Made by a program: the position numbers and the translations under genes
In this document: positions 1 through 64,000 of the stretch, piece by piece
Position numbering within the stretch: position 1 is the first letter of the stretch
Layout of the letters: each line of letters begins with the position of its first letter
Source: Selaginella moellendorffii
Lineage: Eukaryota; Plantae; Lycopodiophyta
DNA: 64,000 nt
NCBI RefSeq assembly: GCF_000143415.4
Contig: NW_003314263.1
Span: 2,668,041 to 2,732,040 of the forward strand
Reading direction: 5' to 3'
Notes under the pieces: model-generated
The model's database searches: none
Told to the model about the DNA's origin: nothing
Seen by the model: only the letters and a program-made list of their open reading frames with translations

Positions 1-722
1 GATCCACAAAGTTGGAGGAGACGACGTCCTTGAGCGTGAGCGCAAGCCGGAGGAGATTGATGGAGAAGCGCAAGCAAGTAAACTTGTCCCGCATCGACGT
101 CAGTTTCAAAGGCCCCACAAGAACTTGCGATGGCGTCTTTGATCCCCGTATCATCGCCCACGCTGCCATCTCCTGGCCTGCCAGAGCCACCCCGATGATC
201 CACGGCACTGGGCCGTAGAACCGCGGCTCCAAGTTGACGAGCTTCTCCTCTAACTTCTCTTGCGCATCCTGCAAGAACTGCCGCCTCTCCTCGAACTTGG
301 CACACAGGCGGTTTCCAGTCCACAGCATCGGATCGGCGCGAGTGCTACCATCCAAAGAGTCCATCACGATGCTGCGATTGAACTCGACAGTCGTTGTCCC
401 AGCAAGCTTGTGCAGCTTCATCCACAGGTTGCAGAAGGCTTGGTCCCAGGCAGACTCGAGGAGCTTCCCGGACTCGTCCATCTCGGCGCTGGATCCCAAG
501 AACGCTGTCGTGAGAGACACGATGCTCTCCGCCGGGCTGTTTGGAGCGAAGCCGGCAGCAGCGATCTCATCATCATCGGCGAGCTGTGCGAAAGTTGCAG
601 AGCCAAGGGGCAGCGCCAATGGTAGCATGTGTGAGAGAGCTCTCCGCAAGCCGTCCAGCTCCAACACGGAGAATGGAAACGGCTGTAAGACAGTAACAGC
701 CCAGTGGATCCACTCATACACG
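1..722 (-). CDS. Crinkler (CRN)-like protein, restriction-endonuclease-fold (PD-(D/E)xK-type) domain; runs off the left edge
   Basis: Not in the ORF track because there is no stop inside the window. Hand translation of the minus frame is open from ~722 (first ATG 628) to base 1: ...EFNRSIVMDSLDGSTRADPMLWTGNRLCAKFEERRQFLQDAQEKLEEKLVNLEPRFYGPVPWIIGVALAGQEM...LKLTSMRDKFTCLRFSINLLRL... This follows the RPD-x-L-W...K-GEEK...A..EL..K...YG.VPY...A.AG...R.....INL.R pattern of CRN REase domains that usually precede a kinase. Confidence 0.6.
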
Positions 723-829
723 TTTTACCCTAAAGGTGGAAGCCCTAGTTTTATCTTTTTTATCTTTTTTTCTTTTTTCAAATTCTATTGCTAATGAAAA
801 ATCTCAAAAAAATCTTTTGATTCACGTCT

Positions 830-1069
830 GAGTAGAAGGCTTGACGATCGGCCACATCGCGAGCCTCTGGGGTGTGTGCATTGTAGACAATCCCTTCTGT
901 GGATTCCAAAAGCAGAAGACGCAATCGCGACCGCAGCTGATGCAGTAATTACCGTCGGAGTTGAATCGTAAGGCCAGAACAGGACCTTCATGGCCGTGCA
1001 GCACAGCTGATCTGCCATAGCCAAATGTAAACCCTAAATCCTGCCTTTAGGGCATAAAGTTAAAATCTT
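830..1069 (-). pseudogene. Truncated, frameshifted duplicate of the WDR83/MORG1 promoter and exon 1
   Basis: Near-identical to ~42178-42430. Shared strings include 'gccatagccaaatgtaaaccctaaatcct-cctttagggcataaagttaaaatctt' and the GHEGPVLA-RFNSDGNYCISCGRD coding sequence. Internal deletions break the frame. Confidence 0.9.
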
Positions 1070-1639
1070 GAATCTTGCTCAAAACTAATTCCCTCCTAAC
1101 AAGTTTCAAAAGTAATAAAGGTATACTCAAAATTATTAATCAACTGCCCAACACTACCATCTTGAAAAAGGAAGAAATTACAGCATAAAAGGGAATATTA
1201 TGAGTTTAATATTAAACATAGCTATATACATATTATATTAAATATTATCTTGTTGCATCTTTGATTAATAAAGAGATTTAGCCAAATTTTTTAGTCATAC
1301 AGTAATGTCTTAGGTTGGCATTAAACTAATTTAATATTTAATTTCCAGTGTGAAAAACTTGATCAAATTTGGACATTATATTAATATAAAACTACATTAG
1401 AGGCATTAGCGTAATTTAATGTCACAAACAAATAAGGAATATCTAACAATATACTTGGATATTTTAATAATATTTTTTAAATTATAATTTCATGAATTTT
1501 ATATTTTTATATTTACTGCAATTGTCAAGCGTGACAATAAATTATATGGTACCAACTAGTTGTGAGGATCTTACAACTTATGCTCAAGATATAGGGTAGT
1601 CGCCAACTTATGCTCAAGATAAACTCTAAGAGTCCACAA

Positions 1640-2560
1640 ACTTCTAATATTTGCCCTCACTCATCCACGGCTTTTTGTACAAGGATCAGGGATAATTTTG
1701 AGAGTGGAATATTCTTCCTCTCTCTCTCATGCTATAATCTACAGAATCTAGGTAGCAGCCTCAAATAATATCCATCCTTTCAAATAAGGTCTAGCATCTG
1801 GATCACTCATGCTCATATAAATTGACCTCTACTATTTTAAAATTTCTTAGGGTAGAATTTGGATATAAATGCAATTCCCCAATCCTGTGATTGGTTCTCC
1901 CTTTGCCAAACCACTTTAAGTGCAAGTTAAAATTGTATGAATATAGCAACAACTTGCTCCATTCCCTGGTAAACTTCTTCCAGATTTGTCATTCTAGCAT
2001 CAAAATAACAAAGATGGTCACCTCTTAAGCCTCCAGAAGCTCCTATCATAAATTAAGTTTATAACTTCAATTTTTTCTGTAGACTGTGATTTCCAGTTAC
2101 TTTAATTTGAGATATTTACCATCAATCCTAGCCCCTTCATAAGCAAGAAATCTATTCCAAAGTTGATAGCTACTAGCTTGAAGATGACCTTGTTGCTAAA
2201 GTTCTTGAGTAATGCTCATGTTTATTGATGAATTTCTCAACCTTATGAGCTTTTTCAACTATGCTAGCTATGAAATCTATCTTCCCAAAAAAGTCTTCTA
2301 GCAAAAGATCCATATAATAAACTATGCATCTATTCCAAAATATGGTAGGAAACTCTTCTTCTATCCTGGTCCCAATAGATATATTAACATTTGGAGTATC
2401 TGAAAAAACCTGGACAATCTTCTCTACCCCCACCTCCAGAATACTCTAAGTATGGAGTTCATGTCCACATCAAACATAGCTCTTCTCACTAATTGGCTCT
2501 AAAAATGTCTCTAGCTACATCTTTCTCCTAGAATGAAGAGTCATTCTAAGCTTTCAGAGC
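1640..2560 (-). mobile_element. Degenerate hAT transposase relic (DUF659-type region)
   Basis: ORF 2173-2433 (GVEKIVQVFSDTPNV...PTIFWNRCIVYYMDLLLED-GKI...VEKAHKVEKFINKH) matches the VG.ENVVQVVTDNA...FWTPCAAHCLDL.LEDIGK motif. Flanks are full of stops, so the boundaries are approximate. Confidence 0.8.
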
Positions 2561-2777
2561 CAAATGCTTTATATACTTTACTATTGTCATAACTTTATAT
2601 CCTTTAAAACTTACATTATTTTCGAAACCGAGACCAAGTTGAGACGATCAAACAAAGGATTACCTAAGCACAAGCACAAAGAAGTAGACGAACAAAAAGA
2701 AAGAGAAGAGAAGAACGAGAGAGAAGAAGGAGAAGGAGAAAAACAAAGAGAAGAAGACGAAGAAACCAAAGAACTGA

Positions 2778-4260
2778 TCAGCACATTAGACCCTGAGCAA
2801 TGAGTTCCATACCTCTCTTGTAGATGGCCTTGGCGACGCAAGCATTCTCCTGCTTCCCAAACTGCACCTCCAACTCCATCTCCATCACCCTCCTCGCCGC
2901 TTCCTTGTCCCGTGCGTACTTCGCCATCATCTCAAGGCTCCACTTGCTGCAAAGGTTGCCCGCCGATAACCTGTGCATTGCCTCCATGATCACCTCTCCC
3001 GCCAGAACCATCCCCTCGGGCAGCGCCACCACGTTTCCGCGCCTGAGCTTTTGGTAGTAAAACAAATAAAGCGACCAATGCACCGCTCTCATGCACTGCC
3101 GATCCTCCTCCTCCTGGAGCTTGGTCGCCAACGCTTTTTCCAGCTTCGCCACCATCCCGGTGATGTCGGTCTCTCCCTTCAACCGGAACTCGAAGTTGGA
3201 CTCGGCCAAGTCCCTGTAGCAGCCCGTCACCTCCGCGAGATCCTCGTCCAGCTGCCGCTCCAGCTCGCACTTCTTGCAAGCGCACTCGAAGTCCAACCTC
3301 GTCCGCCTGTAAGGATGGCCGGCGATGATGTAGCAGTGCCCAAGCTCCTCCCCGCCCTGGATGTCTCGGGTGGCAAAGTAGCAAACCGTGGTGCCAAACA
3401 ACCTCTGGCAAACGTACGTAGAGCAGGCGCCGCGTGTTCTCGCCAGGACCTGGGGCTGCGGGATTGAAGGAAGCTACGCTCACAGTCTTGAAGATCCTCT
3501 CCACCGTAATGCCTTCGAGAGCTTCCCTGCTGCTGTCGGTGCTGACGCTTGACCAGTTCTCCGGCGTGGCCCAGTCTGCCTGGAAGATCTCCATTGCTGG
3601 AACTTCACGCTCGTTCCCTGCGGCCCTGCTAGCAAGGCTGTGGATCTGCTTGTATGCTCGTGGCGACTTCATGGCCATATCGAGGAATCCGATTGCGGCA
3701 TTCCTGTTGCATATCGAGATGTTGCCTCGCTCGAAAGCCCCCGAGTTGCTGGTAAGGACAAGCTCGCCTTTCTTGATGTTGGTCGTTGCAAAGAGCCCCG
3801 GGCCTCGTTGCTTGCTCTGGTCCTCGCATTTCTTCACTTCCACTTGGCAAACGTTGTCAGCAACCTCTGGGAAAAGTGGGGCTTTCTCTCCTTCGCTCCA
3901 GGCCCGAAAAAAGCCGTGGATATCTGCCATGATGCTGCTGATGTCCTGGCTCTTGATCGCAAGCTTCTGGCATCTCTCGTGCAGATGATTGATTGCCTCG
4001 TCCACTCCAAGAACGTCGCTCAAGAGCTGGCACGACCACTCGTAGCACTGGAGATTGAGCAGCGCCAAAGCTTTCCTGTAAAGGCTCTTGAGGTGGCGGG
4101 GATCCATGGCGAGAGCGGTGCTTGCGGCATCCACACACTGCTCATATCGTCCCAGCTTGAGGAAGCTCTCGGCCTGGTCGGAGAGAGCAAGAACACGATC
4201 ATGCTCCTCCTCCTACGGCCCTTGCTCGCATTTCACAGCGCTCAAGGCATAGGGCCGAGT
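2778..4260 (-). pseudogene. TPR + SET domain lysine methyltransferase (SMYD/ATXR1-SDG35-like), disrupted
   Basis: TPR (LSDQAESFLKLGRYEQCVDAASTALAMDPRHLKSLYRKALALL), SET-N (RGPGLFATTNIKKGELVL), SET-C and post-SET (FATRDIQGGEELGHCY...FECACKKC). There is a frameshift at ~3430 where the NHxC motif should be, and an in-frame TAG at ~4213. Intronless. Confidence 0.8.
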
Positions 4261-5984
4261 GTGTGCCTGCTTTTTTGACACTAAGAGTTTATGTATTTGC
4301 CATCTCTTTTGGTATTTATTTGCCACCACTATCCAAGTTTGCAATTAAAGTTTTCGTCTAGCCACTAAGGGTGAGCACTTTTATAAATCATCATGTGTGA
4401 GTTTGAATCCTCATGCATGAATATAACATCTGGACTTTGCCTCCATTAATTATAAACATATAGTGGATATGTACTTAAAGCACAAAGGCATGATGTCTAT
4501 GTATCTATTTTTATGCTATTTTAATGGCATTGTGGTGCCCAACTTGAAGCATAAAACTGATGGATGCAAAATGCAAGGGGTTTGTGAGCTTTGATGCTCT
4601 ACACTCCATATGCCACATGCCATGTTCTGCACTCCATGCTCCATGTTCTATATCATCTTCAAGCTCCGACTTCATCTTGGTCTTCTTCACTCTTGGTTTC
4701 AATTTCAACTTCCAATCCAACAATTAGTCAAGATCAAGAGAAGATATTGAACAAAGAGAAGGCAAGAGCTTTCAACAAGTATACCCCTGCATTTATCCAC
4801 ATTCTCTTTCTCTCCCTATTACTTCTTGGTCCTTTTTGCTCTATTGTTTTGCTCTTATGCTGATAGATTATTAGTACAAACTGATAGATTGTTAGCTTTT
4901 GTACTAAGATTAAGTAAATAATTAAAAATCATGCTAAATGTGATTTTAAAGCCTTTTCATACTCCTTTAAATCTCTTTTTTTCTTTATATTTTTATTCCA
5001 ATATGGCTATTTGTACTTCTATCACTTTTATCTCTCTAATAATACCTATTGTGTTTCCTTCTTGCTCTACTAAAATGCTGTGAGCTACCTCAAGAGTACC
5101 CACACATATCCCTAAAACACATAGCAATCCCCTATAGACACCTGGTATTGCACATCCCATGGAAGATCCTTGCCATTAGTATTTCCTCTTTACACAAAAG
5201 TACATATAGTAAAGGAGATATCATTTATCATGTGACTTCACTAGGGTTCCAGACTCCGTTGACTTCTAGTCACGGGTTGCACTAACCTTTCCAGTCAACT
5301 TATCCTTGCTAATGCAGCTTTGGATTAATGTCCAATTCGCTCCAATGTGGCCTCGCACACCACTCCGGCTGTGATTGAGGAGCTCCTCCTCTGCAGTGTT
5401 TCATTTCTGCCTTTTGATCGTCCAGGGAGTCTACTGTGTTGCTGGACCTAGCCATGAAGCAATTCAGGCTCGATTGCAATGAGGCCCTCCACAACCTGGT
5501 GTTTCGTGAGCATGAATAGATTCCTGGGCTTCTCACGCATACTTCCATTGCTCCTGTAGCTAATAGAGCTTCTGAAGTTTTCCTTACTTTTCTTCTGTGT
5601 TTCCTTGTGATTTTTTATACGAACCTACAGAAGCTCCATAATGGAGATTAACGTATGTCACATATGATGGCATTTTCAGTTTCAGTTCAGAGGTGGAGCA
5701 CTGCAATGTCCTGGAACAAACTTTTTGATGATCTTATTGAGGGCCACAATTCCATGTGGAGGCATCACTTCCAAGATTCATATCATTAGGCCACTATTGG
5801 AATACTGTCCACTAAAAGGAGCTGTGCTCTTGCATGCAAACAAAGCCAAACCCATTGGCCATCACTACTAGCAATGTCTTCTTATTATTGTAACACTTAG
5901 ATGGAGCTTTTTAAATAAACTGTATGGAAGGAAGGACGAAAATAATAAAATCATATAAACAAGAAATAATAAAAAATCAAACTA

Positions 5985-6180
5985 TTGGAATTGACGCCAG
6001 GCTGCTACGTTTTCTCAGCTTGACTTGGACTGTGTAGTTCTTGTTCCAGATTATCACGAACTTCTCCAGTTCCTGCGCTAGATTCCATTTGATCTTCGTG
6101 GTTTGCGTGAGACTAGCTCTTTCGCCACTGCTATTAACGCTTTGATGAGTAGCAAATCTCTGTCGCGACAAAGTGAAACT
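5985..6180 (-). pseudogene. Multiply deleted remnant of the LAS1 last exon
   Basis: Colinear short blocks match 62940-63565: 'ttggaattgac', 'gctgc-acgttttctc', 'ctcagcttgactt', 'ttatc-cgaacttc', 'ttccatttgatcttcgt', 'cactgcta', 'gagtagcaaatctctgtcg'. Confidence 0.75.
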
Positions 6181-7506
6181 CTTTTCTACGTTCTTAGAAT
6201 CTACTAACCCCGGGTTTAGGGTTTATCGGGCGATGAAGAAGAAGAAGAAGAAAGAGAAGAAGAATGTGCGCCTGGGGCAGCTGGAAGGAATGAGATTGCG
6301 TGAGATCTGCGCTCTTCTCGGATTTCTCATCGAGAATATCGGCCGCGATCGGCAGGGTACGCTCTTGTTCTCGTCCATTTCTTTGACGAGATTCTTGGAA
6401 TTTGCACAGATTACGGCATGGCAGGCAAGAGCACGTGTCCCGATTGCGGTGGAAATCACGGCCAATCTTCTCAGCATTCATCTCAGAGATCCTTCGCTGA
6501 GGTTTGTTTCGTGAGAAAAAACGAGTCAGGGTTACAGCTTTTTTCAGGGACAACATTCCAGCGAATTTAGTTCTCTCCGAACACGCAATGTCGATAATGA
6601 GGTAGAGTATGAATTTTTTGGAGAGGTTTCTCTTTGACGAGTGTTCCTCCAGGCTGATCAATGGCGTAGTAGACGATAAGAAGACTTCAGCCATAGACGA
6701 AGGCGTCGCTGGAGTAAGCCATGAGACTGCCGTCTTCCTAACGAACCTAGCAACAAAAGAAGCTGCCTGAATACAAGCTTTCAAGAACAAGGCATGAAAC
6801 AAACCTGAGAACAGGTGGCCGCAACACCAACGGAGGGCTCAAGACGAAGGAGAAACACTCGAGCATGGCAAGAACCTGCATGGTGCACTTCAGTCAGCAC
6901 TAGAATAGCATACCATACGGTAACGCGAACCTGTGTAAAGAACTCTGGGTTGTCGTTGTCAATCAGAACGACAGCAAGTAAGCAGGCATCCGTGATCTCA
7001 CCACGAGCACGGAGCTTGCAAATGTCCTCAGGACTCGCAACAAGGACATCCAAGCGCCTTTGTGATCACGACCACTGCGTCTTCTGCTGCCGACCTTGGC
7101 CTCACCAAAGGCAGCAGCAGCTCGAGAAGACGAACAGATTTCACAGGAAGAGGAGCACCCTTGAATTCTGCAAGACAAGCATAAGAAAAGAGAGACAAGA
7201 AAAAGAAGCAAAACCAGACCTTTGCAGCGCTCGATGCCTTCGTACAAACCCTGGGCATCCCCCTCCAACAAATCCCGAGGGACCGTAGACCGGTTCATGA
7301 GAATGCCGTGGCGTTCAAACAAGAGATCTTCAATGCAAAAAGGAGCAAGCGGGGCTGGAACCAATGGAGCTATACCTTGCTTGGAGGAGCGAATAGATCG
7401 AAGAAGAAAAGGTACCGAGGGCTTAAGCACATCACCTTGGCGATCAAATATCCATTATGGCACCGACTCGTTCGAAAGAATAAAGAACCCTAAGCACTGG
7501 GGATTT

Positions 7507-7920
7507 CTATTTATTTCTTGCACGAACAAATAGTTCGCTTGCATTCTCAACACTGATTTGGCCCAATGCCACCTCTAGTAAAAGGGGAGTCAAGGCCCCA
7601 AGGATAGAATCATTAGGATCACCGTGAAAGGGTGGGACTTGGATGCCATTCTTGGGATTGTAGGGGTACAAGCTCGCGTTGTCATTGATCCACATGATTC
7701 TATCCCTTTTCAGTTTTCGCAAATCTTTCACCGGTTGGCCGCTCAACCAATCCGTGTCATTTCCGGTGAACACAGCAGAAAATATTTCCCCGGTGGGATC
7801 TAAGCTACTCATGGTCTTCTTCACATATGGCTCACCCGAAGCACTGAAGACTACAATCTCGAAAACCTGGGACATATCCTTAAGGAACCTGTCCAAACCT
7901 GGTCGTTTCTCACGCACTGG
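7507..7920 (-). pseudogene. NIF/FCP1-like (CTD small phosphatase, HAD) domain fragment lacking the N-terminal DxDxT motif
   Basis: KRPGLDRFLKDMSQVFEIVVFSAS...Y....LDP...VKDLRKLKRD...INDNASLY..NPKNGIQVPPFHGDPND..L. No upstream exon with DLDETL is visible before the LINE relic. Confidence 0.75.
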
Positions 7921-7989
7921 AGCAAAGTTTCTTTAGAAGTAGGAATATACTTTATTAAAAAATATATTATATTTTAAGTAGCCATTAAT

Positions 7990-10250
7990 CAATGAGAATT
8001 GAACTTGGTGCCATTTACTCCAATACCACATATAAGAAAATGGGTAATTGCTTGATGAGAGAACCTCTATTTATTCCTCAAGATTCTAACGATCCATGGT
8101 AATCTCATCCCATAATTACATGCACTACAAGTGGAAAGCTCACACTCAATCAGAAGGCTTTCCAATACATCTATGTAGAGTTAAGGAGAGTGGGCATCCT
8201 TGCTTGACACTGGTGTCATAGGGGACTACTGCTTGTCTAGTGAGCTTGGCTTGAATAAAAGTGTAAAAATGCTTTATGGCATTGACAGCTAGTGGATTGA
8301 GTTCTTTTAGTTGTTGGAAAAGCAAATGTCTTAATACAATGTCAAAAGCCTTTTTAAAATCCACAAAATAGTAGAGAAATGTAAGCTCCTAAATTTAGAT
8401 TTCCTAGAATCCCAGTACTATTCAAACCCAAAGACGTTTAACCCCAAGTATCCGAAAAGATTGAAAAAAGGGGTGCATTTTTGTTCATGGGCCCTTTTCC
8501 TTTATATTTGAAACCTATGAATCGTCTCTCGAATCATTTTCTTTGATTGCTTACAATCAATGCCTCTTTTTGCATAGGAGTGATCGACTAGGATTCAAAA
8601 CATAATTAGGTGGTTTGTATAGCTTTTATATGGGTAAAAGCTAGTCTAACCCCATGCATGCACATGTGTTGTTTCTATCTACCATGTTAGCTACTTTTCC
8701 AACATTTAGGCATATAGCTTAGAAAAGACACTGCTAATCATGATGCATTTGTAGTTGGACAGGTTGTCTTTGTTCTAGTAGTACTACATGTTTTATCATC
8801 CATGTTGTTAGGAAGCTAGTGCTAGCTGAAAATTCCCTCCAGGAAATTTTTATCTACGGGCAACACTATCTCTACAATGAGTTTTTGTGCATCATGTCTT
8901 GGTAGTTTGCAAATAGCATTGGCAATGTCCTTTGTAGAGAAGGTGGTCATCCTCTCGTGTTGCTATGTCAAGATTGGTGGTGTAGTAGTGTTGTAAAGCT
9001 TGTGGAGGTATGCCACCCAAACATCACTCAACATCGTGATTACTCAAGGTTTGCAGAAGATCCTATGTGCCTAGGCAGGATTAGTGTGGAGGTCCTTGAT
9101 TTGTTCATCATTGATATGCTTGATATATATTCTTTTCTTCCTTTGGTAGAGTTATCAAAAAGTGTGTCTCACCTTGGCTAGGTCTACTACACATGTAACT
9201 CTTGTCATTTGGTGGTAAGTGCTATAAAGCATTCTGCATCCCACCAATGAGCCTTTAGGAACTTGGTAGCATGTTTGACTTTGTGTAGGGCAAAAATGTC
9301 TATGGCTGCTGTGACAAGGTCTGGACCACTACATGTTGGTCTAGTGTAGGCATGTTTTGTAGCTAGGACTCTTGGAATTTTTCTTAAAACTTCGGGATGT
9401 CTTATGAGTGGACATGGCCCAGGGCAGTGGAGACGTGAAGTGGACTTCTAGTGCTGTCTTGGACTAGTGAGATGTTGAGTGGGCAATGGCATGAAATCTT
9501 GGAATTAAGAAAGTCCTGGAGGTGGCAGTCAACCACAGTGTCAATTGCAACTTGTGAGATGAGAATGTAGTCATTGCCATTCCACATCATGCATCCCTGT
9601 AGTTGGCTAGGGTTCAATGCCATTCACAATGAGCAACTGCATTGCCATACGAAAGTTGAGAAGTTTAACACCACTTTGGAGGAGTTTCTTGTCTTTGGTG
9701 TGTGTGTGTTAAAGGTTGTTTGGTGCTTTGGTCAAGTCACTTCCTTGCTCAGCAAGAGCCTGGCTTGACCCCCAAGCATTACAATTGTGACTTGTGTGTG
9801 CCACTGTTTGATTGTCTGGGCTAGATGGTCAAAGGGGTGAGTATTGTTTGCCATTGTGGACAATGAGAAGTAGCAGCCAGTCATGACCAATTGTTTGCTG
9901 GTGTTCAACTAAAGCCTGAGTGCAGTGAAGTTCATGGCAGGGTCATGGATGACATCCAAGAGGTGTATGGCTTACTGGACACATATGCAAGTCCCCCCAA
10001 GTCCTTTACTGAGTGGATCTGGATGCATATGGGGTGTGGAGTATGCAATGTACCTAGGGTATTGTTGGATTCTCCCATGTCTCACTAAAGATCATGATGT
10101 TATACTTTCTCATTCTGCTCAATTTGCTTCCAGTCAGCCTTCAGATGTTCCATGTTACAACTGAGATTCACCGTCTCCTGATCTAGTGGGGGCACTCTCT
10201 TGCATTTTTGTCTGGGCATGGTGATGTGCAAAAAAAAGCTATATATGGGC
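7990..10250 (-). mobile_element. Degenerate non-LTR retrotransposon (LINE) relic
   Basis: RT motifs FVDFKKAFDIV...GVKQGCPLS-like (TSVKQGCPLSLTL) at 8146-8375. The upstream region is stop-ridden, with a possible endonuclease (S)DH remnant near 9830. Boundaries are approximate. Confidence 0.65.
8380..8555 (-). mobile_element. Isolated (solo-like) LTR, ~176 bp, inserted in the LINE RT
   Basis: The reverse complement TGTAAGCAA...GAGAGACGAT...CAAATATAAAG...GGGGTTAAAC...GGAGCTTACA aligns end to end with the LTR at 45110-45284. No clear TSD. Confidence 0.8.
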
Positions 10251-10550
10251 TAAATTGGACATCTACATCTTGTCTTTTACTAATTGTATGATTGGCAATA
10301 GGAACCACACAGTCCAAGAGGTGGCCGTTGTGGTAAGATTTAGTGGTGAGAATTCTACGTTGTGGCTTGAAGCTTAGCAGACACGCACTTTATTCACATG
10401 TTTTTAAGATTTAGGTTCGGGCTATTTCAACAATGACGCTATTCCAATCAAAGAAGTGAAAAGCTTAGATTTTCTGCTGCTGTAATTCTTATTCCGAAGT
10501 GACTCGAAACAACCCCAAAAGCCTGTTTAGCTGCTGAATTCCCTGGTGAG

Positions 10551-12397
10551 CTAGAAACTCGAAACAAGCGGTTGATCCTCTTGGGCAATCCCAGCAGGGC
10601 AATTGAGATCCTCGCTCCAAATCTCACTCCCCACACAGTGCCGGCATCTAAACATCCCCGCTGGATCAGCCCTCCGCTTGATCGCTAGCAATCGCGGATA
10701 GCTCGCCCCAAAGAAGGTCCTCTGCCACCGCGGCTCGTTAAAATCCCCCTCGTTCCCATACGCCCCCGATCCTGGAGTAAGATCCACTAGGAATTGATTC
10801 GCGGCACTGACATTCCTGGCCGCGATGCGCTCCTCTTCCAGATCGCCCAGTTCCATCCAGCTGATCCCGAGGATCACATGCCACAGCGCTCTCCTCCAGG
10901 CTGGATTCACAGCGTTGTTCCTCGGGCGGCTCACGGATCCACCCGCGACGAAGATCCCGGTGATGGACACCAGCGGGAATCTGTCCTGGATCGCGATGAA
11001 AGCGTCGGCGGTGGCGTTTGGCGAGGACTGGATCGTGGCTCTTGGGATGAGCCGCGAGGCGAGCAAGAGAGGATTCCAGCGGTGGCGAGCGATTGCGTGG
11101 TGGAGGAGTTGAGCTCGCGGCAATCCGGCGCGCCGCCGCACTGGATCACGAGGTGCCACTGCTGGAACGAGGGGAAATTCTGCAAGCTCGCGTTCAGCTG
11201 GATCGATGATCCACTGGACTGCGCGAATCTCTCCAGCGGCGCGAGCGTGGCGTTGGCAAAGGAGACATTCCTGTTGGGCAGGAGATAGGTCATGCTGAGA
11301 GCCGTGAGATTGCTCATGGCGAACACGCCCGACCACCCGGCCCTCTCCAGCGATGGATGGAGCTCCGTGAATCTCACCAGGAGATCCCGGAACGCTCTCC
11401 TGGACGATGCCACGAAGCTATAGCTCGCATACACGATGTTCGTGAGAGGTGGATAGAGGCGATGGGTGAGAGAGACCACGACTCCAAACGTTCCACCCCC
11501 GCCGCCGCGCAGAGCCCAGTAGAGATCGCGGTTCTGGCAGCGATTCGCGACGATCAATCGCCCATCGGCAGTGACGAGCTTGAGCTCAAGAACATTGTCC
11601 GCGGCTAGACCGTGGAGCGGCGAGAGAGGGCCATGCCCGGCGCCCATGGGATTCCCGCCAGCGCCGCCCACCGAGGAAGATCCACCGCCCACCACGACAT
11701 GGTTTCGATTGAACGCCGCCGCGTAGAGATCCTCCCACTGGATCCCCGCCCCGATGGTCATCGCCGGAGGATCCTCGGCCCGGATGGTGCAGCCCATCGG
11801 CGCGAATTTCTCGTGGTAGACGATCTCTCGCAAGTTGTGCGTCCAGATCATGAGAGCTCCCGGGGCGGTGGATCGCCCCAGGTAGTCGTGGCCGGTGTTC
11901 TTGATCACGATCCGGAGATTCCTGGCCTGGGCGAGCGCGATCGCGGCCTGGATGTGGCGGGACTCCGTGGCATTCACCGCGTAGGTGGCCACAGAGCCCT
12001 GGAAGCAAGTGGAGTTCCTGGGCGAATTGATCAAGCAGGTGAATCGGCCGAGGGCTTCCCAGTTGCTGGCTTGCATCGCGCCAGGCTGATCGGCGCGCCA
12101 GAATGGAAAGCCCCATCGCTGCTGCGCGGTCCTGCAGGCCTGCGCGTTGAAGTTGGGATCGTGGCAGGGGGAGGCTGGGGGCGAGAGCGCGATGAGGCGG
12201 CCATCGATGGATCGATTGAAATCCTGCCAGGATTGGGCGCTGGGCCAGCAGCTGCTATTGAATGCCGTGCATCGGCAGGATTGGTTCGCCTCCAACTCGT
12301 GATAGATCGAGGAGGGTGCTGCCAATTGCAAGGAAATCGCGATGATCGAGAGGAAAACAGCTAGAAATGCTGGCCTGTGGATCGTTAACGACGGCAT
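10551..12397 (-). CDS. Secreted FAD-linked oxidoreductase (FAD_binding_4 + BBE domain), fungal-type architecture; one frameshift at ~11065 (pseudogene or sequence error)
   Basis: Signal peptide; CRC...CWPS...W..FN.SIDGRLI...P.ASPCH; C.QGSV..YAVNA; IKNTGHDYLGRS (covalent-FAD His); DLYWALRGGGGGTFGVV. After the frameshift: LASRLIP...GAYGNEGDFNEPRWQRTFFG..YPRLLAIKRRADP.GMF.C..CVGSE.W. Intronless. Confidence 0.9.
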
Positions 12398-13261
12398 TCT
12401 TCTCGATTACTCGATGGAATGCTCCCAAGAGCTAGACAAAGGGATGGTCTCCCTTTCTATCGGATGGATTGGTGATGAAAAGAAATGGTGATGGGATTGG
12501 ATGAGAACGTTTTATTAATGTCTTGGACGAGTGATTTATATCGTTTCGGTGGCGAGCTTTCTAGCTATATTCTTTGAAATCCCGCGTTTCATGGATCGAC
12601 GGATCCCCCGATTTGGACTAGAGACTTTCCATCTGGCGGGCTGGCTTTCCGGACTTTGTCAAAATTTCACCCCCAACGTGAAAACATATGACTTTAATGC
12701 TCTATTGATCAGTTCAATTTTTTTTTTTTGCTTGATTTCTTACCTTTCAATCAACTTCACTTCTGGCAAAGCACATTGCCTAGTCAAAGCCGCGCCAGAG
12801 TTTCTTTTAAATTTTAAGCGTTTACCATTTCTAAGTTCTTCGAATGACGTCTAACGTGCTGTTTAAACATTTGACTTTATGATGTAAGGATAGATTTATA
12901 AGTGCTTAGCCATCTACCATCTACCTATATGCTGTTTTGATAGTCTTGTGACGCCCAACTGGAAGCATGAGACTAGTGGATGCAAAAATGTAAATTAGAT
13001 TAATCGAGACAATGGCTTCTAGAGTTATGGTTCCCCATAGTGCTTCTCAGCTAGGCGCTATGGACAAAGTCATTCAACACAATGGTCATAGCTATAAAGC
13101 CTATTGCTCACTATGACCAAGCACTACCTTCTTTCTCTTTCTCTTTGTATTTAGTTTCCACCGACACCGAGCCTTTAGTGCAAGATCACGGTAGGAGAAT
13201 CTTCTCTGATTGGAGCTATATATATTGCTACTGTGATGCCAACTCAAAACAGAAGGACTGA

Positions 13262-15280
13262 TCAGCCCACAATTGCATCTGTAAGAAGCAAATAAGGAGC
13301 GGCATTGTCTGGATCAAGCGAAGCCGCCCTCTCAGCCGCAGAAGAACCAAACTTTTGCCGGTGATCGACGCCTGTTCTCCAAGTGTTTAAGAAGCTCGTC
13401 CAAGCCACGGCACCAGGGGTGTAAGGCATGCTTGCGATGAGCTCCTCGGCCTCCCCAATCCTCCCAGCACGCCCCAAAACATCCACCAGGCACTCGTAGT
13501 GATCCACCACCGCCGCCAGCCCACGATCAAAGCCCATGGATCTCAAGTAGCTCTTGCTCTTCTCAACCAGCCCGGCATGGCTACACGCAGCTAGAACACT
13601 GATGAAAGTTATCTCGCTCGTGTCAACGCCCTCCACGTCCATGGTCTTGAGAAGCTCCAGAGCCTCCATGTTTCGGCCGTTTTGCGCGTAAACCGCGATC
13701 ATCCCATTCCAGGAGATGGTGTTTCTGTGCGGGATTGTGTCAAAGACGTGCCTGGCTCGCCCGAGGTGGCCACACCGCCCATACATGTTGACCAGGGCGC
13801 TGACCACGACCACGTTTGACTGCTGGCCGGAGTCAACGGCCCTCGCGTGGACGTGCTGACCAGCGGCGGCGCTCCCCAGCGTCCCGCATGCCTCCAGAAC
13901 GATAGGAAACGTTGTTGACTCAAGGTCAATGACCCGTTGACACATGGTCAAGAAGAGCTGAATGGCGTCCTTGCATTGACCGTTCTGGGCATATGCCTGG
14001 ATCATAGCGTTCCATGAGACAACGTCGTGAAAAGGCATTTTGTCGAAGAATATTTTAGCTTGTTCGAGATGACCGCGCTCGCCATACATTGTGATCATCG
14101 TGTTCCATGAGATGGAGTTGGGCTCTGGTATGACGGTGAAAATTTCGTAGGATTCTTCAAGATGGCCTCTTTGGGCATAAGCTTGCAACAAAGCGTTCCA
14201 AGAAACAGTGTTTCTCTGCGGCATTCTGCTGAACATCTCCTTAGCTTTTTCAGGGAGCCCGCTTTCGCCGTAAGCGGTGATCATGGCATTGAAGGATACA
14301 ATGTTTCTTTGGGGCATTTTTTCGAACAGCTCTTGTGCCGTCTCGAGGTCCCCGTTTTGGGCGTGTGCAGCAACAATGCAGGTCCACGAGAAGACATCAC
14401 CATCTGGAGATTCTTCAAACGTTTTCATGGCCTTTTCCGTATCCCCGTTTTGAAAGTAGGCTGTGATCATCACATTCCAGGAAGTGACATCGTTTTCTGG
14501 CATTTGATCAAAGAGCTCTTTAGCTTCACTGACATAGCCGTGCTGAGAATATGCCGTCATCAGCATGTTCCAGGAGAAGGAATCTCTCTCGGGCATGACA
14601 TCAAACGCCTGCTTAGACTTTTCAAGATGCCCAGTCACGGCATATACTCTTACAATGCTTGTCCACGTCACAATGTCGTGCTGCGGCATCTCGTGGAACA
14701 AAAGCAGAACCTCCTCGACATTCCCTGCTTGGACGTTTGCCTGAAGCATGAGATTCCACGACAAGACGTTTTTCTCTGGCATATTGTCAAAGAGTTGTTT
14801 AGATTCCTCAAGATGCCCACTAAGTGCATATGCAGCTAATAAAGAATTCCAGGATACTGAGTTCCACTCTGGCATTCTCTCGAATATAATCTTCGCCTCG
14901 TCCAATTGATCGTTTTGGCAGAATGCCGTCAATATTGCGGTCCACGACACAATGTCCCAGACCGGCATGCTCAAAAACACACGCTTAGCATCGGAAATAT
15001 GCCCATTATGGGCATACGCCGTAAGAAGGATGTTCCAGGAGAAAAGATTCGGCCCGTGCATGCTCTCAAACGCCTGACTAGCATCCTTGGTGCTACCACA
15101 TTTTCCATACATTTCGATTATCAGATTCCCGAGGTATCTATTCCGGCAGTACTTGCCACACAAAACTCGAGCATGGATCTTCTTGGCTTCGGAAAGGTTC
15201 CTTGAGATTCCCTGTGATTTGAGCAGCGACGCTAGGCTTTGGATCTCTGCAAGACTAGAATTCTCCCGGGAAAGTTGCAT
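13262..15280 (-). CDS. PLS-class pentatricopeptide repeat protein with a long run of short (S/SS) repeats and a terminal E-type extension; no DYW
   Basis: Tandem ~31-aa repeats (..VSWNA.I.AYAQ.G...EA..LF..MP), then HYECLVDVLGRAGRIGEAEELIASMPYTPGAVAWTSFL...AAERAASLDPDNAAPYLLL. Intronless, 672 aa. Confidence 0.95.
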   Translation of the reverse strand: MQLSRENSSLAEIQSLASLLKSQGISRNLSEAKKIHARVLCGKYCRNRYLGNLIIEMYGKCGSTKDASQAFESMHGPNLFSWNILLTAYAHNGHISDAKRVFLSMPVWDIVSWTAILTAFCQNDQLDEAKIIFERMPEWNSVSWNSLLAAYALSGHLEESKQLFDNMPEKNVLSWNLMLQANVQAGNVEEVLLLFHEMPQHDIVTWTSIVRVYAVTGHLEKSKQAFDVMPERDSFSWNMLMTAYSQHGYVSEAKELFDQMPENDVTSWNVMITAYFQNGDTEKAMKTFEESPDGDVFSWTCIVAAHAQNGDLETAQELFEKMPQRNIVSFNAMITAYGESGLPEKAKEMFSRMPQRNTVSWNALLQAYAQRGHLEESYEIFTVIPEPNSISWNTMITMYGERGHLEQAKIFFDKMPFHDVVSWNAMIQAYAQNGQCKDAIQLFLTMCQRVIDLESTTFPIVLEACGTLGSAAAGQHVHARAVDSGQQSNVVVVSALVNMYGRCGHLGRARHVFDTIPHRNTISWNGMIAVYAQNGRNMEALELLKTMDVEGVDTSEITFISVLAACSHAGLVEKSKSYLRSMGFDRGLAAVVDHYECLVDVLGRAGRIGEAEELIASMPYTPGAVAWTSFLNTWRTGVDHRQKFGSSAAERAASLDPDNAAPYLLLTDAIVG

Positions 15281-15325
15281 ATAACAAAAAACCGGGAAAT
15301 TTTAAAGAATGAAAATCCAAAAGGA

Positions 15326-15807
15326 TTAACAACTAAAGGAGGTGTACGATGTGTACAAATGCCCTGACGCATATCCCCCGCCATCGGTGTCAATCGTGTT
15401 GAAAGCATCCGTCTCTAAATCCAAGCCTCCATTGCTGCTCTGATCCAAAACTCTCACCACGACGTGAGCTCCAGTGGCAGTATTCGTCACCTTCAAACGA
15501 AAAAAAAATGAGATTGAGGAGATCCAAAGTTCTGATACTATAACTTTACTACCTCTAGACATTGTCCACACATTTGGGGACCCATTCCCAGTGAAGCATC
15601 CATCGCAGTCCATTTGTACTGAGATCTCCAAGAGAGTGGCTGATGCGCGCTATAAGTTGCGCAGTAGAGGCCATCTAGCTGATAATTTTTGGCTGCTGGA
15701 TCATACTGGTTGTACGTTGTGTAGACTTGAGCCTGCCCTCTCGGGGCCAGGAGAAACAATGAGAGAAAAAGGATTGCTTCAAGGAAATGTGAGGAGAGTG
15801 CTGCCAT
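15326..15807 (-). CDS. PR4: Pathogenesis-related protein 4 (class II barwin domain), 2 exons (15807-15553, 15490-15326)
   Basis: Signal peptide, then YCATY...PLSWRSQYKWTA...CGQCLE|VTNTATGA..VVRVLDQSSNGGLDLE..AFNTIDTDG.GY..GHL...Y....C. 62-bp GT-AG intron at 15491-15552. Confidence 0.93.
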
Positions 15808-16075
15808 GGAGAAGATTTGGAAATTTGCTTCTTCTGTTTGCACGGATGTTGTCTCGGTTTATATTGGAGATCACATTTGTAAGCTAGCGAAATAAAAAAA
15901 GCTCGATCTCGAGGGTTTTGTAACTTATGTTGTATTTGCTGGAACTATTGCTTATATTAATGCCCCCAACGTATTAAAGAAATAAAGTTATCCCAAGCTC
16001 TTCTTTGTCTACAAGGCACCGTTTGAAGAATATAATGCTTATGCTTTTCTAACACCACCTTTCTTTACCAATTGA

Positions 16076-17191
16076 CTAGCGGTCGCTAAAAGGATATAAG
16101 CTCGAGTAGCTCTGATTTACGTGATGCTGATGAGCCACTGGAGCGAAGCCCTTCCCCGGCGCTATCACTGGATTCACTACTGCCGCTGGCGCTGGGCTCC
16201 CCACAGCTTGGCGAGCATGGACTAGAGGCGAGTCCCGGAATCTGGAAGGAGACATGGCTGCCCGAGCACTGCGAGGAGAGTCGTCGAGAAGAGCCGAGTT
16301 CCGGGTCGGGCTCCTGGATCCCGACCGTGGCTGCTGCTCGGAGAAATGCTGCTGCCTTGCAATGCTGATAGCACTTCCTTCCGGAGGCGAGCGAAACACT
16401 GCAGTCACGGAGGCTTGATCCGGCACGAACGGGGTCGAGGAGAGTGGGATGCAAGCCGGCGGTAGTCTCTGCGGGGACATGGAGCGAGCGACGGGAGTGA
16501 AGTGGAACTCGTGGTTGCCGAAAAGAATGGCGGCCTCGTCGTCTACGTCCAGAGACTCCGGAAGTTTGCTCGCGTCCACCCCCTGGAAAGCTGCGGCAAC
16601 GTCCATCCCTGGTCCTAGATTATCCCTGGCGGCTCTCATCGCTGGCACGAGTGGAACTCCGATCCCGTTGAGAGCATCGATGAACTGCTGATCCGAGCTT
16701 CTTCCAGTCGCCGAGTGGTGGTCACCAAAGTTATCTCCACTGCTTTGCTGCTGGAAGAGAAACACTCGCAGCCGAGCAGCTGGATCTCTTTGCATCAACC
16801 TGTCGTACTCTTCCATCATGTTGTCCAGGTCTTCGTCGGACTTTACCGAAACCAGCGCGTCTAGATCCTCACCTGGGAGCTGGTACTTGAGCAGCATGGA
16901 TTTCCCGGTCAGCTTTCGCAACTTTTGGAGGAGCTCGCGCAGAGTGATGGCTCTGTCCACGACGACTATCCGGGTCTCTCCACCCATGTATCTCAGCTGG
17001 CTGTCATTGGGCCGAGGAAGGATCTTTCCACCATAGCTACACATGAGCTTGACTCGGATGTTGCTTATCTCGTCGGACTTTGTGGAGGAATCTGACCTGG
17101 GAGACGAAGCAGCGACTCCAGGAGAAGGAGAAAGCTGCCATAGCTGCGAGCCTTGTCCGGAATCGCCCTCGAGCTTCTCCGAGTGACCCAT
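16076..17191 (-). CDS. Plant PB1 (octicosapeptide/Phox/Bem1p) domain protein
   Basis: VKLMCSYGGKILPRPNDSQLRYMGGETRIV...LKYQLPGEDLDALVSVKSDEDLDNMMEEYDRL...RLRVFLF, followed by a Ser/Pro-rich tail. Confidence 0.93.
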   Translation of the reverse strand: MGHSEKLEGDSGQGSQLWQLSPSPGVAASSPRSDSSTKSDEISNIRVKLMCSYGGKILPRPNDSQLRYMGGETRIVVVDRAITLRELLQKLRKLTGKSMLLKYQLPGEDLDALVSVKSDEDLDNMMEEYDRLMQRDPAARLRVFLFQQQSSGDNFGDHHSATGRSSDQQFIDALNGIGVPLVPAMRAARDNLGPGMDVAAAFQGVDASKLPESLDVDDEAAILFGNHEFHFTPVARSMSPQRLPPACIPLSSTPFVPDQASVTAVFRSPPEGSAISIARQQHFSEQQPRSGSRSPTRNSALLDDSPRSARAAMSPSRFRDSPLVHARQAVGSPAPAAVVNPVIAPGKGFAPVAHQHHVNQSYSSLYPFSDR

Positions 17192-17615
17192 CTAAGTCTA
17201 GAAAACTTGACCTTGCTCAATCCTCCTTTCTTCCGTCGTTCCATTCCTGCACACACAGAACCATAGCTCTTGTCAGCTCCCTCATGATCGAAGAGAAAGG
17301 AATAAAAAAGGAAGAAGAAAACACTCCAAAAGAGAATGCACCCCACCAAAAAAATTGACAAAGGAAGACAAAGCATCAGCATCCTACATTGTTTGCATCC
17401 CGACACTTTCTGAGAGAGCAATCTAAAATAAGAAGACTCACCCATTTGTTCGTGTCCATTGAAACCTTACCAAGAGGGCCTCTTCTTATTACCATGCTCT
17501 TCAACCTACCTAGGAAAAAAAACTGGTTTTTTACAACTCAGGATATAAAACACTGGATGGTACATCCGCAAGAAACTCATCAGCCCAAAGGAACCAAAAG
17601 TAAACAAAACTTACT

Positions 17616-21341
<3,726 letters not shown>

Positions 21342-22046
21342 GGCACCGCGGCCGTGCCTATCACGGCATTTGTAACCCCAGGAGCTCGAAATTTCCAGAA
21401 AATCTGCCCTGTTCTACACGATTGATCGAGAAAGCCCTGAGTGAAATCCCCGGAGAGCTGCTTACCGCCAGAGATTGGACGGCAATGTAGCGCCGCGCAT
21501 CCACGAAATCCAAGCGCTCTCTCTCTCTCTCTCACGCTCGAGAGCTCGTGTCACATCCAATTCAATTCAATGGCTGACGTGGAATAAGAACTAGCTCTGT
21601 AAATCCACGTGGCATAAGAACCAGCCGCTGGATCCTCGCTCGATTGACTCAAGCGTTATTTACAGCAATTCTGTTATTCCACTAATTGTTTTTAATACGT
21701 GGGACTTTGACCTGCTGTGGCCAGCTTGTAAACGTGTAGTTAAAAACTCTAGTTAACTATCTTAAAGTTAAAAAATCTAATTAACTATCTTAAAGTTTAC
21801 ATTGCATTTTCTGACTTACGACAGAAAGGGATTAAGCCCCTGTAGAAAGGTGGAGCTTATGCTTCCATGAAACACAAAAGCCAAAGATCCACTGATGATA
21901 ATTTGGTCTATTTTGCCACATCAATCATCTAATCCAAGATTTAGTGTTGATATGATCAACCCTTTGAAAAGAAAAAGGTGGCCTTTTTTTCTTGATCAAT
22001 CCTAAGATAAATTTGCTTAGTATGATCATGTTAAAATAAAATGTAA

Positions 22047-22131
22047 GGGATGGTGGCGCAGTTGGTCAGCGCGTAGGTCTCATAGCTGCTGAGAAATCCT
22101 GAGGTCGAGAGTTCGAGCCTCTCTCATCCCA
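22047..22131 (+). tRNA. tRNA-Met(CAT), elongator type, with an 11-nt intron (22085-22095)
   Basis: GGGATGGTGGCGCAGTTGGTCAGCGCGTAGGTCTCATA[GCTGCTGAGAA]ATCCTGAGGTCGAGAGTTCGAGCCTCTCTCATCCCA matches plant tRNA-eMet. The acceptor stem pairs, and a TTTT run follows immediately. Confidence 0.95.
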
Positions 22132-22325
22132 TTGTTTTCAAATTTGGTCTGAAAAGAAACTAACGACCAAAAAAATATCTTATTTGCAAATGGAACTCAA
22201 ATAATTTGCGAATTCGTAGATTTTTCTTTTTGACTTTCTTTAGAGAAAATGCAGTTTTATTTTTGGCTTGCCACTTTTTCATTCATTACTATTATTTATA
22301 TAGCAAAGAATTTTACATTTTTGCG

Positions 22326-25300
22326 CTACTTGGGAAGCACATTGGACTGGAAGATCCCGCTATAAGCAAACTCTGGATCGTTGCCACGCGAGAGAACGTC
22401 TGTATCGTCATACAAACTTCCATCTCTGGTTCCGCTAAACTCAAACCCATTGCCGCTAGCGTCGTTGCCGTCAATGAGGAGCAAGAGCTCGAGCTGCTTC
22501 ACGACTTGGCCCATGCTTGGCCTGTTGGCCCCCGCCTCTTCGACGCACTGGAGTGCCAAGTCCACAAACTTGATGAGATCGCTCTGTGGAACGTTCTCCA
22601 GGTTGGGATCCAGTAAAGCTCCGAGAGCCGTCAAGCCACCCCTGTCCAGAGCTGTTTTCACCTCTCTCACGATGTATTTCCCGCGAGAGATCGGCTGCCG
22701 CGCTGTTAGAAGCTCCAAGAGCACCACACCGAAGCTGTAGACGTCGCTCTTCTCGGTGAGCTGCTGCGTCATGTAATACTCTGGATCGATGTATCCCTGT
22801 GTGGAAGAGAGCAATCAAAACAAAACAAAGACAAGAAAAAAGAAGTTTTTGCTTACCAGTGTTCCTTTGACTTGTGTTATAGAGGCGTGAGCCCTGTCCT
22901 CCTTTCCCAGCCCGAAGTCAGCAACCTTGGCTTTCAGATTCTCGTCGAGTAAGATGTTGCCTGACTTGATGTCTCTGTGGATGATAGAAGGACTGGCAAG
23001 TTCGTGGAGGTAAGCCAGACCTTTGGCTGAATCAAGAGCAATCTCAACGCGTTTGTTCCAGCTGAGGTGCCTTGAATTTGCTGCAAACAAGATAAGAAAC
23101 CATCAAAACACATTCGAAAAAGTAAAAAAAACAGTTATGCTCGCTACCAAGATGATCTCTCAAGCTGCCGCTCGCCATGTATTCATAAACGAGCATCTGT
23201 GATCCTTGCTCGTAGGAAAATCCAATGAGCCCAACGAGGTTTCTGTGGTGCACGCGCGATAGAAGTTCGATCTCAGTCTTAAACTCGCCGCTGCCTTGCA
23301 TGGATCCTTCCTCAGCTTTCTTGATTGCTACTTCTTCTCCTGTTACTAAAACACCTTTGTACACCTGGAAGAAGCAGGTTAAAATAAGTACAAGGTTTCA
23401 AAAACAGTCACCTTTCCATAGCCTCCAGAGCCAATCTCATTTGCACTGCTGAAATTATTCGTCGCCTTATTAAGTTCGTGGAGTGAGAAATATCGAGCAC
23501 CTTTGAGCTTTGGTGCGCTTCCGCTTTTTCCCATTGATCCCCAAGAAGCTGTAAGTCATATTTGTTACTCGGATCCCCTAAGAGCGGCAAAAACTTACTG
23601 AATGGTTTGGATAGTGCTTTGTCTGCTCTTTTCTTCTGGAACATAGCATAAGTGACAGCCGCAACTACAGCCAGGACTACCGCAACTGCTCCAACTGAGA
23701 TCCCAGCAACTGCACCTTTGCTAAGACTTGATTTTTTTGCAGCAATATTACCTGATAATGAACAAGACATCAGGACAGAAAACACTCGAGACTTGAAAAT
23801 TACCTCCAAGTGCAAAAGCCGAGATGACAGAATAAGGCCCGAATTCCGCTGGAAAACTAGCATTTGTATGGAGAGCAATTCGCGTAAGTATCTTCTCAGA
23901 CTCCCTGTACTCCATCTTGTCCTTTCCTTTCTCAGGAAACACATAAACTATAACTTGAAGTCGATAGCTTGACATCCATGCAGCACCTCCTACCGTCACC
24001 CGTTCCGGAGCTACGAGAGTTTGATAAGAGACGTTTGCTTTGACAGTATTCATTCTGTCCTGGCTGATGTCCGAGAAGGATGGAGCATTGAACTGGAAGA
24101 TGATAGTGACAGGGAAAGCACACGAACACAGTTCCAGATTCCGGAGCTTGCCGTCGGTACAAGTGATTGAACAGGTTTGATTGGTAGAGTTCCAAGTTGG
24201 TGAGATTATTGGCGCGCAGACAGCTTGGGACAGATGAAAGCTATTGTCGCTACAAACTGGATTTCCCACCAGGCTGCATGAAACATGCTTAGGATGAAGA
24301 AAGAAAAGATTTAAACACATACGAGAGATTGAAGCTGTCAACAATGCCTATAGCTTGAGTGATCATGTTGCCGTTCAAGTTTACAGACTTTAGTCGCTTT
24401 ACAGTACTCGGAAAAGTGACTGTTCCTGATAGCTGATTATTAGAAAGAGAGCTGACATAAAAGAAAAAATCTTAGACTTGATAATAAAATAGATTTCCTT
24501 ACACAGATTCTAGTGCCGGAAGCGCAAAGAGGCCATCTGGAATCGTCCCATTCAGAAACCCCTTGTCAATTTTCCTTTACGAACAACAACCAGTTATTAT
24601 AAAATAAAGGAAGTTGGCACTCACAATGTTTGCAAGTTTGTGAGATTTGAAATGCCCGGCGGAAACGGTTGAGGGCCATAAACGTTTTCACCCACATTTC
24701 TGAAAATTCCAACTGCATGAGTACAAAAAGGAGAAGGTTTTGCTTACAAAAGCAGTATGCCCTTCAGAGCAGAAAAATCTGGCAGAGTACCCACTAGACT
24801 GTTGTTGGCAAGGTGCCTGTAACAGTCATTCGTATCAATGAGCATCAAATTCAACACATTAACTTACAGTTCCAAAAGCTTTGGTATCTGATTGATAGTA
24901 GCGGGAATGGTACCTTGAACACGATTATTGTCAACCCTCCTGATAATAAAAATTATTGTCAGCTTTAAGCACCACCAAATAGCAAAACTTACAAAATCTC
25001 TAAAGCCGCAAAGTTTCCGTACTCCACTGGAATTTCTCCAGTGAGAGCGTTGTTTTCAACCATCCTACATCCAAAAGGTAAGTTCTGAAAGAAATTGGAA
25101 AAAGAAGGTAAGTACTAACAAGTGTCTAAGGGACTTTAGCGTCGCAAGTTCCTTAGGTAGATTTCCTGATAGTGAGTTGTTGAAGAGATGGCTATGTCGC
25201 AACAAAACGATATGAGGAAAGGACCATCAAATCAAAGCTACTTACATGTGAACAACGCTGGTGAGGTTGTCGAGGCCAATATTTTGAGGAACTGACGTAG

Positions 25301-26151
25301 AAACTGGCAGCGGACCAGTAAGACCATTTTGTGCGATGTCAAACCAAGTAACATTCGGGAAGCCACCAAGCTCCGGAGGAATACTTCCTGTCAATTTGTT
25401 CATGTTTAACGCACTGATAGACAACCTTTGTCAGCACCGAAAGCAGCAATTCTCTTGCTGAAGCTTACAAGAACTTCAAGTTTTTGAGAAGCCCAAGCTC
25501 TTTTGGCACTGATCCATAAAAGTTGCATCCTTGCAAACTCCTGCCAGGAATAGGTTGGTTTTAAAACGGGAGATGGAAAAAGACGGGTACTCACAAGTAT
25601 TGCAAGTTTGTCAGCCGGCCGAGCTCTTTTGGAATCTCTCCTGTCAATTGTGGGTTGAAGGAAAGGTCCCTACAGTCCTTAGACAGATTAATAAGATCAC
25701 GAACAACGAGAGACTGTTTCTTACAGGGCCACTAAATCGGTGAGATCTCCAATAGCGGATGACAGTGTGCCAGTTATGTCTCCTCGGTTGGAAATCCTGT
25801 CAGAAACCCAGTAAGTATGAGCCGATCTGAGAGGAAACAGCTTACAATCGTATAACCGAGTTTGTGCTGTTGTTACACACAACTCCCCGCCAGGAAGAGC
25901 CACAGGGATCATAATCCGTCCAGTTGAGCTGGGTTGATTGCCAGTTCTTGAAAAGGAGCTGCAAAGCAGCAACTGGAAGAAGAAAGAACAGAAGAGAAAA
26001 AAAAAACGAAGATGAGTCTCCAAAGAAAGAAAGAAGAAGAAAAAAAAATCCACTGAAGCTGACCATCTCGAGTATTAGTAGCTCCCAGTACGTGGAGAAG
26101 AAATCGCCCAAAAATCCACAATGCTAGTCCCAGCCTCCTCCTCCACTCCAT
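22326..26151 (-). CDS. LRR receptor-like kinase, LRR-VIII-1, copy 2; multi-exon
   Basis: [15 protein letters not shown] signal; [16 protein letters not shown]; LRR exons; LVGNPVC...CSITC..........CSC; [19 protein letters not shown]; kinase [24 protein letters not shown]; ends VLPK. Confidence 0.93.
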
Positions 26152-26783
26152 TCCCAGCTCTCAATCACTCCCTGGAACAAGACATTTCTCACAAGCAATT
26201 CAACGCTTTCCTTACTGGTACTATCCTCTGCCAAGTCAACCTACGTGAGGACATGCTTACCCTGTCACTCACGACGCCAAGTTGATCGATTAAATCCCTG
26301 GACGACCGAGCCAGTCGCGCAATAGTGCCAGATCGAAGCGGCGCCACTGTGGATGGAAGCGACAAGCGCGTAGCACCAGCAGGGCCCCTGCCGCTCGTAG
26401 CTGCCGGCATTGCGCTATCTCTTTCCATCCCGCCCTAGCTCAATACAAAATTCTCACTCTTGGGAACGGACGGCCTGGATTTGACTGCACGGATCGACGG
26501 CATAGAATGTACTTGATTAGAAGGGGAGAAAGAGTCAAAGCGCGAGAGTTTTGTTAGCGCGCAGTGGTCAAAAGATTGGATCGTCCTTCGCAAAGCCGCG
26601 ATTTGACTGGGCTGCGCAGTCATCTTCGTTCATTCAAATCCGGGTTCTGTGACTGGTTCTTTGCGAAAGTCCGTGCTAGAACACTAAATGCGCGAGCGGA
26701 GCTTGAAGGCCGGGTGGATTCCATCGCTTCGAGGTGCCCAAGAGGGATTTTTCGCCAGGTAGCCGGGAAGATTGATCAGGGAC

Positions 26784-31074
<4,291 letters not shown>

Positions 31075-32399
31075 TCCAGTCACATTTTTCAAATTGGACG
31101 GTAGAGATCGACAGCTTAGTTCAATGGACGGATCGGATGACACTTTCGCGAAGAACCCCAAAAAGAGGGCCATGGCTAAGCTTCGGCTGTTGTGCAGCTT
31201 CAGGGCTTGGTTAGACTGCTGTTGCTGCTGCTGTAACATACGAATTTTGTATAGGTTGAAATACATTGAGAACTTTCACTATTTTGATCTTTACAAATTT
31301 GTAAAATACATATGTGTTCATATGAAATATCATAAATCACGTAACAAATGTAGCATTCACCTCCTAATGAACAAGATCTTGCTCCTAAGACTAAAGGAGG
31401 AGTATTAATTAAAATATAACTTTTCACTTCTATTAAACATTGTAAACAACAATGGGATCACTAGAGAATCCCTTTGTTGATATTATTCTCTTGTTAAGAT
31501 TCTTTAAAGCTTACCAAGTAATTCATAAATACTATATAAAGATTGAGAGGTTAATGTATTAATGATAACAATATGAAAAAGCTCAAATTTCTCATGCTTG
31601 CAAGTAAGGTTCTTGGTGTTCAATTATACTTTCTCCCCAAAATTGAACTCTATGTCCTTAAATTCGTCACAAAGAAATGTATAAAGCTTTTATATTGAGA
31701 ATAATTATAAAGAAGTAAAAATTTGATGATTATTCTTACTGATAACATCAAGAATTCCATGACTATTGCTGGAATTAGACTTTTTTAGAGGCAGCAAAAT
31801 AACATGTGGTAATAAATTGTAACAAATTTGAAGTCAACATTTGATTGATTTTGGTAATTTTAGGTAGGAAGTGGATGAATATGATTGAACCATAAATTTT
31901 GTGGGATTTGTTGCCACAGAAAAAGCTCTGATTCTTTCATAGTTGGCCAACCAAGGAGATCAATTGTGCAGCAGTGCCATTGGACTCTAAAGTCCTTGCT
32001 AGTGCCTTTGTTCACCTAGGAGTAAGAAGAAAATCCATAAACCTAATCAAAGAAATAGATAATACTACATAATAATTGTCAAAAACAGCACTACTACATT
32101 GTTGCTAGATATTTCCCCAAGAAAAAGAGGATAAAAAAATTTGGCTCTAAATTTTTAGAATTTGCAAAATAAACTTTCATATCAAGTGTGAGGGTTTATC
32201 TTAATGGATGGATTTGACCATGCAAAGAACCCTAGAAATAGGGTATTCATATCCAATCTCTCATGAACTCTCATGAACTTTTGGCAGATTTGACTAAGAA
32301 TTAAAAATATTTGTTCATATTTTTTATTTTTAAGTATTTAGAAGTTTATAAAATGTGGAAATTCTATTCAATATAAAATATCATAGACTATCACAAAGC

Positions 32400-33680
32400 A
32401 CACCCTCACATAAGTGTTTTTATATTCCTCTTTGTTGCATATACAATTGAGTTGATAAGCAATGATTAAGAGCTGTTTCCTCTTATTAGAACACTCCTTT
32501 TTATCATCTTCATCTTCAAATCCTACAACTTTTTAATATTTTATTTATCATTGTTAGAAGATTAATTATTCTTCTTGCTTTGGTGCTTATTTTTAAGACG
32601 TGGATAATCAACTTTATATTGGTGCAATAATGATAACCTTGTTATAGTTCTTCCCAGAAAACTTTTCATACTGAAATAACCATTATGAAAACTTGTCATA
32701 TTTGTTATCATTCTTGTGTCCATGATTATCATTATAATTATTCTTGATCAAAAGACTCTTGAAACACTTGTAAGATATGTGTATATCATCGATAAACTCT
32801 TTATAAGCTAGGAATGATGTATATGTTGCCTCATCAATAAAATAATATTTATTTTGATTTGGATCTTTTATTGTAACATGGCTAATTAAGCGAGTAAACT
32901 TTTCATTGTAGTCTTTAAGCATCATTTTCCCTATTAGAAGTGTCAAAGTTCTATATAAGCATTCTCTATATTATAGTGCAAAGTAAAATATAAATGAAAA
33001 GCAATCTCACATTTATCTATGGTAGGCTGTAATCCATCTTATCCCTTATGCACCATCATAATGCCTATTGTCAATTAGATAATAGGTAATTACTTAATGA
33101 GATAAGTTTTTTAATCCTTATATATCCTTTAAGGTTTTAAAAATTTACGGTGGGTATGGAAATCTCATCTCATGATCACATATACTATGGTTTTATGTGC
33201 AACATAAACCAATTCTACCATCAAAAGCCAAACAACAAAAAACTTCTTTATATTGACTAATTAAGCCAAATACTCATTCACACCACTATTATTAGAAAAA
33301 ATTAGAATCTTAAATTAATCCACCAAGGAAGCCTTGTCTAAAACACTACCACCTATAGCCTTAGATGGTTTGACATGTCCACATATTGTAGTAAATGTGC
33401 TATGCATCTTTGTAAATAACTAAGAAGAACAATTTGAAAGATGATTAATTAAAATTGAAATATCAAAGAAAATTGAATAAGCTTTTTCCAATTAGTTAAA
33501 GGTATTAAAATATTTAGGGTAAATATCTTTAAGTTTAAGTAAATTGGGTTATGTGACTTTTTGAAAAGTTTAAATTCAAGAGCTTAAGTGTGACTGTTTG
33601 ATGTTTGATGCTCCTCTCCACCACACCTTACTTTGACCTTTGACCCATATTGACTACATGGTCAAAGCTAATGCTTAACA
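32400..33680 (-). mobile_element. Highly decayed LTR retrotransposon remnant (LTR start plus gag-like fragment)
   Basis: The minus strand from 33680 (TGTTAAGCATT...TTGACCATGTAGTCAATATGG) resembles the LTR start at 51327 (TGTTAGGCATTTTGACCATATGGTCAATGTTGG). ORF 32683-32946 has a gag-like LKDYNEKFTRLI...YYFI. Very AT-rich. Confidence 0.45.
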
Positions 33681-34289
33681 CTTTGAGCTTGTGTTGGAGA
33701 GGCTGACATGATCTTCACTTTCATAGGTTCTAGCCAGCTTTTCTTCATCAAGGGGCTTTTCCTCTACCTTCTAGTAGTGGAATTTACTATATTATTAGAG
33801 CTTGTATGAAAGAGCACAATCAACTACTCAAGGTTCTCTTACCACCTCTTTTCCTAGTTTGCTGCCACCACTTCCTTGTTATCATGTATGTTGAAAAATT
33901 TAGAGGATAAAGTTCAAGATAAAGAGAACTCTCTCCACATGCTGCCAATCATGAAGTTATGAGCTTTTGAGTCAGCAAAGCAAGACTAAGAAATTGTATC
34001 AAAAGATGAGGAAAAATACCTTGGACAACATGAAGTTCCTCAAATGAACAAATACTTTAAATGGGTTGTAGAGGCATTTAAAATGGGATGGCATTGAGAA
34101 AGGATGTTAATCTCTACCAATATATCCTTATCCAGTTTGCACACTAGAGATTTAACTTTGGTTTGTATTAGCAATAAACAAGATTCTTGAATTAGAGAAT
34201 ATACTTAAAATTCTTAAATATTCTAGGCATATTCGCTACTCAGTACTTTACCATCTCAACAAACACAGCTCTCTCTTTTCTCCATTACT

Positions 34290-36136
34290 TCAAATTAACC
34301 GTTGTCGCATGGTTTCTAGCACCATATCGTTCCAAGTATCCACCGGCCCAGGGATACACCAATGCAGGCAGTCGTTCTGGACGTGGCCCACAAACTCCTT
34401 GGAGAAAGGCTGGAAGTTCCTGTACGGCCCGGGGTGGCCATCCGGTCGGAGGTACGATATCTGTGTTACGTCCACCATGGCCACCCGGTCGGGCCGCTCC
34501 AGACAGTCATACACCTCCCGTTGGATCCTGTGCATCTCGAACGTCAAACTGTCCGTTGGGATCGTGCGGTTGGGATGGAACGGCACAGTCCTCTTGCAGC
34601 TCCCGCCGTTATCCCACCGTCCATCCTCGAAGTGGTCGGGGGAGAAGCTCCGGAGGATGGCCAGGCCTTTGAATCCCTGGAGTTTTGGGAGCTCGACCAG
34701 GACGTGTTTGAGGATCTCGCGATACGCGAAGTAGAAGCCCAGATTTGTGATGTTGAATCCGGGGCAGTGGTGGCAGCCGATGAGCGTGTTGTTTTGGAAG
34801 AAGAGGTTGTTCTTGAAGAACCACTGCCCCGAGGAGAGGATGAGGACGTCGAATTGGGTGATGTTTGCGAGCCAGACGGGGTCGAGCTTGTCCAGGAAGA
34901 GCTTGCTGTGGCCCTTTTCGATGCCGTGGGATTCGTCGTCGGTCTGGAAGGCGAGGTATGGCGACCAGAATGTGGACACGGTGAAATTGTTTGATGGGAA
35001 CCACCATCTTACGTGCCTATCTCCCTCATCGGTGTATGTCTTGATCGGCTTCTCGATCTGAGAGGTGGAAAAGGAAAGTTAGCAAACTTCGATCCGGCAT
35101 GAAACTTATGATGAAAACTTGGCGTTTCCAGGAAAACATGAACAAGTTATAAAAACATAAAGAAAGCTAGTGATACGAATAAAATATAAACGATGTCCAA
35201 GAAGGAACTTAGGTAGTTTGTAGACCACTACAATACAAAGAAAAGATGATATAGTGAAAACGGGACTAGGCAAGCTGGGGATGAAGATGCCCAAGTTCTC
35301 CATCAAACCAAGAAGCATAGTACTCAACAACAAAGGAACACACAATGAGGACTTATGCCAAACAACGAAAATGGCTAAGTTTTTGGATCACTTAAATCAT
35401 GAAAGAGGAAATAACCGAAAGAACCAAGAACAACTTCACAGGACATGCTGAAAACTAAAGCTAACGAATGGAGCCTTCTAGGACAAGAACTAGCTTGGAA
35501 GACTTGCCTGAGAGAGCGTGCAAAGCAGTGCTTGCATATGGTTTCGAGCGATGGAATCACCGACAAATGCCATGAGCTTCCCTCTCATGAGCTCGATGAA
35601 GAGCGTAGTGTTGAATCGAGGCAACTCGCAGTCATCTGGCTTCCATCTCCAAAACATATACCCGTTGTCTGGCCGACCATTCTTCAAACAATTCTGGTGT
35701 CCTTGGATGTGATTACATGTCTCGTTCGAGTACGTTGGCCCGACCTCGTCAGGGATCCATTCGCCCTGGAGGAGATCACAGCCTCCTAAAATCAAAGAAC
35801 TTAGATACCACGCTAGAAAAGATGGAAAAACGCTCTAACTTAGAAGTAAAGTATAGTCGAGTTACCTGATCGATGCGAAGGAAGTGCGCTGAGATTCACG
35901 GACTGGATCATTTGCTGGAGCTCCGCCGAGAGATTTCGATCCCCTCCCATGCGCTCCGGGTAGACATGGAAGAGTGACAGCCTCACGAGCGCCAGAGGAA
36001 GAAGAACCATCAAAGCCCAGACTAAAACCAGCCTCTTGTGATGGAGGAGCTTGGCATTGCTTACTGGCGCAGAGATCCCATCGTGGCCATATCCACTCGA
36101 ATCGGGCGAGCCGGGATCCAGCCTCTGTACGGTCAT
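34290..36136 (-). CDS. Trichome-birefringence-like (TBL/DUF231) polysaccharide O-acetyltransferase, TBL23-27 type (mannan/xyloglucan); 3 exons (36136-35866, 35785-35508, 35057-34290)
   Basis: Type II TM; GCDLLQGEWIPD...QNCLKNGRPD..Y..WRWKP..C.LPRF; FVGDSIARN (GDS); RPDGHPGPYR..QPF....VQNDCLHWCIPGPVDTWN (DxxH). Confidence 0.93.
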
Positions 36137-36950
36137 CTCTCTCGAAACTCGACAGTCATTCACAGATCCGGGCAGCTCAAATCTGTGTTTTGGAGTCTGG
36201 AACCAGTTCCAGGAACCCAATGCCAGAATCTAGGAGCCCACATTGCCCGATTTCGTCGATTTTGCGAGTGGCAAGAACCCACCAGACCCCTGCCCCCAAG
36301 AGAACCGGTGGGCAATGCGCAATGGAAGCGGTCGCAAAGACAATGACCTACCAGAGTGTCAAAGGAAATCTAGCAAATGAGCACACTCATCACTTGCCTA
36401 CCAACAACGAATGCGACCAAAAAGGAAAAAAGGATGAATCCTTTGCTAATTTACCTCTGGAGAGGGGCCTCGAATGGATCCAGCCCTTTGATGGATCCGA
36501 TAACTACTGTTGCTTCCTTCCACGAAGCGATGCCGCTTTTTAATTTCGTTTATTCAATCTTTGTCAAATTTTCACCATAGCCATGCTTGTGTCAGAAGTG
36601 CGTAACAACAGGTTGTCCTGTGGCGAATCATAATCCAATCAGCATTGTACAGGAAAATCGAACAAAACATTTTCTCAAAGCAAGAGGACAATACGTCGGT
36701 GCTGGTTTAACGGTTAAATTCTAAATTAGTGGTGTTGACCGTTGAAAGTTGTGTTTGGTTAAATATAATTTGAGTCAATTTTACAAATCATCTTAAGACC
36801 ATGAATTTAAATTTTCATTTTAATTACGATGTTTTTATCACTTATCATAGATTAATGGAAGTTTAAACTTTAAACACGTTTATAAATTATATCACCATAG
36901 TTTTTGGTAAGTTTGCTTTATTCTACGAATATCCGAATAGACTAAGCCCT

Positions 36951-36959
36951 AAACCCTAA
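36951..36959 (+). promoter_or_regulatory. Telo-box (AAACCCTAA) just upstream of the 36970 ATG
   Basis: 'taagccctaaaccctaac' at ~36944-36960. This motif is typical of promoters of plant translation and ribosome-biogenesis genes. Confidence 0.6.
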
Positions 36960-36969
36960 CGACACAACA

Positions 36970-37641
36970 ATGTGGAGCAGCAGCACGCTGAGGCGCCTCG
37001 CAAGCTCAATCTCCACCGCCAAAGCTCTCGCCCACTCTTCACATTCCCCGAGGTACGTGACCCCGGCTGCGCAACGATCGCCCTCGTCCCCGCCCACGCC
37101 GTGGAGCTGGAGTTACTCCCAGCAGCGCTTCTTTGCCGCGGTGAGAACCACCAAGCGCTACCGGACCCAGAGAAGCAAGAAGAAGGCCAAGCCCGCTGGC
37201 CCGCGAAGGCTGGTTCCAGCGCCCAGCCTCCACACAAAGCCCGCAAGCTTTGTGAGGCGAGAGGGCCGGCTTACCGTCCACGAGCGCAAGCACGAGGAGT
37301 TTAAGCAGGTGCTCAGCCGCCTCGACATCAAGCAGTTTGCGTGGAAGAGCGGCGACGAGAGCGGCAAATCCAGGGAGCGAATGGAGCTCCGCAAGGCCGC
37401 CGACAACGTCAATCCCTTCGAGTGCATCCCGACTTTCCGGAAGAAGAGCGACTGTGGGCCTCCGCCTATAGCAATGAAGAAGCGTAAGGGAGCTGTGACG
37501 ATTAGCGCTGTCACGTTTGAGGAACGTACCAGGGGTGCCGGGAAGATCAAGAGCATCAAGGACCAGAAGAAGAGATTGCTCAACTTCAAGAGGCCACGGA
37601 GGCCGGCGCAGCTCAAGACTGATAAGCGAGACGAGGACTGA
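36970..37641 (+). CDS. Uncharacterised Lys/Arg-rich protein with a likely mitochondrial transit peptide (223 aa)
   Basis: ATG in 'acaacaATG' context right after a telo-box. MWSSSTLRRLASSISTAK...QQRFFAAVR has transit-peptide character. Codon usage looks gene-like. No family recognised. Confidence 0.7.
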   Translation: MWSSSTLRRLASSISTAKALAHSSHSPRYVTPAAQRSPSSPPTPWSWSYSQQRFFAAVRTTKRYRTQRSKKKAKPAGPRRLVPAPSLHTKPASFVRREGRLTVHERKHEEFKQVLSRLDIKQFAWKSGDESGKSRERMELRKAADNVNPFECIPTFRKKSDCGPPPIAMKKRKGAVTISAVTFEERTRGAGKIKSIKDQKKRLLNFKRPRRPAQLKTDKRDED

Positions 37642-37706
37642 GTGAGTGATGTAAAGAGTCGTGTTTGTTTGAAGTGGCAAAACGAGGTAAGTTCTTAGCT
37701 AACCTC

Positions 37707-40700
37707 CTAGAGTAGACTGGCGAGAGCCATGCGGAATTTTCCTATTCCAGCTCCAGACTTGGCGCTCACCATCATCTGCAATGCGAGTAAGTCAGTGATC
37801 CAACCCCCGTTAAGATGGATACGTACCACTGGTGAAACGTGGTACTTGCAGTCCTTGATAACCTGGAAAACAAGCATCAGTCCATTGCCATTACCGAGAG
37901 AAAAGAAAAAATGCGTGCCTCCTCAATCTGTGTGACTCTTCGGCCGAGATCCAGAGGCAAAACTTTGTCAGTTTTAGTCAGTACTATTTGGTATTTCCGA
38001 TTGACCCTGGAAAGAAGTTGGTCAGGCACAAGCTGAAGAAGCTGATGTGAAGTTCTTACGATTCAAGAAAATCAATAAACTCTTGGTCCTTCTGTCTTAT
38101 CCCCCATTCCGCGTCTATCAGAAGGCAGACTCTCTTCAGATGATCCCTGACAGTAATGTAATCCATATTCTGGAAACGAAGAATATCTGTCACGAGCGTA
38201 TCAACTTAAGCCAAGGGCTTACCAGTTGACGAAGATCTTGGATTTGGTCCTGTTTGCCATACATGAAGCTGTAGCCAGGCATGTCGACCAGACATAACTT
38301 CTCACCAAGAACGTAAAAATTGATGGACTACAAACGAAAAGGACCAAAGTTTTGAGGATCGAACAGGAAAGCGATGGACACTTACATCCGTTTTCCCAGG
38401 CTTTGGCGAAGTTCGAGCTCTTCCATATTGTCTAGTCAATGCATTTATTAACTTGGATTTCCCAGAATTTGTTCTGCCTGGAATAAAAAAGAAGAAAAGA
38501 AAAAGCTGTGAGCTGTAAAGCAGCAGACAGAGATAACCTGCAAATGCGATTTCTGGCAGCTCGGCTGGTGGTATTGACGATAAAACTTTAGCTCCAGCCA
38601 CGAATACTTGCTTGTTTCTAAAAATCTGCACCGCATCCGTCAGACCAACATGCTTTTCACAAGAAACTTAAGGTCTAGAGTTAAACGAACCTACACTCTG
38701 ATGGATTCTGTATTTCTTTTCGCCTTTGTAGAATGGCACATTGTCGAGTGGAGAATAAAGTTTAACATTGTAGCCAGCTTTCCGCCATTCGTCGAGTCTC
38801 CTCTTGCCCAGCAGCTATTCCAAGTGTCAGTTTCACATTATAAAGGACAGGATCATACTTGTGAATCTATGTAGCGCATGAGCTCCCGAGACGGTTGTAT
38901 CATTCGAAATCTTGCATTGGTACCGAGCTCTTTCGGTTCTACTTTACCTGAAACGCAGCGTCTTATAAGTAATCAGAGAGAAGACTAGAGAGGCTACCTG
39001 ACGCCTTCCTTTCCTCAGGGGTTTCGTAACGTTTAGCAGTAATGTCGTCCTTGTCGATCTTCAGTACTCTCCTGATCCATGGCTTTTTCCGGGGAGTAGC
39101 CCGCTCAGACTGAAGTATCATGTGGTACTCCTCCAGAGTTTTCTCTGCAACGACAAGACGTGAAAAAAGAATGATAATGTAGACAAACGTCCAGACCTAT
39201 GATTTGCCTTTCCAGGGACAGGCCCCTTTCTTCGGGTTGATAAAGCGTTGGAGTGATAATATTACTATGAGTTTCATCCACCTGTGGACTTAGGACTATA
39301 TCTTCCTCGTCTGGACGAGTTGTAGTACGTGCTGGCCGAGTTTTCTTTGCCTTCGTAAGTCTCGGAAAGCCTAGCAACATGTTGGTACCCAAAACTCTCG
39401 ACAGTTTACGACCTGGTAACAACTTGTAAGAAGACCTCGACAATAAAATACTTATAGCATACCTTCGTCGGTGCCATCCATTGGCCTGGTCGAATCCAAG
39501 CCCCACGTCAGCTTTTCCTTCTTCTCTTCATCACTGAAAGTTTCCTCGTCGCTCATCAGATCGACTGCAAAACATTACTCAGAAGTAAAATGTGAACGAA
39601 GTGAGAGCCTTTCTACCTTTGATCTCTGCGGAAGCTGCAGGCTTGCCAATGTCCAAAATATTGGCCTTGCTTTCCTCACTTAATTGGCTGCTCTTGCGCA
39701 AGTATTTCTCGGTTTCGGTCTCGGCCTTTGGGTTCTCGGACGACTCTGATTTACTTCCGCTTGTGCCGGCTGTCGCTGTATGTCGATCACTTCTTTTTCT
39801 ATTCGCCTCGTTCTCCAAAATAAGCCCGCGAGTCAATTTTCTCTTTGCTCCTTCAACCTCTTCCTCCTCCAACACGATGCTCGACTCGTGGTACTCTTCA
39901 TCCACTAGCTTCAACAGCTCCTTTCCTTCCTCGATCATCTTCTTGGCCTTCTCTCGAATTTCCTGGGCATTGCCATCATCTTCCACAAGGTCTTCCTTGT
40001 TTCTGGCGGGCAAAAGTTTTTGGTTCTCTGCCTCGCGTTTAACTTTAAGAGCCTTCTTACGCAACCTCGCAAGAGCATCATCACCACCAGCCGGTCTAGA
40101 GCCATCGCCAGCTTCGATTTGCAAAGTCTTCGAAGCAATTTGTTCCTTCTTCTGAGCCTTCCACTCCTTATACTTCGCTGCAGCAGTCACGTCTATATCC
40201 CCATAAACCGTCGCCACCTTCTTTTGATCGCACTTTAAAGGCTGAGAGAAGTACACGGCGGCCTCTTTCTCCTCGACGTCCCTTCTCTTCTCCATCTTGT
40301 TCATCCTTGAAAAACTCTCTGACTTTTCGCGAAGCCTTCGGACAGCACCCGAGTCGGTCGGAAGACTCTTCTTTAACAGCTCTTCCTTGAGCTCGGGATT
40401 TAGAGCTAGCTTCATCTTCAACTCCTTCCTTTGACGACGTTCCTCCAGCTTTTCCAGCCTGATCTTTCGTGGAATTCTCTTGGGCGTGCCATACTTTTGT
40501 ACCATGGTTTTCCTGTCTCTCCCGAGAAGCTTGCCAGAATCCAGCATTCGCAGCGATCCCTCCGGCCCAGGCGGACGGGGAGTTCCATCCTTCCAAGTTC
40601 TCATGCGCTCACCTTTCCTTAACAATCGCCGAGACTCCCTCGAAAGCCCGATGCTCTTCCGTGGCGCCGGTCGTGCTGCTGGCTTCTCCTCGCCCTCGGC

Positions 40701-40981
40701 AGGCTTGACCTTGTGCCTTCTCGGCCTTAGCGTCCGCTGCGCAGCTCGAGCAGCGGCCGTCTCCCGATCGATCCACACATTGGCGACGCCGAAGCCCCGG
40801 ACTTGAAATATTTCGAAGCTCCTGCGAGGGTGAAACTCGATCCAAGAACAATGCAGGAGCTCAGCTATTACCTCGTGAGCGGATTCCGATGTGAATCGAT
40901 CGATCGCGTTGCCGCATCGCGAGGAAACGCCGGCCCGCCGGAGCGCCATCGCCAGGCGCTCCACAATGCGCGCCTCAACAT
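37707..40981 (-). CDS. Mitochondrial EngB/YihA-family GTPase with a very long charged N-terminal extension; multi-exon
   Basis: Reconstructed start MLRRALWSAWRWRS (ATG 40981, 50-bp intron 40822-40871). The GTPase domain reads LPEIAFAGRTNSGKS (G1), KPGKT (G2), LVDMPGY (G3), LKRVCLLIDAEWG, VLTKTD (G4), MMVSAKSGAGI. Stop at 37707. Confidence 0.85.
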
Positions 40982-40984
40982 CTA

Positions 40985-41004
40985 AAGCCCTAAACCCTAA
41001 ACCC
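40985..41004. promoter_or_regulatory. Tandem telo-boxes between WDR83 and the EngB gene
   Basis: 'aagccctaaaccctaaaccc', 4-23 bp upstream of the proposed EngB ATG. Confidence 0.6.
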
Positions 41005-41113
41005 CATGCCAGAAACCCCAGGATTCGAACAAGGGACGTGTAGTAAAACAAAAAGTTTACATTTGAGAAAAAATGTCCTGTAAAAATCCAGTTTTTCACG
41101 ACTGGAGCGCTCG

Positions 41114-42379
41114 CTATGGCGTCCACACACGAACAGTCCCATCGATGGAGGACGTGACGAGCATTGGCTCGGTTTTGTGATACGCAATGCTCGTTACCTG
41201 GAAGGCGAAAGACTGTGTGTCAAGAACACGAGAGAAAAAGGATAGAATTTCCAGTTTTGCTTACTGCTGAAGCGTGCGCTTTGAAACTCGACACTACGGA
41301 TGAATCCACGAGATCCCAGTAGTAAATGCGACCGTCCTCGGAGCTACCAACAACATGAGCGTCGGTGTTTGTCAAGCAACTATCAGTTTTGTAGGACTGC
41401 GCAGAGAAACGAACTGGAATGTTAAAGAGCGAGGAGAGATTTGTGTAGTGCCTACCTTGTTGATGTGTCCTTTGTACTCTTGAAGCAAATCACCAGTTTC
41501 TCTGTGAAAAAAGCAAGGAGAGATTACAACAAAAAAGGAGTTTGTAAGCTACCTGTCAATCAGACGAAGTGTTGAATCCAAACATCCAGCCAAGGTGCAT
41601 TTTCCATCGTGCGAGAGGGTGACGCTATTTATTGGATGACCAAGATCATCTCTATACACTCTGATCACAAAGACAAAACCAAAGAAAGTGAGCCAGAATC
41701 CTTTTTGCAAGGTAACGAGCAGTACCTTCCAGCACGGATATCAAAAGTTCGAATGGATCCATCCACACTTCCAGCGATAATTTCCGTCCTTGTCATACAC
41801 AGGGAAGTCACACTGTCTGAAAATGCCTCAATCACCTGAGAGTGATACCTTAGTTGCCTTCTCGAAGAAAAAGAGAAGAAAAAAAAAGAAATACAATTTA
41901 CCTGGATCGGTTCTATGCTGTGAGATCGACAATCAAACGCTCGCACCGATCGATCATATCCTCCAGAGACAATCACCGTCGAGTTCTCACTAAACTTCAC
42001 GGTATTCACCTACACCACTGTTTCATGAGCTAGATCAACCCCCAAAAAAAGGTTTCCTCCTTTTCAGTACCTCACTGTCGTGGCCACGGAATTTACGAAT
42101 CACGCGTCCGGTGGGAACATCCCAGTAGAAGAGCTGACGATCCGCGCCGCAAGAGCAGAACTTGGAATTATCGGCGACGACGGCCACATCGCGAACCTCC
42201 CGGGCGTGCGCATTGTAGCTCTTGATCCGCAATCCCTTCTGTGGATTCCAGAGGCAGAGGACGCGATCGCGACCGCAGCTAATGCAGTAATTACCGTCGG
42301 AGTTGAATCGTACTGCCAGAACCGGACCTTCGTGGCCGCGCAGCACCACCGCCTCTCGCCTTGGCAGCTGATCCGCCAT
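41114..42379 (-). CDS. WDR83: WD repeat protein 83 / MORG1 homolog; multi-exon
   Basis: MADQLPRREAVVLRGHEGPVLAVRFNSDGNYCISCGRDR...GRVIRKFRGHDSEVN.VKF...SGGYDRSVRAFDCRSHSIEPIQ...GSVDGSIRTFDIRAG...GSSEDGRIYYWDLV...SSIDGTVRVWTP*. Telo-box-like 'aaaccctaa' lies just upstream. Confidence 0.93.
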
Positions 42380-43159
42380 AGCCAAATGTAAACCCTAAAT
42401 CCTACCTTTAGGGCATAAAGTTAAAATCTTCATATATACTTAAAATCATTAAATTTAATAATGGTAGTTCATGACTATTAGCAATATTGCATCATGAGTA
42501 TAAGGGTTTACACTAATAAACTCTATGCCTTTATGATATATATATAAAATTAAAAAGTTATGTACATTTTTCTATTGACCAAAGATGCAATAAATGTGTA
42601 TAGATGCATTTAATGCTAATCTCATAATACCCCTTCTTTTACTGCAAAAGAATAGTTAGAATCAATTGTAATTTTTTCCTTTGTTTGAGTTGATGGCATT
42701 ACCTTAATGCTTTTGTTAGTGCATTTCAAAGATACTTTTCAACTCAACTCATAGCAATTTGCATTTCTTTTTGTGAGTAGTGATGTATGTTTGTTTTTCT
42801 TTGCATTTTTGTTTTGGAGCTTGAGACATACAGATTTCTAGATTTAATCTTCATTTAGATATACATTTTTGGAAAATGGATTCTTCTTTATTATTGACAT
42901 TTTCATTTGTGGATGACATCCTTCATTTTGCATACAGGACATATGTGCCCCAGTGAGTTGCCAAACTGGTATGGTATAAATGTAAGGATGGACATATATG
43001 GTGATATAAAAAAGAGGAGAGAGAGTAGGGTCACTACCTTTATACCCTTTTTTGAAGCAAGGAAATGAAATATCTTTCCACTACCATCAATGGATTTTTT
43101 AGCTAAGGATTTTGTGTTCTTAGTGGTTATTATGTTTGATGTTTTATTCTCAATTAAAT

Positions 43160-44620
43160 GGTATTTCAATTCTTTCGGATAATGGTTCTATATTTATGGT
43201 TGAGGCATTTTATATTTTGACATCTTAGATTGGGATATAGCATATTTTTGCAAGTGATTATCATTCACAAATAAATGGTTAATAACTCATAAAAAATTGT
43301 AAATTATATATAATTTTAGTATTGATATTGAAATGATAATTTGTCATTTCTTCAGACACAACAATGTCCCTATGCCTACCTAAAATAAAAGAGTCATACT
43401 AATTAAAGTGTAGAATGAAGATCAATAGATAGATAATCATCTAAATTATTCCCTATAAAACAAAAGATATCATTACTAAAAATGTAAATACTAAAACAAA
43501 AAGTCATTTGTAAATACTAGCTCTACATCTTATGGATAAACAAATCTAACTATAGATATTAAGTCTATCAGACATTTAAATTATTGACCATAACTTCGAA
43601 AGCATCTCCCATACTTGATAGTGTGTTCAAGCTAGCCTTTTTGACCAAGGGTTTATAACAACCGAGATTAAGTGTCTTTATCTCATTCACCATATCTTCA
43701 GTGCCATTTGTAGTAAAGTGTTTAAGTTAGATATTGTAAAAAATCAACTCCCCAAGGTGTTGTAAGTTAAAGGATCCCTAAAACCATGACTAAAATGATA
43801 AAGAGTTTATTGAATGAGACCAAGTCTAAGATTGAGTCCAAGATCTACTTTAAGACTGAGTTTGAGAGTGAGTCCAAGATCGAGTTCGAAACCAACTTCA
43901 AGACTGAGTCCGAGATCTGAGATCCAAGATCAAGTCTGAGACCAAGTCCGAGATCAAATCCGAAACCGAGTCCTAGGTTGGGTCCGAGATGGAGTTCGAG
44001 ACCAAGTTTGAAGCCAAGTTCGAGATCAAGTCTAAAATCAAATCCAAATACTAATACAAGTCGTGAGGTGAAAGTTCAAAGCGGGGCTGTAGGGGGTTCC
44101 AAAAGTATAGTAAGAATAATGAGATCCAAGAATTAGTCTTGAAGGAACTCTTTAATGGTACTTCTAAATTGACTTGAGGTTAAAATTCAAAGTTAGGGGC
44201 CTCAAGTGGGAGTGAGCATGGAGTTAGGTGGTGTTAGAGAGGCCACCTGAGGAAGTGCTTAAGAGTAGCTCCCACTCCCAAAAGGGAAACTATTTGTGGT
44301 GTTCTTAGCTAATATGGAGTGGTGCCCTATTTGAGTACCTTGCAACTTATTGATCTTTGTTCCTTTCTACGAGCTTGGGCCTTCCTTTCGAGAGGGAAAT
44401 GGGGGAGTAAAGGTACTTATACCAAGCCTTTACACCATGGTTTTTCCCCCTGGTGTCTCAAAATAAGTGATGCACCCAAGGCTTGGGAATTAGAAGGTCT
44501 TATGATCAAGTCTTGTTGTACTAGGATATTAGAAATTTAAAGACTTGTTGTATTTGGCTGCTTGTGCATTCAAAGAGTGTAATTGAACTTTAAGTCCACT
44601 CCAACCCAAGGAGGGGGATT
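43160..44620 (+). mobile_element. Gypsy relic: integrase-core fragment, hexamer-repeat segment and polypurine tract
   Basis: 43170-43290 aligns with the integrase segment at 57375-57485 (SDNG..F...LGI.H.F...YH). GAGACC/GAGTCC-type repeats at 43815-44060. PPT-like AAGGAGGGGGA followed by TG at ~44608-44621. Confidence 0.6.
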
Positions 44621-45109
44621 GTGATAGAATTTGGTAATCCATGAACGAATGAGTAACACTTCATTCCCTATATAGTGAGTCATTGAAACTAAGTAAGACC
44701 AAGTAGAAGGTGGTACAATATGTAGGAACCTTGGCAAGGGAACTTAATTAAGGATAAGATAGTGGTGGTTGGATAGGCAAGGTAAGCTGACAAATTGAAA
44801 AAGAAAAATTTATGGCTTACAAATATACTAGATTTTCATACTAAACACTCTAACTGTGCATTACGAGTCTGAGGCATCCCCCACTTGGTGGTGTGCCCAA
44901 GCCAACCTTCTTACTAAGAGTCCATAACTATCGAAATATAAATATCTTTATACTCCAAACCATCACTATGCATTAGCAGGTTGGGACTTGAACCCAAGCA
45001 CTAGAAAGTTAGGACTCAAACTCAACTTTTGTATATGCATCTATAGACAGCATCATTTATGATGCCTTGTGTGACTCCCCACGCCAATACACTAATTTAT
45101 ACTCAATAT

Positions 45110-45298
45110 TGTAAGCAACCAAAAGGAACGACTTGAGAGACGATCCATAAATGTTCAAATATAAAGAGAAAGGGGCCATGAATAAAAGTTTTCCAATCGG
45201 TTAAGGGTTTTGGGATATTTGGGGTTAAACTGAATAATATTGCGCTAGGTGACCTCTTAGGAAGTCTAAACTCAGGAGTTTACATTTGGTATCAGAGC
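45110..45298 (+). mobile_element. 5' LTR (45110-45284, TG...CA) plus tRNA-iMet primer-binding site (45287-45298)
   Basis: TGTAAGC...GGAGTTTACA, then TT and TGGTATCAGAGC. The LTR is homologous to 8380-8555. Confidence 0.85.
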
Positions 45299-46684
45299 AG
45301 TCTTGGGTCCGACTCTATTGGTTGGCTTAAGGGAATCACACCACATGTTGATTGACATCTGGCAGGTCTAATTTACTATAAATCACTATTTAGAAACCTA
45401 GTTCTTTTAAGCTTCAAAATCAAATTAGTTGATTAACTTGTGATTATACATAGACTCCTCCATATTTAGCCCCATGGGCCACCCCTTTTGAAGTTAATAT
45501 TATTCCTTCAATTTGCCAATTTCGCTTAGAAAGTCACCTAACTAGCATAACATGATTTTATACATAAGTGTGAAAGTCCTCAAATATCAACTTTCATTCA
45601 TAACAATCTTTTTGAACACTCAAGAATTATTTCCTTAATCTTGATAGCTTCACCTCATGGCAAGCTTCAAAGCCATGCTTCTACTGCACCATTTTGATTT
45701 TGTGCATTCCTATGAACCATTTATATTTGTCTTTCTAGATACTAATCCACTTAAAATTGTCTTTAGGAATATTAAAGGAACTCTATCTTTTAGATTGCTA
45801 AAGTTTCTCCTTTCGCAAACTTTTTAATTGTCATATGGTTTAACATAGGTAATTCTATATTTTAAAGTCACCATAGCACCACAATTATTAGTAATAACAC
45901 CTTCAACCACCCATTTAATTTTCCATTCCCAATTTACATAACTATTCTTGGCTATACCTTTCGATTTTTATGGTTTGGTTCTATCCCTTTATTATTTATT
46001 TTTTGCCTTACACAATCTCTTTAGTTATTCTCCTCTAAACTATTAGGGCAATTTTGCACTTTTTACTATGCATTAGCAAGTATTTTTATGAATGAATTTA
46101 CTCAATTCCCTAAAGAGTGGTTCTTCAATTTAAATATGCTCACCTTGTAATCCCATGCACCAAGATTCACGTCACTACTCATGAGCTTCACTATACCTAT
46201 TACTATCTATGCCAAAATCTTTTTGGTTTTATCCACTTTGGATAGTCAAAATTACCCCATCTCTAGTTTTTATCAACCTTGGATATTATATAGCATCTTC
46301 TATCCATTTTTCTTTAAAGACGTAATCTCTTGAGCCTTATCTATTACCCCCATAATACCCAAACACCACCTCTTTAGCATTTTTAAGGTGCTTATATGTT
46401 TCTATGGACTTCCCATATAATAAACATTTCCTATTAATACTAACCCATTATATCTTAACATAAACACAACATCCTTTAAGAGATGTATTTAACCTCCTTA
46501 TCTAACTAAGAACTCTTAGGAAGTTAGTTTCCACTATTCTAACAAATTATTCTAAACTTTTATTTAGTTGCTTCATAGTTATTATGTTTTACAACTCATT
46601 ATCAGTACTTCCACATCTCCATTAATATTTGGTACAAGCACATAAATCTAATTATATCCAAGATATTCTAACTCCATTTCCATT

Positions 46685-46972
46685 ATGCTTTATTTCGTTA
46701 AAGTGGGACTTATTCAGTAAAGTGGGACATTAATTAGCATGTGTCCACATGCCATTTCCTAGTACTTAATTAATATTTATTAATATTTCTATCAGTTTTT
46801 TAATTTAATTTTTTATATTTCACAATATTATAACACAAAATCATATGAAAAGTTTTTAATTTATAAATTATAAAGTTAAAACTTCAATTTTTTATTGTTG
46901 TTATAAAAATGGCATGTGGCCACACACCATAAGTGGGATAATGAAAAGTCCCACTTTAACGAAATAAAGCAT
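46685..46972. mobile_element. 288-bp MITE with perfect 27-bp TIRs and a 4-bp TSD (CATT)
   Basis: ATGCTTTATTTCGTTAAAGTGGGACTT at 46685-46711 and its exact reverse complement at 46946-46972. CATT on both flanks. A second inverted pair lies inside (CCACATGCCATTT / AAATGGCATGTGG). Confidence 0.88.
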
Positions 46973-47612
46973 CATTGGGTTTTTTTTGGTTCTTATAAAG
47001 TTACCAACTTGACCTCAAAGCATCATCCTTTGAGACATTTAAGGTTTCCACCCTATTAGCTTCGATGAGAATATTAACTCATTCTTTGAGTACACCCTTA
47101 ACTCCTTATATTATTCTGACATTTATTAAAGGTAGCCTTAACTACCATTTCAAGGATATATGTCCTTATCTATATTTAGCTTTCCATAGTCATTAACTTT
47201 AGTTTCAAATTCATGAGCACCAGCCTTAGTTATATGAAAATAATTCTATGACTCCTTTATTATTTTAGAGTTTTTATCCCTCTTGTGATCTCAAATATAA
47301 TTGATTACCACAACCACATTAGCCAATTTATTAAGTCAAACACTTATATAGATAACATCTTCAACTCTCTAAGGAAAACCTTCTACTATTCCCAAGATCC
47401 TAAAATAATTCTCTTATTAGCCCCTTTCTATCCACCACATTGCCTACACATTTATGTATGATCTCAAGTGGAGAGTTATGCCCTCTCGACATGCTACTCC
47501 TCAAGGATAAACCCACTTTAAGGGTCTTTTGATACTAATATTAAGTGGTGATATACTTAATCACCAATAAGAGTTGGACTAAGCAATAGTTTTGATATCA
47601 AATTATAAATGA

Positions 47613-48440
47613 CTAATTTTTCCTTTTTATTTTAATCGCTTAATTACACCTTTGACCACTTGGAGGAATCCCATTTATAATCTCCATAAGTCCAATTCCC
47701 AACTTAGAGACTAATTAGCCCCATAAATAACCTTTATGCCACTCTACCTTTGCACTTGGTCTAAATGTTCCATGTGTTTAATCCTATGATAGACACTCAC
47801 AGGTACTACTAACATATCAATCCATTACACTAAAGTTATATCCATTCACCTTTGTCTCATTAGTAACCCAAGACCACTCATACCATAATCTCATCTTTCA
47901 AAGAATGGGTTATCCATCCATGAATGGTCATCCTATAACCACATTTTAACATCTTTAAAATGCCCAAAGATATAAAAAATATACTTCCCTAATATTCCTT
48001 CTTCAATCCCTATTAAGTTCCTCTTTATTTATGGTGGTGCTTGCCAACACTACCATTGGGTCAAAACCCAAAGGTCTTACTAAATCCCATTGACATCTGG
48101 GACTTTCTCACCATATAATCATACCTTTGATCACTATACAAGATATTTACTCTTCTTCCTTTCTATAATCTAGAACTTTAGGATGACATTTTTGGACACC
48201 ATGGCTCTATGCGAATTTCGTGGGTGCTCCCCCCACCTTTTGCCTCTATGTGCCTTAGCCATATAGCTAGAGCAACATTCTAACATTCTGATAAGCTATA
48301 CTAAGTATCCAAATAGGTAGTGCTACCCACACTTGAATTGGGAGCATCAACCATTCAATCTCCTAGGGGAACTAGAGTTGACTCCTGAACACTTCACCAA
48401 GCTACCCCACTTATTTATTTGTGTTCACTCTAGCCTTGTG
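47613..48440 (+). repeat. Older, AT-shifted copy of the repeat at 57780-58590
   Basis: Colinear ~800-bp similarity, e.g. 'acctttgcacttggtc', 'ccattcacctt', 'cacccatggc'-like, 'gaacacttcaccaagctacc'. Confidence 0.8.
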
Positions 48441-48729
48441 TTCCAAGATATCTAGGCTATAGAAGACTTTAATCAAATCATAATTGCTAATTATTTACTA
48501 TTCTTGGATCATAGTATTAGCCTTTGCAAAAGTGCATAATCCCTCTTTGTGTAAGTCCTTATAGATTTTGTTTAAGCTTTGTTTTTCCATTTTGTTGAGC
48601 ATTTTCCCTCAATTTGGAAGTATTTGTTAAGTTGTTATGCTCTTTACTACATCTTTAAATCTACATAATAGAAAAATATTTTTGAGTTACATGTTATTTG
48701 TTTATGATTTGGGGGACCAAACCACGTGT

Positions 48730-51400
48730 GGGGAGAGGTGACAGTGCAGGATGTAATTGAGGACTTTTCTAATGTTTTTCCATTTGAACTTTCTCATGAG
48801 TTATCTCTATTATAAGGTGTGGAGCATAATATTACGTTAAAGCCAAGGATGAGGCCAATTTACTAATATTCATTTTGGTTGAGTTATGTAGAAGTTTAAC
48901 AACAAATCAAGGAGTTACTTGAGTTTGGATTTACTCTAGTCTTGCTCATAAAGAAGGATTATTTAATGCAGATGAGTATTAATTACCATGCCTTAAACAA
49001 AAAGACAATAAAGGATATATTGCCAATATTGTATGTAGATAATATCTTAAACAAGTTTGATAAAGTGTGAGTGTTTACCACGATTGACTTGAAGAGTGGA
49101 TATCATCAAATTGCAATGGATGATGCATTTATCTCTAAGATGATATTTAACATGAGCTTTAGGCATTTTTTAGTTCACAGATATGCCATTTGGTTTGACA
49201 AATGCATTAGCTATATTTGCATTATTTTCATGAGTTTTAGAAATTTTCTTGGACGATATTCTTGTTTTTAGCAAGAATATGGAAGAGTATAAAGTGCATT
49301 TGTGCAAAGTTCTCTTGTTACTACATAACAGTAAACTTTACATGAAGAAGAGAAAATGTGAATTTGCAAAGTTGAAGATAGAATACCTAGGTTATATTGT
49401 GACATCTAGAGGTGTAAACAAATCCAAGAAAGGTGGCTATAGTGGAGAATTGGCCTCCACCAACTGTAGTGGCTAAGTTATTTATTTTCTTTAGTATGGC
49501 TAATTAATACTAATGTAGATAGCTATTCCTTTGACATAGTTATTATGTAAAAACTTGCCATTCAAATGGAAGAAGCCATAGGAGGATAATTTTGTAGCAT
49601 TGAAATGGTTGTTAAGTAAGGCTTTAGTGCTTTACATTGTTAATCCATTAAAACCTTACGAGGTGATGTGTAATATAACTGGCCATACACTAAGAATTCT
49701 CATGTAAGAGGGATAATTTGCATATGAGAGTCAAACTTTAAATTATATGAAGTAACAATATTCCATATGTGAGCAACAGTTACTCTTTATTATTCATGCT
49801 TTGCAAATATAAAGGCACTATCTTTATGGTGCGGTGTTCATAGTGTTAAATAGATAATAAACTCCATAAGTTTGACTATATAGCGAGCTTGCTTACATGT
49901 TCAACTTCTTCTATGTGAATAGATATACAAGAGGTTTGAGAAGTTTCCTTTTGAGCATCGTTTATGGAAATTGAATGTAATGGCAAATACTTTATCTCAT
50001 GTTCATCATATAACATATTACAAACACAATTTTGTTATCATTTGAGTAAGATGGTTAGTAAATTTGGGTAATTAATTGAGTATGCTTAGACTCAAAACAC
50101 TAAGTTAGTTTTGAGCCTAGATGAAAACACCTTTCTTATTGGTGGATGGGATTCTTTACTATAATGTATATTTGACATAGGTAGATGCATTGATTAATTA
50201 GATTTTTTTCCACTATTATGATTATTCAAATGTTAGTTATTTTGGGGGGAAAAAGACATATGAGTTGATTAAGCACAATTTTTATTGAAGGAATATGAAA
50301 GCTAATATCCTTAAATATTGCAAATCATTCAATCTCTATTAGTAGGTAAATGTGTCATAAGAGAACTAGGGAGGACTTTTGCAGCCTATGCCTATTCCTT
50401 AGAGTTGTTGGTGTAATACTTCTATAGACTTCTAGAGCTAAAAGGAGCAAGTGTGAGTTATAGTCAATTGATTGACAAAGTATATATGGTTGTTAACTAT
50501 TCAAAAAACTATTACTGCCTTAGACTTAGTTGCAATCTACTTAGAGAAGCTCTTTTTTAATTTTAGTTTGCCAAAGGATATAATTAATGATTGAAACTCA
50601 AAGTTCACTAATGGATTTTAGAAGAGCTTTATAAAGACTATGTAAGTGATTTTAAAACTCTCAAATGGAGATCATCGTCAAATAGACCAAATATGTGAAT
50701 TAGGTGGTGGAAGATATATTATACTTTAGCATTGGCCAAAGGTAGGGACAATTGGATTTATATTTTTTATTAGTGCAATTCAATTACAACAATAATAAAT
50801 ATAGTGAAAGAAATTAAGTCCTTAATTTATCATATTTGGAAGGCATGCCTAAAAAATATTGGAGTTGGAATTATATTTGACTAAGGATGTTTGTAATAAA
50901 TGTGATTTATAGGTGACAAATTTAAACACAAAACTTGTTGAGATTTTTGTGATGTGCAAACAAAAGTTGTAGATAGCTCAAAATAGGGTGGAGAAGTTTG
51001 CTAATAAGCATCACCAATTTTAAAAATATAAGGTGAGGAATTTCATCTTTGTGCAAATGATCTTTCTGTTAAATAAGTTTACATGAAGTGTTAAAACACA
51101 TTGGTAAGGCAATTTATTAGGTGTGACTGCCAACTAGGGTGAAAATTCATCTAGCATTTTATGTTATCCAATTGAAAAGTGTACTATCTCCGAGTGAAGG
51201 GCCTAATGCCTCCTTGATGTATACAGTTATAAAAGATGGATCATGAGCTAGAGCAGAGTTCCCTAAAAAGGGTGATCATGGATACAAATCATCATTGAAA
51301 TAAAAACTTTGTTGACAAGGAGGAATTGTTAGGCATTTTGACCATATGGTCAATGTTGGTTAAAGTGAAATTCATGATGTATTAGGGTTCTAATGGATGA
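48730..51400 (+). mobile_element. Degenerate Ty3/Gypsy pol (RT-RNaseH-integrase) with PPT and 3' LTR start
   Basis: DFSNVFPFEL...VEHNITL; FTTIDLKSGYHQI; LDDILVFSKNMEEYKVHL..V...L....LY.K..KCEF....IEYLGYIV. Many stops. PPT ACAAGGAGGAA precedes TGTTAGG at 51327. Confidence 0.85.
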
Positions 51401-51912
51401 AACCTCCTTTTAAGGTTTTTAGGATATTGTAAATTAAACATTCTAAAGGACTAGGTTCGGAGATTTCCCTAAAGTATAAATTAAAGAGCTTATATAATTG
51501 AATTGAAAAGAAGATACTATGGAAGGTACATTTAACATACATTCTACTCATATAATATATAAAAACATTTAATAGTATTTTTAATAACATAAATACTTTT
51601 AGAACTGTTAATTATATATAATATTTATTACATTATTTCTTAGGCTAGTATATATACATATGTATTAGTCTTTACAGTTGCATAAATATATAAAGCCACT
51701 TACAGAAATATATTTTTATCTTTTTCCTATTGACAAAATATTAGCTTCATGTAGACTAAATTTCTACAGTTAAAAGCATATATAAGAAAGTATAATTGAA
51801 TTTTCTTATATCCTTATTAATATTTCTAAAGATATTAAAATATTTTGATAATACAATATTTATTCTAATGATTTAGAAATTTAAATCAGGCTTTATAACC
51901 TTTCTATTTATC

Positions 51913-52822
51913 ATGCATATTCTTATTATTTTTTCTTCTGTTTTATATTTTTTTATTTTTTTATTGGGAATAAAACCAGCAAAAATAGAATGGGGAGATA
52001 ATAACACTTTAACTCATGAAGAAATTGGAATGATTATTAATACAGGATTTTATAACCTTTTTAACACAAATTAATTCAAGAAATAAAAATATTACATATC
52101 CGTCAAATTATGAAAATTTATATATTGTTAATTTTGGAAGAGGAGATGCTCTTTTAACTTTTCAACGTTTGAATGGTTCTCCACCATTATGTTCAGCTGG
52201 GAATACAAATTCACAACAAGGAATTGTTGGTGATACTTTAAGAGCTGGATTAAGATCGCTAGTAATAAATCACTATGATGATATGTTACAAGCACGATCT
52301 GAAGAATGTAGAATCACTTCAAGAAAATATCAATTTGAGTATACAACTTTTTTTCGAAGACATGATTCAGTAAACACACAATTATTAAATCTTAAGATTA
52401 AAGATATTGAAGATAATGATTATACCTGTGATATCGCATTAACAACATTAAGTGCTGGGTTTAAGAATAATAAACTCTATAAAGGTGAGTTTTTAGTTTC
52501 TCCAAATGGTAAAAATATGTTATATTTAAGTACAAAATGCAAACTTAATTTATATTCTGGAAAAAACATTTTATGGGCATCAAATAATGATGATTACTAT
52601 GGACATTGCATAGCTATTTTGCTAAATAATGGTAACTTTATAATATCTAAGGATTCTAAGTTAGAATTATGGAGTATAAATAAGTATTGCAAGCATTGTT
52701 ACCAATTCACATTTCTTACCATTCAAAATGATTGTAATTTAGTTATTTATGAATCAAAATCACCAAATAAGGTTTGGTGGGCAACAAATACCTATGATTA
52801 TTATAATTGTTTAAAAGGCTAG
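51913..52822 (+). CDS. Putative secreted protein: unknown N-terminal domain plus C-terminal bulb-type (GNA-like) lectin; one frameshift at ~52055
   Basis: ATG 51913 gives MHILIIFSSVLYFFIFLLGIKPA-KIEWGD... A +1 shift near 'tataacctttttaac' joins the long frame, which is open from ~52046 to 52822. The C-terminus has LYKGEFLVSPNG...LWASN...LLNNGNF...LWS...IQNDCNLVIY...WWATNT (one intact QxDxNxVxY site). Confidence 0.75.
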
Positions 52823-55800
52823 AAATGTTATGTTTATATTTAAACTAATTCACTTTCTAATGAATTGTTAAAGTAGGATAGTAAAGTCATGAAATAGTAA
52901 AATTCCATAGTTTCACTTGTCAAGTTTTAAGTGTTTTCAGAGCAAGTTTTGAACTTTTCCAGTATATCAAGTTTTAAAGTCAAGAGAATCTTCTTTCTTA
53001 TTTATATTAGCAATAAAAGTCTAAATATATCAACCTTCACACTATTTAATCTCTAGTGAGATTTCATTGCTCTTATAAATGTGATTCCACACTACCTTAC
53101 TACTTTGGTACAAAATATAATATAAAAAATTTATATACTTAAAATTACATGTATATTACTTCACATTCCTATGCATATGCATATTGCCACATTGTGAAAT
53201 GTCTAAATTGCCTCAGTTATTATGCATTGGCAATCATGCCCAAAGAATTCTTTCTTTCAGTGTTAACAATGTGGGGCATATGGTAGAAGTGACATGATCT
53301 TGCCAAATTCACATCCATTATCTCAAGCTATAACTAATTAATACTCTTTTGTATCAACAAGCCCATGTTGGAGACCTTCAGAGACTGTCATTCTAGCCAC
53401 TTAGTATATAGTGATCTAATATGCTTGTGTCAAGGTCCTTGAAGGTAGTGTGTTAATCCAGTAGCACTCGGTCTAGTAAGCACTACTAACAACTTGGCAG
53501 AGTGGGAGCATCTAGCAGCTTTGGCATTGAATATGATATTTTAGTAGAAATGGTGTTACTGGTAAATAAACTGTAATTTTACTTAAGATAGTTCTCTGTA
53601 TAAATATTTTCTGTATAGGGTAAAGAATATTCTTTAAAATATTCTTAGGTTATTATCTATAGATCATAATAAATTAATCTGAAAATTCTATGAAAATTTA
53701 TATTTAAATTCACTAAACTTAGATGGTATTATTAAAAAATGTTATGTACCTAAATTTTAAACTATATTTAAATATGTGAGGTCCAAGTATATGGCTACAA
53801 TGCCATATATTAATATTACTATAGTGGGATTTTGATAGCCGTCAAATTGGTTTCAATCCAAACCACTCACTCCTATAGATAAGCTAGGGTTTTAAAGTTA
53901 ATTGATATACACATTTCTACATTTCATTTTCATATTTTATGCACTCACATTGATAGAGTTGAGAGGCAATTTTGATTGTCCCTGAAGAGTGTTTGGATTT
54001 AGGATTTTGGTTTAGATCTAGCTTTTACATCATCTAGATTTCACTATTCTTATAACATTTTTCAATTTCTTCTTTTTTGTTTTTTCCTTGAGTTCATCTT
54101 CATGGCAAAGCAATGGCTTCTTCCTTTCACTCTAGAGCAGTAGTTAGTGAAGTTACTTGATGCTATATAGTTGCAGTTGAATAATCAAACTCAATTGATA
54201 GCAGCATTCATAGCATATGGTACAACTCCTTTTACTCTTGCCACCAATCCTCATGTCTAGCCAAAGTTCTTTTGTAGGAATCTTAGGGATGATGTGTACC
54301 ATTAATTCGATCACTTTATAGTGATTGCCATATATCATTTTTGGAATGATATTTAGCATTTGCATATGTTTCCCATGTGTCTTCAATGTATGGCACTATA
54401 GTGGTACAACAATTTAAGTGTAGCCATTCGTGTGGATTAGAATATTCTTCTGGACATCTTTAAACGCAAATTTGGACATGCCAATGATTGTGATAATCTA
54501 ACAATTGTCATCTGAGTCAATGATGCAATTTAGCATTCATTTCTAAAGCCTCTTACTTCATGTGAAGCTAAATATGTCAAAGCAAATCAAGTTGGGAATA
54601 TTGTGGCTAGCACTTCGTCAAAATGTTGTAAGACTTATGCTTACACTTGCTCCAACCACCTTTGGCAATGCTTTTTGCTTGGCACAATGTTATAAGACAT
54701 CTTTTTTTCCACTTCTCACTACATATCTTTTAGCTCCACTTCTTGTGCAAGATAGTCTTGTTCCAATGGAGGTTGATGCTTTTACTGCCCAAGTTCAAGA
54801 ATAAAAGCAAGGACATTGTTGTAGTTGTTGGGCATATGATGAGTTGGTCATACTTATCAATATTGTTAGTGTTTTCCAAATTGAAGACCTCCATTTCCTA
54901 AATGGAGACTTTAGCATTAACAATGTTTTGTTGGTGCTACTATAATGGAAGGTTTAGACATCAAGATGCTTTTAGGAAATGAGGAGTTGCATAAGTAATA
55001 AAGGGTCCTTGCACAAATAAGTTAGTGACATTTCCATCTTTTTTTTAAAAGTATCATATAGTGGTTCACTCAACACTAGTTCATCTAGTGTTTACTTTCT
55101 AAACTCGTTTTTATAAAAAGAAACCTCCTATTATTCTCTTTGGATTGGTTTACAGGGTTGAGTTTATCTTTTATTGCTCAGCTTGTTGCCACACATTACC
55201 ATCTACATTTGTGTTGTGTGGCAAAGTTGTTTTCATTCTTTATGGCAATGTATGAGACAAGGAAAAGAAGCCTCAAAGTTACATTTGGCATGATTGCACC
55301 ACATTTAATCTATATCAAGGATGAGGTAAAAAAAATTTACTTATTACCACTGGTAATAACTATAGTTCAAGCTTGAGGTAACCCACATGCATAACTAGGT
55401 TTGCCTAATTTCCTATACATACATGTATATAGCTTTCTTTATATTTTTTTTCCTCTCATTTATGTTTCACTTTGTCCTTTTTTTTCTACCTTTGTTGCCA
55501 TTACTTTTGTCTCCCCATTATTTCCTTCTATGTTTCTGTTTTGTTCCTCTATTCCTTCTTCAAATCCTTTTATAGTCTTTATGATGTTAAGGTTGACAGA
55601 CATATAAAGGAGTATGCTAATATCTTTAAATTTGATATATCATCTAGGGCCAAAATTGTAACACGTCATCCTATTCTAACTAGAGACGCTCATCTAATCA
55701 AGGTTTCTGTTCGTCATTGTTCACCAAAACAGATCAAGATTTTACATGCAAATATCAAGGGCATATAAACCTCATCTTGTAACAACGCTTGATGAGAGTA

Positions 55801-57771
55801 TTTGTTTTTGCATCAATTATTATTCGTTAAATAAAGTGACAATCCTCGATATGTACCCTTATTATCACAATATTAATCTTCTAGGTCATTTAGGAGGAAA
55901 TTGTTGATTCACCAAGTTAAATCTTACTTCTGGGTATTAGCAAGTGCCAATAGCTGATAAAAATGTTCCTAAAACTGTTTTTTATACACCATTTGATTTA
56001 TATAAGTTCTTATTGATGATGTTTGGTACGAACAACTTTCTAATGGATTATGGATGAAGTTTTTTACTATATGCCAGAGATGACTACTGACTTCATCATT
56101 AATAGTCTAATCCACTCAAAAAGGATGTGGGAGGAACACATCTATAATGTTTGTAAGGAGTTGGATCTATTGTGGGAAGTTGGTTTAAAGTTGAAATAGT
56201 CAAAGTGTGTGTTTATGTCCAAGGACATGACTTATCTTAGGTGTTATATTTCTCGTGAAAGTTTACAAGTTGATTATGACAAAATTGTGGCTATTCTTAA
56301 GTTCCCTACTCTAAAATGTGTGAATGATATGCAACACTTCTTAGGTAAGGTGCAACATCTGAACCATTTCATTAATCATCTTTTTGATTATATTGAACCA
56401 TTATAAGTATTATTAAAATTGTCAACATCGTCTTTCATTTGATTGGTGAACTATGAGCAAACGTTTACAGATCTCAAAGAATTGTTGACTACTTCTTTAG
56501 TTTTGATATATCTTAACTATACTCAACTTTTCATTTTATGCATAGATGCTTTTGTTATTGATATTCAAAGTATGTTAATACAAAAAAGCTTGAGTGTGCA
56601 TAGTCAATGTTATCCCATTGCATACATTAGCTGTATATTACAACAAACGGAGATGAACTATTCCATGACAGAGAATTAGCAATAGTTTAGGTTTTGAGAA
56701 ACTTCATGTATATTTATATGGTTTTTAGACATTATTAGAAGGTGATGATGTTGCAGTTACTTTGTTATTAAAGTGGAAGAACATAGCTGGCTATATTGCT
56801 CAATGCGCTTTGAAGCTTAAGATATATAATTTTAATGTTATTTATCATCTGGGGAGTTCTATGGCTAGTGCCAATGCCCTTTCTCAAGCTCTTCTTCCTT
56901 CTTCACTCTATTCTCATGTTTCTTATAAATTTGTTATTCTAGCATCTATGGATTTTTAGACGAAGATTTTATATTATCAGCAATTGTTGTATTTGATTGT
57001 TAGTATCAATTAAGTGCAAAACAAAATTTACCTTCTCTTGATGAGGTTTATGAGGCTTAAAAAGTTGAGCCGTGGATCCAAAAGCTTCATGATGGGTTTG
57101 AAAATCTTGCATCATCGTGTGACTGAGAAGTTACGTAAGTCTTTCTATTGGCTAGAGATATGATATAATATTATCTAGTATATAAGTAGCTGCATTTGGT
57201 GCCCAACTCATAACACTCCCCCTTGTGCTGCAAAAAAACAGTTAGAGTTAATTATAATTTCCCATTCGTTTGAGTTGGTAGTATTTGATATGATAGGGTT
57301 TTTTCCATAATCAACTGCTAATAGGATGCTTCCTCCTTAATCAAGTGGTGTTCTAACATTCCTGTCTGAAGTAAATTCTTTCAGATAATGGTCCTATATT
57401 TATGGTTGAGGTATTTCACGTTTTAACATCTTGATTGGGGATATACTACATTTTCTCAAGTGCTTATCATCCATTAGATGGTTTGGTGAAACGGCTCATT
57501 TTAACCTTTAAAGGGATGATTGTGACGTACATGAACTTTCAATATTCGGATTAGGATAGTTATTTGCTATATCTTTGGTACACATATATCACAGTGTACA
57601 GAGTTTTATTGGTGCTTCACTATATAAAATCTTATATAGTCGTGATCTCATACTACCAACGGAGTTGAGTTTACCTTTGCAATTGCCACGAACTACTGAT
57701 GTTAAGTTTTGGGATTAGTATTTGATAAACATTCTTCCACTAGTCCAAGTAAAGTTTGCCAAATAACTAGG

Positions 57772-59540
57772 TGTAAGCAATTAATTTTTCCATTCTAGTT
57801 TAGTCACTTAACCACACCTTCAACCGCTTGGAGGAGTCTCATTCACAACCTCCATAAGTCCTATTTTGGACCTGGGCTTGCTAGCCCCGAGAATGGCATC
57901 CCCGCCACTCAACCTTTGCACTTGGTCCAAGTGCTCCATGCGTCCGATCCCATGACCGACACCCCAAAGTGCCATCGACATATCAACCCATTACGCTAAA
58001 GCCATGCCCATTCACCTTGGTCACATCGGTGGTCTGACACCACCTGCATTAGAGTCCCGTCTCTCAAGGACTGGGCCAACCGTTCATGAGTGATCATCCC
58101 AGATCCACTCCTTAACATCCTTAGGATGCCCATAGACATAGGGATTAACCTTCCCCAATACCTTTTTTTTAGTCCCCACCAAGTCCCTTTCTGTCCATGG
58201 CTATGTTCACCAACACTGCCACTAGATCAAGGCCCACAAGCCCGACCACTAAGTCCCACGGTCCTCTGGGATTACCTTCTCACACGACCATATCCTTGGT
58301 CTCTACACTAGAGGATGGCTTCTCTTCCTTTTCATAGGCTGGGACTTTGGGGCAACATTTCGGAACACCATGGCCCTACACGAGCCTCGTGGGTACTCTC
58401 CCTGCCTTCTGCCTTTAGGTGCTCTAGCCATGGGCTTAGAGCGCACTAGGTATCCAAGTAGGTAGTGCCACCCACACTTGGACTGGGAGCATTGGCCAGT
58501 TGATCTCCCGGGGAAACTAGAGCTGACTTTTGAACACTTCACCAAGCTACCCTACTTATTGGTCCATGTTCACTTTAGTCTTGGACTTCCCAATGGGCAG
58601 CTCATCACCCAACACCGGGTACAGCCTTCCTAGGCCAAACTGGCTCCACTGCAGTCCTCCCCCTCACTATACTTTTGGAGCTCACCAAACCCCCCAGGGT
58701 CTAGGAGACAAACGCTTTGGGCTTTCACCCTCTCAGACTCAAACTCGGACTCAGACTCGGACTCGGACTCAGACTCGGACTCGGACTCGGACTCGGACTC
58801 GGTCTCGGCCTCGGCCTCGGACTCGATCCCGATCTCAGTCTCGGTCTCGGTCTCGGTCCCGGTCCCGGTCTTGGTCCCGGTCTCGGTCTCGACCTCGGAC
58901 TCCATCTCGAGTCCTTCTCGGACTCCATCTCAGATTCCATCTCGGGTCCATCTCGGACTCCGTCTCAGGTCCACCTTAGACTCCATCTCAAACTCCGTCT
59001 CGGTCCATCTCGGACTCCATCTCAGACTCCATCTCGGGTCCACCTCGGACTCCGTCTCGGTCCATCTCGGACTCCATCATCTCGGACTCCATCTCGGTCC
59101 ATCTCGGACTCCATCTCGGGTCCGTCTCGGACTCAATCTCGGATCCATCTCGGGTCCATCTTGGGTCCACCTCAGACTCCACCTCGGACTCCACTTCGGA
59201 CTCTAACTCGGGTCCATCTCGGACTCCACTTCGGACTCCACTTTGGATTCCACTTCGGACTCCAACTCGGGTCCATGTTGGACACTTCCACATGTCATGT
59301 GTTGGTCCTTTTTGGGTCCCTTTTTGAAGCCTCGCTTATTGCTCGCTTCATGCTCGTTCCTTGGGAGTTCCACTCCCGCTCTCGACCTTTCAAGTCGGAG
59401 CTTTTAGTCCAAACGTGTTACGCTCGTTTAGCTTTCGCTTCAGCCATTACCATATGCCACCCTTCCGGCTTCACTTTGAGGCCTAGGGATTTTGTGTCTC
59501 ACACTAGGCCACAAACAAGTGGAACAACAATGGCGCTACA
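57772..59540. mobile_element. GC-richer nested insertion (TG...CA-bounded, possibly a large solo LTR) splitting the host integrase
   Basis: Abrupt composition shift at TGTAAGC (57772). Host integrase resumes at ~59560 (EYKVDDLVL...QWNGPY). The segment ends GCGCTACA at 59540. No TSD found. Confidence 0.55.
58730..59275. repeat. Tandem 6/12-bp satellite (GACTCG, GTCTCG, GACTCCATCTCG variants)
   Basis: Visible directly in the sequence. A degraded inverted homolog, with shared flank GGTGAAAG..CAAAGCG / CCAAAAGTATAGT, lies at 43815-44115. Confidence 0.95.
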
Positions 59541-62164
59541 ACTCTTATCATCATCCATTTACGGAATACAAAGTGGATGACTTAGTGTTAATCCATTTTC
59601 CCAATTTCATAGTATTTGGTTTGTTTAAAAGGCTTTTTGCTCAGTGGAATGGACCATATTAAGTGTTGCAGTAAATTGAACTACAAATTTATGATATTTA
59701 ACATAACATCTAATAAAATAATCCTCCAAAAATTATGCATATGCAGTAACTAAAATGCTTTATATAAAGGGATCAAGAACAACTAGCACCACTTACAAAT
59801 CCACTAATGCCTCCTCCTAATATTTCTCTATATTCTGATTTATCTTTCATCCTTCTGAGACAAGGGGATTATGTGAGAACCAAGTGTATAACTATGATGT
59901 TGTATATTAATATTATTGTTGTAGGATTTTGATAGCTATCGGATTGATTTTAATCTGGACCACTTCCTCCTATATATAAGCTAGAGCTTTTGGGTAATTG
60001 ATATGCACATTTCTATATTCCATTTCCATATTTTATGCATTCAAAAATATATATTTAAATTAATTATAAATTATATATCAATTTTAATAGTTAAAAATTA
60101 AAGATAGATAATTTAATCTCCTAACTACTAAAGATTAGGCAGGGGACTTTATCTTTAGATTGATATGCCCATAAGTTATGTGATCTTTGCCTTAGTGTCA
60201 TTGATTTAATATTTAAAATAAAATCTTGATCTAAAAGTTTATCAACTATTAAAAGTCCTTTAGGAAAACTAATATATAGAGAAACCAATATAATAATTTT
60301 CTGTGCATTACATGCAACAACATTTGGTTTTTATAATAGTAGTATCATTCTTATTTAGTATTTTTGAATAATCCAATTGATCTATAATTATAAACATGTT
60401 TATAATTTATAAATTAAGTTCAATATTATTGCATATTACCCCTTAGATGGTAGAATAAAAATGAGTATACTTGGAAGTGTTTAGGGATATTTATGAATTA
60501 TAAATGTATTTATAAATTTAAATAAAATATTAATCTAAATGAATAACAACCGTTAGATGGTAGAATATCCTAGAATATCCAAGAATATTCTATGTATATC
60601 CACTACCATCCCACAGGTTTTGCTTAAGCAAACCAAAAATGTAATATAAAAACTAAGGTATTATCAAATCTGATGAGTTTTTACTTAGTTCATATTATTT
60701 TATGACTGATTTTCTAGTACTTTATACTAAAGCAAGGGACTTCTAGAGCAACTACAATCCATACAATATTATTGTAGAAAACTTTAAAACATATTTTTAT
60801 ATCTTCTCTCCATTCAGTCTTTGAAGTTGTTATAACTTGGACTCGCAAGTTTCATCCTTATCTAATATTGTATATTGAAGGTCATTATTCATCCTTCACA
60901 TCCTCTTTATCCTCTTTTTTTTTAAAAAAAAAGTGGAGTGATACCAAGCATATATGCCATAGTCCCATTCATCCCCTCTACCCCACCTTTAAAGGAAAAG
61001 TGATTTGAAGTAAAAAACTTTAAGGAAAAACAAAGTGGAAAAGGGAAATATAGGTAAAGAAGCATTGGAAAAAGAATTAGCAGTTGTAAAAGAGAAAATA
61101 GGGAAATAAAAAAAGGAAATATATTAAAAGCTTGGTTAAGAAGAGACTTTATGTTATAAGAAAACTCCATCCAAGCAAGAATGATATCATATTATAAAAT
61201 ACTTAAGATATATAAGTAAATGATTCTATGCACTCAACCTCAAATTCAACACTTGATAAGTGAAAATTAAAAGAAAATTCCACACTCTCAAGGGAATGGA
61301 AGAATCCTTTAGTAACAACAGTAACATATAAACTCTTAATGGCACTAATAAGTGGGGAAATACACAACCCAGAACTTTGATAAAAGTAACTCAATCTTTA
61401 GACCAGGGGAATACTCAAAAATAAAATTGATCAAAAACTCCACTAACAAGATAAAAGAAAGATTTTTGGCTACACAAACAATCTCAACATTTAAATTAAT
61501 ATAAGGAGGATAGAGAAGAAGAATTACAAGAAGATTAGAAGAAGAAATGATTTCAAATGAAGGAAAAACACTAGAAATACAAGAAAATGGCTCAACACAA
61601 GAAAAAAGAAATGGTTGGGAAATAATAAAAAGCAAAATAAAGGATTAAATGGTAGATTCCAGATTGACATCTACTCTATAAAATCTTTAATTCATCTATA
61701 AAGCTATCCTCAAAGAAATCAAACTCTTCATCATAATCAACAGTCCAATTGAGCTTATAAACATGGTCCTCTTAAAAACTTAGTCCTTGAACATCCTCCA
61801 AGGAACATATATAACTCTCTAATTGATGTCACAATACCTATGGGAAATAACAAGACACTAAGAACATAAAAAGTTATGTAATATAGAAGTTAAATACAGC
61901 AACATATTAAGGACTAAAGCAACACTAGCATTATCACAACCCATAACACCAAGTCAATATGAATTAACAGAAACAACATTATTGAGCTAGGGCAATACAT
62001 ATCAACTCTAGCATCTAACAGCACACTCTTTGATTGATAACTACATGCTATGGGGGAAAGAGGGAATGTAATGATGAAGAAATTGAAACACCACAAAAGC
62101 TACAAAGAATCCTGGACCAAGGTCTGGGGTGATGTAAAAGGCTAGGATAAATTGAAGTAGGGTG

Positions 62165-64000
62165 CTACAGCACATGAATTTCTCTCTGGATGGCAGTCAA
62201 CACTTCAGGCCCGACTACCTGGAGCTTGCCATTCACAAGCAGGCAGCCTTTGATGGACACCACTGCCTGCTCGTGACAACACTCCTTGCCATTGCCATTT
62301 TTATCACTAGCATTGCCACCACCACCACCAGCATCATCACCAGGTACTTGCAAGCTCGTCCTCTCATTAATGACAAGAACTTCACTTCCTTTCTCCACAT
62401 CCCAGGCCACAGTAAAAGTGCCGAGTGGATCTTCCTCCTCTTCCTCGTCACAGATCTTTTGTTTCTTTCTCGTGTCCTGATCCTTCATCACTGTAAGTGT
62501 AGTGCAGGTGACCTTCTCTTCCACGTCCTCCCAGCTGCTGCTATCACTACAGAGCTCCTTCGAGCATTCTACCAGCCATGAAGGCCGCACTCCTCCAAAG
62601 TAGCAAGAGGATGGAAGCATGCCTATAGCACAGGCTTGCCAGTTCCTCGCCAGTGTCCATCTCTGTCGTTGTGAGCCATTATGGAGACCGTCCTCTTCAC
62701 CACTCTGCTGCTCGTCTTGTTCTCTCCTCGTTCGTTCGTCTCTAGTGGCTCCTCTTCGTTCTTCCTCAGCCCCGCTACATTTGATATTCCCAGTCGTAAG
62801 AATTATCTCCTGCTGCGTCCTTTTCATCTCTGTCAGCCTTGACTCTAAACTGTTTAGCTCGGCCGGACTCTGGACCACACGAGCCTCGCCGTCGTCACCT
62901 AAGTCTTGTCCATTTCCATTTGTAATCGTCGTTGCTGGAGTTTGGAATTGACACAGCTTTTGAGCAAGCTGCGACGTTTTCTCCGCGTAATATACGTCAC
63001 CGACGAGCTTGACGAGCCTCAGCTTGACTTTGTGTTGTAGCTCTTGTTTCAGGCACGTGGACAGGAGCTCCCTGGTGAGCTCTTGAGAGATTTGGCCATG
63101 GACTCCACCGTTCTCGAGGTAAATCTCCATTTCCGGCTTTACAGTGACCCTCTTCTCTTTGCGCTCGAGAAGCCACTCGAGCCAGTCCGTCAGCTTGTTG
63201 GCCTCGAGATCACTGGAGATCTTTGCGACTTTGGCACCGTCTTCGCTGATTGCCGAGTAGCCTGTGCCGTCTGCTATTGCCCCTAAGCCTGCTAGTCGCC
63301 TGGTAATCCCGAGAGCCAGCATTGGTAGGATTTGTGGCATTGCGAGAGAGAGCTTGTTTATCGCGAACTTCCAGGAGAGATCCTCGACTGACGCCAGCTT
63401 CCTTGTGTTTGATCCAGTAGTTTCCATTTGATCTTCGTTGTTTGCGTCGTCTTTTTCTAGAAGCGCGTCGTCGATTAGTATCGAGACGATCTCCTGCGGC
63501 ACTGCTAGTGACGCCTTGATGAGTTTTTGGAGTAGCAAATCTCTGTCGTGACGAACTGAAAATGTTTCTCTTAGGAAATAAAAAACGACAATAGAAACTG
63601 GAACATTTACCTCTTTTCAATTGCCTCTTGTCGTGGCCGCTTAGATCCTCGCATGGAACATAGCTTTTTTGCAGCATGGTCACGTACTCCATGAGGAGAG
63701 CTTTAAGATGGGCTCGAGCAGCATGCAAAGTTGTCCTTTGGCGTTGCCAGTAGAAAGCCTTTAGCCACTCTAATGCCTACAAAAAATAGAAAATGTTAAT
63801 CATAGGGGGAAAAAATTGACAAAGAAAAGCATACTAACTTGTTTGCTTGCCATACGTAGCAACGATATCGCAGGAAGTTCTCCGTGAGCAGAATCTAAAA
63901 TACAAGTGATGGATTTCAAACAAGAAAAAGAAAAGCGAGAGAAAAAAGAGCATAGAACATACCATGGCGAATGCTCACTAGCAAGTGAGGAAGCTCTGCC
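62165..64000 (-). CDS. LAS1: Ribosome biogenesis endoribonuclease LAS1 (HEPN), 3' part; exons >64000-63963, 63894-63839, 63776-63611, 63555-62165
   Basis: Spliced translation: ELPHLLVSIRH|DSAHGELPAISLLRMASKQ|ALEWLKAFYWQRQ, which contains the HEPN RHxxxH motif. The C-terminal RWTLARNWQACAIGMLP is typical of plant Las1. Confidence 0.88.

What the first reader, a model, noticed from the sequence alone, without database searches (positions are those of the whole stretch)
10551..12397. Fungal-type secreted FAD oxidase in a plant genome: candidate horizontal acquisition
Seen: N-terminal CRC...CWPS...W..FN...GRLI...P...PC, C.QG.V..YAVNA, KNTGHDYLGRS...L.IWTHNL and C-terminal C..CVGSE.W. Known: this architecture is characteristic of fungal isoamyl-alcohol-oxidase/ZEB1-like secondary-metabolism flavoproteins. 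Seed-plant BBE-like enzymes instead carry RSGGHDYEG and a C.TVG.GG second FAD link; here that position reads SSSVGGAGG, implying monocovalent FAD. The gene is intronless and GC-rich. One frameshift in a TC dinucleotide run (~11065-11072; removing 2 nt gives GILLLASRLIP) looks like slippage or an assembly error.
Basis: partly seen in the sequence, partly recalled or inferred. Interest (0 to 1): 0.7.

Follow-up and report, generated by a model that had tools for sequence, protein, structure and literature searches.

The report
Fungal-type flavin oxidase gene in Selaginella
This spikemoss (Selaginella moellendorffii) gene encodes a secreted flavin oxidase of a family otherwise centred on fungi, most likely gained from an early fungus by the ancestor of vascular plants and later lost in seed plants. 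Its apparent frameshift is one base missing from the reference sequence, not a broken gene.

Summary
Window 12397..10551 (- strand) is Selaginella moellendorffii SELMODRAFT_78233, a FAD_binding_4 + BBE oxidase. Its best solved relatives are the fungal MtVAO615 (E 5.5e-66) and MtVAO713, not the plant BBE-like enzymes (about 1e-19).

Contigs from four public runs of four studies all carry the extra base. That gives an intact 615-aa ORF on a colinear, intronless transcript of about 2.04 kb (10447-12482). The JGI model hides the shift with a false intron.

In an outgroup-rooted tree:
- Selaginella and fern copies form one clade (94/90).
- That clade is sister to Mucoromycota + Basidiobolus + bdelloid rotifers, inside the fungal radiation.
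- Moss copies sit apart, with chytrids and tardigrades.
- A single plant clade is rejected (p-AU 7e-65).

No seed plant appeared among the top hits. Transfer from a fungus is the best reading. The direction is inferred, and the substrate is unknown.

The scan had already flagged several paralogs of this family elsewhere in this genome. A moss member is already published as fungus-derived.

The parts
10551..12397 (-). Coding sequence of the oxidase (SELMODRAFT_78233). It gives 615 aa once the one missing base is counted. As written in the window it splits into a 488-aa and a 261-aa ORF.
11070..11072 (-). Frameshift site. The window reads GGAATCCTCTC where four public runs read GGAATCCCTCTC, so one C is missing from the reference.
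   Evidence: the paralog alignment changes frame at 11072. table 4: 'put in behind 11070: G' in X1, X2, X15 and X20, in every contig that covers the place.
12398..12482 (-). 5' untranslated region, up to the end of the transcript contigs
   Evidence: table 8: contigs of X1, X2, X15 and X20 all end at 12482, with no depth beyond.
10447..10550 (-). 3' untranslated region
   Evidence: table 8: contigs of X1, X2 and X15 end at 10447 (X20 at 10419). No depth at 10300-10380.
12317..12397 (-). Likely signal peptide (about residues 1-27, MPSLTIHRPAFLAVFLSIIAISLQLAA)
   Evidence: Read from the sequence. Inference only: no signal-peptide predictor was run.
12106..12277 (-). N-terminal Cys-rich extension typical of the MtVAO615/713-type subfamily (C41, C43, C50, C78, C88)
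   Evidence: aligned to MtVAO615 residues 25 onward; these Cys are conserved across the eukaryotic family and absent from the generic bacterial BBE-like outgroup.
11549..11983 (-). FAD_binding_4 domain (residues 139-283)
   Evidence: PF01565, 71.2 bits, E 9e-20.
11888..11890 (-). His170 codon (NTGHD), predicted 8-alpha-N1-histidyl link to FAD
   Evidence: aligns with His157 of MtVAO615; invariant in all 86 rows. The link in MtVAO615 and MtVAO713 is described in PMC6017366.
11678..11680 (-). Ser240 codon, at the place of the 6-S-cysteinyl link (Cys222 of MtVAO615), so there is no second covalent bond
   Evidence: Ser240 aligns with Cys222 of MtVAO615 and Ser231 of MtVAO713; 5 of 12 Selaginella paralogs have Cys here.
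10638..10763 (-). BBE (berberine-bridge-like) C-terminal domain
   Evidence: PF08031, 39.5 bits, E 5.6e-10.
13262..15280 (-). Neighbouring intronless pentatricopeptide-repeat (PPR) gene. This plant-type context argues against fungal contamination.
   Evidence: PPR, E 5e-118.

Best explanation
The locus is an intact, transcribed, intronless nuclear gene of Selaginella moellendorffii. It encodes a secreted, disulfide-rich, glycosylated VAO/BBE-type flavoprotein oxidase of the MtVAO615/MtVAO713 ('isoamyl-alcohol-oxidase-like') subfamily. Inferred mechanism: FAD is fixed by a single 8-alpha-N1-histidyl bond to His170, and Ser240 stands where bicovalent members have Cys. A still unknown substrate, most likely a secondary alcohol on a bulky lipophilic molecule, gives a hydride to the flavin. 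O2 then re-oxidises the flavin and H2O2 is released outside the cell. The apparent frameshift is one C missing from the reference sequence. The published JGI model papers over it with a false intron. The gene belongs to a multi-copy family shared by Selaginella and ferns. Its sister group is early-diverging fungi (Mucoromycota and Basidiobolus, plus bdelloid rotifers). The family most likely entered the ancestor of vascular plants from such a fungus, had already duplicated before lycophytes and ferns split, and was lost in seed plants. Mosses hold a separately derived clade.
For: Identity: 100% match to SELMODRAFT_78233 on a 4.46-Mb scaffold. Pfam finds FAD_binding_4 + BBE. The best solved structures are MtVAO615 (5.5e-66) and MtVAO713 (1e-53).
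Intactness and expression: all contigs from 4 runs of 4 studies carry the extra base. They are colinear and stop at 10447 and 12482, with zero depth in the flanks. The corrected ORF is 615 aa and aligns end to end with paralogs (63%) and with Calcarisporiella (45% over 571 aa). Of 14 variants in other samples, 10 are synonymous, against 24% expected (P = 2.7e-4).
Cofactor: His170 is invariant, and Ser240 aligns with Cys222 of MtVAO615 and Ser231 of MtVAO713 (PMC6017366).
Origin, from the careful LG+C20 PMSF tree rooted on bacterial BBE-like enzymes:
- Selaginella + fern clade 94/90, sister to Mucoromycota + Basidiobolus + rotifers (union 90/86).
- Other fungal phyla lie outside, and a bacterial clade lies outside all eukaryotes.
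- Mosses group with chytrids and tardigrades (100/99).
The AU test rejects one plant clade (delta lnL 174, p 7e-65). Ferns nest among the Selaginella paralogs: none of 200 bootstrap trees makes Selaginella one clade. A Cys pair (C420/C426) is shared by the vascular-plant clade, half of the Mucoromycota rows and 3 of 5 chytrid rows, and is absent from the moss clade, Dikarya and bacteria. No seed plant, liverwort, hornwort or alga appears in the top 120 of three searches. The flanking genes are plant-type: PPR and PB1.
Against: - The plant clade is sister to the Mucoromycota/Zoopagomycota clade, not nested inside it. The fungal backbone is an unresolved polytomy, and the eukaryote root branch has only 83/57 support. 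Donor and direction therefore rest on breadth of distribution, not on topology alone.
- Absence from seed plants is judged from lists cut at 285-333 bits. A divergent seed-plant member scoring lower would not have been shown.
- The runs are only guessed to be RNA by the tool, and contigs drop rare variants. A frameshifted allele in the sequenced individual is therefore not excluded.
- No enzyme activity is known for the closest solved relative, MtVAO615, so the substrate class is a guess carried over from MtVAO713 and its kin.
- Pocket residues differ from MtVAO615 (Tyr449 to Phe483, Asp451 to Ala485).
- Secretion is read from the sequence only.
Confidence: 0.7

Rival explanations
1. Vertical inheritance. 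The family is an ancient eukaryotic gene kept in fungi and in a few plant and animal lineages, and lost everywhere else.
For: The plant clade is sister to its fungal partner clade, not nested in it, and the deep backbone is unresolved.
Against: A single plant clade is rejected (p-AU 7e-65). Mosses and vascular plants each pair with a different fungal group, alongside tardigrades or rotifers. Vertical descent would need two ancient paralogs plus losses in all algae, liverworts, hornworts, seed plants and nearly all animals and protists.
Confidence: 0.07
2. The gene is a real pseudogene: the one-base loss is a true mutation in this genome.
For: The window sequence itself carries the frameshift. 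Contigs drop rare variants, so the frameshifted allele could exist unseen (notes).
Against: Every contig from 4 runs of 4 studies has the intact form, and two of them match the reference at every other base (0 other letters over 2037 nt in X1 and X2). Variants are biased to synonymous changes. The site is a short C run, a typical place for a base-calling compression.
Confidence: 0.08
3. Contamination or misassembly: a fungal (endophyte) fragment sits in the plant assembly.
For: GC content is higher than the surroundings, the gene has no intron, and the best non-plant hits are fungal.
Against: The gene lies on a 4.46-Mb scaffold, 865 bp from a plant PPR gene, with a PB1 gene beyond. It has about 18 Selaginella gene models as kin, on many scaffolds. 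Fern relatives lie on chromosomes of 180-200 Mb. The transcript is seen in 20 runs of 8 studies. The nearest fungal protein is only 45% identical.
Confidence: 0.01
4. The direction is reversed, or there was an intermediary. An early vascular plant gave the gene to zygomycete-grade fungi, or both received it from a third party such as a bacterium or a virus.
For: The topology is a sister relationship. A bacterial VAO615-like clade exists.
Against: The family occurs in all major fungal phyla, with deep fungal branches outside the plant + Mucoromycota union. The bacterial clade lies outside all eukaryotes on a long branch (1.23) and keeps Cys at the second FAD link in all 8 rows.
Confidence: 0.08

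Closest known systems
MtVAO615 (PDB 6F72) and MtVAO713 (PDB 6F74), VAO-type oxidases of Myceliophthora thermophila (Ferrari et al. 2018, PMC6017366)
   Same: Both share the two-domain FAD_binding_4 + BBE build, the N-terminal Cys-rich extension, the NTGHDYLG histidine FAD link, the conserved His255 and Tyr547/Glu550 near the flavin, and the C-terminal CxxCVGSE motif. E-values are 5.5e-66 and 1e-53 for the N-terminal 441 aa, and 7e-15 and 2.5e-14 for the C-terminal 173 aa. Like MtVAO713, this protein has Ser at the second-link position.
   Different: MtVAO615 is bicovalent (Cys222), whereas this protein has Ser240. Pocket residues differ (Tyr449 to Phe483, Asp451 to Ala485, and no Cys450 partner). 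The host is a vascular plant. No substrate is known for MtVAO615. MtVAO713 oxidises ricinoleic acid, according to the paper.
Canonical plant BBE-like oxidases (Phl p 4, AtBBE-like, PpBBE1, THCA synthase, berberine bridge enzyme)
   Same: They belong to the same VAO/PCMH superfamily, have the same Pfam domains, and are secreted flavin oxidases.
   Different: They are only distant: E 6e-20 to 1e-12, and only the FAD domain aligns. They lack the N-terminal CxC...CWP extension, and most are bicovalent. The window gene does not group with them.
Fungus-derived FAD_binding_4 + BBE gene of Physcomitrium patens (Li et al. 2018, PMC5982333). It is probably also the 'FAD-linked oxidase (2)' of Yue et al. 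2012, PMC3493653.
   Same: It appears to be the same enzyme family, and it is another non-seed plant with a horizontal origin already proposed. The moss proteins P0121 and P0124 are 37-38% identical to the window protein.
   Different: The moss genes form a separate clade with chytrids and tardigrades. The 2018 paper states that there are no homologs in other plants, and the 2012 paper names CFB bacteria as the donor. I could not match the old accession XP_001770677.1 to P0121 or P0124.
Microbial terpene-synthase-like (MTPSL) genes and other fungus-to-non-seed-plant transfers
   Same: They show the same distribution pattern: bryophytes, lycophytes and ferns but not seed plants, with fungal sister groups. 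See PMC12890914; the MTPSL comparison itself rests on my own knowledge.
   Different: It is a different enzyme family. No linkage to such genes is seen in this window.

Membership tests
VAO/PCMH flavoprotein superfamily, BBE-like group | FAD_binding_4 (PF01565) domain followed by a C-terminal BBE (PF08031) domain | tested here: met
   71.2 bits (cut-off 26.4) and 39.5 bits (cut-off 20.6).
VAO/PCMH flavoprotein superfamily, BBE-like group | Histidine that forms the 8-alpha-N1-histidyl FAD bond | tested here: met
   His170 aligns with His157 of MtVAO615 and is invariant in 86 rows. The bond itself was not shown.
MtVAO615/MtVAO713-type ('isoamyl-alcohol-oxidase-like') subfamily | Closest solved and named relatives belong to this subfamily, and alignment is over the full length | tested here: met
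   A Cordyceps 'isoamyl alcohol oxidase MreA-like' protein (P0114) is 36.5% identical over 608 aa.
MtVAO615/MtVAO713-type ('isoamyl-alcohol-oxidase-like') subfamily | N-terminal Cys-rich extension (CxC..CWP..PC) and C-terminal CxxCVGSE | tested here: met
   the Cys are conserved in the eukaryotic family.
Bicovalent (6-S-cysteinyl, 8-alpha-N1-histidyl) flavoproteins | Cys at the position of MtVAO615 Cys222 | tested here: not met
   Ser240. The position is variable within the family: 5 of 12 Selaginella paralogs have Cys.
Flavoprotein oxidase (O2 as acceptor, H2O2 as product) | Fast re-oxidation of the reduced flavin by O2, and a defined substrate | not testable with these tools
   Shown for MtVAO615 and MtVAO713 only (PMC6017366).
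Canonical seed-plant BBE-like family | Groups with plant BBE-like enzymes by sequence | tested here: not met
   74 bits against 226 bits for MtVAO615. The top 120 hits contain no canonical plant BBE-like protein.
Horizontally acquired gene (fungus to plant) | Physically integrated in the recipient genome and expressed | tested here: met
Horizontally acquired gene (fungus to plant) | The recipient clade branches inside donor diversity with support, and vertical topology is rejected | tested here: inconclusive
   The plant clade is sister to Mucoromycota + Basidiobolus + rotifers (90/86), inside an unresolved fungal backbone. Plant monophyly is rejected, p-AU 7e-65. The direction is not proven.
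Horizontally acquired gene (fungus to plant) | Patchy distribution in the recipient kingdom, absent from seed plants and algae | tested here: inconclusive
   Only Selaginella, Adiantum, Ceratopteris, Physcomitrium and Ceratodon are named among the top 120 hits of three searches. The lists are truncated, and no plant-genome search tool was available.

The most novel reading that the evidence does not exclude
The same secreted fungal oxidase family was captured repeatedly and independently by organisms that share the moss-and-soil habitat. A zygomycete-grade fungus would have given it to the ancestor of vascular plants and to bdelloid rotifers. A chytrid-grade fungus would have given it to mosses and to tardigrades. 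Each recipient then expanded it. That would mark the family as an unusually transferable, adaptive extracellular oxidase, for example for defence or for handling a widespread fungal or plant metabolite. It would also date one transfer to before the split of lycophytes and ferns.
Probability: 0.45. Interest if true: 0.6.

Novelty: new member of a known kind. Interest (0 to 1): 0.45.

Why it matters
Transfers from fungi into early land plants are few, and each well-supported case helps to show what the first land plants borrowed from their fungal partners. This case offers three things:
- a clear enzyme with a solved fold and a predicted single covalent FAD link;
- a family history: duplication before lycophytes and ferns split, then loss in seed plants;
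- parallel captures by mosses, tardigrades and rotifers.

In practical terms, the public gene model EFJ36443.1 is wrong. It replaces 65 true residues with 47 out-of-frame ones, and the reference lacks one base. The subfamily is a biochemical orphan, because MtVAO615 has no known substrate. The plant copies therefore offer a new way to look for its chemistry.

Tried and rejected
- **Intron in place of a frameshift.** The only GT..AG candidate across the frame overlap (11149-11041, 109 nt) has the wrong phase, and the transcript contigs are colinear. Rejected.
Contradicted by the paralog alignment and by the reads.
- **Bacterial origin of the metagenomic clade next to mosses.** A pattern scan of 185,579 prokaryote genomes with P0148 found no relative. 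A member of the clade lies on a compact eukaryotic contig.
- **Profile scan of prokaryote genomes.** It did find a bacterial VAO615-like clade, but that clade falls outside all eukaryotes.
- **Literature.**
  - The first search timed out.
  - Searches for Selaginella/lycophyte/fern HGT with FAD or BBE terms, for ARB_02478 and for isoamyl alcohol oxidase found nothing on the Selaginella/fern genes.
  - The Plant Cell 2025 HGT review does not mention this family.
  - Ma et al. 2022 (Mol Plant) is not held, so its list could not be checked.
  - The supplement of Yue et al. 2012 is not held.
- **Not done.**
  - The large representative search: it carries no taxon names, so it cannot test absence from seed plants.

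Full report
**What is there**

The window is from Selaginella moellendorffii. The 5' ORF matches SELMODRAFT_78233 (EFJ36443.1) at 100% identity, on a 4.46-Mb scaffold. On the - strand, an ATG at 12397 opens a 488-aa ORF. A second frame runs from 11336 to the stop at 10551. Pfam finds FAD_binding_4 in the first (E 9e-20) and the BBE domain in the second (E 5.6e-10).

The neighbours are plant-type. An intronless PPR gene lies at 13262-15280 (E 5e-118), and a PB1-domain ORF at 16079-17191. The gene is therefore not a fungal contaminant.

**The frameshift**

tblastn of the intact paralog P0003 (62-63% identical) covers its residues 26-430 on 12277..11072 in one frame. It covers residues 431-588 on 11072..10599 in another frame, with no residue lost. 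This predicts that one base is missing between GGA AT and CCT CTC.

Contigs from four public runs belonging to four studies were laid on 10300-12700. All of them carry one extra G on the + strand behind 11070, which is a C on the gene strand (table 4). In two of these runs the 2037-nt contig shows no other difference from the window.

With that base the ORF is 1848 nt, or 615 aa, with one terminal stop. It aligns end to end with paralogs and with fungal proteins.

The JGI model (597 aa) avoids the shift with a false intron. It replaces 65 true residues (VSFANATL...ATAGI) with 47 out-of-frame ones (WIIDPAEREL...HRWN).

**Expression and constraint**

The contigs are colinear with the genome, so the gene has no intron. 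They stop at 12482 and at 10447 (10419 in one run). Depth is zero in the flanks in all four runs. That pattern fits a transcript of about 2.04 kb, not genomic DNA, although the tool only guesses that the runs are RNA. Twenty runs of eight studies hold most of the stretch.

Fourteen single-base variants appear in two of the runs. Ten are synonymous and four are conservative replacements. Only 24% of random changes would be synonymous (binomial P = 2.7e-4). The gene is therefore under purifying selection.

**What the protein is**

The best solved relatives are the Myceliophthora thermophila oxidases MtVAO615 (E 5.5e-66) and MtVAO713 (E 1e-53). Plant BBE-like enzymes such as Phl p 4, PpBBE1 and THCA synthase reach only 6e-20 or worse, and only over the FAD domain.

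- **First FAD link.** His170 aligns with His157 of MtVAO615, the 8-alpha-N1-histidyl link. It is invariant in all 86 aligned sequences.
- **Second FAD link.** Ser240 aligns with Cys222 of MtVAO615, the 6-S-cysteinyl link. It also aligns with Ser231 of MtVAO713, which is monocovalent in the crystal (PMC6017366). This position is variable in the family: 5 of 12 Selaginella paralogs, and all 8 bacterial relatives, have Cys.
- **Residues near the flavin** are kept: Tyr172, His255, Tyr547 and Glu550.
- **Pocket residues of MtVAO615** are changed: Tyr449 to Phe483 and Asp451 to Ala485.

The N-terminus looks like a signal peptide. There are 12 N-glycosylation sequons and 14 Cys, most of them conserved in the family. 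Secretion is my inference.

According to the paper, both fungal enzymes are true oxidases. MtVAO713 oxidises a secondary alcohol (ricinoleic acid), and no substrate was found for MtVAO615. The proposed mechanism is hydride transfer from an alcohol to the covalently held flavin, followed by re-oxidation with O2 to give H2O2. This is carried over from the relatives and is not shown for this protein.

**Relatives**

Three searches were run, with the window protein, a moss protein and a fern protein as queries. Among plants they named only:
- Selaginella, with about 18 gene models. The assembly is known to hold two haplotypes (my own knowledge), so there are probably fewer loci;
- ferns: Ceratopteris and two Adiantum species, some on chromosomes of 180-200 Mb;
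- mosses: Physcomitrium and Ceratodon.

All other named hits were fungi of all major phyla, bdelloid rotifers and tardigrades. No seed plant, liverwort, hornwort or alga appeared. The lists stop at 285-333 bits, however, so a divergent member could have been missed.

A profile scan of prokaryote genomes found a small bacterial clade with full-length similarity, plus generic BBE-like enzymes, which I used as the outgroup.

**Tree**

A careful IQ-TREE analysis (LG+C20+F+G4 by PMSF; 86 sequences, 593 columns), rooted on the generic bacterial enzymes, gives the following:
- The bacterial VAO615-like clade (100/99) lies outside all eukaryotes (83/57).
- The fungal backbone is unresolved.
- Selaginella and ferns form one clade (94/90).
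- That clade is sister to Mucoromycota + Basidiobolus + rotifers (95/87). The union has 90/86 support.
- Ferns nest among the Selaginella paralogs. No bootstrap tree makes Selaginella a single clade, so the family had duplicated before lycophytes and ferns split.
- Mosses form a separate clade (100/100), sister to two chytrids plus tardigrades (100/99).

Forcing all plant sequences into one clade costs 174 log-likelihood units (p-AU 7e-65).

A Cys pair (C420/C426) is present in every Selaginella and fern row, in about half of the Mucoromycota rows and in three chytrid rows. It is absent from the moss clade, Dikarya and bacteria. This supports the vascular-plant-to-zygomycete link independently of the tree.

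**Reading**

Vertical descent would need two ancient paralogs and losses in almost all eukaryotes. Contamination is excluded. Transfer from an early-diverging fungus into the ancestor of vascular plants, followed by loss in seed plants, is the simplest account. Mosses would have acquired the family separately.

The direction is inferred from the breadth of the family in fungi. The plant clade is sister to its fungal partner and not nested in it. The high GC content (61.5%, GC3 76%) says nothing about origin at this age.

**What is known already**

- Li et al. [quoted passage not shown]
- Yue et al. 2012 list two P. patens 'FAD-linked oxidase' genes as derived from CFB bacteria (PMC3493653).
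- Both probably refer to the moss clade seen here, but I could not match the accessions.
- I found no paper on the Selaginella/fern clade. Ma et al. 2022 could not be read.
- This scan has already flagged several paralogs of the family elsewhere in this genome, with the same reading. One of those notes says that among plants the family is found only in Selaginella and ferns. The moss clade found here amends that.

**Verdict**

This is a further case of a known kind of event: a fungal gene in non-seed plants, from a known enzyme family. The new points are the resolved frameshift, the wrong public gene model, and evidence for at least two plant acquisitions.

Noticed in passing
P0121, P0124, P0073, P0131 (moss proteins); tree: Moss members of the family form their own clade, sister to chytrids (Powellomyces, Gaertneriomyces) plus tardigrades (Paramacrobiotus, Hypsibius). 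They are far from the Selaginella/fern clade, which suggests a separate acquisition.
   Followed up: partly
P0018, P0084, P0145, P0240, P0245 (bdelloid rotifers); P0118, P0135, P0139 and others (tardigrades): Two groups of moss-dwelling micro-animals carry multi-copy sets of the same fungal oxidase family on large contigs. Each is allied to a different fungal group.
   Followed up: partly
L001, L002, L004-L007, L009, L011: There is a bacterial clade of full-length VAO615-like oxidases, mostly in metagenome-assembled genomes (Halioglobus, Acidimicrobiaceae, Kofleriaceae, Sphingomonas horti). All have Cys at the second FAD-link position. The clade branches outside all eukaryotic members.
   Followed up: partly
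L081:5001-6845: The unnamed metagenomic clade next to the moss/chytrid/tardigrade group lies on a compact eukaryotic contig. The contig carries a split ribosomal L5e gene, an IGPS-PRAI fusion and a GBP gene, so it is not bacterial as an older paper might suggest.
   Followed up: partly
window 10551-12397, model P0002 (EFJ36443.1): The public JGI gene model uses a false intron to cross the missing base. It contains 47 out-of-frame residues in place of 65 true ones.
   Followed up: yes
P0029 (Selaginella, 717 aa); P0145 (rotifer, 776 aa): Some family members carry extra Pfam domains in their models: SWEET/MtN3 (PF03083) in P0029, and Sec7 plus F-box-like in P0145. These are either fusions or merged neighbouring genes.
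   Followed up: no
window 12189-12221: In three runs, other and more deeply covered contigs match only this 33-nt stretch (the conserved GRLI..PP..PC region) and then run on unlike the window. They are probably transcripts of paralogs.
   Followed up: no
window 42000-62000: This is a long AT-rich stretch (GC 27-37%), in contrast with 41-56% in the first 42 kb. It was not examined.
   Followed up: no
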